A stretch of 64,000 nt of DNA, taken from NCBI GenBank assembly GCA_963701095.1, contig OY969564.1, forward strand, positions 384,001 through 448,000, given 5' to 3'. A program made the translations under genes and the position numbers. How positions within the stretch are numbered: the stretch's first letter is position 1; each line of letters starts with the position of its first letter. The DNA comes from an uncultured Methanoregulaceae archaeon (GTDB lineage Archaea; Halobacteriota; Methanomicrobia; Methanomicrobiales; Methanospirillaceae). Below are positions 1 through 64,000 of this stretch, piece after piece. Under the pieces are notes generated by a model. The model was not told the DNA's origin. It saw only the letters and a list, made by a program, of their open reading frames with translations, and did not search any database.

Positions 1-801
1 AAACGCCGGCATAAGTGCACAGGGTGTGGAACAGGTACTCAAGGCAATGGAAGATATGAATTCTGCAATCGAACAGGTGACAGCCAGCATGGAAGGCGTT
101 TCATTGCAGGCAAAACAGGCATCAGAAGCGTCAAAAAACGGTGCCATCCTTGCTGAGAATGTAGAAAAAGGCATGGGCGATATTACGAAATCCACCGATT
201 CGGTGAACAGTATTGTCAAAGACATCGAAAAGCAGATGGCCGATATCTCCAAGATTGTTGTTCTAATTCGAGACCTTGCAAACCAAACAAACCTACTTGC
301 CCTCAATGCTGCCATTGAAGCAGCTCGGCCGGTGAAGCCGGCCGAGGATTTGCGGTTGTTGCCGTTGAAGTTAAAGCCTTGGCACAGGAATCAAAGACCA
401 GCGCCGAAAAAATAGAGGAGATGATTTCGACCCTCAATAAATCCACAAAGAAAGCGGCAGTTGCAATGGACGATACGCACAGCCTAGTTATAAAAGGCAC
501 AACAATGTCAACCGAAGCATTCGACGCGTTCCAGAAAATTAAAGTCGCTGCAGAAGGTGTCGCAAATTCTGTCTCCGAAGTTGCTGGTGCTTCAGAGCAG
601 CAGGCAGCAGCGGTCGAAGAGATCACCGCAAGTGTCCAGGAAGTAAGGATAAAAATTGAAGGCACAGCTAAAGAAGCAAAAGAAGCCGCAGAAGCGGCAG
701 AAGAAGCAACTGTAGCGATAGATGAAGTGAACAAAGTTGTTGTAAACGTCAATGCGATCGCTGAGAGCGTGTCCCGAGAAATGGCGAAGTTTACTCTTTG
801 A
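1..801 (+). CDS. Methyl-accepting chemotaxis protein, C-terminal signalling domain (5' part outside window; 1-bp frameshift near 327)
   Basis: [17 protein letters not shown] in ORF 26..415 continues as [22 protein letters not shown] in the frame of 379..801; one G missing at 327-328; close paralog of the C-terminus of 37363..39498. Confidence 0.9.
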
Positions 802-930
802 TCAGAATGTCAATTCAATGACTCCTGTAAATCAAATGAATCGGGTTACCTAACATCCGGGAACCGGGATAGCAGATACCTACGGGATGGAGAAAACCTA
901 AAAAAGCGCATTGCCAGGTAAAGACTAGGG

Positions 931-2109
931 ATGAAAACCATGACACACGATATTGCAATCCTCGTCATTGATGACGATCCTGATTTTCTCACCATTAGCA
1001 GGATGTATCTCAAAGAGGGGGGTTTTCAGGATATAGCAACATCGTGTTCCTCCAATGAAGCGCTCGAAATCCTTGCATCCCGTTCATTCGATGTTATAGT
1101 GGCCGATTACGACCTTCCGCCGGGCATGAACAGCATCGAACTTTTGAAAAAATTAAAATCTCAGGGAGATACGACACCTTTCATTATTTTCACGGGAAAG
1201 AGCCGTGAAGAGGTAGCAATCGAGGCTCTCAACACCGGGGCTGCCTATTATCTCCAGAAAGGCATTGAAATTGAGGCCCAGTTCGCCGAGCTCAGGAACA
1301 TGATTATTCAACTTGCAGAAAAAAAGCGGGCAAAAGAACTGGTTGAATTTCAGGAAAGAGAACTCCGCTCAAAAAACCAGGAACTTGAGTCATTCTGTTA
1401 TTCAATCTCCCATGATCTGCGGGCACCACTCAGAGTAATTGAAGGGTATAGTGCTGTTATCCAGAATATCGCAGGAAAAGATCTTTCTCCCGAGGCCATA
1501 ACCTATTTCAATGGGATCCGGTCTGCAAGTGCAAAAATGGACACAATGATCGAGAGCCTGCTGAAATTTTCCCGTGCAGGTAGACTCGCAATAAATTATC
1601 AGGAAGTGGATCTTTCGAAAATTGCACAGGATATTATAGAAACCCTCAGGCAGCAATACCCGCAGCGAAACGTAACGGTAAATATTGATGCACCGATGAT
1701 AGTGTTCGGCGACCGTAATCTTCTCATGATGGCCTTGCAGAACCTGCTTGACAATGCCTGGAAATATACCGGGAAAAAAAGCCATGCGAAGATATCATTC
1801 CGGGTGATAACCGATGCTACTGGCAGGAAATTCTCTCTCAGCGATGATGGCGCGGGATTTGATGCAGCCACGGCAGAAAACCTGTTTTCTCCGTTCACAC
1901 GATTCCATACAGAATCTGAATTCCCCGGGACCGGTATCGGTCTAGCGACGGTCCATAGGATAATCGAACGGCATGGCGGTCAGATTCGTGCTGAAAGTGA
2001 AGAGGGGAAAGGGGCAACCTTCTTATTTACCCTACCGGACGGCAGGGATATCAGGAACCATGGTCAGATCGATGGTGAAAAAAAATCTTGTTCTCAGAGA
2101 GGCAGGTGA
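931..2109 (+). CDS. Hybrid REC-HisKA-HATPase sensor histidine kinase
   Basis: N-terminal receiver (VIDDD...DYDLP...K), H-box SISHDLRAPL, N box NLLDNAWKY, G boxes DDGAGF and GTGIGLA. Confidence 0.92.
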   Translation: MKTMTHDIAILVIDDDPDFLTISRMYLKEGGFQDIATSCSSNEALEILASRSFDVIVADYDLPPGMNSIELLKKLKSQGDTTPFIIFTGKSREEVAIEALNTGAAYYLQKGIEIEAQFAELRNMIIQLAEKKRAKELVEFQERELRSKNQELESFCYSISHDLRAPLRVIEGYSAVIQNIAGKDLSPEAITYFNGIRSASAKMDTMIESLLKFSRAGRLAINYQEVDLSKIAQDIIETLRQQYPQRNVTVNIDAPMIVFGDRNLLMMALQNLLDNAWKYTGKKSHAKISFRVITDATGRKFSLSDDGAGFDAATAENLFSPFTRFHTESEFPGTGIGLATVHRIIERHGGQIRAESEEGKGATFLFTLPDGRDIRNHGQIDGEKKSCSQRGR

Positions 2110-2118
2110 AAAAGAACT

Positions 2119-3968
2119 ATGGATACGCCTCTCAGACAAAAATTTGGGATCACACGGAACACACCGTGGATTGCCACCGTTTCAGCCACCGCGATATGTC
2201 TCGCGGTTAGTGTCTTCTCCCTGATGTCAGGATGGCTGACCATTTTCCAGAACCTTTTTTATGTTCCCATCATTCTTGCTTGCATATTTTACACTAAGAA
2301 GGGTTTTGTTTTTTCCGTGTTCCTTTCATTCGTGTATTTTATCGAGATGGCGATATTCACCCAGGATCCCGGTACCTCCAGGGTGCTTTTATCCGTGTTC
2401 TGATATTCATTTTTGTTGCCGCTGTGATAACCTATCTCTCGCTTATCCAGCAGAGGACCCAAGTTGCACTCCAAGAACGTGAAGCACTATTCCACGAGAT
2501 TTTCGACAATGTCAATGACGCCATTCATCTGCATGAATTTGACGAGCATGGCCGACCAGAAAAGTTTATTGAAGTAAATGCCATTGCCTGCCGGATGCTC
2601 CAGTACACAAAAGAAGAGATGCTTCAGCTGGGCCCTCTCGACATTACGACGGAGTTCCACAGTATTCCGGTGGATGAGATTGGGAAGGAGTACAAACGAT
2701 GCGGTCATGTCATATTTGAGACAGAACACCAGAGAAAAGATGGCACTATTGTTCCTGTTGAGGTTAACGGACATCTTGTCACAATCCATGGAAAAGAACT
2801 GATCCTTGCAGTTGTCCGTGATATTTCTGAACGGAAACGTACAGAGACAGCACTGCGTGAAAGCGAGGAGTTTAACCGCGGTCTTGTTGAAAATATCCCT
2901 GATATTGTAACCGTTTATGGCATAGACAGGAAAGTCCGGTATGTCAATCCTGCAATCTTCCCCCTACTCGGCTATCAGCCGGAATCGGTTGTTGGAACCG
3001 ATATCTTGTCCTATGTTGCCGAAGATCAGCGTGAAAAGGCATACCATACAATCTCGCAGCGGCTCGCGTCCGGGAATGTACAACCAATTGAGATCGACAT
3101 TTTAAAAAGTGATGGGAGTAGGTTGACGACCATTACGAAAAGTTCGAACACGCATTTTAAAAATGAGCCGGCAGTCCTTTTGATGTTGACTGATATCAGT
3201 GAAAGAAAACAACACGAACAGGAGATGCAGCAGCACAACGAGGATACTGAACGCAGTTCCCGCATCCTTGGCATGGCCAATAAAAAACTCAACCTCCTGG
3301 GAAGTCTGACCAGGCATGATATTCTCAATAAACTTTCATCTTTAGCTGCATATACCCAGATATTAAAGAAAAATTCAGAAGATCCTGAACACATCCGGAT
3401 TCTTGAAGCTGAGGAAAATTTACTAAGGACAATTGGTGGATACCTCGAATTTACAAAAATGTACGAGAAGATTGGTGTTGCGGCCCCTGCATGGATTGAA
3501 CTGGACGCCGTGATTCGGAAAGCGTTTGCGGCCATCCCACACCGTGAGATTATTCTTGAAAGCAATCTCGAAGGATTCAGGGTATATGCCGATCCCCTCT
3601 TCGAAAAAGTGTTCACTAACCTGCTAGATAATGCGGTACGTCATGGGGATCATGTATCAAGGATCCATGTGTCAGCACAGGAATTAGATACAGGTTTAGT
3701 TCTTGTCTGGGAAGATGATGGGATAGGTATTGAAGAAGATGAAAAAGTGCATATTTTCGAACGGGGTGTAGGAAAGAATACGGGAATGGGGTTATTCCTG
3801 GCCCGTGAAATTCTCACCATCACCGGAATGACAATTCACGAAACGGGTAAACCAGGTAAAGGTGCACGGTTCGAGATTACGATCCCTAACGGTGGTTATC
3901 AGAAGGGACTGACCCCATGTCCTGTATCAGGATCCGACCAAGCGAACGCAGAGGTATTTATTAAATAA
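2119..3968 (+). CDS. Membrane-anchored (4TM) PAS-PAS histidine kinase; frameshift near 2375
   Basis: ORF 2119..2403 (TM helices, LFYVPIIL motif) joins 2424..3968 if one C is restored at 2375-2376 (reads QDPGTLQGAFIRVLIF); two PAS domains, LTRHD H-box, GKNTGMGL. Confidence 0.85.
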
Positions 3969-3982
3969 TTCCTGGAGTGTGT

Positions 3983-6900
3983 ATGGCCCCGATTTCTGTT
4001 CTTTATGTTGATGACGATGTAACTCTTCTCGACATCTGTAAGATATTTCTCGAAGATGGTGGAAAATTCAAGATCGATACATCGGAATCAGCCAAAGACG
4101 CGTTAAAAAAGATGTCCTCCAATACCTATGACGCGATCTTATCGGACTACCAGATGCCAAAGATGGATGGCATTCAGTTCCTTATCGAAATCCGGAAACG
4201 TTTTGGGTCAATCCCATTCATTCTTTTCACCGGCAGGGGCAGGGAAGAGGTAGTTATCCAGGCGCTCAACAGCGGAGCGGACTTCTATCTCCAGAAAGGC
4301 GGGGATCCTGAGTCACAGTTTGCAGAACTTTCTAACAAGATCACTTATGCCATATCGCGAAGACGTGCGGAGGCGGCAAAGCAGGAGAGTGATGCAAGTC
4401 TTGATCTTGCACTTCGTTCAGCAGAAATGGGGGTCTGGCATTGGGACATTATAGAGGGGAAACGATATTTTGACGACACGACCTGTCATCTTTTAGGGAT
4501 CGATCCGTCCGTATTCACGGGATCTGCAGAAGAATTTTTCAAGGTAGTCCATCCCGAGGACCATCAAATACTGAAAGATTCACTCAACCGTACTATTGAG
4601 CAAGATGTGCTTTATGAGCCAGTGTATCGTGTCATACATCCTGATGGAAGTTTCCGCTTCGTAGCCGCCCGTGGCAGACTGGTAAAAAATGCCGCTGGAA
4701 AACCGGAACGGATTAATGGAATAATCTGGGATATCACCGAACGCAAACAGACAGAAGAAGAACTGCATGTACTCACTGATCGCCTGTTCCTCGCAACGCG
4801 TGCAGGTGGCGTTGGTATTTGGGATTATGATGTTGTCCATAATACGCTGGTATGGGATGACCAGATGTTTGCCCTCTACGGGATTACACGGGAGCAGTTT
4901 GGCGGAGCCTATGAAGCATGGCAGGCCGGACTTCACCCGGATGACCGGACGCTTGGAGATGAAGAGTTCCAGAAGGCATTACGCGGAGAGAAGGATTTCA
5001 ACACCGAGTTCCGTGTCCTCTGGGCTGATGGCAGCACCCATTACATCCGGGCCCTTGCCATAGTTCAACGGGATTCAGATAGTAAACCTCTGCGTGTAAT
5101 CGGCACGAACTGGGACATCACCGAACGCAAGCAGATGGGCGAGCAGCTGGATATGGAAAGGACCTTCATCGACGCCATCTTCAACAGCGCTCCCGGTATG
5201 ATCTATCTTTACAATACCGACGGGCAACTGGTTCAGTGGAACAAAAACCATGAGCGGATGACCGGTTACTCTGCCGAAGAATTATCGCATATGCACTTAT
5301 TGGACTGGTATAAAGGCGATGCAGAAAGTCAAGCAGCAGTGACGGAAGGCATCAGGACAACAATCGAAAAAGGATTCGGCTATGCCGAAGCCAACCTGCA
5401 GAAGAAAGACGGCACACGCATTCCCATGTATTTTACGGCCAGTCCGCTGCTAATCAATGGCCAGCAGTACTTTACCGGTATTGGGATCGACATTACCGAA
5501 CGAAAACGGGCAGAAGAGGCGCTGCTCAAGAGAAACGAAGAACTCCACGGAGCCTATGAGCAGATCCAAGCAACCGAAGAGGAACTCCGTGGAAACCTGG
5601 ATGAATTGAGCCGGCAGGAACAGGGATTGCGGCGAAGCGAGGAGAAATACCGCTCACTCTACATCCATATGATTGAAGGTGCAGCGCTTCACCAGCTCAC
5701 CTTCACCGATCAGGGGATACCTGATGATTATATCATTCTTGAAACAAATCCTGCGTTTGAAAAACAGCTAGGCATATCCCGAAATGACGTCATTGGTAAA
5801 ACCAGCCGGGAAGCCTATGGTGTATCCGAACCACCCTATCTTGAAACCTATGCAAGGGTAGCCCTCACGGGGAAACCGGAGGTTTTTGAAACCTACTTCC
5901 AGCCCCTTGACAAATATTTCTCAATATCCGTCTACTGTCCGGAAAAGGGCAAATTCGCCACAATTTTTGAAGATATCACCGAACGAAAACGGGCGGACGA
6001 AGTGCTAAAAGAGAGCGAAGCAAAGTTCCGTTTTCTTTCCGAAAGCAGTCCGGATTATATCATGCGGTATGATCGTCAGTGTCGTCATACTTACATGAAT
6101 CAGGCGGGATTACGGGTTTCTGGATTGACAGCAGATCAGCTCATCGGAAAAACCCATCGTGAAGCCGGGTATGATGAGGATCTCAGCCGGATGTGGGAAG
6201 AGAAGATAACCGGGGTTTTCGAGACCGGTAAACCCAGCCGGACCCAGTTTGAGTGGGGCAGTGCCGAAGGTCGTGTTGTCATTGACTGGCTACTCACCCC
6301 GGAATTAGCCGACGATGGCTCCGTCAGATCAGTACTGGGAGTTTCAAGAGATATTACCCGGCTCAAACAGGCTGAAGAAGGGTTAGAATCCGCACAACAG
6401 AAACTTAAAGAGGTTCATCACCTGGCCCATATCGGAACATGGGATTGGGTTGTTGATACAGATACGGTAACCTGGTCTGATGAATTATACGAGATCGCCG
6501 GCTGGGATCCCGCAAAACCTGCGCCAACGTATGCACAACATCCCTGTTGTTATACCCCATCCAGCTGGGAGAGACTAGACACAGCGGTAAAAAAGGCGCT
6601 CACTACAGGAGAGCCATATAACCTTGAACTGGAACTGGTCCGGCCTGATGGCAGTACACGATGGACGAATGCCTTTGGTGGCAGGATGACCGATGCGAGC
6701 GGCAAATGTATCGGCCTTCATGGCACTATGCAGGACATCACCGAGCGAAAACGGGCAGAGGAAAAACTGAAGGAAAGCGAAGTACTCCTTGCCGAGGCAC
6801 AACGCATTGCTCACATGGGGAGCTGGAGCTGGGATTTCACCACAAACAAGGTCGCGTGGTCGGATGAGATGTACCGGATTTTCGGGATATCTCCCGATAT

Positions 6901-9331
6901 CTATGATGGAACTCCGGAGATGGCCCTGAATGTTGTTCATCCTGATGACAGGGAGCGCTTTATACAGAATATGGAGGACATTATGTCCCGGGGTGTATGG
7001 AATCCTCTCGAATATCGCGTGATCCATTCCGACAGATCCATCCACATTGTCTATGCCAATGGTGTTGTCGAGTTCGACAATGCAGGCAATCCGGTCAGGA
7101 GCACCGGCACAGTTCAGGACATCACCGAACGTAAGCTGGCTGAACAGGAACTGCAAAAATCCCGGAGTGAATATGTCCATCTGCTTGAGAATATACACGA
7201 TATATACTACCGTAGCGATACAGAGGGAAGACTCGTTCTTGCAAGTACATCTTGGGCAAAAAAACTCGGGTATGATGACCTCACCGAGTGTCTCGGTAAA
7301 AATATTGCTGATACGTTCTATGCGGATCCCAGAGATCGTAAAAGATTCCTTGATGAGGTTTACAAAAACGGTTACGTGTCCGATTACGAAGTAAACCTGA
7401 AGAAAAAGGACGGGACAACACTCCCGGTTGCGGTAAGTAGTTACCTCTATTTCGATAAAGCCGGCACTATTCTCGGGATTGAAGGTACATGGCGTGATAT
7501 CACTGAGCGCAAAAAAATGGAAAATGCCCTGAGAGAGAGCGAAAAGAATTACAGCCTTATTTTAGAGAATGCAAACGATGCAATCTTTCTCCACGAGATA
7601 TTGCCGGATGGCAGGCCAGGAAAGTACGCTTTGGTTAATACAATTGCCTGCCAAAGACTCGGCTACACCCATGATGAACTGCTGCAAATGTCAGTCAGTG
7701 ACGTGGCTTCTCCTAGACATATCCCCAATATACCGGAGTTAGCAAAGAAGTTGCATCAAGATGGATATGCAACCTTTGAAGGGATCCACCGGAGAAAGGA
7801 CGGCACAGAGTTTCCTGTCGAGAATAGCACTCACATATTCGAGATGGGTGGCCGAAAGGTTGCAATAACGTTTTCTCGCGACATCACTGACCGCAAACAG
7901 ATCGAAGAAGCATTGAAAAAGAGCGAGGAAAAGTACCGGAATGTGATAGAAGTCCAGACCGAACTCATTTGCCGGTTCCGACCTGACGGAACTCACATCT
8001 TTGTCAATGAAGCATATTGCCGTTATTTTGGTGTAAAACGGGAAGATCTCCTCGGACATCGTTTCATACCATGCATCCCTGATGGGGACAGGGAGTTCCT
8101 GAAACAGTTCTTTGCCTCATTAACCCCGGACCACCCCAGTGGTGATATCAGGCACCGCATCATCATGCCAGATGGAAATGTGCGGTGGCAGCGATGGAGC
8201 GACCTGGCCATCTTCGATTCAGAGGGTCATATAACTGAGTATCAATCGGTCGGGCGAGATATCACCGATATGAAAAAGGCTGAAGAAGCGCTTGCTGAAA
8301 GCGAAGAAAAATACCGCACTCTTGTCGAAAAGGCAAACGAGGCAATTATCATTGTTCAGGATGAACATTTCGTTTTCGCCAACTCAAAGATGTCTGAACT
8401 TCTTGGTGTGCCGAAAGAAGATTTTATAGGCAAGTCTATAATCGATTTCATCTGGCCTGATGATCGGAAAATGGTGATGGAGAAATACCGGAGACGTATG
8501 AATGGAGAAGCGCAAAGTGACGCGTACGATTTCCGGATCGTTGGAAAAGAGGGCAGACTGAGATGGGTCTTCCTGCAGGCTGCGTTAATCCAATGGAATG
8601 GAAAGCCGGCAACGCTCAACATCTTGACCGACATCACCGAACGCAAGCAGGCTGATGAGGCAATCCGTCTGATGAATAAGAAACTCAATATCCTTTCCAG
8701 TATCACTCGTCACGACCTTAAGAACCAACTTATGGCATTAAAATCTTATCTGGCGATCTCAAAACGTGTTTTCGGCGATCCTGCAAAAACGTCAGAGATT
8801 AATGCCAAGGAAGAGGAGGTAATAAAAAACATCGAACGTCAGATCGACTTCACCAAAGAATACGAGGACATCGGCGTTAAGGCCCCGATATGGCAAAACT
8901 GCCACACGCTCGTGGAGCACGCATCAAAGCAAATCTCGTTTGGGCAGATTATCGTGAAAAACAATGTCCCCAAATGTACTGAAATGTTTGCTGATTCGTT
9001 AGTTGTCAAAGTTTTCTATAATTTGATGGAGAATGCAATCCGTCATGGCGGTAAAGTCACGACCATCAGGTTCTTTACTGAAGAACGTGATGGTGCTAAT
9101 ATCATCGTGTGTGAAGACGATGGAGACGGTATTATTCCAGGAGAAAAGGAGGCGATTTTCGACCGAGGATTCGGGAGGAACACCGGCCTTGGACTTTTCC
9201 TTGCCCGGGAGATTCTCGATATCACCGGGATCAAAATCTCAGAAACCGGTGAGCCGGGAATAGGGGCACGATTCGAAATCGCAGTCCCTAAAGGTGCCTT
9301 CAGGCTGTCCGATGAAAATACCATATGTTAG
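3983..9331 (+). CDS. Giant REC-multi-PAS histidine kinase
   Basis: Receiver, about 11 PAS/PAC units ending in DITERK-like motifs, ITRHD H-box, HATPase GFGRNTGLGL; ATG at 3983. Confidence 0.93.
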   Translation: MAPISVLYVDDDVTLLDICKIFLEDGGKFKIDTSESAKDALKKMSSNTYDAILSDYQMPKMDGIQFLIEIRKRFGSIPFILFTGRGREEVVIQALNSGADFYLQKGGDPESQFAELSNKITYAISRRRAEAAKQESDASLDLALRSAEMGVWHWDIIEGKRYFDDTTCHLLGIDPSVFTGSAEEFFKVVHPEDHQILKDSLNRTIEQDVLYEPVYRVIHPDGSFRFVAARGRLVKNAAGKPERINGIIWDITERKQTEEELHVLTDRLFLATRAGGVGIWDYDVVHNTLVWDDQMFALYGITREQFGGAYEAWQAGLHPDDRTLGDEEFQKALRGEKDFNTEFRVLWADGSTHYIRALAIVQRDSDSKPLRVIGTNWDITERKQMGEQLDMERTFIDAIFNSAPGMIYLYNTDGQLVQWNKNHERMTGYSAEELSHMHLLDWYKGDAESQAAVTEGIRTTIEKGFGYAEANLQKKDGTRIPMYFTASPLLINGQQYFTGIGIDITERKRAEEALLKRNEELHGAYEQIQATEEELRGNLDELSRQEQGLRRSEEKYRSLYIHMIEGAALHQLTFTDQGIPDDYIILETNPAFEKQLGISRNDVIGKTSREAYGVSEPPYLETYARVALTGKPEVFETYFQPLDKYFSISVYCPEKGKFATIFEDITERKRADEVLKESEAKFRFLSESSPDYIMRYDRQCRHTYMNQAGLRVSGLTADQLIGKTHREAGYDEDLSRMWEEKITGVFETGKPSRTQFEWGSAEGRVVIDWLLTPELADDGSVRSVLGVSRDITRLKQAEEGLESAQQKLKEVHHLAHIGTWDWVVDTDTVTWSDELYEIAGWDPAKPAPTYAQHPCCYTPSSWERLDTAVKKALTTGEPYNLELELVRPDGSTRWTNAFGGRMTDASGKCIGLHGTMQDITERKRAEEKLKESEVLLAEAQRIAHMGSWSWDFTTNKVAWSDEMYRIFGISPDIYDGTPEMALNVVHPDDRERFIQNMEDIMSRGVWNPLEYRVIHSDRSIHIVYANGVVEFDNAGNPVRSTGTVQDITERKLAEQELQKSRSEYVHLLENIHDIYYRSDTEGRLVLASTSWAKKLGYDDLTECLGKNIADTFYADPRDRKRFLDEVYKNGYVSDYEVNLKKKDGTTLPVAVSSYLYFDKAGTILGIEGTWRDITERKKMENALRESEKNYSLILENANDAIFLHEILPDGRPGKYALVNTIACQRLGYTHDELLQMSVSDVASPRHIPNIPELAKKLHQDGYATFEGIHRRKDGTEFPVENSTHIFEMGGRKVAITFSRDITDRKQIEEALKKSEEKYRNVIEVQTELICRFRPDGTHIFVNEAYCRYFGVKREDLLGHRFIPCIPDGDREFLKQFFASLTPDHPSGDIRHRIIMPDGNVRWQRWSDLAIFDSEGHITEYQSVGRDITDMKKAEEALAESEEKYRTLVEKANEAIIIVQDEHFVFANSKMSELLGVPKEDFIGKSIIDFIWPDDRKMVMEKYRRRMNGEAQSDAYDFRIVGKEGRLRWVFLQAALIQWNGKPATLNILTDITERKQADEAIRLMNKKLNILSSITRHDLKNQLMALKSYLAISKRVFGDPAKTSEINAKEEEVIKNIERQIDFTKEYEDIGVKAPIWQNCHTLVEHASKQISFGQIIVKNNVPKCTEMFADSLVVKVFYNLMENAIRHGGKVTTIRFFTEERDGANIIVCEDDGDGIIPGEKEAIFDRGFGRNTGLGLFLAREILDITGIKISETGEPGIGARFEIAVPKGAFRLSDENTIC

Positions 9332-9340
9332 GAGGAGATC

Positions 9341-9967
9341 ATGACATTATCAACTATTCAGATGGATGCGATACAGGAACTGGGAAACATCGGTGCCGCT
9401 CATGCCGCAACATCACTTTCCCAGATATTGATGAGCCCAGTCGAGATGCATGTCCCGAAAATCAGAGTTGTTAATCTTAACAAGCTGGGAAATTATATTA
9501 GTGAAGACTCCGCTGCTATGGTGGTTTTTGAACTCCAGGGAGAGATCCCGCATGGAGGTTATATCGTCTTTTATATCACAAAGCCATCAGCTGTCCAATT
9601 GTCCAACACGTTGCAGGGACTGACCGAAATCGATCGTCCACTTAACGAGATGGATGAGAGTGCACTCCTTGAGATCGGAAATATCATGGCCTCTGCATTT
9701 CTGGACGCCACATCTGAACTTCTTGGTATTGTCATGCTTCCGTCACCTCCTGCTATGACTATTGATATGGCGCACGCCGCCATGCAGACCTTGATCGCCC
9801 AGATGATCGAGGAGGTCGATCAGGTCATCCTGTTGTCCACAGAATTGATTTGCGAAGAGCATAAGATTGAAAGCGATATTATCCTGATGCCGGAGATTAG
9901 CACGCTGAAAAAAATGGCTGACCTATTGGAAAATCTCACGAATCCTGGTAAGAAATCGGATGTTTGA
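9341..9967 (+). CDS. cheC: Chemotaxis phosphatase CheC
   Basis: Two CheC repeats DAIQELGNIGAAHAATSLS and SALLEIGNIMASAFLDA. Confidence 0.9.
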   Translation: MTLSTIQMDAIQELGNIGAAHAATSLSQILMSPVEMHVPKIRVVNLNKLGNYISEDSAAMVVFELQGEIPHGGYIVFYITKPSAVQLSNTLQGLTEIDRPLNEMDESALLEIGNIMASAFLDATSELLGIVMLPSPPAMTIDMAHAAMQTLIAQMIEEVDQVILLSTELICEEHKIESDIILMPEISTLKKMADLLENLTNPGKKSDV

Positions 9968-10152
9968 GAATGACTGACAAGCACTCATGGAATCTGGGGA
10001 TTAGTAGTTGATGTTATGCAGATGTACTAGGCGTTAATGACCAAAATTTCACGTTGAAAAAAACTAGCAACCAGATGACATATAATCTGTTTGATATAGA
10101 TATGATGGTTATTTACACACTCGTTATGCAATAGGATTGTTGGACGGAACAA

Positions 10153-13100
10153 ATGCCCGCGATTTCATTACTCTATGTTGACGACGACAAGCATCTTCTC
10201 GACGTGTGCAAGATGTACCTCGAACAGATGGGTTCGATGAAAGTCGATACCGCACTCTCCGCCAAGAATGCACTCGATAAGCTTGTCACTACCCATTACG
10301 ACGCGATTGTTTCAGATTACGAAATGCCAGAGATGAACGGGATTGATTTTCTCAAAGCCGTACGAAAAAGTTACGGATATCTCCCGTTCATTATATTCAC
10401 GGGCAAAGGCCGCGAAGAGATTGTTATTGAGGCAATAAACAGCGGGGCCGATTTCTATCTTCAGAAGGGAGGGGATCCGGATGCACAATTTGCTGAACTC
10501 TCACATAAAATCCGCCAGGCTGTTAAAAGTTATAAGGCAGATGTTTCTCTCAAGGATAGTGAAGAGAAGTTTCACCAGATTTTCAACAGTGTCAATGATG
10601 CGATCCACATCCACGAGATTGACAAAGAGGGTCTACCGGGAAAATTTACTGATGTTAATGAAGTTGCCTGCCGGATGCTCCAGTATAAACGGAGTGATTT
10701 GCTCAAAATAATGCCACTGGATTTAACAACAGAATATTCCAGCATACCTGTTGAGGAGATTGAGAAAAAATTAACAAGTACCGGCCAAGTGATCTTTGAG
10801 ACATTTTACATTCGTAATGACGGTCAGACCATCCCGGTTGAGATCAATGCACATGTTACTGTGCTGAAAGGAAAAAAAGTTGTTATCTCCGTAGTTCGTG
10901 ATCTCAGCGAACGCATTCGAGAGGAGAAAATTCTCCGTACCGAACTTGATCTCGGAAAGGATCTCCAAAAAATTCGCAATCTCCCTGAAATGCTTGAGAC
11001 CTGTCTTTCCTTTGCCATCGATGCATCCGGTCTCGATGCAGGAGGGGTTTATCTTGTCGACGATATTACCGGCTCATTAGATCTTATCGTTAGCAGAAAC
11101 CTTGGTCCTGAATTCCTTTCCTCCTTTACAAAAAATCCTGCAGGAACGCAATTTGCACAAATGGCCACTACCGTTAAATCGCAGTATTTTCCTCCTGATC
11201 TTGAGACGCCGATTCACAAAGAATTGTGCAAGAAGGAAAATCTTCTCCTATTTGCGCTTATACCGGTTATCGTGAAAGGTCATCCTGTTGCCTGCTTGTT
11301 TGTGACATCACATACTGCAAATGAGGTTTCTGAACATTCACGCATCGTTCTTGAAACCATTGCAACCCTGATCGGGATTTCGATAGAAAAAGTGCGGGAC
11401 GACGAAACTACAAAATCCAATTTAGTCCGGCTTGAAACTGCCATGGAAATAGGTAATCTTGCATGGTGGGAGATGGAACTTCCGCAGGGCACCATCCGTT
11501 TTGATGAGCGCAAAGCAAAGATTCTCAGGTACTCACCCGAAAAGTTTGTTCATTATTCCGACTTTACTGCACTTCTTCATCCAAATGACTATGAACAAAC
11601 CATGCAGGCAATGAGGGATCATCTGGAGGGAAAGGTATCCCGGTATTACGCGGATTATCGCATCCAGGATGCTGACGGGAATTATCATTGGTTCCGGGAT
11701 GTCGGGGGTATAACCCAATCCCATGCCGATGGGACACCAAAAATAGTGTCCGGTGTTGTGATCGATTTAACCACCAGCAAAAAATTAGAAGTTGAACTCA
11801 CACAAAAACATGAAGAGTTGCTGGCATCGTTCGAACAGCTCACTGCAACAGAAGAAGAACTGCACCAGAACTATGACGAACTGGAAAAAGGCTATAAAAA
11901 ATTAGCGAGAAGCGAACAGGAATTCCGCAATCTTTTCGAGAATATTGTTGAAGGACTTGCTGTTCACGAACTTGTCCGCGATGCGAACGGGCAGGTATCC
12001 GAATACCGCATTCTTTCCGTTAATCCGTCGTTCGAACGTATCATTGGTATTAATGCAACAAAGGTGATCGGAAAAATCAGTTGCGAGGCTTATGGAACCG
12101 ACAAGCCCCCATTCCTTGAGATTTACACGAGGGTTGCGGAGACCGGCAAGCCGGAAGTATTTGAGACCTATTTTCCACCTATGGATAAATACTTCCGTAT
12201 CTCCGTTTATTCTCCGGGAAAAAACCAGTTTGTTACGGTTTTCTCAGATATCAGCAAGGAAAAACGTAATGAAGAGGCATTAATACAGAAAAATACTGAT
12301 CTTGAAGCAGCCTACGAAGAACTGACTGCAACTGAAGAAGAGATCAGATCTAATCTCGACGAACTGACGGCGAGTCAACAAGAACTTCGCAAGAGCGAGG
12401 AGCAGTACCGGCGAATTGTCGATACTGCAAACGAGGGTATCTGGGAGTTGGATGCCGAGTTCCATATCATTTTTTTCAATCCCCGGATGTCGGAGATCCT
12501 CGGTTATTCATCTGAAGAGATGATGGGCCGCCGTATCACAGATTTTGTTCCTCCAAAAGAGGTTTCAGCGTATGAACACCATCTAAAAGATCGCCGCTAC
12601 GGCCATGACGGCCACTATGAACAGAATTTTGTGAGAAAAGATGGCTCTATCGTAATTCTATACGTATCAGCAACTCCTGTCGTTAGTAAAAGAGGAGCGT
12701 TTCTTGGATCCTTTGCCATGTTTTCTGATATTACCGAGCGTAAAAGAGCCGAAAATGAACTTAAACAAAAAAATACTGATCTTGAAGCAGCCTATGAAGA
12801 ACTGACCGCAACCGAAGAAGAGATCCGCCATAATCTTGAGGAGCTTGCCGCAAACGAGATTAAACTCCGCAGGAGTGAAGCACACCTTGAGGCAGCCCAA
12901 AAACTGGCCCAAATGGGGAGCTGGGAGTTTGATATTTCCTCAGGAAAGATATCATGGACAGCGGAGACCTTCCGAATTTTCAACGTGGAGCCATCACAAG
13001 GGGAACCTACTTTTGAAGAACTGATACGATACTGGCACCCGGATGACCTGGAACCGTTCTTGTCGGCAGTAAACGATGCCCAGGAACATGGAGTTCCTTA

Positions 13101-14634
13101 TGATCTCGAAAACCGAATTCTTCTTCCTGATGGCACACCAAAATATATCCGGGCACAAGGTCAGGCTGAGAAAAGGAAAGGCAAAATCGGCAAGCTTTGG
13201 GGTACGATACAGGACATCACCAGTATAAAGAAAGCCGAAGAAGCCCTACGGGAGAGTGAAGAGCGGTACCGGAACGTTGTTGAGAGCCAGACCGAGTTTA
13301 TCTCTCGGTTTTTACCAGACGCTACACATGTTTTTGTCAACGAGGCCTACTGCCGGTATTTTGGTCTCTCCCGTGACCAGATCATCGGTCACAGGTTCAG
13401 GCCACAGATTCCCGCCGCAGACCAGGAACGAATGAAACGGTTCTTTGAATCGTTAACTCAAGAACACCCGGTCGATACTATCGAACACCGTATTGTCATG
13501 CCAGACGGCAGTATACGATGGCAGCGGTGGAATGATCGTGCGATCTTTGATCCCAACGGAAATGTGATTGAATACCAGTCTGTTGGTCGGGATATTACCG
13601 AGACAAAAGAAGCTGAGGCAGCTTTACAGGAAAGTGAACATCGGTTCCGTGAACAATACCAGAATAACCCTCTCGCCATTTGCACCTGGCAGCATCAAAA
13701 GGGGGATTTTGTCCTCGTCGATTGCAACCCGGCAGCACAAAACCTCACCAACGGGCGATCCAATGAACTCATTGGAAGAACCGCATCTGAACTGTATGCA
13801 AAACGTCCTGAAATCCTCTCTGTTATCCGCCAGTGTATTTCCGAAAAGAAGGTGATCACCAAGGAACTCGTCTCTGAGAACTTCCTGCCCGGAAGACTGA
13901 TCAGTTCTACTGCATCTCCAGTCCCTCCGGACAAGATTATGGTGCATATACAGGATATCACTGATCGCGAACGTGCAGAGTCCGCGATTCGGCAGGCCAA
14001 TAGGCAACTTAACCTCCTGACCAGCATTACACGGCATGACATCCTGAATAATATCTCTGCAATACAGGCTTATCTTATCATAGCGAAGAAAAAAGAACCT
14101 TCTCCCGAGGTAAGCACAATCATCGATAAGATTGGAACTACTACTGCGACCATGAAAAACCAGATAGAATTTACCCGGGTATATAAGGATCTCGGTACCC
14201 ACGATCCGCAGTGGCAGGATATTGGAACTATCACCACCCGACTCAGTCCTCCTCCAACACTTGCGATCAACAATGGAATTACGGGGTTGGAGATATATGC
14301 TGATCCTATGCTCGAAAAAGTATTTTCTAACCTGCTCGATAACACCATACGCCATGCAGAAAAGGCAACTGAGGTCGCTCTGTCCTGCCGGAAATTGGCT
14401 GATGACATTATTATCCTGTGGGAAGACAACGGTGTTGGTATACCAAAAGACGAAAAGGAGGATATATTTGCCCGGGGCTATGGGAAAAACACCGGGTTTG
14501 GTCTTTATCTTGTCCGAGAGATACTCGCAATCACCGGAATCAGCATAAAGGAGACCGGAGAGCCTGGTAAAGGTGCACGGTTCGAGATTAATGTGCCGAA
14601 TGGAGCATGGAGAACTGCAGGAACGCAGTTATGA
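10153..14634 (+). CDS. REC-PAS-GAF-multiPAS histidine kinase
   Basis: Receiver, PAS, GAF-like region, several PAS, three [16 protein letters not shown] coiled coils, ITRHD H-box, HATPase. Confidence 0.93.
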
Positions 14635-17600
14635 AAGCAGTAAAAAAGAAGAAAATACCACAAAAAAAGGACACTACTACTGCAAGTCCCAAACGATCTT
14701 CATCAGATGAAGATAGGGATGCAATAAGGAAATGTGTTGAAAGATATCGTCTGTTGATAAGCAGTTCCAGCGATATAAGTGCAATTCTTGATCCTTCGGG
14801 AAAAATCCATTACATATCGGATAATGTTAAGAATATCACCGGTTTTCAACCCGATGAATATAAGGGAAAAACAGCACTGGAATTCGTGCATTCCGACGAC
14901 CAGAAAGAGTCTGGATCTGCACTTGAACGAATTATTCGTGGTTTTGAAAGGCATATAACAAAAGAGCTCCGGGTTTGCCGGAATGATGGCGGTTGGGCCT
15001 GGGTCGAAGTACTCGGGACAAATCACATTGATAACCCCGAGATACATGGGGTTGTGCTGAATATCCGTGATATATCTGAACGCAAACAAGTTGAAAATGC
15101 ATTGAAAGAAAGTGAAGAGCGATACAGACTTCTATTCGAGAAATCGCCGGTTCCTTACCAGTCCCTGGATGCTGATGGACGATTCATTGAAGTAAATGAA
15201 GCGTGGCTTCAGGAACTGGGTTATACAAGAGAGGAAGTCATTGGTCACTGGTTCGGGGATTTTATAAGTCCCGAATTTTCTGAGACGTTCCGGATTAATT
15301 TCCCACGATTCAAAGAAGCCGGAGAGACATTTGTAGAATTTGATATGATACGTAAAGATGGCTCTCCGATTACCGTGGCATTTGATGGAAAAATAGGGCA
15401 TTATCCAGATGGTTCGTTCCGGCAGACGCATTGTGTATTCCAAAATATTACGGAAAGGAAAAAGGCGGAAACAGCGCTGCGTGAGAGTGAGGAGAAGTAC
15501 CGGCTCATAACAGAAAATACCGCAGATACTATTTTTATTTTCGATATGAACCTCCACATGACCTACGTAAGTCCAACCGTGAAAAAACAGCGGGGATTCA
15601 CCGTTGAAGAAGCCATGAAGCAGTCCTTGGATCAAATGCTAACACCAGAATCCATTTCGGCCGTAAAAAAACTCTTTAATGATGAGGTGGCTCGGGAAGC
15701 CACCGGAACTGCTGATCCTGATCGCTCTATTTTTATTGAAACCGATGTTTACTGCAAAGACAGGTCAATTAAACCGATCGAGAATTCCCTGCGTTTTCTG
15801 CGAGATTCTAACGGTCGTCCGTATGCAATCCTAGGTATTTCACATGATATCACGGAGCGTAAGAAGGCGGAACAGGCTCTGAAGGAGAGCGAAAAGAAGT
15901 ACCGGGACATTTACGAGAATGCAGTAACAGGTTTTTTTAAGGCTACCGTTGACGGTCGGATTGTCGAGGTTAATGATGCATATGCCCGCATGTACGGTTA
16001 TTCCAATGCGGCAGAAATGTTAATGGCGGGGTTAAATGCAAACCGTGATCTCTATTCTAACCAGGCTGACTTGAAACAGGCACTCTGTATTCTTAATGAA
16101 AAAGGTAATATAGAAAATTACGAATCCCTGCGCTTAAAGCGGGACGGTACCCGTTTCTGGACCTCGATAAATGCACGAGTTATTCAGGATACTGCGGGTA
16201 AAATTATCCTTTACGAAGGCACATCCATCGACATCACCAATCGCAAACGATACGAGAATACGTTAAAACTCTCAAACAAGATCTTATCGATTTCAAACAA
16301 TAACCAGCATCTGGCTTCCATGCTGGATGATGTCGTGCATGAGATACAAGATTACACCAAATGCGATTCAGTTGGTATCCGTATCCTCGATGCAGAGGGA
16401 AATATCCCGTATCTTGCCTACACCGGGTATACACAATCATTCTACGAAGGCGAAAGCCCGCTTAGTATTAAATCGGATGAATGTATGTGCATCTATGTGA
16501 TACGGGGCGATGTCAACCCCGATCTTCCTGTTATTACACCAAAAAAATCGTTTTACTGTAACGGGACGACAAAATTCCTTGCCGGTGTTTCCGAAGAAGA
16601 TAAAGGAAGGACCAGAAACGTCTGCAACGCAGTTGGTTACGAATCGGTAGCCCTTGTTCCTATAAAACATAAAGATACCATTCTCGGGGTTATCCATATT
16701 GCTGATCACCGTGAGAGGATGGTTCCTCTTGAAATTGTTGAAACTCTCGAAGACATCTCTCAAGTGCTAGGATCTTGCGTCAAACGCTTACAGGTAGAAG
16801 AGAAGACTCAAAATTTATTACTCGCCGTTGACTCGGAAAAAAAGCGATTGACGACCCTGATACAAAGTATCAGCGATGAAGTTTGGTATGCTGATAAACA
16901 GAAAAAGTTTGTTCTTGCAAATCCCTCGGCCTTGAATGAATTCAATTTGAATTCAAATTCTGTGGATATAGAAAATTTTACGAAGAATCTGGAAATATAT
17001 CGGTCTGATGGGAGTCTTCGCCCTCTTGATGAAGCCCCATCATTACGTGCGCTTCGTGGCGAAGTTGTGAGACAACAAGAAGAGATCGTCCGGATTCCTA
17101 GAAGTGGAGAGTTGAGATACCGGCAGGTCAATTCCAGCCCGGTAATAGATCAATCCGGTACTATTATCGGTTCGGTATCTGTTGTCCGGGATATTACCGA
17201 AACCAAACAGATGGAGATGGCGCTTATAGAAAATGAAGATCGGTTCAAGCGCATCTCTTCGATCATGTCTGATTTTGCGTTCTCCTGTTTAGAAAAACCG
17301 GATGGGATCTATACTATCGATTGGATATCCGGTGCGGTCGAACATATTACAGGGTACACTATTGATGAACTGAAAAAATTTGGGTGCTGGCGATATATCG
17401 TCGATGAAAGGGATCTTCACCTTTTTGATAAACATGTCACAGGAATTGAACCGGGATCAACGGGAAGCTGTGAACTGCGAATCCACAAGAAAAATGGCGA
17501 AATCGTATGGTTCTTCTGCAGGACAACCTGTATTTATGACTTCATTCATCCGTCTATAAAACGTCTGTATGGTGGATGCCGGGATATCACCGAACGTAAG

Positions 17601-18278
17601 AAGGCGGAAGATCAAATCCGGCAAGCCCTTGCCGAGAAAGAAATCCTTCTCCGCGAACTCCACCACCGGGTGAAAAATAACCTTGCCGGTATCCTCTCCC
17701 TGATTGGGCTTCAATTAAGTCAGGCTCCGGATTCCAATATCGGATCCCAGTTAAAAGATCTTGAAAGCCGGATTCGGAGCATGTCACTGGTTCATGAATT
17801 ACTATACAAAACCAAAAATCTCTCGGAGATTATGTTCCAGGATTATTGTAATAATCTCATCAACTATCTTGTCCAGTCTTATGGAAGCTCTTTAGATATT
17901 AAATGGGAAATTGCGATGGGAGATACAACCTTACCCATGGATTCTGCTATAGTCTGTGGCATGCTTATCACCGAGATTGTCACAAATAGTCTCAAATATG
18001 CATTCCCGCCGGGGTTCTCCCGCTCCGAACGTGATGACGAACCCTGGACGATTACCCTAACTTTGAAGCGTGATGGAGACGCGACTGTAATGACTATAAG
18101 TGACAACGGTATAGGAATACCCAAGAATATTATCGAGAGCCAACCCACAACACTTGGCATGACCCTGATACATCTCTTTGCCAAGAACCAGCTTCAGGGA
18201 GAAGTTGATATCGATAACAAACGGGGGACAAAGTACACTATTACATTCACTCCAAAATACACAGAGGAATATACATGA
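14631..18278 (+). CDS. Multi-PAS/GAF histidine kinase, HisKA_2 type
   Basis: ATGA overlap with the upstream gene at 14631; [11 protein letters not shown]-box, [16 protein letters not shown]; Cys-rich GAF. Confidence 0.92.
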
Positions 18279-19503
18279 CATCAGGAAAAAAAGTCCTTAT
18301 TGTAGAAGACGATGCTCTGATATCAGCAGGACTTTTGCAGACCGTCCGCAGTTTTGGATATGAAACTGGAAAAGTGGTGGCCACAGGAGAAGATGCTGTA
18401 ATCAGTGCCAAAGAAATCAAACCTGATATTATTCTTATGGATATCAAGCTCGCCGGTACTATGGACGGTATCGAAGCGGCGAGAATCATACGAAGCGCAC
18501 AGGATATTCCGGTGATCTATCTGACCGCTTATTCAGATGACGAGCGATTACGGGAATCTCTCCACACAGAACCTTATGGCTACCTCATCAAACCAGTTAA
18601 GAACGATGACCTACGGACAACCCTTGAAATTACCCTCTACAAACACCAGATGGACATCGCACTTCGGGAAAGCGAAGAACGCTACCGGGCGATAATCACC
18701 CAAGCAATGGAAGGAATCGTTCTTTTCGACCGGGATTCGCACACCATCATCGAGACCAATCCTGCATTCAGGGATCTAGTCGGGTACACAGAAAAAGAAC
18801 TTGCAACTATGAATATCTTTAATATCGTCCCTTATCCTCCAGAGACAGTTAAGTCCCTTTTTTCCAAACTTGAGTGCGAATCGCAATGCAGGCTTGGAGA
18901 ACAGAAAATTCGTCGTAAAGACAATTCCCTGCTCGACGTAGAATGCAACTCGAGTTTTATCCGTTACAAAGGGAAAAACATGATCATCTGCGTTATTGCA
19001 CACGATGTGACCGAGCGTAAGCGTGCAGAGTCCGCCCTTTTTGAAGCCAACAAGAAACTGAACCTGCTCTCCTCCATAACCCGTCATGATGTCCTTAACC
19101 AGCTCATGGCGTTAAGAGCATATTTCATTTTAACAAAAAAGAAAATTACCGACCCAGACCTTTCCGATATCATCCATAAAGAGGAAGAAGTACTCGATAC
19201 CCTCGAACATCACGTAATATTCACTCGAGATTACCAGAACCTGGGGATGAAAGGATCAGCATGGCAAAATGTTGATGAGATTGTACGGAAAGTGGCTGCA
19301 ACGCTGCCGATTAATAAAACACGAGTTGAAACTGATCGATCAGACCTTGAATTGTATGCAGATCCACTATTGGAAAAAGTATTTTATAATCTGATTGACA
19401 ATGCCCTCCGCTACGGGGGAGAGCATATGACAACCATCCAGTTTTCCTCTCGTGAAACAGAAAAGGGGTTTATTGTTTTCTGCGAAGACGATGGCGTTGG
19501 TAT

Positions 19504-20764
19504 GGTAGTGTCTCTATAATGCTGTAAAATCAGCACACCCAGTATCCAAAGAGATCATCTCACTCTTCACAGATAAATACCGGTTACCCGTGATCCACTC
19601 CTCATTAATATCGATAAGGATCGAACCGGTAAGTCTTAACAACGAAGCATCATTCGGGAAAGCCCCTATTTTTCTGCTCCGTCGTTTGAGTTCTTTATTA
19701 ACCCGTTCCAGGAGATTAGTAGTCCGGATCTTTTTCCAGTGTTCCGGGGGAAATGCCCGGTAATTCATCAGGCCGTGCTCGAACCGGTAGATGGTATCAG
19801 CAGCCCGAGAGAGCCCGAAATTCTCCAGTTCCTTCGCATAAGCAAGTAAGAGAGCATGATCACTGAGACATTCTTTGAGTCGTTCGGCGATCGACTTGTG
19901 ATATTTTCGGGAGACTTTTCTCAGAACTGCCCGGATAAAATGAACGTGACAAAGCTGCCATGATGAGCCAGGGAACATCCTTTCGGCAGCCGATTGGATC
20001 CCGGAATGTCCATCTGAAATAACGAGATCCACCTTACTGAGACCACGATCCTTGAGGTCGGAAAATATTCCTTCCCAGGTAAGTTCATGTTCCGCATCAG
20101 TGACACGAGCTCCGAGGATCTCCCGGTATCCGTCTTCCCGTACCCTGGCTGACTACGAGAAGAGTCTTCGTTGATGTACTTGACTCCATCTCTTACTTTG
20201 AAGTACGATGCATCGACGAAAAGATACGGAAAGTGTGAGTCGATGGTTCTTTCCATAAACTCCGTGATTTTCACATCGAGTTCCTGTGCTACCTTCGAGA
20301 CGTAGGACGCCGAAATCTGGGTGACGCCCAGATGTGAGATTACTTTCTCGACATTCCGGGTCGATACGCCCTGAAGATACGATTCGATGATCGCGTTCAC
20401 GAGCGCTTTCTCAGCCCGGGAGTATCGTTCGAATACTTTTGTCTCAAACGGGATCTCGCGTAACTGCGGTTTCTGGAGCATGAGATCCCCGAACCGGGTC
20501 TTCAGGGACCTAGACCGGTACCCGTTCCGATGCGCTCTTCTCGAACTCGATCTCGCGTGTTTCGGTACTCCGGCTTGTTGGGCCACTTCCTCGTTCATCA
20601 CATCGTTCAGAAACCACGTGATGAGCTGTTGCATTCCCTTCTCGTTATCGGTAAGATAATTTAGTACGATGTCGTTTAGATTCATTGCCCTGTATTCTCC
20701 TTGTTGCAATCTGATGTTGGATACAGGGCGTCTTCACTTTTTACAGCACTTCGTGTACACTACC
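19504..20764 (-). mobile_element. IS256-family insertion sequence, copy 1
   Basis: 26-bp imperfect TIRs GGTAGTGT-N8-TGCTGTAAAA at both ends; GTTGGTAT duplicated at 19496-19503 and 20766-20773 (9 bp with one mismatch); Mutator-type transposase. Confidence 0.95.
19514..20709 (-). pseudogene. IS256 transposase, frameshifted around 20100-20180 (possibly a sequencing error)
   Basis: Split into ORFs 19921..20709 and 19514..20032; motifs RNGYRSRSLKTRFG, LVISDGHSGI, WQLCHVHF, RTTNLLERVNKELKRR. Confidence 0.88.
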
Positions 20765-21111
20765 GGTTGGTATCGCTGATGATGAAAAAGATCTCATCTT
20801 TGAACATGGATTCGGGAAAAACACCGGTCTTGGACTGTTCTTAGTCAGGGAGGTGTTGGGAATTAACGGTATGACCGTTAAAGAAACCGGTACACCAGGT
20901 AAAGGAGCACGATTCGAGATTACCGTTCCAAAAGGGATGTACCGGCGAGTTGAAGTAACTTAGATCTTTTTGGGTTCTGTCAAGTCTTCGGATGTTGGCG
21001 TTAAGCCTACATCGAAGAAAATATGTCATCTCCCGCAGACTTGACAGAGCCCAGCTTTGTATTAAACGGATTTGTAAGAGAATTCCAACAGAAAATGGAG
21101 GATTTATTTGA

Positions 21112-22074
21112 TCAGGATTTTTTGAACCGCGTGAGAATATAGCTCGTCAGGGTCTTGCCACTGATATTTCGGGTAGATGCATCAACCCGGATAAAGAAGA
21201 ACTCTTCACTACCGGTATCAACAAAGACCGGTTTTTCTGCCGGGGTGATATGCACATGACAAAGTGTTTTTTCCGAGATAACCGGGAATGTGATGTGAAT
21301 ATACTGGCTCGCTGTCTCATAGATCTCAGGAATGTACCGCCGTATTACCGAGTCAATTAGCATTCGCCGGTACCCGTCCGGGTTTCGGTCTTTTTCCAGC
21401 ATTCGGGAATAATCGTCATCGATCCCCACAACCTTTATCATATTTTTTACCCGGTCTTCTTCTATACCTATAATGAGATCTCCACCACTGGAATTCAGGA
21501 AACCGGCAATTGACCTTGCGATAATAAATTTCGAAGCGTTGGTCCGGTATTTTCGCACTTCTGCCGATTCACTAACATCAGCCTCTTCTTTGGAAACCCT
21601 CGTGCTCCAAAGGGCTTTAAACTTAAACTCAACCCTTTCACTTTCCCCGGTGGCGATCATCATCCTGACAGCAATGGTATCATCCTCGGGCACGTTGATT
21701 TGAAGTGCATTCCGTTGTTTGATGACGTAGGAAGAAACCACGGCAATGCCGATAAACAGAAGCGCCTGAAAGATTACGCCACCTACGACAAACACATTTG
21801 GAGTGAGAAAATATGCTGATACCAGCAGGTAAGAAACTGCACAGCCTCCGGCGACATAAATCCCGCGAGAAGGGTAAAAATACGTGGCATAAAGGATTGG
21901 GAAATAGAAAAGCTGCGGGACTATTGAGCCATATCCGGCCGCCATGGAAATATAGGTAACCCCGATGATAGAGGCAGTAATTGAAGCGATAACCCAAAAC
22001 CTGACAAGATCGTTTTGCTGTATTTGAAAGGTGTTCGGTAAACGGTATCCTGGAAGAGCGGGTGTTGGATCCAT
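21112..22074 (-). CDS. 4TM membrane domain fused to a Schlafen/AlbA_2 domain
   Basis: Four hydrophobic helices then GESERVEFK...IAGFLNSSGGDLIIGI...FFIRVDASTR, typical AlbA_2 motifs. Confidence 0.85.
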   Translation of the reverse strand: MDPTPALPGYRLPNTFQIQQNDLVRFWVIASITASIIGVTYISMAAGYGSIVPQLFYFPILYATYFYPSRGIYVAGGCAVSYLLVSAYFLTPNVFVVGGVIFQALLFIGIAVVSSYVIKQRNALQINVPEDDTIAVRMMIATGESERVEFKFKALWSTRVSKEEADVSESAEVRKYRTNASKFIIARSIAGFLNSSGGDLIIGIEEDRVKNMIKVVGIDDDYSRMLEKDRNPDGYRRMLIDSVIRRYIPEIYETASQYIHITFPVISEKTLCHVHITPAEKPVFVDTGSEEFFFIRVDASTRNISGKTLTSYILTRFKKS

Positions 22075-22244
22075 TGTTAATGAGGGCTTAGACTAAGAGG
22101 CTAATAACCATATCTATAGTCGGTGTTGTTGCTTTAATCGATAGTTAGTGATCTGATTGTCGTCAATATTGACCGATTAATTTTCTCGTTGTTGACTGTC
22201 CCCAAAAACAAAGGATCTCAAATCCTCCATTAATCCCCTTTCAG

Positions 22245-22280
22245 TACACCAAAATTAACATAAATGTTAAGGTTGGTGTA
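22245..22280. promoter_or_regulatory. Inverted repeat, probable AbiEi operator
   Basis: TACACCAAAATTAACAT-AA-ATGTTAAGGTTGGTGTA, 17-bp arms with 2 mismatches, ~30 bp upstream of the antitoxin start. Confidence 0.65.
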
Positions 22281-22309
22281 TCTAAGGGGGAAATTGGGAG
22301 AGGAAGGTT

Positions 22310-23068
22310 ATGACAATTGAAATCCTGAAATCAATGGCAAAAGAGAACCAGATCTTTTCTTTTGCACAGATTTACCAGAAAACGCACATCAAAAAAGAGA
22401 TGCTCTGGGTTATCCTCTCCCGCATGGAAGAGAAAGGGTTCATCGAACGGATTGAGAAAGGAAAGTACCTGATCATCCCCTTGGGTAGCGAGAAAGGGAA
22501 ATATACGCTCCATGAGTTCGTCATTGCGTCCTATATCGTAGAACCGTACGCGATCTCATACTGGAGTGCACTCCATTACTACGGGCTCACGGAACAGATT
22601 CCGACCACCGTCTTTGTCCAGACCCCCGCACGTAAAAAGAAGAGCCGGATAGAGATTTTTGGGGTGAATTACCAGATTGTGCGGGTGAAAGAGGACAAGT
22701 TCTTTGGTATCCGCAATGAGTGGATCGAAGAGACCAAGGTCAATGTCACGGATAAAGAAAAAACGATTATTGACTGCCTTGACAAACCACATTACGCTGG
22801 GGGCATAATCGAAATAGCGAAAGCCATGAAGGATAGGTCGCTGAATTACAATAAGCTCATGGAACATGCAGTTAAACTCAACAACTTTGCAGTTATCCGA
22901 AGGCTCGGTTTTCTTTCCGAGAAAATGGGTGTGCCAATTAATCTCCCGCCACCTCGGTCGAACAAATATTTGCTGCTGGACCCTACGATGCCAGCGAAAG
23001 GGGCAAACGATCCTAAATGGCGGCTTGTGATTAATCAGAATATCATCCCGCCGGAGTCACTTGAATGA
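22310..23068 (+). CDS. abiEi: Type IV TA antitoxin, AbiEi family
   Basis: N-terminal wHTH with RIEKGKY, ISYWSALHYYGLTEQIP, VTDKEKTIIDCL. Confidence 0.88.
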   Translation: MTIEILKSMAKENQIFSFAQIYQKTHIKKEMLWVILSRMEEKGFIERIEKGKYLIIPLGSEKGKYTLHEFVIASYIVEPYAISYWSALHYYGLTEQIPTTVFVQTPARKKKSRIEIFGVNYQIVRVKEDKFFGIRNEWIEETKVNVTDKEKTIIDCLDKPHYAGGIIEIAKAMKDRSLNYNKLMEHAVKLNNFAVIRRLGFLSEKMGVPINLPPPRSNKYLLLDPTMPAKGANDPKWRLVINQNIIPPESLE

Positions 23069-23847
23069 TATCAACTCTTGAGATCATGGAGCACTCACGT
23101 GAGCTCGGCGTGCCACCATCAACCATCGAACGAGACTATGCACAGAACTGGCTCCTTGCCGCCTTGCGTCCTATCAATATAGCTCTTAAAGGAGGAACTG
23201 GCATCCGGAAAGTGTTTATTGAAAACTACCGTTTTTCCGATGACCTTGATTTTACTCTCCTTGAGCCGATCGATGCTGTTACAATGCGAGCCGCAGTTCA
23301 CGATGCAGTTATACAGGTTCGCGATGAGAGCGGTATCCAGTTCGAAAATGAACTCAGCTTCCGAGAAACCAAGAACGGTTTTAAGGCAACTGCCCGGTTC
23401 CGGATCCTGAACCGTCACTCTGCATCCCCGGTAAAAATCGATTTGGACCTGACGAGCCCAAATCAGGAGATGGTTTTGCTTCCGGTCAGTATGCGCCCAG
23501 TCTTCCATCCATATTCCGATAGACTTCAGGGATCTATAACATCGTATGCGCTAGAAGAGATTTTGGCTGAGAAGATTCGCTCTATCTTCCAAAGGACCCG
23601 TTCTCGCGATCTCTATGATGTCTGGCAACTCGCAGATCTTGTGAACCGTGAGAATGTGAGATCAATTCTTTACCAAAAATGCGATTACAAAGGTGTTATT
23701 GTAGACACCGCTATGTTAAAAGTCAAGCGGGACCGGTTTGAAGCGGATTGGAGGGTTTCTTTAGGTCATCAAATGAGACAGATACCCGATTTCAATGAGG
23801 CGTTTGATAAAATCCTGGTTGAGATTGAGGATTATTTAAAAGAGTAA
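23065..23847 (+). CDS. abiEii: Type IV TA toxin, AbiEii nucleotidyltransferase
   Basis: ERDY, LKGGT, RFSDDLDF, EILAEKIRS, RSRDLYD motifs; ATGA overlap with the antitoxin. Confidence 0.92.
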   Translation: MISTLEIMEHSRELGVPPSTIERDYAQNWLLAALRPINIALKGGTGIRKVFIENYRFSDDLDFTLLEPIDAVTMRAAVHDAVIQVRDESGIQFENELSFRETKNGFKATARFRILNRHSASPVKIDLDLTSPNQEMVLLPVSMRPVFHPYSDRLQGSITSYALEEILAEKIRSIFQRTRSRDLYDVWQLADLVNRENVRSILYQKCDYKGVIVDTAMLKVKRDRFEADWRVSLGHQMRQIPDFNEAFDKILVEIEDYLKE

Positions 23848-23915
23848 ATAGTCAGCGTTAATGAATCTGATAGGATCGCAGGACTTGAGATTTCATCCAG
23901 AGTATTCTGTTTCAA

Positions 23916-24290
23916 TCAATCGATTCTTTGCGCCATTTCAATTGCAGTACGCAGTTGACGCATATTGTAGGGTTTTAACAGGTACCCGTCGGGTAAGGTT
24001 TGACGAGCGGTGTTCAGGATTTCCGGTTCGTCGTGTGCGGTGACGTAGATAAAAGGGATATCGGTGTTATTAACGAGATGATCACCGACAATGACACCCT
24101 CGGGTTTTCCCTGGAGCATCAGATCTATCAAGACTATGTCAGGGTTTACTTCTTTGATCTTTGCGATTGCGTCCTGAAAGGTTGCAGCCGATCCGGCACA
24201 CGCATATCCCAGTTTTTCTAAAAATGCTTTGAGAAGTTGGGTCTGATCCGCCTCGTCTTCAACAAAAAAAACACGTTTTGGCGCTGTCAT
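23916..24290 (-). CDS. Stand-alone response regulator receiver protein
   Basis: FVEDE, PDIVLIDLML, YVTAH, YLLKPY. Confidence 0.9.
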   Translation of the reverse strand: MTAPKRVFFVEDEADQTQLLKAFLEKLGYACAGSAATFQDAIAKIKEVNPDIVLIDLMLQGKPEGVIVGDHLVNNTDIPFIYVTAHDEPEILNTARQTLPDGYLLKPYNMRQLRTAIEMAQRID

Positions 24291-24560
24291 GGTATCCTCC
24301 TATATCGTTGTTTAGATGCTACTGTTACATCAAACCTGCAACCGTTTACAGGGACGATGAAGTGAAAGTCAATTTAATATAAATTAATCTTTATGATTAA
24401 TAATAAATCTGCATAGTGGTCCGGTAAAATACCAGGTTTGTTTTTTTCTAATTGTGCAATTCTTTCAATTCGTGCTTGAAAACGCCTGTTTATCTAAGTA
24501 CCCGTAGATTCTTTTGTGTCATTTCCGCGTCCGGACACGTGATGACAGAGTTGAACGGCT

Positions 24561-25235
24561 ATGTCATCAGCAACCAGCACCACAATGTCAAATCTCCTGA
24601 CAGCATCCATCACGCTCATCGCAGGATACATGGGGATTACAATCCCCAACGGCACCGCTTTACCCGCAATGGCAGTCATCATTGTTGCCGCAATAGTATC
24701 GCATTTCCATAACAGCAATCTCATATCAGAGATCGAATCTGCATTTGAAGGAACCGCCAATTCATCGCCCCAGACCTCTTCCAATAGTTCGAAGGTAACA
24801 CCTTCTAGCACGCAATCTTCCGTACCTGTAGCAGTTACCCCATCTGTACCAGCACCTCAGACAACTCCGGCACCGTCATCTGCAACCGCTACCGCAGCTT
24901 CGTCATGGATCCAGAATGCTAACGGTACCTATACCAACACGGTCACCGGACGAACATACGCTACACTCGCCCTCGGATATTCCATCGAAGCGACCATTGC
25001 TGCAGCCCAGGCATCGACTGCAGGTACACCACATACGGTCGTTACCCCGAACGGTCAGCAGTTCAGTACCACTTATTCCCAGTACTGGATGGACCCTACC
25101 TACAACACGGCCATCTATGGCACACCCTCTGCTGCTGTGAAAGCGGCATACTCGGATGCCACGTATGCATTTGCCATCGCTCAATACACGATAGGCGCTA
25201 CAACCACGGCCCCGGCCGTTCCGACAACTTCCTAA
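24561..25235 (+). CDS. Hypothetical membrane/surface protein (two N-terminal hydrophobic helices, S/T/P/A-rich linker, Tyr/Thr-rich tail)
   Basis: 224-aa ORF with a coherent composition; no family recognised. Confidence 0.65.
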   Translation: MSSATSTTMSNLLTASITLIAGYMGITIPNGTALPAMAVIIVAAIVSHFHNSNLISEIESAFEGTANSSPQTSSNSSKVTPSSTQSSVPVAVTPSVPAPQTTPAPSSATATAASSWIQNANGTYTNTVTGRTYATLALGYSIEATIAAAQASTAGTPHTVVTPNGQQFSTTYSQYWMDPTYNTAIYGTPSAAVKAAYSDATYAFAIAQYTIGATTTAPAVPTTS

Positions 25236-25395
25236 TCATATATACCGGGTCCGTGTTTGCCTGCCGTCTGGACCTGTCTCCCGGCACGGCGCAAAACCCT
25301 GTTCGAGGGTGCGGTTCATCCCGCCCGGACTCATCTCCCGTGTAGCCAGACAACCACCTGCCACCGTCATCTCTGGCTGCCGGGAAAATCACTCC

Positions 25396-26040
25396 ATGAA
25401 AACCTACCCTCCCCTGCCCGGGATACCGCAGTGCAACTCCACCTCCACACGAGGAAATAAAATTGTCTGGATGAATGGGCCTGAAGGATATCATTATTTC
25501 CGGCAGGTTGAATTTACTGTTTATCGAAATGAGCGCCCTGTAAACCTGGAATGGATTGTCGAGAATTGCCCCCGTATTAATCATATTAACGCATATGAAA
25601 AACCCCTTCCGTGGAATAAGATAGATGGCGATATGCAAACGATCCACGCGTGGTATCTTCGGAATTATGATTATGATTGTGACCCCGAAGGCAATTACAA
25701 ATTCGCCGCACCGGGTGAGGCAATTTTTCCATATCTTGTGGGATGGGTGCCGGGCTCAACATGTGGGGATTGTTACACTCTCGATAATCCACAAAATAAA
25801 ATCCCGCATTGGGTTATGACTAGGAAAAAATACGGAGACGGGAATTTTGGGTATTGTTATGATGCAATACACTACCGTGCTGACCACGCTCATACCCCCG
25901 GACAATACAACCACCTGAAAAGCATCGAATTGGATTTGGAAAATGCGTTAAGGGCGTACAAATCCACGCATAAAGAAAATTGGTTCGATCCCACATTATG
26001 GGATATGGGATTGGAACCTTCTGGATGGGGAATCCACTAA
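25396..26040 (+). CDS. Hypothetical protein (Trp/Tyr/His/Cys-rich)
   Basis: Likely start MKTYPPLPG at 25396; first gene of a closely spaced run leading into the Rep gene. Confidence 0.65.
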   Translation: MKTYPPLPGIPQCNSTSTRGNKIVWMNGPEGYHYFRQVEFTVYRNERPVNLEWIVENCPRINHINAYEKPLPWNKIDGDMQTIHAWYLRNYDYDCDPEGNYKFAAPGEAIFPYLVGWVPGSTCGDCYTLDNPQNKIPHWVMTRKKYGDGNFGYCYDAIHYRADHAHTPGQYNHLKSIELDLENALRAYKSTHKENWFDPTLWDMGLEPSGWGIH

Positions 26041-26051
26041 TCAAAATTTAG

Positions 26052-26273
26052 GTGAATAAAATGACTGAAAAAATAATTAATATCGATAACAGGGAGCGTG
26101 TTTTTGTTCCCTGTCAATGTAAAGACTGCCTGAATACAACCGCGTATATGGTAGGCGATACCTACCGGCGGAGATATTGCAATTTCCATTATCGACAAAT
26201 CCACAATGATCTAATTGCCAAAGGTGCGACGGCAGAAGAATTAAAGAAGGCACTTCTGGAGGATTTGGTATGA
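26052..26273 (+). CDS. Small zinc-finger-like protein
   Basis: CQCKDC...YCNFH; ATGA overlap with the next gene. Confidence 0.6.
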   Translation: MNKMTEKIINIDNRERVFVPCQCKDCLNTTAYMVGDTYRRRYCNFHYRQIHNDLIAKGATAEELKKALLEDLV

Positions 26274-27760
26274 CGGAAACTATACCCGGTCTGAATATCT
26301 CATTATCTGATCTGGATATTGAAACTCCGTTAATTCTTCATGGTTCTGATAAATACAACCACGATGAGACAATTCAAAAAATCATACAGATTCTTGTTTA
26401 TAACGAAGTGAACCAGAAGGATCTAAAATATGAAAGATTCTTAAAACCCTTAAAGAAGGGCGAACAGGAATCAAAATTTTATCCACTAACAAAGGACGAA
26501 TTAAAAATCTGTATCGAAAAATCAAAGGAAATAATTCTATCCATTCATCGGATGAATGAAGAGAAAACACAAGCAACAGAGGATCAACTCAACCAAGGAC
26601 GAGAAACCATACAGAAGATGAGAGAGGAGAGACTAGAGAAAGAAGAACAAAACAATATTGAACTTCTGGAATATGCCGGATCGATATTCTATGGAGGGGA
26701 TTTCATCGAATATTGTAAGGCGGTTTTTGAAAAGATATGGTATGGAGATGAGTATGTACTAGAGGCGGTTCTTTATCAATCAGCAATTGCCAGAATGAAA
26801 AACCCCTATGATGGGTTGCATCTTCATATTGCCGGATCAACACAGATGGGAAAATCTGATAGTATAGTTCATTCTCTCTATTTCGTTCATCCTTCTGACG
26901 TTCTGAATATGAAATTCTCAAAACAATGGATGTTCTATACCAAAAAATTACATGAAAGAATGATTCTGTTTAACGATGATGTGACGATGGGACCGGATGA
27001 GGCGCAACACCTGCGGGCATTTCTCACTTCTTGGAAGACGGGAAACAAAAGAGGAGTTGTAATAAATGGGGATGAAAGGGAATTATCAATTCCCCGGCGT
27101 GTAAGTCTCATCTTAACAAGTGTGGAAAATGTTTCTAAAGAATCTGAAGATGCACAAGACGAAAGCAGGTTCTTAACGGTGAATATGCGAAACAGATCAC
27201 CGGAAACAGAGAAAGCAGTAAGAAAATTCATGCAGCAACCCCCGGTTGACATATCACGAGAACTAAAAATAATCCATCTGATATGGGATTATTTCGTAGA
27301 GCCAGAAAAAATAAAGGTTGAACTTCACGACACGATAGAAAAAGAAATGCCAAACAGGGAGTTTAAGCGATTTCTTTCAATGATACAGGCACATGCTCTC
27401 CTTTGCGGTAGAACAAAAACGACTAAAGAAGATACGGATGCAATAGATATTTTCTTACTAAACACGCGTCCGATGTTAAACGCAACCACGGCGGGATTTA
27501 CCAATAACGAATTGTGTGTATCCGAATGTCTCAGTACGGAAAATTGGATGAGCACAAGGGAGATACAAGAGAAAACAGGTATGAGTTATGCAAATGTAGC
27601 AAGGGCATTACATGGTAACAAAGGTACTTTTGAGAATCCAACCAATGGACTTTTGGTAAAATCCAAAATCCAACAGAAATTAAACAGAGATGAAAATGAA
27701 AACAACGTTCGAAAATTCAAGAAAATGGTGGTTGGTGCGGCAGTACAGACAAAATTTTAA
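26270..27760 (+). CDS. Putative replication protein: AAA+ (MCM-like) ATPase/helicase with C-terminal wHTH
   Basis: Walker A GSTQMGKS, Walker B ILFNDD, Arg finger ESRFL, sensor-2-like REFKRFLSMIQAHALL..R..TKED, HTH MSTREIQEKTGMSYANVARAL; PriCT-1-like PLTKDELKICIEKS. Confidence 0.75.
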   Translation: MTETIPGLNISLSDLDIETPLILHGSDKYNHDETIQKIIQILVYNEVNQKDLKYERFLKPLKKGEQESKFYPLTKDELKICIEKSKEIILSIHRMNEEKTQATEDQLNQGRETIQKMREERLEKEEQNNIELLEYAGSIFYGGDFIEYCKAVFEKIWYGDEYVLEAVLYQSAIARMKNPYDGLHLHIAGSTQMGKSDSIVHSLYFVHPSDVLNMKFSKQWMFYTKKLHERMILFNDDVTMGPDEAQHLRAFLTSWKTGNKRGVVINGDERELSIPRRVSLILTSVENVSKESEDAQDESRFLTVNMRNRSPETEKAVRKFMQQPPVDISRELKIIHLIWDYFVEPEKIKVELHDTIEKEMPNREFKRFLSMIQAHALLCGRTKTTKEDTDAIDIFLLNTRPMLNATTAGFTNNELCVSECLSTENWMSTREIQEKTGMSYANVARALHGNKGTFENPTNGLLVKSKIQQKLNRDENENNVRKFKKMVVGAAVQTKF

Positions 27761-27777
27761 AAATTAAAATACGCCCG

Positions 27778-28072
27778 ATTAACACGGATTACGCGGAATT
27801 ACACAGCAATTTACACACTTTTTTTTAAACCTTCGGGGCCATTTACACATTTACACGTTTTTTGGTGTTTGCGAGCAAGCAACCAAAAAAATATTTTCAA
27901 AATTCATACGCGTTCTATGAAAATCATTATACACGTTCTAAAAATGAAAAATATTTTTCAAAATACCCCCCTCTCATTTTTGTGTAAATAGGTGTAAATG
28001 TGTAAATGCTCCTCTATAATAATAAAAAATAATAATGTAAATAGGTGTAAATAGGTGTAAATCATTGTTAAT
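27778..28072. repeat. Inverted iteron-like arrays flanking an AT-rich core (putative replication origin)
   Basis: ATTTACAC and variants at 27778, 27788, 27798, 27809, 27841, 27849; reverse complement GTGTAAAT at 27982, 27992, 28000, (28036), 28045, 28055. Confidence 0.8.
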
Positions 28073-28321
28073 GGACAAAACGGAGTTTAATTCTTTGTCC
28101 GTTTCCACTTTTTCAGAGGTGCGTATTCATAACTATATCCACAAAGTTATGAACTTCATATACATTCTATCCCACCACCCGGCGCTTCAATATGCGTTCT
28201 GTTATGAACCGCTCATAACCCCCCGTGGAGGGTTTCATCTCGCGTTCTGTTATGAATTATCCCAACACCCGCGTTCTATCCAGCAATCGATCCAACCCAG
28301 TTACCCCACAACGCCCGCGTG

Positions 28322-28414
28322 GTTATACAACTTCGACGTAGTTATACAACTTGTTTTGTGGTTGTATAACTTCGACGTGAATATAGTTGTATAACTTCCT
28401 TGTAGTAATACAAC
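28322..28414. repeat. Array of five quasi-palindromic GTTRTAYAAC 10-mers
   Basis: GTTATACAAC at 28322 and 28341, GTTGTATAAC at 28361 and 28386, GTAATACAAC at 28405; two are followed by TTCGACGT. Confidence 0.8.
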
Positions 28415-28472
28415 CATTATAGGGCTTTGTACCTAAAGTCCGATCAAGGATGAGTCAAACTTGGCGACAACA

Positions 28473-29063
28473 TCACTCATGCCTTTGGTTTTGCCACTTT
28501 TTCCACGCAGAAAGGATCATTGACGCCTCAAGGGGAGTTTTAGGCGAATTGGTTAAGCGCATCCCGCCTAACCGCCCGCGCAGATATAAAGCATCAGTGT
28601 CTTTAGGTGTAAACCGCAACACATAATCTAGGCACCACAACGCTTCCTGATATCGCTTAAGATTAAAGAGCGCCCACGAATAGTTATACAGCGTCGCACA
28701 ATTAACCACCGGCAGGGTGTTGGCCTTCTGGCTACCGAGCAACAGGAGGATTAATCCGGCGATGCTCTCGTTTTGATTGTCTATGTAAAAATCCCCCACA
28801 CCCTCTATCAGTAGATTGCCACGTAACGATTTCTCCCATGCCAGCAACGCAGCTGGGAGATCACCTATATTTGAATAGGCATAACCCAATGTCCACCAGT
28901 CAAAAAGTGTCATGCTCTCTGGTGGAACCTCTTTCATCGTCGTAATGCACTTTTCCCATTCCTTCGCACTGGCGAACTTTGTTGCATCCTTGGCAAGTGA
29001 GTGCGTCTCCATCGGGTATGGCTTCGTTTTCTCCTTCTTTTTCAGAAAGTCAAAAATGCCCAT
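28473..29063 (-). CDS. Tetratricopeptide repeat protein
   Basis: WWTLGYAYSNIGDLPAALLAWEKSL and LYNYSWALFNLKRYQEALWCLDYVLRFTPKDTDALYLRG; start MGIFDFLKK. Confidence 0.8.
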   Translation of the reverse strand: MGIFDFLKKKEKTKPYPMETHSLAKDATKFASAKEWEKCITTMKEVPPESMTLFDWWTLGYAYSNIGDLPAALLAWEKSLRGNLLIEGVGDFYIDNQNESIAGLILLLLGSQKANTLPVVNCATLYNYSWALFNLKRYQEALWCLDYVLRFTPKDTDALYLRGRLGGMRLTNSPKTPLEASMILSAWKKWQNQRHE

Positions 29064-29323
29064 TGTTATCAACTAAATTATCATTTCAAAAATATATTAA
29101 GTTCGGGCTAGGGCTTAATGTCAGAGTTCTTCATTAAGACCACCGCGAGACTTACGCATAAGATAAAAAAAAGATTGTGGGCTTTTTGGAATGCTGGACA
29201 GGTAAGAAACACATCCGCTCTTATATTTTAGGTGCAAGTCAAAGACTTTAGGTGCAGAACGCAACTTCAGATGCCCCATTATAGGAAATGTTTATATACA
29301 TAAATTATCTAGGCATATATATT

Positions 29324-29611
29324 ATGATTGGTTCTGACAAACAAATGGTTAACGTTGCGCTTCTCCGTGAAGATGTCGAACGCATTAAGAAATTGAAGAA
29401 ACCTGTATCGGAGTTTTGCTGTGAGACGGTAAGCGAACGATTAAGGATTATCGAATTGGCAAAAGAGAACACGGTGCAGGATTGGATGTATGTGGATGCA
29501 GACACGGTGACGGATACAGACCAGATAGTTATTGAGCCGGATCCGGTTCATGATGATCCCCCGGTTATGAAAACAAACCCGGATTGGTCTAAACTTTTTG
29601 CCAGAGTATAG
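29324..29611 (+). CDS. Small putative ribbon-helix-helix/CopG-like regulator
   Basis: MVNVALLREDVERIKKLKKPVSEFCCETVSERL fits a strand-helix-helix pattern; TTTATATA box upstream. Confidence 0.5.
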   Translation: MIGSDKQMVNVALLREDVERIKKLKKPVSEFCCETVSERLRIIELAKENTVQDWMYVDADTVTDTDQIVIEPDPVHDDPPVMKTNPDWSKLFARV

Positions 29612-29905
29612 ACGCGTATTACATCATCATGAAATAGAAATCATACGCGTTCTATCGTCGCTGCTAATAATAATAAAATCGCATAGCGCGGTTTCTGTGG
29701 TTTTTACACAAACCACATGCACTTATGCGATCCGGCAGCACTTTTGCCACTGGGCGCAATCTGTGCGGGTCACGGAATGATGTGAGCGGGTGGAGGGAAT
29801 CAACATCTTGATGAATCATCAAAAGCGTATTTTGAAATTCATAAATACATTTATGATTTTCACCAAACCGATAGGTATTTGCCCATTTGAATAAATCAAT
29901 CGTGT

Positions 29906-30130
29906 ATGGTAAAATGGGAAATCATTATACCCGGTATAATTTGTTTCGTAATTGGTATAGCGGCAATTGTTTATGCAGCAAGTTTGGGAACTTCGTCTAA
30001 TATCCCCAATACTTCGTGGACAGAATCACAAATTCTTGGATATCCCGTCCGGGTAATTGGTGAATATATCTTTGGAGTTAGTTTGATTATAATAGGGCCT
30101 TATTTGATGAATAAAGGGTGGAAGTTCTAA
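29906..30130 (+). CDS. Small 2-TM membrane protein
   Basis: Two hydrophobic helices; converges on the minus-strand operon. Confidence 0.6.
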   Translation: MVKWEIIIPGIICFVIGIAAIVYAASLGTSSNIPNTSWTESQILGYPVRVIGEYIFGVSLIIIGPYLMNKGWKF

Positions 30131-30324
30131 CATCCTACCCTTTTAACTTCGATAAATGCGCCACTTATCGTTAAAATTGTAGCAATGAGAACCATGTAAA
30201 AACCACTATCCAAATTTTCTGGAATTCGTAAATATTCACCTAATAGAAGTTCAACCATAATGATACCAGCAATTCCCATAAACCAATAGGCAATTAATTT
30301 TTGATTGTCTCTAAAAAATGTCAT
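30127..30324 (-). CDS. Small 2-TM membrane protein
   Basis: Hydrophobic 65-aa ORF, ATGA overlap with the upstream gene. Confidence 0.6.
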   Translation of the reverse strand: MTFFRDNQKLIAYWFMGIAGIIMVELLLGEYLRIPENLDSGFYMVLIATILTISGAFIEVKRVGC

Positions 30325-30602
30325 AGATTACACTCCTCTATCTTCACACTTCCCAACCACGCACCAAAAAATACCAGGCAAAAGGCAAGCACGATTAAAT
30401 CCCCGATGAGAGCATACCCACCGTACTGAGCCGGCGCCGTGTGTATTGTATCGGTGAATCCAGCCATCATGTTTGAATAGTACGCATCCACGATCCGGGG
30501 CATTATCGAAGAGAAAAACGCCAATATCAAAAAAGAGGGTATGAGGATAAAGGAAAGTCTAGTTTTTATTGGAGATCTCCTTATCTCGTATGCGGTTATC
30601 AT
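30321..30602 (-). CDS. Small 2-TM membrane protein
   Basis: Hydrophobic 93-aa ORF, ATGA-coupled on both sides. Confidence 0.6.
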   Translation of the reverse strand: MITAYEIRRSPIKTRLSFILIPSFLILAFFSSIMPRIVDAYYSNMMAGFTDTIHTAPAQYGGYALIGDLIVLAFCLVFFGAWLGSVKIEECNL

Positions 30603-30727
30603 TTTTCCAACCGCACAACAAGATCCGGATACACTTCTAATATTCCCAAAAGTGCCTCTTCGGGAATATCTACCAACACCCCGCCGTCTTTAATTTCTAA
30701 TCCGGTATCAGTCGTATCCAAAATCAT
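30599..30727 (-). CDS. 42-aa acidic hypothetical protein (not in ORF track)
   Basis: MILDTTDTGLEIKDGGVLVDIPEEALLGILEVYPDLVVRLEK; stop overlaps the next ATG. Confidence 0.55.
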   Translation of the reverse strand: MILDTTDTGLEIKDGGVLVDIPEEALLGILEVYPDLVVRLEK

Positions 30728-30869
30728 CCCCATCCTCAAACTGGTGCTCCAGCTTCCATGCAAAGTCCTCATTTCTCTGCGCCAAAAATGCCAGTTCTTC
30801 TATGGATGCATAAAACGGTTCTCCGTTTTCATCGGCAATCACTGTGTAAAATTCGTTTTTACGCACCAT
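30708..30869 (-). CDS. 53-aa acidic hypothetical protein (not in ORF track)
   Basis: MVRKNEFYTVIADENGEPFYASIEELAFLAQRNEDFAWKLEHQFEDGDDFGYD; TGATG coupling to the upstream ORF. Confidence 0.55.
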   Translation of the reverse strand: MVRKNEFYTVIADENGEPFYASIEELAFLAQRNEDFAWKLEHQFEDGDDFGYD

Positions 30870-31015
30870 CAGAAATCACGTGGTTCTCCTGTCTCACGGC
30901 ATAATTCCCGGCAGCATTTTGTACAAATTATCGCCAATGGTGTATCGAAATACTGCCGGCGCTTGTGCGTTTCACAGAGACGGCATTTCCTTACTCTCCA
31001 CGGGCCGGAACTCAT
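30869..31015 (-). CDS. 48-aa zinc-finger microprotein
   Basis: CRLC...CTKCC..LC; starts 5 bp after the stop of 31020..31331. Confidence 0.55.
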   Translation of the reverse strand: MSSGPWRVRKCRLCETHKRRQYFDTPLAIICTKCCRELCRETGEPRDF

Positions 31016-31019
31016 GATA

Positions 31020-31331
31020 TCACAAAATCCTTTTCCCCATCGCATATACCGCCGTGCCGCTTCCAAACGCCGGTCTTTTCTTGGCAGCGGGCCGGTGTTG
31101 GGTTTGTGCTCTCTGTTGTGCGGTTTGTGCCCGCTGTGCATACGCGGCAGCTTCCCCGGGTGTGATTATTTTCCCGTTCAAACTTCGATACCCCTGATTT
31201 GCCAGATACTTCATTGCCGCTTGTGATATTGCCGCTTGCGAAGCGCCGGGATTTGCACGGGCGATTTTGTTATAAATCGCGTTAAATGCTGCTTGTGCCG
31301 CTGGACTTGCATTTAGTTTAGGTGGTGTCAT
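31020..31331 (-). CDS. Basic Ala/Gln-rich hypothetical protein
   Basis: 103-aa ORF, nearly no acidic residues, ATGA-coupled. Confidence 0.6.
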   Translation of the reverse strand: MTPPKLNASPAAQAAFNAIYNKIARANPGASQAAISQAAMKYLANQGYRSLNGKIITPGEAAAYAQRAQTAQQRAQTQHRPAAKKRPAFGSGTAVYAMGKRIL

Positions 31332-31534
31332 GTGCGATCACTCCCTCTAAACGACGCGCCGGCCACATGTGCATTTTTACGACTATGCGGAATGCGGAGT
31401 TTGAGATTTGAACTTGTCTTAACCCGTGTGTAGATTTCATTCCCTGTCACCACCACGGCCACCAAAGAAAGAAAATCGTTTCTTTTCTCCCTGTTCTGCA
31501 TTCTTGCTAATTCTACCGAGAAACCCGGTTTCAT
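31328..31534 (-). CDS. Hypothetical protein
   Basis: 68-aa ORF coupled to the downstream gene. Confidence 0.4.
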   Translation of the reverse strand: MKPGFSVELARMQNREKRNDFLSLVAVVVTGNEIYTRVKTSSNLKLRIPHSRKNAHVAGASFRGSDRT

Positions 31535-31620
31535 TATTTATGTTTTGATTTACACGATCCCACTGTGAACCCTTCTTATCTAAAAATCCCATATTAATCA
31601 CGTCCTGAATTTTTCTTAAA

Positions 31621-31737
31621 TCAACCGATATTCAAACCACGATTTACTTTTTCATTATATCTGGTGATATCCCCTTCCGCATCCTTCCGGATCGGCACTT
31701 CTTGCTTTTCACGAATGATAAAAATTCTATCCATCAT
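31621..31737 (-). CDS. 38-aa hypothetical protein
   Basis: MMDRIFIIREKQEV...; TAATG coupling to 31737..32309. Confidence 0.4.
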   Translation of the reverse strand: MMDRIFIIREKQEVPIRKDAEGDITRYNEKVNRGLNIG

Positions 31738-32309
31738 TACCGCCTCCGTGAGGGTTTCTTTTTTCTTTTCGCTGTAGTGGATTTTTTTGGAAGACTTGAA
31801 CCAATACCAAACCCGCCTCCGGACATAAGACCAGACATGCCAGGAACAGAACTTGGAACAGACCAAAGAGAATGATAATTATCATTCGCAGTTTTTTTAT
31901 TCGATACTCCTATAGGCGCAGTAACCCATGTACCAGAAACATTCTCCCAGCCACTACTACGCATTGCCTCATGTCTGCGATTTGCGACGTTTGAACCTTC
32001 TACATATCGAGAGGTTGTTTTTTGGATCGCACCATGAACTTTACCCGCAACCCGGCGCACCTTCGTGAGTATCGGGTGTTTCTTTTCGTATTCTTCCTTG
32101 TCCTTTGCCGGTTTCTGTTGCTCACGGAGTTTTTTGTTTAAGTCCCGGCGTGCCTGTTGATTAGCAGGGACTCCGTTAACTTTCACATTCTGCGAGCGGG
32201 AACCACGGGCGGGAGATTGTTTTTGAGGCTGTTGTTTCTGGTGATTCTTCATCCACTCAACATACTCGGCCCCGGTTAGCCCCTCTGGTGCGTCATCTTG
32301 CATAATCAC
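31737..32309 (-). CDS. Highly basic low-complexity hypothetical protein
   Basis: 190 aa, K/R/Q-rich, Gly-rich segment then C-terminal KKSTTAKRKKKPSRRR. Confidence 0.65.
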   Translation of the reverse strand: MIMQDDAPEGLTGAEYVEWMKNHQKQQPQKQSPARGSRSQNVKVNGVPANQQARRDLNKKLREQQKPAKDKEEYEKKHPILTKVRRVAGKVHGAIQKTTSRYVEGSNVANRRHEAMRSSGWENVSGTWVTAPIGVSNKKTANDNYHSLWSVPSSVPGMSGLMSGGGFGIGSSLPKKSTTAKRKKKPSRRR

Positions 32310-32473
32310 AACTCCCCGATCTCCTCCATACAGGACAGAACTTGTTTGTTTACTCGCCTGTGTGTGCCGATGTGATCTTGTACATAGGCACTATGAAGTG
32401 CATCCTCATGGTTTTTGTATTGAGAATGAACGCGCTGCTTTTTTCGTCTAACAATTATTTTTGCAATTACCAT
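32306..32473 (-). CDS. 55-aa basic hypothetical protein (not in ORF track)
   Basis: MVIAKIIVRRKKQRVHSQYKNHEDALHSAY...; overlaps the start of the next gene. Confidence 0.5.
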   Translation of the reverse strand: MVIAKIIVRRKKQRVHSQYKNHEDALHSAYVQDHIGTHRRVNKQVLSCMEEIGEL

Positions 32474-32479
32474 TTTTCT

Positions 32480-32668
32480 TCACCTTACTCCTGAAAACAA
32501 AATATCGACGTGTAACAATATCCCGCACAACTTCCGCCCGATACCCGCGATCTTCCCAAGACCGGGCTTCTGCTCGGGCATATCTGATACCCGCCGGCCC
32601 ACTTTTGAGACCCTAATACCGGGGCGACCGTCGATAATCGGGTTGTGTGTTTGAATGTGACGTGTCAT
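32480..32668 (-). CDS. Hypothetical protein, first gene of the minus-strand operon
   Basis: 62-aa ORF; TATA-rich tract at ~32710-32750 upstream. Confidence 0.5.
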   Translation of the reverse strand: MTRHIQTHNPIIDGRPGIRVSKVGRRVSDMPEQKPGLGKIAGIGRKLCGILLHVDILFSGVR

Positions 32669-32826
32669 CGGTTTTTCTCTCTATTTCTTCAATCAATATT
32701 AGACAGAAGATATAAGTACTGCTATATACTTATAGTATTTAAATATATCTACACAAATCGCGTATTACAACGACGGAGAAAGAACACACGCGCACATGCG
32801 CGGAAAGAAAATGCAAAAATCAAGCG

Positions 32827-32952
32827 CGGGGCGGTGTCCAGGTGGTATCTGCTGACGGGAAACCGTACCATATCCGGAACCGGCTCACTCTCTGCCGGTG
32901 CGGGAAATCACAGAACAAGCCGTTCTGCGATGGGAGTCATGCACAGCATTGA
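32827..32952 (+). pseudogene. 3' remnant of a CDGSH iron-sulfur domain gene
   Basis: RGGVQVVSADGKPYHIRNRLTLCRCGKSQNKPFCDGSHAQH*; no in-frame start back to the TAA at 32740. Confidence 0.88.
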
Positions 32953-32988
32953 CATAATAAGAATGATCACAGAGGAGTGAAAAGAACC

Positions 32989-33402
32989 ATGAGTTTTGTT
33001 AAAGTTGCAAAAGCTGGTGAGATACCTGCCGGAGCTATGAAACATGTTGAGGTGGGCGGGACAGAGATTTGCATTGCAAATGTCAAAGGGACATTTTATG
33101 CAATCGGAGACCGTTGTGGCCACGAGAATGCAAGGCTCTCCCGGGGCTCCCTGATGGATACCATCGTGACTTGCCCCATGCATTCTTCACAGTTTGACGT
33201 AACCACCGGGAAACTTATGTCCGGGCCGGTTCTGGAACTCGGCGGGCTCAAGGAGATGTTTACCGGCTGTCCCGAAAAAGTGAAAAAAGCGGTGGCGCAG
33301 ATGTTTGAGGGAATTGTCGAGGAGCAGCGCCTGATCAAGACGTACGATCAATCGGTTTACGAAGTGAAAGTGGATGGTGATGATGTGCTGGTTCAGCTTT
33401 AA
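32989..33402 (+). CDS. Rieske [2Fe-2S] ferredoxin
   Basis: CGH...CPMH ligands, FDVTTGK..GP; helical insertion before the C-terminal strands. Confidence 0.9.
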   Translation: MSFVKVAKAGEIPAGAMKHVEVGGTEICIANVKGTFYAIGDRCGHENARLSRGSLMDTIVTCPMHSSQFDVTTGKLMSGPVLELGGLKEMFTGCPEKVKKAVAQMFEGIVEEQRLIKTYDQSVYEVKVDGDDVLVQL

Positions 33403-33625
33403 ACTCAGGTGTTGACCGATGCAGCCTGAACAAATTAGGTAACATTCAACGAGATTGTCTATGATTAAAACAAGAGAGACAACCCAATAATGTGCAATAA
33501 ATGTATTCAAATAACCAATTTCGGCTCTGTTAACTTGTTAGGAGATAATCATTTTTTCAATGCTAATTCATGAAAAATCATGACGAGATGAATATATCAA
33601 GTCCCGATAATGCACCAGAATCCCA

Positions 33626-35302
33626 TCAGTTACCAGTCTCAAGTATTCGCCAAAAACCTTTGGGCACCGTTATCTCAAACCGGGCACCTTTACCAAATAC
33701 ACCGTTCTCTTTGATAGTAAGCCCGGTAATCGCGAGGATTTCCTTTACAAGGAACAACCCGTATCCTGTATTCTTTCCAAATCCTCGTTCAAAAATTCTT
33801 TCCTTATCCTCGTCCGGGATTCCGCCTCCATCATCTTGATAAACAATAATCAGGTCGTCATGGTCTCTACGATATTCTAGTGAAATGCTGGTCAGGTTTT
33901 TTCCATGACGAAGGGAATTTTCAAGGAGATTGCCATATATTTTTTCGATAAGCAAATCAGTATAGATCTCAAGATTGCCGGTATTGACCACTATTGAAAC
34001 TCCACCCAAATCTGTGGTTTCAAGAACTTTTGTTACCGTAGCATTGACATTATTCCACTGTGAAGGTTGGATCCCAATATTCTGGTAATCACGGGTAAAC
34101 GTAATCTGGCGTCTGATGGTCTCGGCAATCTGTTGTTCCTGGTTTGCGAGCTCGGCAATTTTTGTATCGTCTGCAACCTTTTTTGTCATTCCGATATAGC
34201 CTGATAGACTATTGAGTTGGTTGAGAATGTCATGTCTTGTAACACTATTCAAGAGGACAATCTGTTTAGTTGCCTTGCGTATCCCCTCTTCTGCCCTTTT
34301 CTGTTCAGTGATGTCATGGCTGACTCCAAAGACGACATTCTTGACCCGATCATATTCCGCAATCGATTGAATAGTCATAAATGCGTTATCACCCGGCCTC
34401 TGAATCTTAAACTCAATATTGTATGGTTTGTTTTGTTCGATCAATTCCTGAAGGGCCTTATCCAACGCCTGCCGGTACTCAGGAAGTGCTATCTTCTGGA
34501 ACTCTCTAACATCCCATTCCTCACCCGAGAGACCGTACAGCTTCCGTGCTCCATCGGATGCTGTCAGTTTGTTCCGGTCAGGATAATATTCCCAGTTACC
34601 AAAATGCGCAACACCTTCTGCACGTCTGAGCCGGGCCATATTGTGCATAAGGGCCTCTTCTGCTTTATTGCGCTCTTCGATCTCTTTCTGGAGTGCATCA
34701 TTTGTGGTGACAAGCGCTGCAGTCCGTAACCGAACCCGTTCCTCTAACTCCTGCTGATATCGTTTCATTTCCGTGATATCTTCAAGGATAATCCCGACTG
34801 CCTGGCTACCATCTTCAAACACGAGAGGAATAAATTTAATTTTGAAAAACCGTTCATCGTCTTCAACATTGAAATACGCTTCGAAGCTGCATTCCTTTCC
34901 GTCCAGTGCTTTTTCAAGAGCTGCAAAGTGTTCTCCGGTAAAGTATGGTGAGATCTTTGAATGTTCCAGCTTGAGTCCCTTAAGATCGTCTTTTGAGATA
35001 TTAAAATAAGAAAGGAGGGAGTCATTGACTTCTTGAATGAAAAGATCCTGATCAAGGATCATAATCAGATCGGAAGCGAGACTCAACAGGTTGGTCAACG
35101 GCAGCCTTTGGTTAACATAGAACAATTTTGCCGGTCCCAGAACCCGCAAATCTGCCTGCCCGGATACGACCAGGGAATTAAGATATTTCGCTGCAGTGGA
35201 ACGATTCAGCGAGAGTTTCTTTGATACTTGCTCAATGGTCAGTCCTTTGGGGTTGTCCTTTAAGAGATCCCGGATCCGCACCAATTCGCTCTCCTGAACC
35301 AT
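33626..35302 (-). CDS. wHTH-PAS-PAS histidine kinase
   Basis: N-terminal GLTIEQVSKKLSLNRSTAAKYL HTH, PAS domains, VTRHD H-box, HATPase. Confidence 0.9.
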   Translation of the reverse strand: MVQESELVRIRDLLKDNPKGLTIEQVSKKLSLNRSTAAKYLNSLVVSGQADLRVLGPAKLFYVNQRLPLTNLLSLASDLIMILDQDLFIQEVNDSLLSYFNISKDDLKGLKLEHSKISPYFTGEHFAALEKALDGKECSFEAYFNVEDDERFFKIKFIPLVFEDGSQAVGIILEDITEMKRYQQELEERVRLRTAALVTTNDALQKEIEERNKAEEALMHNMARLRRAEGVAHFGNWEYYPDRNKLTASDGARKLYGLSGEEWDVREFQKIALPEYRQALDKALQELIEQNKPYNIEFKIQRPGDNAFMTIQSIAEYDRVKNVVFGVSHDITEQKRAEEGIRKATKQIVLLNSVTRHDILNQLNSLSGYIGMTKKVADDTKIAELANQEQQIAETIRRQITFTRDYQNIGIQPSQWNNVNATVTKVLETTDLGGVSIVVNTGNLEIYTDLLIEKIYGNLLENSLRHGKNLTSISLEYRRDHDDLIIVYQDDGGGIPDEDKERIFERGFGKNTGYGLFLVKEILAITGLTIKENGVFGKGARFEITVPKGFWRILETGN

Positions 35303-35567
35303 ATTGAGTACCTCTTTCTCTCTTAATTTGCGTTATATTCTTATAAACATCACTTTTTTCTACTAAATTTAATCAACTGATTTAATCATCACATATTAAC
35401 TAATGTATCAAATCAGTATATTAATTCAATGTATGTAATCAAAGGTTCTAATCATCACAATAAGAAAAATATAAATACTTTGGTGGGAGAGTATTCTCTA
35501 TGCCCAAAATCCATGCACACAAAGTGCTCATCGGGTTTCACAAAAACTTGAGCGTAGGGCGGTAATA

Positions 35568-35750
35568 ATGGAGATTTGGAATCGCCAGCAAAATGACATG
35601 GACCGATTCGAACAACAACTTAGCTCCATTGCTACCTTACTAAATGAGCATTTTAGCGTTGTCGATGAAATCTGCCGGAAATTTGAGGAATGTTGTGAGA
35701 TTCCCATAATTCCGGACGCTGATACCAGGAGAGGGTACACATGTTCCTGA
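35568..35750 (+). CDS. Small hypothetical protein
   Basis: 60-aa ORF overlapping the next ORF in a + strand run. Confidence 0.4.
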   Translation: MEIWNRQQNDMDRFEQQLSSIATLLNEHFSVVDEICRKFEECCEIPIIPDADTRRGYTCS

Positions 35751-36073
35751 AGGTTCGGGGAAAAACTCCTGGAATTGATTGCATGATGATGGGTCGGATG
35801 AAATCTACTCGTACTGGAATGTTATGGGCTCTTGAACAGATAGTGCCCCAAAACAGTGGCTTAGATCACCTAATTATTCTGCCAATGCAGAAAAATTCGG
35901 TGAATTTCATGGAATCCTCTACAGGAATTAAAACCCTTTGGATACATTACGCCTGGCTTGTGATAGGTTCAGAGGCATTTCCTGAGATGGCATCGTTCAG
36001 TGAAAAAGCAGGACACATTTTCCAGAAACCGTATTCGATGCCCGGCAGCCAGCAAATGTTGGTTGCACAGTAA
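35741..36073 (+). CDS. Hypothetical protein
   Basis: 110-aa ORF with GGAGAGG upstream. Confidence 0.45.
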   Translation: MFLKVRGKTPGIDCMMMGRMKSTRTGMLWALEQIVPQNSGLDHLIILPMQKNSVNFMESSTGIKTLWIHYAWLVIGSEAFPEMASFSEKAGHIFQKPYSMPGSQQMLVAQ

Positions 36074-36088
36074 TGAGGGGGGAGTATC

Positions 36089-36250
36089 TTGGAACTGATG
36101 GGAATTACCGTTGAAAATGACACAACCTGGATTAAATTTGCTGACCTGTTGGTTGAATCTGGTGTGATTGACGATTGGATCGGACTAAAGAACAAGAGCA
36201 GTTCGTCAATTAATGTTGGTAAACGCTCTGATAATTTCAAATTGGGTTAA
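36089..36250 (+). CDS. 53-aa microprotein, paralog 1
   Basis: MELMGITVENDTTWIKFADLLVESGVIDDWIG...; TTG start after GGGGGAG; stop 3 bp before satP. Confidence 0.6.
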   Translation: MELMGITVENDTTWIKFADLLVESGVIDDWIGLKNKSSSSINVGKRSDNFKLG

Positions 36251-36253
36251 ATC

Positions 36254-36847
36254 ATGGACACTGAAACTAACTTTATCAAGGATACGATTAGGATTGCCGA
36301 TACGACTGCCAACCCAGCGCCGCTGGGACTACTGGCATTTGGTATGACGACAATTCTGCTGAACCTGCATAATGCCGGGTTCTTTGCGATGGGATCTGCG
36401 ATCTTTGCAATGGGGATATTCTTTGGCGGGATTGCGCAGATCATTGCGGGTATTATGGAATGGAAGAAGAACAACACGTTTGGTTCGACCGCATTTATCG
36501 CATACGGTTTTTTCTGGATCTCTCTCGTAGGCCTGATTCTTATGCCAGTGTTCGGCTGGAGCGGTCCCATCCAGATGCAAGCAATTGTATCGTTCCTTAC
36601 GTTGTGGGGTTTGTTTTCGTTTGTGATGTTCATCATCACATTGCGATTGTCAAAAGCGCTCCAAGTGGTCTTTGGAACCTTGACCTTATTGTTCCTCCTC
36701 CTTATCGTAGGTAATGCAACCGGCAATGGTGTTGTTCTCCAAACCGCAGGTATCGTGGGTATCATCTGTGGGCTTAGCGCGATGTACACAGCCCTTGGCC
36801 AGGTAATGAATGAAGTGTATAAAGAACAGGTTATCAAACTCGGGTGA
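36254..36847 (+). CDS. satP: Acetate uptake transporter, GPR1/FUN34/YaaH (SatP) family
   Basis: ANPAPLGLLAFGMTT, GGIAQ..AG..E, NTFG..AF..YG.FW signature. Confidence 0.93.
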   Translation: MDTETNFIKDTIRIADTTANPAPLGLLAFGMTTILLNLHNAGFFAMGSAIFAMGIFFGGIAQIIAGIMEWKKNNTFGSTAFIAYGFFWISLVGLILMPVFGWSGPIQMQAIVSFLTLWGLFSFVMFIITLRLSKALQVVFGTLTLLFLLLIVGNATGNGVVLQTAGIVGIICGLSAMYTALGQVMNEVYKEQVIKLG

Positions 36848-37038
36848 AAATCCTCGTAGAATTACAGGAATTAACTGAAATGTTTGAGATAAATCCGCTG
36901 GGACACGGTGTTGTGGATCCAATCTCAAATTCGTTTTGGAGAATGACAAGTTCTGCAAACTTGTCGGATACAGTAGGGATGGTTGCTCGCAATAAAATGT
37001 CCCGATTTCAGGCAACAGGGGAGAAACTATGGAACTGA
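36844..37038 (+). CDS. Small hypothetical protein
   Basis: GTGA overlap with the satP stop; overlaps the next microprotein. Confidence 0.35.
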   Translation: MKILVELQELTEMFEINPLGHGVVDPISNSFWRMTSSANLSDTVGMVARNKMSRFQATGEKLWN

Positions 37039-37169
37039 TGGGAATTACCGTTGAAAATGACACAACCTGGATGAAATTTGCAGACCTGTTGGTTACATCT
37101 GGTGTAATTGACGATTGGATAGAAAATCATCAACTTTCCTCAAAAGAACAGGGGGCAGATACCATGTAA
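37029..37169 (+). CDS. 46-aa microprotein, paralog 2
   Basis: MELMGITVENDTTWMKFADLLVTSGVIDDWIEN...; 29 of the first 31 residues match paralog 1. Confidence 0.6.
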   Translation: MELMGITVENDTTWMKFADLLVTSGVIDDWIENHQLSSKEQGADTM

Positions 37170-37362
37170 GTCGGGCTTCCGAATATCAGCCGTTGATTGT
37201 TACAGGATTTATCTTCCTGCCGATATTATTGGCTGGTCTTCGATACCGGCTACAGGAAAAAGTACGGTCCCTTAAACACACAATTGCGAACTTCAAAAAT
37301 TTTGCAAAAATGCAGTATGGGAAAGAGAAAAATGAAAAAAATGAAAAAACAGGAGTAAAAAA

Positions 37363-39498
37363 ATGGATTCAAATGAAATGGATGAACTGCTGGTGAAAGC
37401 ATTCCGTGGGGATGCAAATTGCCAGACTGATGCACGAAGAGAGATTGCCGCGATGTTTACTTCGCTCGATAAGATGGCTGCAGATGCGAAGATGCTCGCT
37501 AAAGCTGCAGTTGATGGAAAACTTGAGACCCGTGCGGATGCTACCAAACACACTGGTGTATACCGTGAGATTGTTGAAGGTGTTAATAAGACTCTTGACG
37601 CGGTTATCATGCCACTCAATGTAGCGGCAGACTATGTCGATAAGATCTCCAAAGGTGAGATTCCAGAGAAAATTACTGACAAATACAATGGCGATTTCAA
37701 CGTCATCAAGAACAACCTCAACACCTGTATTGATGCGGTTAACCTTCTAGTCAAGGATGCAAAGATGCTCAGCGTGGCTGCGGTTGAGGGAAAACTCGCA
37801 ACACGTGCTGATGCATCCAAGCATATGGGAGATTACCGTAAGATCGTTCAGGGTGTCGATGACTGTCTTGACGCAGTGATTGGACCTCTCAATGTAGCGG
37901 CAGACTATGTCGATAAGATCTCCAAAGGTGAGATTCCAGAGAAAATTACTGACAAATACAATGGCGATTTCAACGTCATCAAGAACAACCTCAACACCTG
38001 TATTGATGCGGTTAACCTTCTAGTCAAGGATGCAAAGATGCTATCGAATGCCGCTGTCGAAGGTGCACTAAAGACGCGGGCTGATGCAACCAAGCACCAG
38101 GGCGATTATAAGAAGATTGTCGAAGGAGTTAACGCCACACTTGACTCTGTCATCGGACCCTTGAATGTTGCCGCTGATTATGTCGATAAGATTAGCAAGG
38201 GTGCAATCCCCAGCAAGATAACCGACAATTACAATGGAGACTTCAATGTCATCAAGAACAACTTAAACAACTGTATTGATGCCGTTAACCTCCTCGTCAA
38301 GGATGCCGGTATGTTGGCCCTTGCTGCAGAGGAAGGGAGACTCGCGACACGTGCCGATGCAACCAAGCATCAGGGTGATTACCGCAAGATTGTCGAAGGT
38401 GTCAACAATACCTTGGATCGTGTCATCCAACCGGTCAACGAAGCGCTTCGCATGTCACAAGAGTATGCAAAGCAAAACTTCACCGCACGTGTTGACGAGA
38501 AACTCAAGGTGGCCGGTGATTTTGTCGTATTCAAAGAAGCCCTTAACAATATAGGAATTGCAGTCTCCGCGGCTGTTAAAGAAGTGAACTCTCAGACCGC
38601 CAGCCTCTCAGCATCTGCTGAGGAAGCAACAGCAAGCCTCAACGAAGTCGCAACAGGCTCTGCCCAGATTGCAAACAATGCTCAGAAAGTAAACGAATTT
38701 GCAGAGAAGAGCAACAACGGAATTGCCCAGGTACTCAAGGCCATGGAGGATATGACTACTTCGGTCCAGCAGGTCTCAACCAGTATGGAAAATGTTTCCA
38801 ACCAAGCAAAAGCTGCTGCAGACGCCTCCAAGAGTGGTGCAGTGCTTGCTGAAAACGTCGAGAAAGGCATGGCAGATATCTCTACCTCAGCAGGTACAGT
38901 CAACGACATCGTCCAGGATATTGAAAAACAGATGGCAGATATCAGCAAGATTGTTGACCTGATCCGGGACCTTGCTAACCAGACAAACCTGCTCGCACTT
39001 AACGCAGCCATTGAGGCTGCACGGGCTGGAGATGCAGGACGCGGGTTTGCCGTTGTCGCTGCAGAAGTAAAATCTCTTGCCCAGGAATCACGTGGCAGTG
39101 CTGAAAAGATTGAGGAAATGATTGCCAACCTGAACCAGTCAACCAAGAATGCAGCGGTAGCCACCGATAATGCCAAGAACCAGGTTTCCAAAGGAGCACA
39201 GATGTCGTCTCAAGCACTCCAGGCATTCCGCAGTATCAATGAGGCTGCCGAGAAAGTATTTTCTGCCGCAACGGAAGTGGCAGCAGCTACCGAAGAACAG
39301 GCAGCAACTACCGAAGAGATCACGGCTAGCGTTACTGAAGTCAGGGGCCAGATTGAAGGAACCACAAAGGAAGCAAGTAATGCAGCCGCTGCATCAGAAG
39401 AAGCAACGGCATCCATCAATGAAGTCAACAAAGTTGTTGAAAACCTCAACAAGATTGTTGAAACTGTCTCCAAAGAAATGGCAAAATTCACCGTATGA
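37363..39498 (+). CDS. Cytoplasmic poly-HAMP methyl-accepting chemotaxis protein
   Basis: No TM segment; 91-aa double-HAMP repeats; [27 protein letters not shown]. Confidence 0.93.
37615..38042 (+). repeat. Exact 155-bp intragenic direct repeat, period 273 bp
   Basis: 37615-37769 is identical to 37888-38042; the third repeat is diverged at synonymous sites. Confidence 0.85.
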
Positions 39499-39507
39499 GG
39501 GGGAACC

Positions 39508-40068
39508 ATGGCAGCAAAGGCAGCAGCAGAACCAAAAATTGAGAACAATGGATCCCTGCCGGAACAGGAACCCAGTTCACGCTCCCGGGGAGTAAAAGGA
39601 GCCTCGAAGGATATCCAAGTCGTGGAATTTGTTCTGGGAAAAGAACACTTTGCCATCGACCTGTTCGATGTCAAAGAGGTGGTGGAGTATACCACCATCA
39701 CAAAACTTCCCAACACCCCACCGTATATCAGGGGTATGATCGATCTCCGCGGGGAAATTACAACTATCGTCGATCTCAAGCAACGCCTCAATATCCATGA
39801 GGGGGACGATATCATTGAAGAGAATAAACGGATCATTGTCCTTGACGAGAAGATAACCAAATCCAAAGTTGGCATCATGGTCGACGATGTTTCTTCAGTA
39901 TCGACATTTGAGCTCACTCAAGTCGATGACACGTCAGGAGTCGGAAACCAGGACAGCAATGCAATCATCGGGATCATTAAAAAGAAGGTCCGGATCAAGG
40001 ACAAAGATGTGAACGAGCTGATCATCTGGATTGATATTAAACCCCTCCTCGAAGACATCCACATGTAA
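39508..40068 (+). CDS. cheW: Chemotaxis coupling protein CheW
   Basis: VVEFVLGKEHFAI..VKEV..ITKLPNTPPYIRGMIDLRGEITTIVDL. Confidence 0.93.
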   Translation: MAAKAAAEPKIENNGSLPEQEPSSRSRGVKGASKDIQVVEFVLGKEHFAIDLFDVKEVVEYTTITKLPNTPPYIRGMIDLRGEITTIVDLKQRLNIHEGDDIIEENKRIIVLDEKITKSKVGIMVDDVSSVSTFELTQVDDTSGVGNQDSNAIIGIIKKKVRIKDKDVNELIIWIDIKPLLEDIHM

Positions 40069-40451
40069 AAAAGGTGGCAGAACAATCGGGTGGTCACCAG
40101 GAAACGATGAAACAAATATGATTGTAAGCGAGGGGAAAAATTGGAGCGGGCGGATCGAGAACCTCAAAAAAATGGAGGGGGTGAACGATCCTCCCGGTTT
40201 CCGGAAAGTCTGGCGGGCATTATGAGACCATGGGCTATCCCGGATACCATCTAACCCCATATATCGCTTGATCAAAAGACATCGGGATACAAGCGTCAAC
40301 GAGCTAAAGGTATGAAACTCGGTATTGTTGCGAGAATGATAACAGGTCGGGTTAACGTATGAAATACCTCTATGCTCTTCTGGTTCGCATCCAGATCCCG
40401 ATTTTTTCAAATAGACCGGATAAATTCGACAAAATAGACAGGAAATGAAAT

Positions 40452-43400
40452 ATGAAAGAAACAGATGATGGGTCACGAACGGATCATACCTTTGCATCCT
40501 TTTCAGAAGCCGATGGAGAGAGATTAAACTCCAAAAAGATCTCGGTCCTGTACGTGGATGAGAACTCATCGTTACTGGATATCGTATGCAGGTACCTGGA
40601 AATGGACGGTGAAATAATGGTTGATACATCATTATCCTGGGAAACTGCGATTGAAAGGATGAGATATATCAAGTACGACGTGATCGTTACTGATTATAAT
40701 ATTAACAACGGGGATGGAAACGAACTGCTCAAGTCTGTAAGGAATTTGGGCATAATGATACCCGTTGTATTTTTCGTTCTTTTCCGCTCAGATGAACTGG
40801 AGAAAGAAGCACTCCAGTACGGTAACGTATTATTTACTGAAAAACTGGCTATGTCCCTGGGTTCCCCGTTTCCCAATCTCTATAATACCATAAAAAAAGC
40901 CGTGTCACAAAATCAGGATAACACCCGGCGGAACCGGTTTGCCATATTGAGACCGGAGGGGATTAAAACGCTTTCGGTGCTCTATGTGGATGATGAGCCG
41001 GCGCTTCTGGATATATGCAAACATTTCCTTGAGAATTCAAAGGAGATGTCGATCGATACAGCAACCTCAGCAAACGAGGGACTTGAAAATATTAACACTA
41101 AAACCTACGATGCAATTGTTTCTGATTACATGATGCCAGGAATGGATGGTATCCAGTTTTTAATTGAAGTACGGAAACGTTTTGGAGAGATCCCTTTTAT
41201 CCTGTTCACCGGAAGGGGTAGGGAAGAGGTGGCTATTCAGGCTATCGATAACGGGGCAGATTTTTATGTTCAGAAAGGCGGCGACCCGGTTGCACAGTTT
41301 GTAGACCTGGCTCACAAGGTAAAACTCGCGGTTAATACATTCAGATCTAATGAAAAACTGGTCTATTATAACCGGCTTTATACGATCCTTTCCGGCGTAA
41401 ATTCTACGATTGTTCATACCGATGACAAGGATACACTTTTCTCCGAGATCTGCCGGATCGCTATTGAAAAGGGCAAATTCCGGATGGCGTGGATAGGACT
41501 CATTGATTCTGCAGTTGACCTGTTACGCCCGGTAGCTTTTGCCGGATTTGAAGAGGGGTATCTTACATCAATACGGATCTCAATCAAAGATGAACCTTAC
41601 GGGCAGGGACCCAGTGGACGTGCAGTTCGCGAGAAAGAGCATATCGTTTATAATGACATTGATACAAACCCCATGATGGCACCGTGGTATGCAGAGATAA
41701 AAGCACGGGGGTACCGATCAACAGCAGCTTTTCCGCTGTTCCTGAATGAAAAGGTTATAGGCACATTCCAACTCTATGCTGCTGAACCTCATTTCTTTTC
41801 TGATGATGAGATCCTGCTTCTCGATGAGATTGCCTCTGATGTATCATTTGCATTGGAAAGGTTTGAAGCCGAGCAGCAGCGCAGTGAGGTGGAGCGGGAA
41901 CTCCGGAATAAAAACGAAGATCTCATGGCAGCCTACGCACAGATCAGCGCAACTGAAGAGGAGCTCCGACAGAACCTTGACGAGACCATAAACGGTCAGG
42001 CCCAGTTACAGGAAAGCGAGGAAAAGTACCGAACTCTAGTCGACAAAGCAAATGAAGCCATCGTGATGGTTCAGGAAGGTCTTTTAGTATTCGCAAACCC
42101 GCGGATGTCAAAATTGCTCGATATTCAATCTGAAAAACTGATCGGGAGTTCCTTTTTGGATTACGTCCATCCCGATGACCGGGAAAAGGTTGCCGGATAT
42201 TATAAAACATGCTTATCCGGAAAGAATGTGTCTGACGGTTACGAATTCAGGTTTATTCGAAATGATGGAACGATGATTTGGGTTCATAACAATGCAGCCC
42301 GGATCCTGTGGCACAAAAAGCAGGTGACCCTCAACCTGATTACAGATATCACAGAACGCAAAAAATCTCAAGATGACTTAAATGAGAAACAAGCCGATCT
42401 CGAGGCTGCGTATGAAGAGCTTATCTCAACCCAAGAAGAACTTCGTAAAAATTTTGATCTCCTGACACTTCACGAACGGGAGTTATACGAGAGTGAGCAA
42501 CATTTAATCAGTATTATCGATTTTCTGCCGGATGCGACATTTGTCATTGACCAAAAAGGAACCGTTATCGCATGGAACCGGGCAATCGAGGATATGACCG
42601 GAATCGGCAAGGCTGAAATGATCGGTAAGGGGAACCGTGAATACACAATCCCGTTCTATGGCGAACGAAGGCACAACCTTCTTGACCTGATCGGTACCGA
42701 TGATGATGAACTAAAAGCGAAATACCAGTATGTTAAAAGAAAAGGCCAGACTCTCTATGCAGAGGTCTTCACACCTGCATTGTATGGCGGAAAAGGGGCA
42801 TACGTATGGGCGACCGTATCACCACTTTTTGATCATCAGGGTAACCGCACCGGTGCCATAGAATCCATCCGTGATATAACCGAGAATAAAAAAGAAGAAG
42901 AGACACTTCGTGAAACGCGTGATTATCTCGAAAGCCTCATCTCCTATTCAAATACACCAATCATTGTCTGGAACCCGGATTTTGAGATCGTTCGGTTTAA
43001 CAATGCTTTCGAAGATTTAACGGGAATTCCTGCTGCAGAAGCAATCGGAAAACCTCTCTTTACTCTTTTCCCTGAAGATAGTAGGGATTCCTCAATTTCC
43101 CTAGTAAAAAGGACGTTAGCCGATGACCATTGGGATTGCGTTGAGATTCCTGTCCTCAATAAGATCACTGGCTCCGTAAAAACGGTCCTTTGGAATTCTG
43201 CAAATATTCTTGACAAATCCGGGTCATCGGTCGTTGCAACAATAGCCCAGGGACAGGATATTACCGATCGGAAAAATGCCGAGATTACCTTACTTAAGGC
43301 AAATAAGCAGCTCAACCTGCTCTCATCAATCACGCGGCATGATATTGCGAACAAAATCACGGGCATTCTTGGGATATTAGCAATAATGCATAAACTTACA

Positions 43401-43973
43401 TGTGATCCAGTACTCGACAAACATATCCAGAAACTGGAATTATTAACAGATGAGATCATGTCTCAAATCGAATTTACCCACCTCTGCCAAGGTCTTGGTA
43501 CAAACACTCCACAATGGCAAAACATAGCCGAAACCTTCCCGATCCGGCAGGTGCCCGAGGGCATCGGGGTTGATATCAGGTTCCACGATATTGAGGTCTT
43601 TGCCGATCCTCTTCTCGAGAAAGTTTTTCCCAACCTTCTTGACAACACGATTCGACATGCAGGTAACGTAACCACGATACGACTTGATTGCCGGGAGAGT
43701 GCTAGCGGTTTACATATCACCTACGAAGATGATGGCATCGGCATCCCTAAAGATGAGAAAGAACGTATTTTCGAAAGAGGGCATGGGAAGAACACCGGCC
43801 TAGGCCTTTTTCTAGTACGAGAGATCCTTACCCTAACCGGTATTTCAATAATTGAGAACGGAGAAACTGGAAAAGGAGCACGGTTTGAACTGCATGTACC
43901 TAATGGGATGTATCACGTGAATTCTGCATCGTCCTTGCTGTCTGATGAAAAGGCGTCTTCTAAAACGATGTGA
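40452..43973 (+). CDS. REC-REC-GAF-PAS histidine kinase
   Basis: Degenerate first receiver, canonical second receiver, GAF, three PAS, ITRHD, HATPase. Confidence 0.92.
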   Translation: MKETDDGSRTDHTFASFSEADGERLNSKKISVLYVDENSSLLDIVCRYLEMDGEIMVDTSLSWETAIERMRYIKYDVIVTDYNINNGDGNELLKSVRNLGIMIPVVFFVLFRSDELEKEALQYGNVLFTEKLAMSLGSPFPNLYNTIKKAVSQNQDNTRRNRFAILRPEGIKTLSVLYVDDEPALLDICKHFLENSKEMSIDTATSANEGLENINTKTYDAIVSDYMMPGMDGIQFLIEVRKRFGEIPFILFTGRGREEVAIQAIDNGADFYVQKGGDPVAQFVDLAHKVKLAVNTFRSNEKLVYYNRLYTILSGVNSTIVHTDDKDTLFSEICRIAIEKGKFRMAWIGLIDSAVDLLRPVAFAGFEEGYLTSIRISIKDEPYGQGPSGRAVREKEHIVYNDIDTNPMMAPWYAEIKARGYRSTAAFPLFLNEKVIGTFQLYAAEPHFFSDDEILLLDEIASDVSFALERFEAEQQRSEVERELRNKNEDLMAAYAQISATEEELRQNLDETINGQAQLQESEEKYRTLVDKANEAIVMVQEGLLVFANPRMSKLLDIQSEKLIGSSFLDYVHPDDREKVAGYYKTCLSGKNVSDGYEFRFIRNDGTMIWVHNNAARILWHKKQVTLNLITDITERKKSQDDLNEKQADLEAAYEELISTQEELRKNFDLLTLHERELYESEQHLISIIDFLPDATFVIDQKGTVIAWNRAIEDMTGIGKAEMIGKGNREYTIPFYGERRHNLLDLIGTDDDELKAKYQYVKRKGQTLYAEVFTPALYGGKGAYVWATVSPLFDHQGNRTGAIESIRDITENKKEEETLRETRDYLESLISYSNTPIIVWNPDFEIVRFNNAFEDLTGIPAAEAIGKPLFTLFPEDSRDSSISLVKRTLADDHWDCVEIPVLNKITGSVKTVLWNSANILDKSGSSVVATIAQGQDITDRKNAEITLLKANKQLNLLSSITRHDIANKITGILGILAIMHKLTCDPVLDKHIQKLELLTDEIMSQIEFTHLCQGLGTNTPQWQNIAETFPIRQVPEGIGVDIRFHDIEVFADPLLEKVFPNLLDNTIRHAGNVTTIRLDCRESASGLHITYEDDGIGIPKDEKERIFERGHGKNTGLGLFLVREILTLTGISIIENGETGKGARFELHVPNGMYHVNSASSLLSDEKASSKTM

Positions 43974-43988
43974 AAGGAGGAGGAAACG

Positions 43989-45755
43989 ATGGATCGAATG
44001 TTCTTTAAACGGATAGAAACTGCAATGAAAAATATGGGGCCCTGGGATTACTTGATTATCTGTGCTACCATTCTCCCAGTAGTTTTAATCTATTATTCCC
44101 TTACTTTGGGCGTTTCATCACTCGTAAGTGATTTACTCTATATTCCTATTATTATAACCGCGTATACCTATCCACGGCGGGGAACATTATTTGCGATCGG
44201 GCTTGGGATCGTGTATCTGTTTGTCGTTTTCTTATTACGTTTTAGCTATCCGATGGATCTTATAGCCGCCTTGGCACGGTTCTATATCTTTGTGTTTGTA
44301 GGTATTTTTGTCTCTTACCTTGCACTTCGCTTAATGCGCGAAGAACAGATATATCATCGGATCTTTGAGCTCCCCTATGCCGGAATTACACTCATGGATC
44401 CAAAGTCTCGAAAAATCCTGCAATCAAATCATCACATGGAAGATCTTTTCGGTTATACCGCGGATGAACTCAAATCTTTAACAATCTCTGATCTTATCGC
44501 GGAAAAGGATAAGTCTCTGATATCGTCTGTTTTGAAACGGATCAAGGAATTGCCCGATACTCCGTTATCATTGGAACTAACCATTCAAAAAAAGACCAAT
44601 GAAACACTCCCTGCCGTTCTCTCATTATCTGAGATCCACGATGAAACAGAAATGCCAGATTACCTTGTTGTGCTGGTTCAAGAGATGACCGAGCGCAAAC
44701 TTTCCCAGCATCTCCGTTACCAGCAGGCAGCTTCATTGCAGGCATCTATCGACGGGGTCATAATCCTTGATCCATCATTTACCGTAACATACGTAAACGA
44801 TGCTTTTGCCCGCATGTTCTCATGTAAAAACCCATCACATCTTGTGGGAAAATCCTGGTCGGCCATCTATCAAGCGAGTCAGCAGACAAAACTGATCCAG
44901 GAAATCATACCTGCAATTACCAAGGACGGACAATGGAGGGGTGAGATGACCGGAAAACGCCATGACGGGACGTTTATCTCCCTCGAAATATCAGCCAGTG
45001 CCATAGAAGACGGAGGGACCGTCTGTATCGTGCGGGATATCACTGAACGCAAACTGGCCGAACAAGCACTCTATGAAGTAAACAAAAAATTGAACCTGGT
45101 TTCCAACATTACGCGTCATGATATCCATAACCAGATATTCACCCTGCTAGGTTGCCTGCATATAATACGAGGAAAGGTAAACGATCCGGCAATTCAGCAC
45201 TACCTCCAGATAGAGGAAGAGACGATTCAAACCATATCTCATCGGATCGACTTTACCAAAAACTATCAGGACATGGGGTTACGTCCTCCATCTTGGCAAG
45301 ATGTACAAACCGTTTTCCTGTATGCCATCTCCCACCTCGATCTAAAAGGTCTGGAACGTTCACTGAAGGTTGACGAACTTTCAATCTATGCAGATCCCCT
45401 GCTAGAAAAAGTCTTCCAGACTTTGGTCGAAAATACGCTGAAGCATGGCGGCAAAGCAACCCGGTACTCATTTGTCTTTGAACACGTTCATGGAGGAATT
45501 TGTCTGGTGTATGAAGATGACGGGATCGGGATTACGACAAAAGACAAGGAATCAATTTTTGAGCACACACCGGATATGATGGGTGGTCTCAATCTGTTCC
45601 TGTCCCGCGAAACCCTCTCCATTACCGGGATTGGGATACGGGAAACCGGTGAACCAGGAAAAGGTGCACGGTTTGAAATTTTCGTACCTCATGGAGCGTA
45701 TCGCGAGGCTGCAAAGTTGCCGGTTGAAGGTTCATTACCAGGGGTTACAAAATGA
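43989..45755 (+). CDS. 4TM-PAS-PAS histidine kinase
   Basis: LLYIPIIITAYTYPRRG TM domain, two PAS, ITRHD, HATPase with an atypical G2 box (MMGGLNL). Confidence 0.9.
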   Translation: MDRMFFKRIETAMKNMGPWDYLIICATILPVVLIYYSLTLGVSSLVSDLLYIPIIITAYTYPRRGTLFAIGLGIVYLFVVFLLRFSYPMDLIAALARFYIFVFVGIFVSYLALRLMREEQIYHRIFELPYAGITLMDPKSRKILQSNHHMEDLFGYTADELKSLTISDLIAEKDKSLISSVLKRIKELPDTPLSLELTIQKKTNETLPAVLSLSEIHDETEMPDYLVVLVQEMTERKLSQHLRYQQAASLQASIDGVIILDPSFTVTYVNDAFARMFSCKNPSHLVGKSWSAIYQASQQTKLIQEIIPAITKDGQWRGEMTGKRHDGTFISLEISASAIEDGGTVCIVRDITERKLAEQALYEVNKKLNLVSNITRHDIHNQIFTLLGCLHIIRGKVNDPAIQHYLQIEEETIQTISHRIDFTKNYQDMGLRPPSWQDVQTVFLYAISHLDLKGLERSLKVDELSIYADPLLEKVFQTLVENTLKHGGKATRYSFVFEHVHGGICLVYEDDGIGITTKDKESIFEHTPDMMGGLNLFLSRETLSITGIGIRETGEPGKGARFEIFVPHGAYREAAKLPVEGSLPGVTK

Positions 45756-45940
45756 AACGACACCATATACCACCGGATTTCTTATATCATCGTCTTCGTG
45801 TCGGGGCACGTCTTCCTCTTCGCAAACCAGCCAAAGGACCACCAGAATTGCTCGAACGAGTCGTATTCAAAGATTCGCCGTTATGTAAAAAATTTGAGAA
45901 AGAATTACAAAAAAAACAGGAATTTAATGTAAAGGGGTGA
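45752..45940 (+). CDS. Small basic hypothetical protein
   Basis: ATGA overlap upstream, 7 bp to the next gene. Confidence 0.45.
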   Translation: MKRHHIPPDFLYHRLRVGARLPLRKPAKGPPELLERVVFKDSPLCKKFEKELQKKQEFNVKG

Positions 45941-45947
45941 CCGGAAA

Positions 45948-46803
45948 ATGAAACAAGAAATTAACGCTCTGATAGTCGAGGATTCAGCCGATGATGCAAC
46001 GCTGCTAGTGCTGGAACTCAAGAAAGGAGGATTTATCGTTACGCACGAACGGGTAGAGACCGTCGAGGGGATGAAAACAGCATTGGCAAGCAAGCCATGG
46101 GACATCATCCTCTGTGATTACAATATACCCAGATTTGGCGCGATGATGGCATTGAACCTCGTGAAAGAACTCAACGTGAAATTACCATTTATTGTTCTTT
46201 CCGGTGTTGTTGGAGAAGAGACAGCCGTTAATACGATGAGAGCCGGTGCCCACGACTTCATTGTAAAAGGCAGGTATGACCGGCTGGTTCCGGCAGTCAA
46301 ACGGGAGATCGAAGAGTATCTGCACAATTTGGAACTAGATGAGAAAGTAAAAAAACAGACTGCAGAAGCGAACAAACAAAAACAACTCGCTTTTCAGATG
46401 ATGATGCAGAACCCGCAACCGCTGATAATGGTTGATACGAATTTTCATATTAAAATAGCCAATGACGCATTCCTCGCCCTGAGCGGGTTAACCGAAGAAA
46501 AAATACAGTCTATGAGCATCAGGGATTTTAAGGTTTTAGAGAAGAGCGGGCATAACGTCCGTGAAGCACTTGAGACAAAAAAAGGTGTTACCGGCAACGT
46601 TGTTGTTGAGTTCCTGACCGGTATTCATTATCTCGAACAGCACACGATTCCGTTGCTGGATAAGGACAACAATCTCGTTGCCCTGATGGTAGTATATAAC
46701 GATAACACCGAAAAACGCAAGATTGACGCTGCAAAGATGGAATTGGCCGAGTACCAATCCACGTATTTCCAATCCCTTTCCGATAACCTTACGCTGATGG
46801 CAT
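45948..46803 (+). pseudogene. REC-PAS signalling protein truncated by IS256 copy 2
   Basis: Receiver plus PAS; frame runs into the IS TIR and stops at 46808; no continuation after the IS. Confidence 0.85.
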
Positions 46804-48062
46804 GGTAGTGTCTCTATAATGCTGTAAAATCAGCACACCCAGTATCCAAAGAGATCATCTCACTCTTCACAGATAAATACCGGTTACCCGTGATCCACTC
46901 CTCATTAATATCGATAAGGATCGAACCGGTAAGTCTTAACAACGAAGCATCATTCGGGAAAGCCCCTATTTTTCTGCTCCGTCGTTTGAGTTCTTTATTA
47001 ACCCGTTCCAGGAGATTAGTAGTCCGGATCTTTTTCCAGTGTTCCGGGGGAAATGCCCGGTAATTCATCAGGCCGTGCTCGAACCGGTAGATGGTATCAG
47101 CAGCCCGAGAGAGCCCGAAATTCTCCAGTTCCTTCGCATAAGCAAGTAAGAGAGCATGATCACTGAGACATTCTTTGAGTCGTTCGGCGATCGACTTGTG
47201 ATATTTTCGGGAGACTTTTCTCAGAACTGCCCGGATAAAATGAACGTGACAAAGCTGCCATGATGAGCCAGGGAACATCCTTTCGGCAGCCGATTGGATC
47301 CCGGAATGTCCATCTGAAATAACGAGATCCACCTTACTGAGACCACGATCCTTGAGGTCGGAAAATATTCCTTCCCAGGTAAGTTCATGTTCCGCATCAG
47401 CTACACGAGCTCCGAGGATCTCCCGGTATCCGTCTTCCCGTACCCGGCTACTACGAGAAGAGCTTTCGTTGACGTACTTGACTCCATCTCTTACTTTGAA
47501 GTACGATGCATCGACGAAAAGATACGGAAAGTGTGAGTCGATGGTTCTTTCCATAAACTCCGTGATTTTCACATCGAGTTCCTGTGCTACCTTCGAGACG
47601 TAGGACGCCGAAATCTGGGTGACGCCCAGATGTGAGATTACTTTCTCGACATTCCGGGTCGATACGCCCTGAAGATACGATTCGATGATCGCGTTCACGA
47701 GCGCTTTCTCAGCCCGGGAGTATCGTTCGAATACTTTTGTCTCAAACGGGATCTCGCGTAACTGCGGTTTCTGGAGCATGAGATCCCCGAACCGGGTCTT
47801 CAGGGACCTAGACCGGTACCCGTTCCGATGCGCTCTTCTCGAACTCGATCTCGCGTGTTTCGGTACTCCGGCTTGTTGGGCCACTTCCTCGTTCATCACA
47901 TCGTTCAGAAACCACGTGATGAGCTGTTGCATTCCCTTCTCGTTATCGGTAAGATAATTTAGTACGATGTCGTTTAGATTCATTGCCCTGTATTCTCCTT
48001 GTTGCAATCTGATGTTGGATACAGGGCGTCTTCACTTTTTACAGCACTTCGTGTACACTACC
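46804..48062 (-). mobile_element. IS256-family insertion sequence, copy 2
   Basis: Same TIRs and near-identical sequence to copy 1; flanks TGATGGCAT and AAAAGAAAA do not match. Confidence 0.95.
46814..48007 (-). CDS. IS256 (Mutator) family transposase
   Basis: Full-length ORF with FVDA, ISDG and LER motifs; short compensated frameshift (NESSSRSSR instead of the expected TKALLVVAG). Confidence 0.92.
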   Translation of the reverse strand: MQQGEYRAMNLNDIVLNYLTDNEKGMQQLITWFLNDVMNEEVAQQAGVPKHARSSSRRAHRNGYRSRSLKTRFGDLMLQKPQLREIPFETKVFERYSRAEKALVNAIIESYLQGVSTRNVEKVISHLGVTQISASYVSKVAQELDVKITEFMERTIDSHFPYLFVDASYFKVRDGVKYVNESSSRSSRVREDGYREILGARVADAEHELTWEGIFSDLKDRGLSKVDLVISDGHSGIQSAAERMFPGSSWQLCHVHFIRAVLRKVSRKYHKSIAERLKECLSDHALLLAYAKELENFGLSRAADTIYRFEHGLMNYRAFPPEHWKKIRTTNLLERVNKELKRRSRKIGAFPNDASLLRLTGSILIDINEEWITGNRYLSVKSEMISLDTGCADFTAL

Positions 48063-48075
48063 AAAAGAAAAGATA

Positions 48076-48432
48076 TTATTTTTTTTCCTGCGCCATTTTT
48101 TTGATTTTTTCATTGATGTTGGAACTATTCTCAATAAGGTGCCATTCTGCTTTACTCATCCCCATAAAAAAATTGCATGCTGAACATTTAATCCAGGCTT
48201 CATATTGATCAGGAAATTCTACACGAATCGTTAATTCGCCGCACTTTGGGCAGGTAATTTTTTTCTGTTTGATCGAAATTGTTACATCTTGATCCCTATT
48301 GTGAGGCGGGTCTTTTTGTTTACGAGAGACGGGAATTGCGCCACCGGTTTTTTCATCCTCTGATACACAATGTGCACCCATGGGGGTTTCATTAACGCTC
48401 TCATTTATTGTAACTTTGGAATTATCAGTCAT
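48076..48432 (-). CDS. Zinc-ribbon hypothetical protein
   Basis: CPKC...CSAC; probable start MTDNSKV. Confidence 0.6.
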   Translation of the reverse strand: MTDNSKVTINESVNETPMGAHCVSEDEKTGGAIPVSRKQKDPPHNRDQDVTISIKQKKITCPKCGELTIRVEFPDQYEAWIKCSACNFFMGMSKAEWHLIENSSNINEKIKKMAQEKK

Positions 48433-48488
48433 TTTGTTTTTGTCCCACATTGAATCGTTAGATCAGATTTTTGTTTCTTCAGGTACCG

Positions 48489-48644
48489 CTACAGGACAAA
48501 GGTGATTATAGCAACTATGATGAAGATTATAACGAGCCATTTTGCGATTTCCATAGAGAAACCCGCAATCCCCCGAGCACCTGCTATATAAAAAATAAGG
48601 GCAAGCACAAGGAAAATTACTGCAAGGTAGATTAAATCGGCCAT
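48489..48644 (-). CDS. DUF1328 (YtjA-like) small membrane protein (not in ORF track)
   Basis: [51 protein letters not shown]. Confidence 0.85.
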
Positions 48645-48648
48645 TGCT

Positions 48649-48873
48649 TCACTTCTCCTTCAATTTTGACTTAGCCTCATGAACCGCAATTCTGGCATCG
48701 GCGACGCTTTTAGAGACACTTGTTTTTATATTGTCTGACACTTTGTGAGCATCCACATCTGCATCTTTGAGTGTATTATGGGCGGCCATTTTTGCATCAT
48801 CATAGGCTGCATGTGCAGCTACTCTTGCATCATCGACAATCTTACCCGCCTTTACTTTTAAATTATCAGTCAT
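48649..48873 (-). CDS. LEA/CsbD-like small stress protein
   Basis: 11-mer repeats DARVAAH, DAKMAAH, DADVDAH, DARIAVH; start MTDNLKV. Confidence 0.6.
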
Positions 48874-49208
48874 TTTGTATTCAACTCCAATACCCTGATA
48901 TGATTTTTCAGCTAATTTTTTACTGCATATCAGAACTACCCTGCATAGAATAGGAAATAATATAATTCTTGGCTGTTTTTGCAAAATCTGTACCAAAAAG
49001 ACGGGTAATCTGATGATTCAGAGTAAAAACAATAAAATTACAAAACCGGGAGATTTTTTGGACGCGATCTACAGTATATTCTTTTCAATCAAGTGGAATC
49101 GAGCACCCTGTTCACGATGAATGTTGCAAAATTTGCAAATACAGGAATTGTAAAATTCCGAAATGATAATGTATAGCGGGTTGTTAATAGAGGTCGATCG
49201 TGAGAATT

Positions 49209-51542
49209 ATGATGAAAACGAATTGTGTAATGTGTGCGGGAATCATTACCCTGCTCCTCATTCTGATGGTACCTATGGTATCTGCCGACAGCACTGTCCA
49301 GCCGGGCTATATCACGGTCGGACTGGCACCTGTTGCCAACTTTAACGCGGTGTACACGGGCACCACGGCTCCTGCTGTGGTTACATTTCAGGATCAATCA
49401 ACTGGTAGTACCCCATTAACATATTATTGGAATTTTGGCGATGGCGCAACATCAACCGATCAAAATCCACAACACACGTATATTCAGAGTGGATTATTTA
49501 CCGTCAATCTCACAGTAACAAATGCATATGGGACCAGTACCGAGACAAAAGTAAATTATATCGGGATTGGACTGGCTCCGAATGCTGACTTTACCGGTAT
49601 TCCGACAACAGGGAATGCACCGTTGACGGTAGTGTTCACGGATCGTTCATCGGGATCTCCAACGTCATGGAATTGGGATTTCGGGGATGGTCAAACATCG
49701 ACCCAACAGAACCCGGTGCACATCTTCTTTGCGCAGGGAGATTATTCCGTGACCCTGACTGTAACCAACAGTAAGGGTACATCCACCATCACAAAACAAT
49801 ACTTAATTCATGTATTGCCTGCTCTCAAATCAATATTTACCGCCAATCCAAAATCCGGAGTAGCGCCGCTTGTTGTAGGATTTACCGATATATCTACGGG
49901 GAATCCACAAACATGGACGTGGAATTTTGGCGATGGCACTACTGACACAACACCGAATCCAGTCCATACCTTCACTAATAAAGGGGTCTATGCCGTTAGC
50001 CTTACAGTAACCAATGGGATACAGACGGATACTTCGACACAGGCGATCGTTGTTGGTGGTGTTCCCGCAGTAGATTTCGTAGCGGATAATACAACTATTG
50101 TTGCAGGCACTCCTGTACACTTTACGGACTTAACAACAAATTCGCCGACTTCCTGGTATTGGGATTTCGGCGACGGCCATTCATCGACCTTGCAGAACCC
50201 CACTGAAATCTATATGGCAAATGGGGTTTACAACGTCACCCTGACGGCCACGAATAATAATGGACAGAACACGCTGGAAAAAGTTGATTATATAGACGTT
50301 GGGGTCCCACCCACTGCAGACTTTACTACGGCAATTCCGAGCTTCCAGGTAGGCAGTGAAACTCAGTATGTCCAGTTTACGGATACTTCCTACGGTAACC
50401 CGGTTACATGGTCATGGAATTTTGGCGACGGAACGACATACAGTGGCCAGGAACCTCCCCTTCATCTCTATAACCATGTCGGATCATATACGGTTTCACT
50501 GACCGTGACGAATGCCTTTGGACAGAACACAAAGACAGAATCCAACCTGATTAACGTCAGAGCAGGACCATTAGTTAACTTCACGGCGGATAGGACAACT
50601 GTGAGTGTGAACCAGTACGTATCATTCACCGATCTTTCTGCAGGTAATCCTACCAGCTGGTCATGGAATTTCGGCGACGGAGCCACAAGCTCCGAACAGA
50701 ACCCCAGCCATGCATATAACCAGGTTGGAGTTTATTCAGTGATGCTGACAGCATCTGACGGGTACACCCAGAACTCCCTGACAAAGTTAAATTACATCAC
50801 CGTTACAAATCTCCCGAGTGCTGACTTTGTAGGAACACCTACCAGGGGCATTTCGCCTTTCACCGTAGCGTTCACCGATAAGTCCGTAGGCAACCCGACT
50901 GGATGGTCTTGGGATTTCGGTGACGGGACAACGTCGAACGAGCAAAATCCCTCACATGTATACACTACATCCGGCAATCAGATAACCAACAATTATACCG
51001 TGTCCCTAACGGTAACAAATTCAAACGGTGCTAATACAGAAACGAAAGTGGATTATATCCATGTGACCCAGACGCCCATTGCTGATTTCACTGTAAGCTC
51101 AAGGCAGGGTAAAGCACCATTTGTCGTGACATTCACTGACCTTAGCCTAGGGAGCCCAACCGCATGGCTTTGGAATTTCGGTGACGGGACAACGTCGACA
51201 GACCAGAATCCGACGCATACCTATCCATTCGAAGGATCCTATGATGTCCAGCTGACCGCTACGAACCAATATGGGTCTGACACTGTCTTCAAGACCGGAA
51301 CGACATCTACACGGAACAACGGAGTACCTACCGAAGAACCCATTCCGGTACCCTATGTGATAGTTACTCCGCAAGAGGTGATACCGACAATTGCCGCAAC
51401 ACCTCTACCAACCATGCCGCCGGCAACACTGCAGCCAACCGTTATTCCGACAACATCACAGGCACCAGTATCAACTCTCGTTCCAGTGGCTGCAGTTGTG
51501 ATCGGTATGCTTGCGGTTGTTGCAAAGACAAAACTGAAATAA
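49209..51542 (+). CDS. PKD-domain cell-surface protein (8 PKD repeats)
   Basis: Signal peptide, eight WxFGDG repeats, P/T linker, C-terminal TM and basic tail. Confidence 0.93.
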   Translation: MMKTNCVMCAGIITLLLILMVPMVSADSTVQPGYITVGLAPVANFNAVYTGTTAPAVVTFQDQSTGSTPLTYYWNFGDGATSTDQNPQHTYIQSGLFTVNLTVTNAYGTSTETKVNYIGIGLAPNADFTGIPTTGNAPLTVVFTDRSSGSPTSWNWDFGDGQTSTQQNPVHIFFAQGDYSVTLTVTNSKGTSTITKQYLIHVLPALKSIFTANPKSGVAPLVVGFTDISTGNPQTWTWNFGDGTTDTTPNPVHTFTNKGVYAVSLTVTNGIQTDTSTQAIVVGGVPAVDFVADNTTIVAGTPVHFTDLTTNSPTSWYWDFGDGHSSTLQNPTEIYMANGVYNVTLTATNNNGQNTLEKVDYIDVGVPPTADFTTAIPSFQVGSETQYVQFTDTSYGNPVTWSWNFGDGTTYSGQEPPLHLYNHVGSYTVSLTVTNAFGQNTKTESNLINVRAGPLVNFTADRTTVSVNQYVSFTDLSAGNPTSWSWNFGDGATSSEQNPSHAYNQVGVYSVMLTASDGYTQNSLTKLNYITVTNLPSADFVGTPTRGISPFTVAFTDKSVGNPTGWSWDFGDGTTSNEQNPSHVYTTSGNQITNNYTVSLTVTNSNGANTETKVDYIHVTQTPIADFTVSSRQGKAPFVVTFTDLSLGSPTAWLWNFGDGTTSTDQNPTHTYPFEGSYDVQLTATNQYGSDTVFKTGTTSTRNNGVPTEEPIPVPYVIVTPQEVIPTIAATPLPTMPPATLQPTVIPTTSQAPVSTLVPVAAVVIGMLAVVAKTKLK

Positions 51543-51885
51543 TTTTTTTTGAAAATTTCTATTTCTTGTTTTAAAAAGAATAAAATTATCATAAGAGATT
51601 CTGTGAGAATTAATCTTACATTTAAGCCATTTCATTCCACGGTCTATGGGAATTCTTCATCTCAATGAACCTAAAAAATCCTGAAATAAATTAAAATATT
51701 TTATCACCCTTCAAATTTTGTAACATCGGAATTAATTATTATAGTATTTCCGCCATATAACGACCTGCTCTGGTGTGGTAATTTTACCAGATGATGTTTT
51801 ATTACAATAAAAAATGTCATCAGGAAACAAAGAACAGGGCTTCAAAAAATGAGAAACGAATCTCAGCGAAAAGGGGGAATTTTAC

Positions 51886-52524
51886 ATGGATGATATAAAT
51901 TCAGGGAATGATGAAAAGGGCCGGGAACTGGCCCGGGAAACGGGAAAAAGGGAGGAACAGGATGCGCAACGCCAGCGTGAAATGGCGACAGAAAAAGGAC
52001 GGAAACAGGGACTAGATGAGGAGCGCAACCGGGAAAAACAAGATAAACAAAAGGCCGGTTGGGGAACAGGGATGAAGATTGGTGTATTCATTATAGTTCT
52101 TGCCATTATAGTAATAATAGCAGCCTTTCTCACGGTATCGGTTCAAGTAACTAATGTCTCTCCCGGTGATGTGTTACCCTATACTTCGAGTTACGGTACT
52201 TCATTTCCTGAAGGTCAGACAATCCAGATCGGAAACACACAGATCAGTGCAATCTCTTATGGGAATTCAGTCACCACGGATGTGAATGGAAATCAGCAGC
52301 AACTTCAGGTAGGTCAGACCCAGGACGTATCAGAACAGCATGCAAGGATTACTACACTTGGTGTGATCACCCTTATGAATACCAACTTCCAGATTGACCT
52401 TACCTACAAAGGTGAACGAGATAACCGGGCATATTTTGATATAGCCATTAATACCGGAAGTCAGGTACCGTCTGAGCTTATCAGACTGTTGCTCCCATCT
52501 GAAATAGATGCAACACCCATATGA
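51886..52524 (+). CDS. Hypothetical single-pass membrane protein
   Basis: Charged N-terminus, one TM helix, beta-rich C-domain. Confidence 0.75.
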   Translation: MDDINSGNDEKGRELARETGKREEQDAQRQREMATEKGRKQGLDEERNREKQDKQKAGWGTGMKIGVFIIVLAIIVIIAAFLTVSVQVTNVSPGDVLPYTSSYGTSFPEGQTIQIGNTQISAISYGNSVTTDVNGNQQQLQVGQTQDVSEQHARITTLGVITLMNTNFQIDLTYKGERDNRAYFDIAINTGSQVPSELIRLLLPSEIDATPI

Positions 52525-52642
52525 GCATTGACATTCAATGAATTTTTTTTCAATCGCAGTTTTTGAAGCTCTGGTTTTATTTCCCATCTTGAAATTTTCT
52601 CTTTATCCGTGTGCAGAGGAAATAAAATAGAGTGTAAAAGCG

Positions 52643-53159
52643 ATGGATGAAAAAACCAAGAATGATCTTATGATTCTTGCGATCGGAGTCCTTATAGGTG
52701 GAGGTATTTACCTTGCTAATTCTCTTGTCCTCTATTACACTACGATGAATAAGGAGAAGAGTGACGTCGCCGATGGCCTTTATCTCGATATCTCATCTCT
52801 TAAGGATAATCTTGTCGCCACTGATTAAGAATTCCTCACGCACCCCAGTAACAATTTTATCTACGTCCAAACCCCCCCTCTACCCTTCCAATGGTCTGTA
52901 CTTCGCATATCTGCAGGAAATCCCAACGATGGATAGAAAGACCGCACAAGATACATTTACATTTTATAGTCACCTGATGGCTGCAGAGGATTATCGAAAC
53001 CAGATCTACGAGATCGAGCAGTTGGGTGATCAGAATCCTCTCACTTCGGCGGAACTTACATGGAAACGGATCCTGACCCGGGATGCCGCCGTCGAAATAA
53101 ACACGTCGGTAAATCTCCTGCCTAATCTGACAGAAGAGCTCGATGCCGCTGCGACTTGA
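52643..53159 (+). pseudogene. Disrupted membrane-anchored hypothetical protein
   Basis: TAA at 52826-52828 is followed by a protein-like frame EFLTHPSNNFIYVQTP, then a shift at the C7 run near 52872 into LYPSNGLYFAY. Confidence 0.55.
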
Positions 53160-53404
53160 GATAATCGATTCGACATTTCTGGCTCGGTTCCGTTGTTGGA
53201 AAAGCCAAACTTACCCGAATCAGAGATCCGTAATAAGTGATATCTCAAAAATCCGGTTCTTCTGACTTCCATAACAGTATCCAAGACCCAACATTTCCGA
53301 AAAGATATGATATTATCTTGTATTAACGCCAGATTCAGGAAATATATCCGTTAACCAACGATTTGTTTTAGTCCAAAAAAGGCAGTTTTTCCCGGATTCC
53401 GGGT

Positions 53405-54839
53405 TCAATCACCCTGATCTTCGGGAATGGCCCATGAAGGTTTTTTGAATTTCATAAAGACCAGCGGCGGTACTGCAAGGAGGAATGTCCCGAGGAGGTA
53501 CTGCACCGACATAGATCGGGATGTTTGTGAAAAATGACGGAGGAATAAGTCCTACAATAAATGCAAATACGACACCGAACCCTCCAATACCCCCAACAAT
53601 CCAGATCCCCGTCATACCGCCGGGGATCTTAAACGGGCGTGGCTGATCCGGTTTACTGTACCGGAGCTTGATGAGGGCCGCAAAAATCAGCACGTACATG
53701 ATGCAGAGCAGTTCTGTCGTCATTGCCGACATGATCCAGTATGCCTGGTTGACAGATGGCAAGATAATATACAGGAGAGAGATTGCAGAACCGATGAGAG
53801 CTTGGGTGACAAGTATTGCAACTGGCGACCCGTACTTGTTATGACGGTTGAAAACCTGTGGCATATTCCCGTCTAAGGCCACAACTCCGAGGCCTTTTGC
53901 AGGACCGATGAGCCAGGCTGCGAGGAGCACCACTCCGCCAAGCGTCAGGAGGATTGCCATAGGTGCCACAAGCCACGTGAGATTAACTGCTCCAAGGAAG
54001 TACTGGATGGCCTGCATGGTACCGGATGCGAGACCGAGCTGCGTTGTGGGGATGACAAATGCTATCGCGAGTGTCCCGAAAACCGAACAAAGAAAAATAA
54101 TAACTGCCGATAATGCCATCGCTTTTGGATAATCTTTCTGCGGATTCCGGGTCTCAAGCGCATGGAACCCGGCCATCTCCATTCCCGCAAACATAAGAAT
54201 GATCGTAGAGAAAAATGGCACCGTTGTTAAGTTTATTTCCGGGAGCATTGCCCCCAAAGAGAATACGGGAAGTACTATTGCGGCGCCGGTAATGACCCAC
54301 CAGAGGCCGAATAGAATGATAAGAACTGTCGGGAAAATACTCCCTGCCACAACGCCGAAATTGGAAAATTTTGAGGTTACATCAGGCCCGAAATATGCGA
54401 TTGCAGTCGTACCCCAGAATACGATCATCATCACACTGAGCATATAGACCGGATTATTTGCAAGATCCGGGGTAAGAGCAAAGGCAAGGGTCGAGGCAAT
54501 GAAGGCAAGTACAGTGGGAAACCAGACAAGGTTGTTGGACCAATCGCAGAAGATCGCTATAAAACCTCCTTTTTCCCCAAAGGCCTGTTTCACCCATGCA
54601 TAGACACCACCGCCTTCGGGCCATCCGGTGGCGAGTTCTGCACCGGCAAGCGATATAGGGACGAGAAATAATATTGTTCCTATGACGTACCACCCTACAC
54701 TCGACCATCCGAACTCTGCCATGGAGGGAAAATTCCTGATACTCAACACCGCGGCGACGTTAATCATCGCGAGGGCAAAGACGCCCAGTATTTTCATATT
54801 AACAGGTTTTTTTGTTTTTGCAACGTTATCTTCGGTCAT
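53405..54839 (-). CDS. APC-family amino acid/amine antiporter (GadC-like); C-terminal frameshift near 53498
   Basis: About 12 TM, AELAT.WP.GGVYAWV..AFG, FAGMEM; removing one base restores VLLGTFLLAVPPLVFMKFKKPSW. Confidence 0.9.
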
Positions 54840-57142
54840 GATTTCTCCTTGATACAGAAAATCCTATACTCTCCATTCACGTATTCGACACCGTGAGTGT
54901 CATGGGTAAAACCGGGGAACCGTGCATCGAAATTCTGGAGTGCGAGCAGGTACTGGAGTACCGGTTCATCAGCTCTGCCCGTCCGTTCTCCCGGAAGGAG
55001 TAAAGGAATACCCGGGGGATAGGGGACAATACCGGTTGCGACGATCTTGTCTCCCATCTTTGCTACTGGCACCTGTTCAACTTCACCTTTCACGAGGTGT
55101 TTGTATGCTTCGGCAAATGTGATGGCCGGTTGTGGAAGAAGACCGTATGCTTTTTCAAGCAAAATTCCCTGCCCGTTTTCCCGCATGAAGCCATGCATAT
55201 CAGCTACGAGATCCTGGAGGGTCATTTTCCCGTACCGGTCCGGGTATTGTGTTGTAAGGTCGGGGAATATCTCGTCAAGCGGAGAATTCTCGTCATAATG
55301 GCGCTTGAACTCAAAGAGTTCAGATACGAGAGTCCCCCACTTTCCTTTGGTAACTCCCATCGAGAAAAGAAACAGGATGATATAATCCCCGGATTTCTCA
55401 TTGATGATACCACGGGTATCAAGGAATTTTACAACAATTGCTGCCGGGATCCCCCATGCCTCGAGAGATCCGTCGGGCGCCACCCCAGGAGTAACGACAG
55501 TAACTTTGATAGGATCAAGCATGCAGTACCCGTCTTCAAGCCCCGAAAAACCATGCCATGCATCGTTCGGGTGCAGGACCCAGCAGGAAGGGTCGTCGCG
55601 TAGCAGATCATGATGAGCATCGGCAAAAGGAACTGTCTTTCCTGTTTTGGGATCGGTAACGGTATCTGGCTGCCACATGTCAAACCACCAGTCTTTTGAC
55701 CCCTTTTCTTTTTCGAGTTCACGGGAAATCCTTGCCATTATTACGCGGAACCGGATTGCCTCGTCAATGCATTCCGTTGTCAGAATTAAACCCGAGGGGC
55801 CATCCATCATCTTTGAGGAGACGTCGAGTGAAGCGATAATGGGGTAAAAGGGTGAGGTCGAAGTGTGCATCATAAATGCTTCGTTAAACCGTTCGTGCTC
55901 CACGGGGGATCTTCCGTTCCGCACATGGACCATAGATGCCTGAGAGAGTGCCGCGAGGAGTTTGTGTGTTGACTGTGTTGCAAATACCGTGGGACTATTG
56001 GAGTTTTTTATTTCCTTTCGCATGGCGAAACGCTCCCGGTACAGGGGATTAAACCGGGCATATGCAAACCAGGCCTCATCATAATGAATACGATCAACAA
56101 TCCTACCAAGTAACTCTTCAACCCGGGTGGCTCGATAACAAAGACCATCATACGTCGAATTCGTTACAACTGCTAGTGTGGGATTTGGCTTATTTACCGC
56201 CCGGGTCAACGGGCATGCTTTAATTTTTGCTGTTACTGTATCTGGCAGCATCTCGTTCGGGTGAATAGGACCGATGATCCCAAACCTATTCCGTGTCGGA
56301 ATCAAGTATACCGGGATTGAATGCGTCATAGTGACCGCATGCTCTACCGATTTGTGACAGTTTCGATCTATGAGAACAATATCACCATCGGTAACACAAC
56401 CCATGAAGACTACCTTATTTGCTGTGGAGGTTCCGTTGGTCACGAAGTACGTCCTGTCTGCCCCGAACACTTTTGCAGCATACTTCTCTGCTTCACCAAT
56501 AGGTCCTGAGTGATCGAGGAGAGAGCCCAATTCGCTTACCGAAATGGAGAGATCAGACCTTAGCAGATGTTCTCCGAAAAAATTGTAAAATGCCCGCCCG
56601 GCTGCCGATTTGCGGAATGCGGTTCCACCGGCATGGCCTGGAGTATGCCATGAATATTCAAAATCCTCTGAGAAGGTAGCGAGAGAGCCAAAAAATGGCG
56701 GGAGAAGGTGGGCACGGTAACGCCTGGAGGCTGCCCGTATCCGTCCAGCAATAAACTCCGGTGAATCTTCCATTACCCAGACATATTCACTGACCTCACG
56801 GATCATGTCTAAAGTGAGGGTCGTGGGAGATTCTTTCGTGGGTTCCCCCATCAGGAAGATAGGGATCTCCTCGTTCCTCTTCCGGATCGCATTTATGAGT
56901 GCCACAGTCGCATTATGGCGATGTGGCGTATCTCCGCCAAGGTTCCAGTTGATGAATACGCTATCAGATTCAGGAAGGCTGGCAAGAGCACCACTTGCAT
57001 TATCGACTAATCCAACATCGATGATATGAATGCCGAAATCTGTTAATCCATCCATGATCCGCCGGATCGCGTTTCCTGCTGGGGTATCCGTCTTATGGAT
57101 ATCATCAATGAGGGAAACGGTCAGGATTTCTTCGGCGTTCAT
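54836..57142 (-). CDS. Orn/Lys/Arg decarboxylase (PLP fold I, wing domain; AdiA-like)
   Basis: WHTPGHAGG, VTNGTSTAN, DRNCHKS, DEAW, TQSTHKLL (PLP Lys), PYPPGIP. Confidence 0.93.
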   Translation of the reverse strand: MNAEEILTVSLIDDIHKTDTPAGNAIRRIMDGLTDFGIHIIDVGLVDNASGALASLPESDSVFINWNLGGDTPHRHNATVALINAIRKRNEEIPIFLMGEPTKESPTTLTLDMIREVSEYVWVMEDSPEFIAGRIRAASRRYRAHLLPPFFGSLATFSEDFEYSWHTPGHAGGTAFRKSAAGRAFYNFFGEHLLRSDLSISVSELGSLLDHSGPIGEAEKYAAKVFGADRTYFVTNGTSTANKVVFMGCVTDGDIVLIDRNCHKSVEHAVTMTHSIPVYLIPTRNRFGIIGPIHPNEMLPDTVTAKIKACPLTRAVNKPNPTLAVVTNSTYDGLCYRATRVEELLGRIVDRIHYDEAWFAYARFNPLYRERFAMRKEIKNSNSPTVFATQSTHKLLAALSQASMVHVRNGRSPVEHERFNEAFMMHTSTSPFYPIIASLDVSSKMMDGPSGLILTTECIDEAIRFRVIMARISRELEKEKGSKDWWFDMWQPDTVTDPKTGKTVPFADAHHDLLRDDPSCWVLHPNDAWHGFSGLEDGYCMLDPIKVTVVTPGVAPDGSLEAWGIPAAIVVKFLDTRGIINEKSGDYIILFLFSMGVTKGKWGTLVSELFEFKRHYDENSPLDEIFPDLTTQYPDRYGKMTLQDLVADMHGFMRENGQGILLEKAYGLLPQPAITFAEAYKHLVKGEVEQVPVAKMGDKIVATGIVPYPPGIPLLLPGERTGRADEPVLQYLLALQNFDARFPGFTHDTHGVEYVNGEYRIFCIKEKS

Positions 57143-57565
57143 AATCCACTCCTCGTGTAGATGGCAAAAAACCTTGTATCTTGTAAAATATCGAAATGGA
57201 AAATGAAGAAACCTGTTTTTTCCAGATCTTCGGATATCCGGATCTTCACATAATCAGCGGTGACAATTCCTGCAATTATCATCCAATTTACAGGCCCATT
57301 CAAAATGGTTACGCGTTGTCTCTTTTGGATCATTTGTTTTAAACGCAATTTATTCAACTCCCTTCCCCGATTGTATTTTTTCGAAAACTCTTAAAAATAT
57401 CAAAAATCTCCGTCATTCTAATTATGGATTGCATATATCCGGTGATTATTTATACCGTTCCGGTTATTACAAAATCTGCAATAATTCAAGAAAAAAAGCC
57501 AGGTATTCTGAACCCGAAGGCAACGTTTCTCAAACAAAAATGAATTTCCACTTAGAATACTCGTA

Positions 57566-57946
57566 TTAATCGGAGAGGTATTTTTCGGCGTATTTCTGGA
57601 GATAAGTCGTAATATAAGGCGTCACTATCGGAATAATAACCGGGATCATTTCACGGATAAGATCCGTATTATTCGTATCCTTCTGCCGGGTGACGCGAGA
57701 TCTTTGTTGTGCTTCCTTTGTCGGAGCACGTGATGTCATCAGTTGGAATATCCCGTAAACGGCTATTCCGGCAACCACTGCTGTGGCAGCTGTGGCAATT
57801 GGGTGATCGCGTACCGTTTTTCCCACAGTTTTGCAAACACTAAATGGATTCTGGATTACGGATTGTTTCAGCTCACTGTAAGATTGAGCAATCAACGATT
57901 CAGTGACAAGGAGATCTTCTTTTGTAATACGCCTATTGCTTTCCAT
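57566..57946 (-). CDS. Hypothetical membrane-anchored protein (YqjK/DUF883-like)
   Basis: VRDHPIATAATAVVAG; overlaps the upstream gene. Confidence 0.65.
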   Translation of the reverse strand: MESNRRITKEDLLVTESLIAQSYSELKQSVIQNPFSVCKTVGKTVRDHPIATAATAVVAGIAVYGIFQLMTSRAPTKEAQQRSRVTRQKDTNNTDLIREMIPVIIPIVTPYITTYLQKYAEKYLSD

Positions 57947-58307
57947 TTTTTATCATATCCTTCGCAAGGGGAGTGTTCAGAACGATTTTGTTCGATAGGA
58001 CCAGATGTGCCGCTACAGTTCCTACTCCACACATGATAGCTCCCGTGATGAGGAGGGCCGCCCAAAGAGGAACTAATGTAGCGATAAAAAGGATAATACC
58101 TACAACCAAGATTATGATTCCAGCTACCAGTGAGGTGAGAATGACCGATAAATACATTAACTGTTTAAAAAGGAAGTTCACAGGTTCAAACACATAGTCC
58201 TGCAGAAACAAATCTGTTTTTTGCCGCAGGTAGAGATCTATATATTTGATTATCCTGACGAACTGTAATTCTATCGTATCTCCTTCGGTTTCGGCAGCTG
58301 AACCCAT
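57933..58307 (-). CDS. Phage-holin-family (YqjE-like) 2-TM membrane protein
   Basis: Two TM helices with LVPLWAALLITG; positioned after DUF883. Confidence 0.65.
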   Translation of the reverse strand: MGSAAETEGDTIELQFVRIIKYIDLYLRQKTDLFLQDYVFEPVNFLFKQLMYLSVILTSLVAGIIILVVGIILFIATLVPLWAALLITGAIMCGVGTVAAHLVLSNKIVLNTPLAKDMIKNGKQ

Positions 58308-58318
58308 AGAAACCTTCG

Positions 58319-58627
58319 TTAATCTCGTGATTTGAAGATGATCATGCCAAGGAGAATACCTATTCCTGCTGCAACTAACACCGCAGGTATTGGATGATCA
58401 CATATAACATGTTCTACAGGTTCCACGTGTTTGTGATATGACGTTTCCATATTATGATAGCCGTGGCCAACATCTGCCTTAAACTGGTTTACCCGGTCCT
58501 CGACATCCTGCAGGATGGCCCTTACATCCTCTCCTCTCGCCGATACATCAGCTATCCGCAGCTTGCGGGCAGCCTCTTCCAGAGCTTCAGCCGTCTGGTT
58601 TTTTAATTCTACAGTATCATGTGCCAT
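58319..58627 (-). CDS. DUF883/ElaB/YqjD-like tail-anchored protein
   Basis: Helical N-terminus, C-terminal ICDHPIPAVLVAAGIGILLGMI. Confidence 0.8.
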   Translation of the reverse strand: MAHDTVELKNQTAEALEEAARKLRIADVSARGEDVRAILQDVEDRVNQFKADVGHGYHNMETSYHKHVEPVEHVICDHPIPAVLVAAGIGILLGMIIFKSRD

Positions 58628-58968
58628 AGTTATACACCTTCACCTGGAGTTTGCATCATTTTCATGAACATTTTTTTCAACTCCCTTCCCCGATATGGTT
58701 TTGAAGTGATTAGCATTCGCTTTTTTATCCATACCAGAGTTATCGTCCTTATAGTTGGAAAGAGTATAAGGATTACCTGACGTTGCAAAATCTGAATCGA
58801 TCAGAATTTCCGTTCAGGTAAGAAATATTATAAATTTATTCATTCCGCAGATCTGTTGAAAAAATATCAGTTCTGCATTTATGTATTATATGATAATTTT
58901 GAATTTTCATTCAAGGATCCGACATGCTACTAGTTGAAACATTTGAAAGGTATCGAAAAAAAATTGGA

Positions 58969-60123
58969 TTATTTGCTCTTTTTGTGTAGCATTACGACTG
59001 CGTAGCAAATACCAATTGAGGAGAGTATTGTAACTACTTCTATAGGGGATTTTGTGGGTAATGCGGTAGGAGATGACGATGATGTTGATGGTGTAAGTAT
59101 CCCCGACGTATCGACACTGCCGCCTGAAGGAACGTTCTTCGATACCTGCCAGTCCTCGTACCCGGTCAACCTTAATAAAACTATGTGGGTTCCCTGCGGA
59201 ACGTTCGTTAGGGAAAGCGGTGTGACGCCTTTAAATACATTATCTAAATAAATGTAGGCACCTGCCGGATTTGATTCGACAGTGATCACGCCGTTTGTGA
59301 TCGGCGTCGGGCCTGGCGTTACAGGAACCATAGTAGTCTGAATAGTATATGTTGATCCTGCTGTAACCGTAGCAGTTGTTGTGTATGTCTGGTAATTCGC
59401 AAGAGTAATACTGACCGTATAGGATCCTGGGCTGAGCTGGGTTACGTAGAGTGGCGATGATGCCCCATTAAACCCTCCTACGGTAATACCCTCATAATTA
59501 CCATCGACGTACACCGCTCCTCCGAGAGGGGTTGTCGTGATCTGGAGATCACCATAACCTGATGCCTGAGTGTATGGACTCAGTGTTTCTATAAGGTTGG
59601 TGGTTTCGCCGCTTGCTATACTAATGGGAGCAGTGAAATCGAAATACCCGGCCTTTTTGAGAATCAAGGTATGTGTAGCTGGATTAAGGGCAATAGTCTG
59701 TGGTGTTGCACCATAATACACATTATCAATCCAGATATCCGCATTGGAAGGGCTGGAATCAAGGTTAAGAATCCCGGTCTGAGATGGGCTTGTGACGAGG
59801 TTTACGTTAATCGATGTAATTTCTCCGGCGTCAGGAGCGTAGACCGTTTGTGAGGATTGCGTATAGCCCGCCTGGTAGACTGTAAGGGAATGATAACTAT
59901 TTGCGTTCTCAACGAATGTAGCTGGGGTAGCCTGACAATACGATTGGTCAAGACATGCCAATGCGTTGGACGGAGTTGATGAAACCTGAAGAGACGATGT
60001 GCTTGGGGCTGCTGAAACTGGTACCATACAGATCGCTACAGCAAAACTGAGGATCGTAATAAGGAGCAACGATCGTGAGTTCTTAAATTTTAGAGGCATG
60101 CAGGAGACTGATGTTAAAAGCAT
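58969..60123 (-). CDS. PEGA-domain cell-surface protein
   Basis: Signal peptide, four PEGA repeats (SSPSNADIWIDNVYYGATP, SNPAGAYIYLDNVFKGVTP), TKSP-TM-basic tail. Confidence 0.9.
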   Translation of the reverse strand: MLLTSVSCMPLKFKNSRSLLLITILSFAVAICMVPVSAAPSTSSLQVSSTPSNALACLDQSYCQATPATFVENANSYHSLTVYQAGYTQSSQTVYAPDAGEITSINVNLVTSPSQTGILNLDSSPSNADIWIDNVYYGATPQTIALNPATHTLILKKAGYFDFTAPISIASGETTNLIETLSPYTQASGYGDLQITTTPLGGAVYVDGNYEGITVGGFNGASSPLYVTQLSPGSYTVSITLANYQTYTTTATVTAGSTYTIQTTMVPVTPGPTPITNGVITVESNPAGAYIYLDNVFKGVTPLSLTNVPQGTHIVLLRLTGYEDWQVSKNVPSGGSVDTSGILTPSTSSSSPTALPTKSPIEVVTILSSIGICYAVVMLHKKSK

Positions 60124-60547
60124 AATAATATATCCCGATTTTCTTTTTTTTGCAAATTGTCAAATCCATACTGACACATTTTAGTTTTATTTTTGGAAGA
60201 TGTCCTGGGAATCGGGCTATATGAACCATATTCATCCAATTACGATTCTATCGATTTTGGGATCTGCACATATCCTATATGAAATGTGTTATGGGGACAC
60301 TTTACCCGGATGAAACGCAATCAGAGAAATAATCAAAAATTGTATGTTTCAAAAATTGCAAACTTGCAAAATATTTATTAAATTTATACTAGATCTTATG
60401 GCGTTCAGGAAAAAAAATACTTTTCAGATAATATCGAAATATGAAGATCGGTGGGAGTGAAATCTGTGAATAATCAGAGAAGAACCAGATTTCGGTTCGT
60501 AAAGTACCAAGGCACTTAAAAATTTAATCTCTGAATGTGGGGAAAAA

Positions 60548-62893
60548 ATGGTCGAAGGTAATTGGTCTAATGAAAAAATCCGATGGATGGAAAGTTTTCC
60601 TGATATGAACCCGAATCCAATTGTTGAAATGGATGCAAACGGGGCAATCACTTTTTTCAATTCAGCAACTCAAAAAACTCTGAATAATCTGGGATTTCCT
60701 GAAAATCCCGCAATATTTATTCCAGATGATAAAGTGGAAATATTACGCCTCCTTAAGGATAGTGCTGAATCACAGGTTTCCAGAGAAATTATCCTTAAAG
60801 ATGCGTGTTTTTCGGAAAATATTTTATTTTTCCGCGAGTTCCAGACGGTCAGAATTTATGTAGTAAACATTACCAAACAAAGAAAGGCAGAATGGGAATT
60901 AGTCAGAAAAAACGATGAAATCACTGTACTTAATGAAAGACTCACGAGACTCCATAATGAACTTGGTCTGATCTTAAAATACAACAAAAAGTGTGAAGAG
61001 GTACTGCACCACCGGGAGGAAACCTTCCGCCAGGCTCACGAGTTTTTAGAGACCGTAACAAAAGGGACCGGTGTGAATATCGCTATACAAGACGTGAATT
61101 TACGTTACTTGTTTTTTAATAACGAATACAAAAAAGAAATTAAGCGACTTACGGGAAAGAATCTCACTTTAGGCACCAGTATGGTAGAATTGTTCAGGGA
61201 AAAGCCGGAAGAGCAAAAGGAAGCCATGATCGAGTGGAGTAAGGTACTCCACGGTGAGAATATAAATAAAATACAAGAATATGGAGATCCTGGGAAGTCC
61301 CACAAAGTCTATCATGTAATTCATATCCCTATCAGGGATGCCAAAGAAAATATTATTGGCGCGGGTGAACTAGCTTACGATATAACTGAACAGGTTCAGA
61401 TTCAGGATAAACTTCGTGAAACGAAAGAATATTTTGATAACCTTATAACGTATGCTAACGCCCCTATTATTGTTTGGAACCCTGAACTCCGCGTTACTCT
61501 TTTCAACCATGCTTTTGAGCATCTAACCGGTCGAAAAGCAAAGGAAGTCATCGGAAAACCATTTTCCATTCTTTTCCCTGAGAACTATCTCGATACGGTG
61601 ACCGCTCTTATCCAAAAGACTCTGGAAGGAGAACGTTGGGAAAGTGTCGAAATCCCCGTTCTCCATAAGAATGGTAAGGTCAGGACAGTACTTTGGAACT
61701 CTGCCTCTATTTTTGGTAATGATGGAAAAACAATTGTTTCAACTATTGCACAAGGGCAGGATATCACTGATCGGAAAAAGATAGAATATGAGTATAAATT
61801 GCGAGCAATCGGATATGCAAAAATAAACGAGACGCTCCAGGAAGAGATCCTTCAACGGACGATATCAGATAAAACGCTAAAAAAAACTCTTTCTCTTCTC
61901 AATGCATCACTTGAATCAACGGCTGACGGAATCATCGTCGTCGATCTGAAGGGAAATATTACTAGTTATAACCAGAATTTTGTGAACATGTGGGACATCC
62001 CCCCAAGGTTATTGGAATCGAGGGAATGGAAGGGGGTAGTTAATCAAATAGTGACCCAACTTAAGAATCCTGATGAGTTTCAATCTAGCATCAAAGATCT
62101 TCAATCTTTCTCGGGACGTGAAAGCTTTGATATGATCGAATTTAAAGATGGAAAAATTTTTGAATGCTATTCAAAACCCCAGAAAATAGAAGATACGCTA
62201 GTCGGCAGAGTATGGAGCTTCCGGGACGTTACCGATCGCAGACAAGCAGAGGAAAAACTTTTATCTTCCATTCAGGAAAAGGAAATCCTGCTTCGAGAGA
62301 TTCAGCACCGCGTAAAGAATAATCTCGAGCTGATATCCAGTGTGCTTGATATGACACGGATGCGTACTCGTGATGAATTAACGAATGACCTACTTACCGA
62401 TATAATGCTTAAAATCCAGACCATTGCACAGTTTCATTCCCGCCTGTATGAAAGCGAGCAGCTGGGGAAATTCAATATAACCAGTCAATTCAGGGATCAG
62501 GTTAATTTACTATCGAATATTTATTTCAAACCGGGGCAGGAAATTAATTGTGAAATTAATTCTCCGGACATATTTCTCACACTCGACCAAGCGTTACCTT
62601 GTGCACTTATAGTCAATGAAATACTCTCAAATGCCTATAAACATGCCTTTACTGGGAGAAAACAAGGAGTGATTGAAATTTCCGGATCTCAGGAGGATGG
62701 GCAAAACCACCTTACTTTCCGGGATAATGGTATTGGAATACCGGATACGGTGAATTTAGATCGTTCTACCAGCCTTGGACTTAAGCTGATCAGGACACTC
62801 GTGCAACACCAGCTGAGAGGCTCTTTAAAGATAAACATCCAAGGCGGAACTGAAATTTCGGTAGAATTCCCTTTCATTCAAGGCGGGACATGA
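60548..62893 (+). CDS. Multi-PAS HisKA_2 histidine kinase
   Basis: PAS domains, [30 protein letters not shown]. Confidence 0.92.
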
Positions 62894-62896
62894 GTC

Positions 62897-64000
62897 ATGT
62901 CAAAGATACTTGTTGTAGATGATGAAGCGCTTATTGCAATGCGCCTCGAAGAACGTCTAAGCAGTCTGGGATATACCGTTGTAGGCATGGCAGCCTCCGG
63001 AGAGGATGCAATTGATAAGGCACGAAGTACTCGACCAGATCTTGTTTTGATGGATATCGTTATGCCGGGAAGGATGAATGGGATCGATTCAGCAAAAATT
63101 ATATCAGATGAACTGGATATTCCGGTTGTTTTTATCACCGCATATGCCGACGACGAAATAATCAAAAAAGCAAAAAGTGTCCGACCGTATGGATATATTG
63201 TAAAACCCATCAATGAGCTCGAAATTAAGGCCGCCATTGAAGTGGCGCTGTTCCGGAAATCGGAAGAACAGGATCTGCAGAAATTACAAAAAATGGGTCG
63301 GGAAAACATTTCAACGGAGATGGTAACCTCCCAGAGTGCAGATGAAAGTCTTACTTACCTTGATATAACTGAAGAGAAAACCGTTCTATTAACAGATATT
63401 TTTACAGAAATCGGTTTATTTCTCTATACAGACCCTGATGCAAAAGAATCCATATTTAAATTTGTATTGGAAGAGGGAATAAAAAAGCGAGGACGCACAT
63501 TATTTTCTTACTCCAAGTCAACGATTCCGAAATATTTCCAAAATGAGATCCGGAAAAAGGAACTCTATACGTTCCGAATAAGAAGAAAAGAAGTTTATAA
63601 CCTTTTACCTATCCTTGAAAAATGTACCCAATCCCTATCGGACGATCCATCTCCAACAGCATCATTACAGATCCTTCTCGATTTTTCTGAACCTGAAGAG
63701 TTCGAAGATATTCTTTCTATCAAGGATTTGCTTCTTTCAAAAAAGAAGAATATGATCCCCGTATCAGGAATCATTGCCGTGAATATCGGGAATATGGATC
63801 ATCAACTGATAGCATCTTTGGCTGCAGGTATTCCCAAGATCATTGTTTCTACTGGTAAAGAGACCACTTTTTCATTCGCTCATAATTCATTTCCCGCAAA
63901 ATCCGTTTCCGTTGTTCCTCAGTCAACTATTGATTGCGTTATAAAAAAATCACTGGAGCCAGTAGTTCTTTCACTACTGGAAAAACCGATGTCCGGGTAT
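62897..64000 (+). CDS. Response regulator with probable C-terminal PadR-like wHTH (runs off the window)
   Basis: MSKILVVDDE...LMDIVMPG...YIVKP receiver; frame open to the end, finishing IKKSLEPVVLSLLEKPMSGY. Confidence 0.85.
   Translation, partial: MSKILVVDDEALIAMRLEERLSSLGYTVVGMAASGEDAIDKARSTRPDLVLMDIVMPGRMNGIDSAKIISDELDIPVVFITAYADDEIIKKAKSVRPYGYIVKPINELEIKAAIEVALFRKSEEQDLQKLQKMGRENISTEMVTSQSADESLTYLDITEEKTVLLTDIFTEIGLFLYTDPDAKESIFKFVLEEGIKKRGRTLFSYSKSTIPKYFQNEIRKKELYTFRIRRKEVYNLLPILEKCTQSLSDDPSPTASLQILLDFSEPEEFEDILSIKDLLLSKKKNMIPVSGIIAVNIGNMDHQLIASLAAGIPKIIVSTGKETTFSFAHNSFPAKSVSVVPQSTIDCVIKKSLEPVVLSLLEKPMSGY

Follow-up and report, generated by a model that had tools for sequence, protein, structure and literature searches.

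A block of orphan genes in the window, that is, the whole stretch of 64,000 nt that was analysed, is probably an integrated and truncated copy, presumably immobilised, of a small mobile element of Methanoregula that replicates by itself and is of the type known as cryptic integrated elements or integrative plasmids. According to the ORF list, orphan genes on the + strand are followed in the block by an iteron-rich gap of 712 nt, then by one TPR and one RHH-like gene and by a converging operon of micro-ORFs; no large protein is encoded. This layout agrees with the order given in the preliminary description of the sequence (zinc finger, AAA+/wHTH Rep, a gap of about 700 bp, TPR, RHH-like gene and about 11 micro-ORFs); of the + strand module described there, the zinc-finger and Rep genes were confirmed, but two ORFs rather than one lie upstream of them. 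The same description read the block as an integrated or captured member of a possibly undescribed family of small elements, and this reading is supported by its kin, some of which are integrase-linked and one of which is circular (5.75 kb). The family of methanogen elements that contains the block seems to be undescribed so far. The features are as follows, where L029 is a related Methanoregula contig.

24561..25235, + strand: orphan ORF of 224 aa, with one N-terminal hydrophobic segment (residues 24-51) followed by a Ser/Thr/Ala/Pro-rich tail
25309..26040, + strand: orphan ORF of 243 aa, conserved from about residue 41, located where relatives have Prim-Pol
26052/26061-26273, + strand: Cys/His-rich putative zinc-finger protein of 70 aa (70-73), C-x-C-x2-C...C-x2-H
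26270..27760, + strand: Rep, a P-loop protein of 496 aa with a helical N-terminal arm (1-130), a predicted MCM-type AAA+ core (about 130-415) and a C-terminal winged helix (about 409-489)
27761..28472, no strand: putative replication origin, a 712-nt gap with oppositely oriented ATTTACAC/GTGTAAAT iteron groups flanking a 70% A+T stretch
28473..29072, - strand: TPR protein of 199 aa (TPR_2, E 1.1e-6, 28.7 bits against a cut-off of 27)
29288..29611, + strand: RHH-like small regulator, start likely near 29324, itself without a Pfam match
29906..30130, + strand: protein of 74 aa that has two hydrophobic segments and whose ORF converges on the - strand operon; L029 has a 73-aa ORF there
30127..32668, - strand: operon of about 10-11 short ORFs joined by 1- or 4-nt overlaps
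32826..32949, + strand: right junction, the end of a host CDGSH iron-sulfur gene (last 42 of 233 codons, the first 191 missing)

The AF2 model of Rep (pLDDT 80) was compared with known structures by VIA and Foldseek. The results showed that the 11 best VIA matches of the core are all MCM chains (Z 19.5-16.1, rmsd 2.9-3.7 A), with alignments of 235-268 residues within 129-422, followed by RavA, BchI, ComM, BrxL and Cch; the Foldseek matches in the PDB are likewise all MCM (best E 1.5e-8). Residues of about 403-491 align to wH/MarR-type domains (Z 8-10, rmsd 1.6-2.4 A), and the AAA+/wHTH assignment made earlier thus holds at the level of the model. The N-terminal OB-fold/zinc domain of MCM is absent: about 130 residues precede the core, DSSP assigns only helices before residue 185, and no VIA match covers the residues before 129. 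G189/G194/K195, D236 and Q296-D-E-S-R300 are invariant in the Rep homologues, as is Ser-Arg-Phe at 299-301, which lies at the site of the arginine-finger motif of MCM. By sequence, Rep gave no match to the Pfam MCM family (PF00493) at E<=0.01 and only chance-level matches, none of them MCM, in the PDB, and a profile of 23 Rep homologues aligned to the host MCM by hhalign with a probability of 0.6% and E 0.098. The precomputed Pfam label PF27228.1 is carried by Rep itself and by all 33 homologue matches. As modelled, Rep combines an MCM-like AAA+ ATPase with a winged helix at the C-terminus, lacks the MCM N-domain and is predicted to have helicase activity.

The zinc-finger ORF overlaps the start of Rep by 4 nt and is thus translationally coupled to it, and Rep is followed directly by the iteron- and A+T-rich region; together these make up a replication cassette. 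The zinc-finger protein shows 86% identity to the L029 ORF in the same position (dN/dS 0.19), and the DNA homology to L029 starts precisely at its ATG (26061). Prediction of a complex between this protein and Rep scored 0.00 in two runs, which weighs neither way on binding. Besides the iterons listed above, the gap contains the repeat sets CGTTCTRT/GTTATGAA and GGTTATACAACTTCGACGT. The window has 11 GTGTAAAT sites, 8 of which lie inside 27809-28062, compared with an expectation of 2.2 for the whole 64 kb, and none of 100 shuffles reached 11. Element-specific iteron variants occur at the same place downstream of Rep in L029, L057, L036 and L044, and in 5 of the 7 loci looked at, iterons and element vary together. 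Clustered direct and inverted repeats, an A+T-rich spacer and an adjoining initiator gene constitute the layout of an iteron-type origin, and this arrangement of the sequence suggests that 27761..28472 may act as one.

The micro-ORF operon encodes three basic products, of 190 aa (pI 10.6), 103 aa (pI 11.1) and, from a Cys-rich frame, 90 aa (pI 10.0), along with two acidic proteins of 53-57 aa and two 2-TM proteins (93 and 65 aa). Counterparts in L029 were found for 10 of the 11 micro-ORFs, with an operon identity of 55-89%, and dN/dS between the window and L029 is 0.13-0.45 for eight of them, 0.55 for one and saturated for one. Because of these counterparts and the low dN/dS, the micro-ORFs look like genuine genes. 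None of the operon proteins belongs to a Pfam, PHROGs or PADLOC family, and the 190-aa basic protein gave no usable match in the Atlas; public data contain 18 relatives of the 93-aa protein. The positional counterpart of the RHH-like ORF in L029 matches RHH_5 at E 3.1e-4, below the cut-off, and the two proteins share 26-27% identity. Since it has no counterpart in the syntenic L029, the TPR gene is predicted to be cargo. Purifying selection acts on Rep, the zinc-finger protein and the operon, all of which are intact; the same would be expected if the element were still active in trans or if its genes had been domesticated.

The cassette and the converging operon occur together again in a second Methanoregula genome: L029 carries the zinc-finger gene, Rep, origin and micro-ORF operon of the window and, in addition, an integrase and a Prim-Pol. 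Positions 26061-32819 of the window correspond to 9116-14876 of L029 with 70-89% DNA identity, and the homology ends at one shared point (32819 / 14876) although the flanks differ. In L029 the integrase and Prim-Pol take the place of the unrelated orphan genes of the window, which makes truncation or recombination the best reading of the window copy. A 10-nt TGCAAAAAAT-like repeat at the L029 integrase start and right end was considered as an att site and rejected, being at about chance level.

Close homologues of Rep were found in 9 of the 108 genus genomes, the window genome included, and the 243-aa ORF was found, weakly, in 1 of 200 other genomes of the family; these are not conserved chromosomal genes. 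A tyrosine integrase lies upstream of Rep in 15 of 36 related loci, often with Prim-Pol between, and 19 of the remaining 21 loci have less than 2.4 kb upstream of Rep. The term 'integrase-less' in the preliminary description is therefore true of the window copy but not of the family. Prim-Pol is fused to the Rep homologue P0009 (E 2.2e-41); in L029, L036 and L037 it is a gene of its own that immediately precedes Rep. The contig L057, about 5.75 kb in size, contains integrase, RHH, zinc-finger and Rep genes and iterons, and its 85-nt terminal repeat indicates that it is circular. L039 is bounded by 33-nt repeats, one of which is the end of tRNA-Leu, and L041 by repeats of 20 nt that are 8.8 kb from each other. 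Host genes that stand 1 kb from each other in L041 flank an insertion of at most 11.4 kb in L043. The sizes of the bounded relatives are 5.75, 8.8, at most 11.4 and 13.8 kb. P0002, the nearest relative of Rep (78% identity), comes from a contig of 55.8 kb; this contig and one of 1.35 Mb, both outside the species representatives, contain the homologues nearest to Rep and to the 93-aa protein.

The right end of the block is sharp, at 32825|32826. The junction fragment corresponds to CDGSH residues 192-233 with 78-93% identity (tblastn), and an intact CDGSH gene lies upstream of the Rieske gene in 5 of the 8 relatives examined, as a 233-aa ORF detected by tblastn in L085, L086, L087 and L089 and as a longer frame in L088. 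A contig from a sister sample (X2), 99% identical over 620 nt, continues left of 32826 into an unbroken CDGSH gene, so that the comparison with the empty locus suggested earlier has yielded an intact allele for this junction, both in relatives and in the population. The conserved 127 nt at 32826-32952 were also considered as a leader RNA; this was rejected, as they are the 3' end of the CDGSH gene.

On the left, the homology to L029 begins only at 26061, and the left end of the block is thus undefined. The 224-aa ORF has no family in Pfam, PHROGs or PADLOC, and neither it nor the 243-aa ORF (24561-26040) has a counterpart in any related locus. The GC content is 0.51-0.56 at 24561..25235 compared with 0.34-0.41 in the Rep/origin part, and both upstream ORFs differ in GC; they may not be part of the element. 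The 243-aa ORF matched DUF6009 (PF19472) with E 3.5e-6 and 27.6 bits, below the cut-off of 28.6. Exhaustive HMMER retrieved 3 homologues among 1.84 billion representatives and a word-based search retrieved 1; the Atlas gave no usable match, and AF2 on four sequences of this family gave an unusable model (pLDDT 41). The block had been described as lying between host-type genes, which is correct on the right, where the end of the host CDGSH gene stands, but not on the left, where the immediate flank is an accessory mosaic (IS, AlbA_2, AbiEi/AbiEii and an orphan receiver) with no conserved host genes. The AbiE and AlbA_2 units are present elsewhere as separate units. As positions 23850-24560 match no other genus genome and the flanks of the 8 relatives compared for a left empty site lack synteny, the left boundary was not placed.

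The integrase, transposase, terminase, capsid and att repeat reported as absent were indeed not detected. Pfam and PHROGs found no integrase, transposase, terminase, capsid or portal family in the block; none of the genome's 12 PF00589 matches is inside the window; tblastn with 33 queries taken from relatives (integrase, Prim-Pol and small proteins) gave no match in the window below E 0.01; and the search around the block revealed neither flanking direct repeats nor an att repeat. There are no tRNA genes in the block, and Rfam gave no match over 24000-33500 at E<=1. The block shares with archaeal cryptic integrated elements and integrative plasmids its own replication protein, the lack of viral hallmark genes, a patchy distribution (9 of 108 genomes) and an unbroken host gene at the right junction in the 99%-identical contig; an integrase gene and flanking att repeats, the latter present in L039 and L041, are missing from the window copy.

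If the block is such an integrated element, Rep hexamers would bind the cognate iterons via the winged helix, melt the A+T-rich spacer and then unwind the DNA. Priming would be done by the element's Prim-Pol where present and, in the window copy, by the host primase, and the integrase would perform both integration and excision. The window copy would have lost the integrase by deletion or module replacement and would therefore persist now as chromosomal DNA. The basic and 2-TM micro-proteins of the operon might serve maintenance, exclusion or packaging. The element may have arrived by site-specific integration followed by deletion, or by illegitimate recombination, as neither an att repeat nor the left boundary was found.

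A less likely reading, though the best of the alternatives, is that of a tiny non-tailed provirus or virus satellite, in which the operon would serve as a minimal module for virions or vesicle packaging, with Rep replicating the element after induction. The operon region does encode proteins of pI 10-11 (190, 103 and 90 aa) and three 2-TM proteins (93, 65 and 74 aa), which may resemble spindle-virus capsid proteins; purifying selection has kept the operon conserved, and it travels together with Rep. The best named match of Rep among viral models, at rank 2, is the fusellovirus protein SSV-K1 ORF A460 (BFVD Q6TDM5; TM 0.52/0.56, 19% identity over 422 columns); the block shows no further gene of fusellovirus type. 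A terminase large subunit, and in one case a tape-measure gene, is found in other members of the Rep family, whose elements measure only about 8-14 kb and look satellite-like; if this reading were true, the wider Rep family, with these small members that have just a terminase (one of them also the tape-measure gene), would represent the first PICI-like satellites of archaeal tailed viruses. The operon proteins gave no Pfam or PHROGs match that would tell whether they include a major capsid or membrane protein, or a spike or adsorption protein, of spindle-shaped or pleomorphic archaeal viruses. Against the reading, the block has no capsid, spike, portal or packaging-ATPase family in Pfam or PHROGs. 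Rep gave no tblastn match to 50,697 phage and virus records (INPHARED), and neither Rep, alone or as the 23-sequence profile, nor the profile of the 93-aa protein found a relative in IMG/VR; 72,556 plasmid records (PLSDB) gave Rep no tblastn match either, so that these queries matched no described virus or plasmid. The link to CRISPR spacers sought by the preliminary description did not appear either: none of the 60 spacers of the genome's single array (61 repeats) has a match at E<=0.05, whether in the window, in any fetched locus or elsewhere in the genome.

It is improbable that the block is the remnant of a much larger tailed provirus, with deletion endpoints at both ends and the operon as an early or lysogeny region. 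A Rep of the same family adjoins a terminase gene in 5 loci and a tape-measure gene in 1, the right end breaks a host gene whose other half is missing, and the right flank of L029 beyond 14876 could be classified neither as host nor as element. However, no operon protein is found in any terminase-bearing locus, the homology between the window and L029 stops at the identical point despite the differing flanks, and the bounded relatives are small.

Still more doubtful is the reading as host or domesticated genes, or a defence island, with no mobile element involved. The block is single-copy, its genes are intact, and it adjoins AbiEi/AbiEii and an AlbA_2 protein. Contig depth in the run X1, a coarse measure, is 5.6-8.7 in the block and 5.2-9.0 in the flanks; the coverage jump looked for was thus not seen, and there is no sign of an extrachromosomal form. 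Nevertheless, PADLOC matched none of the 18 block proteins, the distribution is patchy, the relatives are integrase-linked, circular or att-bounded, and the near-identical population variant keeps the host gene unbroken at the right junction. An assembly chimera is hardly credible: the genome, though a single contig, is scored 86% complete and the block contains at least one likely 1-nt indel error, so that some ORF limits may be off, but separately assembled X1 contigs cover the block, spanning 24334-25899 and bridging the right junction from 32069 to 33282 with no mismatch, a support that is not fully independent as the X1 run may be the source sample.

Among known systems, the integrated element that we favour resembles the cryptic integrated elements (CIE) of Thaumarchaeota, which, in the part of the account available to us, are small (mostly under 20 kb), lack viral hallmark genes and carry an integrase together with MCM, a Cch-like AAA+ helicase or primpol, and RHH/wHTH regulators; some have no recognisable att sites and are regarded as inactivated (PMC6563490). 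The block is likewise small and integrated, with a replication protein of mobile-element type, an RHH-like regulator and no viral hallmarks. It differs in its host phylum, in a Rep family without a sequence-level MCM match, in lacking the integrase, the CIE-defining gene, and in its conserved micro-protein operon, none being reported for CIE in the same part of that account (PMC6563490).

The host cellular MCM (G000 2556232-2556903) has the ATPase core fold and C-terminal winged helix in common with Rep, but Rep has no N-terminal domain, no significant sequence similarity to it, and a patchy distribution linked to mobile elements. RepA-MCM of the Sulfolobus plasmid pTAU4 is presumably a mobile MCM without the N-domain. 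As far as the available accounts go, Rep shares with it, with BcMCM of a Bacillus cereus prophage and with SCCmec Cch (PDB 5dgk; a structural match of Rep, Z 10.4) an MCM-type core without the canonical N-terminal OB/Zn domain, a mobile element as its source and a fused or adjacent primase. In the part of its description consulted, BcMCM is an MCM-like helicase without the N-domain and is detectable as MCM by BLAST (PMC2715239), whereas Rep is not recognisable by Pfam or hhalign. The Rep system is further set apart by a primase that is separate or absent, the coupled upstream zinc-finger gene and the retained C-terminal winged helix.

Our literature search turned up no description of a Methanoregula plasmid or integrated element and no paper joining mini-MCM, plasmid and archaea. 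To our knowledge, very few mobile elements of Methanomicrobiales have been reported, and we know of no genetic tools for Methanoregula. Together, the locus and its relatives point to a family of integrative elements, 6-14 kb in size, that swap cargo modules and have in common an integrase, Prim-Pol, the zinc-finger protein, an N-domain-less MCM-like helicase and a cognate iteron origin; the window copy is a decayed example of it. The family allows testing of how an MCM core functions without its N-terminal domain, and the Rep-plus-origin cassette of about 2.4 kb and the natural 5.75-kb circular relative are candidate bases for a Methanoregula shuttle vector.

The block between about 24.5 and 32.8 kb of the window belongs to a family of small elements in Methanoregula that are integrative and replicate themselves. 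The source genome is a single contig of 2.63 Mb, of which the window covers positions 384001-448000. The preliminary description of the ORFs between 24.5 and 32.8 kb agrees with our ORF map, which contains the following features.

Features of the block, with positions in the window
24561-25235, + strand: orphan ORF
25309-26040, + strand: orphan ORF
26061-26273: Cys/His-rich ORF of 70 aa for a putative zinc-finger protein, with a 4-nt overlap with the Rep ORF
26270-27760: Rep, a P-loop protein of 496 aa
Directly after Rep: non-coding gap of 712 nt
Beyond the 712-nt gap, - strand: TPR gene
After the TPR gene, + strand: RHH-like ORF
After the RHH-like ORF, + strand: small 2-TM ORF
30127-32668, - strand: operon of 11 short ORFs joined by 1- or 4-nt overlaps

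It had also been claimed that the block lacks integrase, transposase, terminase and capsid genes; searches with Pfam, PHROGs, NCBIfam and PADLOC bore this out, as no such family was detected in the block, and the same searches revealed no defence family there. The window contains no tRNA, none of the 12 integrase-family matches in the genome lies inside it, and 33 queries from related elements found no remnants of the integrase, Prim-Pol or small proteins. It is unlikely that the element is a virus or a satellite, a reading for which the make-up of the operon, very basic proteins and 2-TM micro-proteins, leaves some room. The assembly probably contains indel errors. A contig from the public sequencing run X1 has one extra G at 32587 compared with the assembly, giving a first operon ORF of 73 aa; this ORF is identical to that of the relative at 51 of 68 positions with the extra G and at 25 of 62 as assembled. 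A 1-nt deletion in the assembly at this position is probable.

Judged by sequence, Rep is not an MCM; there was no Pfam MCM match to the Rep sequence, and comparison of its profile with the host's own MCM gave a probability of 0.6%. The precomputed label PF27228 is present on all 33 Rep homologues, one of which is fused to a Prim-Pol domain. The AlphaFold model of Rep, made with 23 homologues, had a pLDDT of 80. When this model was searched against 48,161 PDB representatives, MCM chains occupied ranks 1 to 11 (Z 19.5-16.1, with about 255 residues superposed at an rmsd of about 3 A, within model residues 129-422), followed by RavA, BchI, ComM, BrxL and the SCCmec helicase Cch; the Foldseek results were in accord. 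Residues 403-491 match winged-helix domains (Z 8-10). In the model, residues 1-130 form helices or are disordered, and the MCM N-terminal OB/zinc domain is therefore absent. The invariant residues of Rep include G189, G194 and K195 of Walker A, D236 of Walker B and Q-D-E-S-R at 296-300, and the Ser-Arg-Phe may be the counterpart of the MCM arginine finger. Among viral models, the best named match, at rank 2, was the fusellovirus ORF SSV-K1 A460 (TM 0.52/0.56).

This kind of helicase is already known, since MCM-like helicases without an N-domain occur on mobile elements: that borne by the plasmid pTAU4, Cch, itself a structural match to Rep, and BcMCM (PMC2715239). The element family, the zinc-finger partner, the iterons that co-vary with the element and the operon of micro-proteins seem to be undescribed in the literature searched.

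The gap directly after Rep resembles an origin. The window contains 11 GTGTAAAT/ATTTACAC sites, where 2.2 per whole window are expected by chance, and 8 of the 11 are located within 27809-28062, in oppositely oriented groups that flank a stretch of 70% A+T; further repeat sets are also present in the gap. In relatives, the gap directly 3' of Rep has the same design with an element-specific word, as listed below; in two other loci, L037 and L039, the intervals taken contained little or no iteron sequence downstream of Rep.

Iteron words downstream of Rep in related loci
L029: ATTACCCC, 6 copies
L057 and L036: ATTATCAC, 9 and 6 copies, respectively
L044: ATTTTCAC, 7 copies

Such variation of the iteron word with the element is what would be predicted for a cognate initiator-origin pair.

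The syntenic relative L029, which is the same locus as L040, lies on one contig of another Methanoregula MAG and shows 70-89% DNA identity to window positions 26061-32819. The zinc-finger protein is 86% identical between the two and Rep 40-50%. L029 shares the RHH gene and a portion of the origin as well, and 10 of the operon's 11 ORFs have counterparts there (55-89% identity). In a codon comparison of the window with L029, dN/dS was 0.13 for the 93-aa 2-TM protein of the operon, 0.19 for the zinc-finger protein and between 0.15 and 0.45 for another seven ORFs, and overlapping + strand frames had higher values; this comparison supports the view that these ORFs are real genes. Public data contain 18 relatives of the 93-aa protein. 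Two of these are on contigs of 55,810 and 1,350,471 nt, the very lengths given for the contigs that bear the closest two Rep homologues, and the contigs are thus probably identical. In L029, the sequence to the left of the zinc-finger gene encodes a 440-aa tyrosine integrase and a Prim-Pol and includes small ORFs; at this place the window has two unrelated orphan ORFs. The TPR gene is present in the window but not in L029.

At L029 2004-5028, the integrase end of the element adjoins an OLD-type ATPase/TOPRIM gene that lacks its N-terminal part, with a UvrD-type helicase next in line. This pair is arranged as in a Gabija system, and the insertion site of the L029 element may have been a defence locus. 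About 690 nt to the right of the element (L029 15998-16750) are 98% identical to a stretch in the chromosome of another species (G186); the last 65 nt or so recur at the ends of many contigs throughout the genus and are probably an IS terminus.

Close Rep homologues (E<=1e-40) were found in 9 of 108 genus genomes, the source genome included. Among 200 other genomes of the family, 9 gave matches with E values of at most 3.9e-40, the other matches being weak and to unrelated ORFs of about 1,000 aa. The comparison drew on 10 loci of species-representative genomes and 28 metagenomic loci, some of them one contig in duplicate. ORF clustering revealed a recurrent order: a tyrosine integrase comes first, followed by small ORFs for RHH and zinc-ribbon proteins, in many cases a Prim-Pol, next Rep and finally variable cargo. 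Of 36 Rep loci, 15 have an integrase; of the 21 integrase-less loci, 19 contain under 2.4 kb of sequence upstream of Rep and the other two about 4.7 kb. All of the bounded relatives are small. The 5,836-nt contig L057 has an 85-nt terminal repeat, thus representing a circle of about 5.75 kb, and carries iterons together with genes for Rep, an integrase, and RHH and zinc-finger proteins. L039 is flanked by 33-nt repeats 13.8 kb apart, one of which is the 3' end of tRNA-Leu, and L041 by 20-nt repeats 8.8 kb apart. In L043, no more than 11.4 kb has been inserted between two host genes; 1 kb separates these genes in L041. A terminase large subunit gene is located downstream of Rep in 5 loci, together with a tape-measure protein in one.

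The elements of L039, L043, L053, L056 and L060, only about 8-14 kb in size, combine integrase and Rep genes with a (split) gene for the terminase large subunit; in L039 there is a tape-measure gene of 1,184 aa as well. Their scanned ORFs gave no match to a portal or capsid family. This gene set is satellite-like and could merit its own study. A second, fragmented element lies across the chromosome start point of the source genome (2624609-2625686 and 1-3354), adjoining a replication factor C gene; its Rep pieces are 47% identical to the Rep of the window and its integrase is split into two ORFs with a 403-aa ORF between them. Some of these breaks may result from assembly indels. ORFs of about 1,000-1,100 aa, at L015 268-3474 and in many loci of the sister genus g14, are 24-28% identical to Rep residues ~130-465 and belong to no Pfam family. 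A single genome can have as many as 7 matches, although matches are not copy numbers; these ORFs are an uncharacterised multi-copy AAA+ gene family.

The homology between the window and L029 stops at 32819, and from 32826 the window contains the final 42 codons of a gene for a 233-aa CDGSH iron-sulfur protein. This gene is intact just upstream of the Rieske gene in 5 of 8 relatives, as a 233-aa ORF (L085, L086, L087 and L089) or a longer frame (L088). The first 191 codons were found nowhere near 32826, and a full-length paralogue is 205 kb distant in the source genome. The X1 contig spans 32069-33282 across the right junction with zero mismatches, and a contig from run X2, 99% identical over 620 nt, runs left of 32826 into sequence reading as an intact CDGSH gene; the right junction is therefore real and polymorphic in the sampled population. 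The block and its flanks have equal contig depth. No direct repeat links the left and right sides of the block. On the left, the orphan receiver gene (23850-24560) has no match in other genus genomes, and the AbiEi/AbiEii and AlbA_2 genes are separate accessory units present elsewhere in the genus. In terms used for other archaea (PMC6563490), the block is a cryptic integrated element; it has probably lost or exchanged its integrase/Prim-Pol end and is left stranded beside a broken host gene.

The CDGSH/Rieske gene pair and an upstream 144-aa gene are kept together in relatives. In the source genome this set is split among window 32826-33402 and genome positions 588891-589586 and 1008292-1009164, which between them hold an intact CDGSH gene, the 144-aa gene with a Rieske paralogue, and the CDGSH stub with the Rieske gene, a pattern indicative of rearrangements between paralogues. 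The AlbA_2/Schlafen-domain gene and the AbiEi/AbiEii toxin-antitoxin pair (window 21112-23847; PADLOC E 1e-85 and 3.7e-66) occur at 72-87% identity in many genus genomes, often at contig ends. Further to the left, a 1,270-bp IS256/Mutator-type insertion sequence (19496-20765), with a run-contig depth about 5-fold above that of neighbouring sequence, splits the kinase end of an RR-PAS-HK gene (18275-19519). An X2 contig joins 19495 to 20766, and this insertion is therefore polymorphic.

Follow-up and report, generated by a model that had tools for sequence, protein, structure and literature searches.

Among described systems, the pri-rep-ori module of the staphylococcal pathogenicity islands (SaPIs, or PICIs) is, on our best reading and by analogy, the closest to the locus reported here. 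The SaPI origin is described as 6–12 penta- or hexanucleotide iterons immediately downstream of rep, divided equally between the two flanks of a central AT-rich region, with at least two per side oppositely oriented (PMC9371898). Recognition of the iterons falls to the winged helix in the C-terminal domain of Rep, a primase gene lies upstream, and SaPI Rep2 is MCM-like (PMC9371898). The origin is approximately 300 bp long, presumably with one hexamer per side, and in PriRep5 the wing, rather than the helix, reads the bases (bioRxiv 10.64898/2026.10.17.759575). SaPI Rep has been likened to SV40 T antigen and papillomavirus E1 (PMC7581432). In archaea, the Sulfolobus plasmid pRN1 (orf56/orf904) has a stem-loop origin of ~100 nt within 166 bp downstream of rep (PMC4234260).

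Here we analyzed a 64-kb stretch of archaeal DNA (the window) in which the gene for a predicted AAA+ helicase-like initiator, Rep (26270–27760, plus strand, 496 aa), is followed by two facing arrays of short repeats at 27778–28072. Since this layout matches the SaPI pri-rep-ori module, we propose that the arrays are by design a Rep-bound origin of the self-loading-helicase type, a reading to which we assign a probability of roughly 75% based on sequence comparison. The element that carries them is best explained as mobile DNA integrated in the genome of a Methanoregula-type methanogen. A previous sequence-only reading had taken archaeal ORB origins and iteron plasmids as the precedent; the SaPI self-loading-helicase origin is closer, with SV40 and papillomavirus as analogues.

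At ORB origins, inverted sites flank an AT-rich unwinding element and the adjacent gene encodes an AAA+ initiator that ends in a winged helix. Each ORB is a long single site, however, and Orc1/Cdc6 loads a separate MCM, whereas here there are arrays of 8-bp units, no Cdc6/Orc match, and helicases as the best structural matches. Bacterial iteron plasmids (RepA/pi/TrfA) have iterons of ~17–22 bp, mostly direct and on one side of the unwinding element, and their non-ATPase WH-WH initiators need host DnaA and DnaB. They resemble the present locus in having repeated initiator sites next to an AT-rich region, with specificity matched to Rep, but differ from it in that Rep here has Walker A and B motifs and the units are 8 bp long and form inverted arrays. 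Both candidates were therefore rejected: the general logic is common, but their defining features fail here. In SV40 and papillomavirus, inverted short sites flank the melting region and two hexamers assemble, on fewer sites. As with large T antigen and E1, initiator and helicase would be one protein here; the viral proteins differ in that their DNA-binding domain is N-terminal to the helicase, and neither their origins nor their binding domains are homologous to those described here.

The SaPI module and the present locus share an origin (here a candidate) right after rep, opposed short iterons, an AT-rich center, and a C-terminal winged helix. SaPIs also have a primase upstream or fused and are integrated with an integrase; in the present family a primase adjoins Rep in the relatives L001, L002, and L005 and is fused to it in P0009. 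The differences are an archaeal host, units of 7–8 bp rather than 5–6 bp, arms that are split 3+3 by a spacer of 24–35 bp, a core motif common to the elements, a Rep that forms a separate family, and a window copy without a primase gene. In PriRep5 the wing reads the bases, whereas here the signal falls on the recognition helix. Plasmid pRN1 is likewise an archaeal primase-helicase replicon with its origin downstream, and 27770–28080 also folds as a hairpin: as single-stranded DNA it forms one long imperfect hairpin of -44.8 kcal/mol (z=-4.09). However, no iteron arrays are described in the abstract on pRN1 (PMC4234260), and ORF904 is a fused prim-pol and SF3 helicase. No sequence relation between the Rep system and pRN1 was found.

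The arrays were read directly. The left arm begins 18 bp past the rep stop, in agreement with the earlier placement directly after it, with an outer array of four plus-strand units (27778–27816): ATTAACAC at 27778, ATTACGCG at 27788 (the short form ATTACGC), AATTACAC at 27797, and ATTTACAC at 27809. A spacer with a T8 run at 27819–27826 follows (27817–27840) and possibly doubles as the rep terminator. The left inner array (27841–27856) consists of two abutting exact ATTTACAC units starting at 27841 and 27849. On the other side of the core, all units lie on the minus strand. The right inner array (27982–28007) has three exact units, reading GTGTAAAT on the plus strand and starting at 27982, 27992, and 28000; it is followed by an A-rich spacer that mirrors the left one (28008–28034) and by an outer array of four units (28035–28072), which read ATGTAAAT at 28035, GTGTAAAT at 28045 and 28055, and TTGTTAAT at 28065. 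Both spacers are part of a larger imperfect palindrome, I1, to which the arms belong (44 nt, 73% complementary). Immediately beyond the right arm is a plus-strand hairpin, GGACAAA(N14)TTTGTCC, and then a T-run (28073–28115), recognized by direct reading alone.

Including degenerate copies, there are six units on the left, all plus, and seven on the right, all minus, so the facing arrays noted previously are real. Start-to-start spacings are 10, 9, 12, 32, and 8 bp on the left and 10, 8, 35, 10, 10, and 10 bp on the right, with a symmetry center at ~27924–27925. The earlier description of spacing as mostly 8–11 bp holds in general, but not for one 12-bp step and the single long gap in each arm (32 and 35 bp). 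Eight of the 11 exact ATTTACAC copies in the window fall within 254 bp (27809–28062; binomial 1e-17), three on the plus strand and then five on the minus strand. Exact TTTACAC occurs 17 times in the 64-kb window against 6.99 expected (sd 2.74), a count that none of 100 shuffles reached, and eight of these 17 copies are in the array region. With one mismatch allowed, ATTTACAC is not enriched (57 window-wide against 57.67 expected), and the signal is therefore one of clustering and perfect strand polarity alone.

Between the inner arrays is an asymmetric AT-rich core of 125 bp (27857–27981), a candidate unwinding region whose length and composition agree with the ~125-bp AT-rich spacer first noted. 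It is 71.2% AT against 55.3% for the window, a content that puts it among the highest 1.2% of 125-bp windows. The 60-mer with the local AT maximum (83%), however, lies within the right arm (28013–28072), outside the core. The core contains TGCGAGCAAGCAACC at 27870–27884, two ATACRCGTTCTA boxes at 27906–27917 and 27929–27940, and a C/T tract at 27966–27975. The two A/T boxes noticed earlier were also recovered, as palindromic AAAAA(A)TATTTT(T)CAAAAT elements of the AAAAATATTTT type at 27886–27903 and 27947–27964. No ORF of at least 50 aa is present within 27761–28064 on either strand, and an Rfam scan of 26000–33000 gave no match at E up to 1. The motif ACGTTCT is common to the window core and a region farther downstream.

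Rep contains a Walker A motif (GSTQMGKS, K195), a Walker B motif (D236/D237), and a QDESRF motif with R300, in which we take the SRF to resemble the MCM arginine finger. Its ORF is intact, with all invariant family motifs present. An AlphaFold model from a 24-sequence alignment (pLDDT 81.3, pTM 0.70) has a helical N-terminus followed by an AAA+ core, in which a beta-hairpin comes after Walker B, and by a lid; the winged helix occupies residues 412–485, with the recognition helix at ~440–448 (YANVARALH). Based on this predicted fold, Rep is likely a ring AAA+ helicase, MCM-like, with a C-terminal winged helix. All matches listed among solved structures are MCM chains (E 3e-8 to 1e-6), with TM scores of 0.35–0.41 and 12–14% identity over the ATPase and winged-helix part alone. 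The best match among predicted viral structures is ORF A460 of SSV-K1 (Sulfolobus virus Kamchatka 1; E 2.5e-13, TMq 0.52), followed by phage and giant-virus primase-helicases.

Sequence searches do not place Rep in a known family. Pfam returned AAA_lid_8 alone, below threshold, and NCBIfam and PHROGs returned nothing. In Pfam and NCBIfam there is no match to the MCM family, and the modelled N-terminus is helical, not OB/zinc; nor is there a match to Cdc6/Orc in the same libraries. Searches of PDB sequences with Rep alone and with a family profile gave chance matches (profile best E 0.021, a plant RIP), and the profile search of PDB chains found no similarity to SaPI Rep1, Rep2, PriRep5, or Cch, assuming that their structures are included. 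A tblastn search of 50,697 phage and 72,556 plasmid records with Rep gave no match. Since the profile is not similar in sequence to any PDB chain, Rep constitutes a separate family, and it cannot be filed under the MCM or SaPI Rep families. The accession PF27228 is precomputed for Rep and all 33 homologues listed, most of which come from metagenome or viral contigs, and we found no mention of it in the literature. One homologue, P0002, is 78% identical.

When 1.84 billion cluster representatives were searched with the profile, 1010 clusters passed at E up to 0.001; the number fell to 645 at 1e-10 and to 66 at 1e-30. Cluster names were uninformative. We scanned 30 relatives, mostly long ones, out of 150 listed. 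An N-terminal primase domain was identified in 10 of them (Prim-Pol/PriCT_1, DnaG-type, or NrS-1 HBD), and 18 had no Pfam match. In homologue P0009, a PrimPol/primase is fused to Rep. Because of the fold and these primase fusions in relatives, the name Rep, in the sense of a replicative helicase-initiator, is justified. The sequence-only reading had already used this name, and it is borne out in this way even though Pfam, NCBIfam, and PHROGs leave the protein unnamed.

We compared the window with ten retrieved loci encoding Rep relatives (42–47% identity), giving a set of 11 mutually related loci. MAGs of Methanoregula or Methanomicrobiales supplied nine of the ten; the remaining locus is on a contig assigned to a Dehalococcoidia bin. 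Facing arrays are present in 10/10 loci, starting 3–45 bp past the Rep stop with plus units first and minus units second, and the array word differs between loci; the check proposed earlier on Rep homologues thus came out in favor of the origin reading. Within 340 bp downstream of the Rep stop, the best 7-mer at up to one mismatch has 8–18 sites, compared to a mean of 4.6–7.7 and a maximum of 6–10 in 20 shuffles, and 0.7–2.6 sites per 340 bp elsewhere in each locus. A stricter finder of exact 6-mers detected no array in L004 or L006, and one wrong-polarity unit each in L001, L003, L008, and L009. The array regions can be aligned across loci, with an arm typically consisting of two to three outer units, a spacer, and two to three inner units. 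The unit is ATTTACAC in the window and L008, ATTACCCC in L002, L005, and L006, ATTATCC in L007 and L010, ATTTTCAY in L009, ATTATCAC in L001, ATTWWCC in L004, and WTTGACC in L003. Core AT content exceeds that of its own locus in 11/11 cases, by 0.03–0.22, although the excess is slight in L002 (0.58 vs 0.50) and L010 (0.59 vs 0.56).

We considered it very unlikely that the arrays are instead transcription operators for flanking genes, or the partition centromere for another protein of the element. In L003 and L004 the next gene begins ~15–40 bp past the last unit, which means that the right arm and the promoter of this gene must overlap, and in the window ACGTTCT links the core to a region farther downstream. 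Centromeres of the parC type are likewise short repeats around a promoter. However, the arrays follow Rep whichever gene comes next (resolvase, terminase, methyltransferase, or RHH), no ParA/ParB-type gene was identified among the scanned ORFs, and the unit tracks the recognition helix of Rep itself, as described below. An origin could at the same time serve Rep in controlling a promoter.

This relationship between unit and Rep was quantified by aligning the 11 Reps and applying Mantel tests to unit distance. Unit distance correlates with the 13-aa helix segment 437–449 (r=0.51, p=0.0008), but not with the AAA+ domain (r=0.11, p=0.21) and only weakly with the rest of the winged-helix region (r=0.24, p=0.04). 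Partial tests controlling for the AAA+ domain or the rest of the winged helix left the helix correlation in place (r=0.47–0.51, p ~0.001), and in an unbiased sliding scan (223 windows of 13 aa) the top six begin at residues 437–442. The window has GMSYANVARALHG as its helix segment and L008 has GMSLANVYRALHG, each together with unit ATTTACAC; in L002, L005, and L006 the segment is GLT[LIV]Q[SA]VYKALRG, in all three with unit ATTACCCC. His448 pairs with T at unit position 4 in 4/4 loci, Arg448 with A or G at this position in 7/7, and Lys445 with ATTACCCC in 3/3.

The pairings by unit and helix do not follow the ATPase. In the AAA+ tree, of which no fork is starred and five of eight inner branches are open, the window and L005 are sisters (92/94), as are L002 and L006 (81/94). 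Grouping by unit and helix instead places the window with L008, and L005 with L002 and L006; set against the tree, this implies two co-switches. Identity to the window across the entire winged-helix region is 45% for L005 and 38% for L008, and the likeness to L008 is therefore local to the helix rather than the result of a swapped block. Judged from these alignments, the array word tracks the recognition helix of the winged helix and not the ATPase phylogeny, so that the co-variation check proposed earlier also came out positive. Linkage of the sequence coding for the winged helix to the adjoining arrays could contribute to the co-variation, although the partial test survives. Together, the unit/helix co-variation and the two co-switches on the tree lend indirect support to a Rep C-terminal domain that would be specific for its cognate arrays.

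For the self-loading-helicase origin, we propose the following mechanism. The recognition helix of the Rep winged helix would read the 8-bp unit ATTTACAC. With approximately six units per arm, spaced about one helical turn apart and in opposite polarity, one Rep ring would assemble per side. The 125-bp AT-rich core would then be distorted and melted, and the Rep rings would load there. PrimPol would prime synthesis; since the window copy has no PrimPol, the host primase would be needed in its place. Rep binding, the number of rings, melting, priming, and activity in this host are what we infer from layout and homology. The sequence-only suggestion that this is the origin of the element thus gains support from the conserved layout and the co-variation, with origin activity as the part that we infer.

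The element itself spans ~26050–32820 in the window. It begins at a step in GC content, from 0.50 (25001–26000) to 0.37 (26001–27000), and homology to L005 begins abruptly at 26061. The first gene is a small Cys/His-rich ORF (26062–26273, plus strand, 70 aa from the ATG at 26062) whose stop overlaps the Rep start (ATGA, 26270–26273). It has no family match in Pfam, NCBIfam, or PHROGs. The region 26061–26278 is 88.5% identical in DNA to L005 5411–5628, and the encoded protein is 85.7% identical over 70 aa. Further collinear blocks with 70–81% DNA identity to L005 are found at 28158–28256, 29574–29824, 30304–31445, 31594–31793, and 32393–32819. Between these flanks, 26278–28158, which comprises just Rep and the arrays, has no DNA similarity to L005, and the Rep proteins are 44.5% identical. 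Rep and the arrays were therefore replaced together, by exchange or by divergence as one unit, between the window and L005.

In L005, the genes upstream are an integrase (1375–2697) and a PrimPol (4472–5401). The window element has neither, and unrelated genes are found upstream instead. The gene at 25309–26040, in the PrimPol position, has no primase signature: BLASTP against the L005 PrimPol gave E 4.5, PHROGs gave no match, the ESM Atlas no usable one, and Pfam a sub-threshold DUF6009 alone. On these searches we rejected the idea that it is a divergent primase. Among the relatives, a tyrosine integrase is encoded upstream of Rep in 7/10 loci, the other three being short contigs, and in L001, L002, and L005 Rep has a PrimPol or primase gene as its immediate neighbor. 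The L008 element is ~8.5 kb long and sits between ruvC and ruvA. A search for att sites found no direct repeat longer than 11 bp between 18000–26300 and 32300–34000, or at the L005 ends. No terminal overlap indicative of a circular form was found in the three whole short contigs L003, L007, and L010. We also rejected a reading of the arrays as attP arm sites, as the arrays are intact inside the integrated element.

Because the integrase and PrimPol of its relatives are missing, the window copy may be a remnant, though Rep and eight units are intact. In that case the arrays would be an origin by descent that no longer fires, part of a dead, truncated element at ~26050–32820. This is compatible with the main reading, and we regard it as unlikely, though not strongly so. 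The abrupt start of L005 homology just after the GC step would fit such a truncation, as would the replacement of the L005 integrase and PrimPol by unrelated genes and the lack of a flanking direct repeat of 12 bp or more in the regions searched. On the other hand, the Rep ORF retains every invariant motif and eight units are still exact, whereas decay would blur the units first. In addition, a protein at least 90% identical to Rep is encoded on another contig.

A large-terminase gene is found downstream in L004 and L008, where an HTH or small ORF and the terminase follow within 0.3–2 kb. This raises the alternative that the arrays are a packaging (pac/cos-type) site for the terminase, which we consider extremely unlikely: the gene occurs in just 2/10 loci and in neither the window nor L005, and the arrays are tied to Rep and not to the terminase.

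Our literature searches returned nothing about this protein family, nor about an origin of this sort in Methanoregula. Systems of this kind are known; the novelty lies in the family to which the protein belongs, in its archaeal host, in the split arms, and in the common core motif. The present locus would extend to archaea the principle of a helicase that locates facing iteron arrays and loads onto them unaided, a logic so far worked out in staphylococcal islands and eukaryotic DNA viruses. The solved fold nearest to this putatively self-loading Rep is that of MCM, a helicase that in cells depends on Orc1/Cdc6 for its loading. A broader and decidedly speculative reading, which we hold to be improbable, is that the Methanoregula elements (integrase-PrimPol-Rep-ori, 7–10 kb, in some cases with no more than a terminase and an HNH gene, e.g., L008) are archaeal counterparts of PICIs with a helicase specificity code in one helix, relating residues 441/442, 445, and 448 to unit positions 4–8. 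If this were true, orthogonal methanogen replicons could be designed by joint helix and iteron swaps. The natural helix/iteron pairs are also a ready-made test of DNA reading by a winged helix.

To our knowledge, Methanoregula and its relatives lack a vector that replicates autonomously. A Rep-plus-ori cassette of ~2 kb, which occurs naturally in at least seven variants of specificity, would offer a concrete starting point. Vector use in Methanomicrobiales, as previously suggested, is plausible, but a primase, or a complete relative, may be needed because the window element lacks the integrase and PrimPol that are present upstream in L005.

Two further motifs recur in these origins. In the arm spacers, CTCCGACG is found on the left in 5/11 loci and its near-complement CCTCGGAG on the right in 4/11; neither is present in the window. 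In the core, a (T/C)GCAAGCAA motif lies beside the inner array in 5/11 loci at up to one mismatch, with a density of 2.22 per kb in origins compared to 0.26 per kb elsewhere. In L005, the GCAAGCAA-type motif is on the opposite strand, beside the other arm, and L009 has an inverted C/T tract. In these two of the 11 loci, it therefore seems that the asymmetric core has been flipped between symmetric arms. By eye, looser GCAAGCAA-type variants can also be seen in L001, L003, and L009.

Beyond the facing arrays of the proposed origin (27778-28072), the window carries a second repeat family at 28146-28280, in which RCGTTCTR words occur together with palindromes of the type GTTATGAAC(N)GTTCATAAC. 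The palindrome GCGTTCTGTTATGAA is present at 28194 and 28242. The counterpart of this region in L005, the collinear relative of the window's element, lies at 7298-7413 and is 70% identical; an RHH-like gene follows it directly. Two copies of the RCGTTCTR word (27906 and 27929) also fall within the AT-rich core of the window's origin. The second family may consist of operator sites for a regulator of the element, sites that extend their contact to the origin as well.

A third repeat family occupies 28303-28416, with two copies of GTTATACAAC followed by two of the reverse complement, GTTGTATAAC. Together these form an inverted repeat with 32-nt arms that are 78% complementary. The stretch around this family (28256-29574) exceeds its equivalent in L005 (7413-7731) by about 1 kb, and it also holds a TPR gene on the minus strand (28473-29072). 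The origin core itself is asymmetric, and it appears flipped relative to the Rep gene in L005, as judged by the GCAAGCAA motif, and in L009, another locus with a Rep homologue, as judged by a C/T tract. Recombination between the inverted arms would yield such a flipped core.

The position that PrimPol holds in relatives is taken in the window by two other genes (24561-26040). The first encodes a Ser/Thr/Ala-rich membrane-anchored protein (24561-25235), and the second a 243-aa protein (25309-26040) with a sub-threshold match to DUF6009, which is spaced from the small Cys/His-rich ORF and Rep like an operon partner. Downstream, a run of small minus-strand genes (30127-32473) is common to the window and L005 (8354-10650), with 55-82% protein identity. 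It includes a CxxC...CxxC protein (30869-31141), a basic 190-aa protein (31737-32309), and two small hydrophobic proteins; none of the genes in this run had a family match.

The element in L008, another Rep-bearing locus, is of about 8.5 kb (about 1200-9700); it is inserted between ruvC (699-1172) and ruvA (9720-10316) and contains an integrase, Rep, an ATTTACAY origin, an HNH gene, and a large terminase in two ORFs. No capsid gene was recognisable within it; the element is a remnant or else resembles a satellite. The L004 contig, JBAZEO010000056.1, is binned as a Dehalococcoidia bacterium, which is probably a binning error; its Rep is 47% identical to Methanoregula Reps and its origin layout is the same.

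Elsewhere in the window, an AbiEi antitoxin/AbiEii toxin pair (22310-23847; Pfam E 1e-5 and 2e-28) is adjoined by a minus-strand Schlafen AlbA_2 protein (21112-22074). A Mutator-family transposase on the minus strand (19514-20709) is split into two overlapping ORFs, covering profile positions 18-176 and 227-378, and is probably frameshifted. Very large PAS/histidine-kinase/response-regulator genes, the largest encoding 1784 aa, stand in a row with a CheC-like gene at 931-19519, and an MCP with four HAMP_2 repeats is encoded at 37363-39498.
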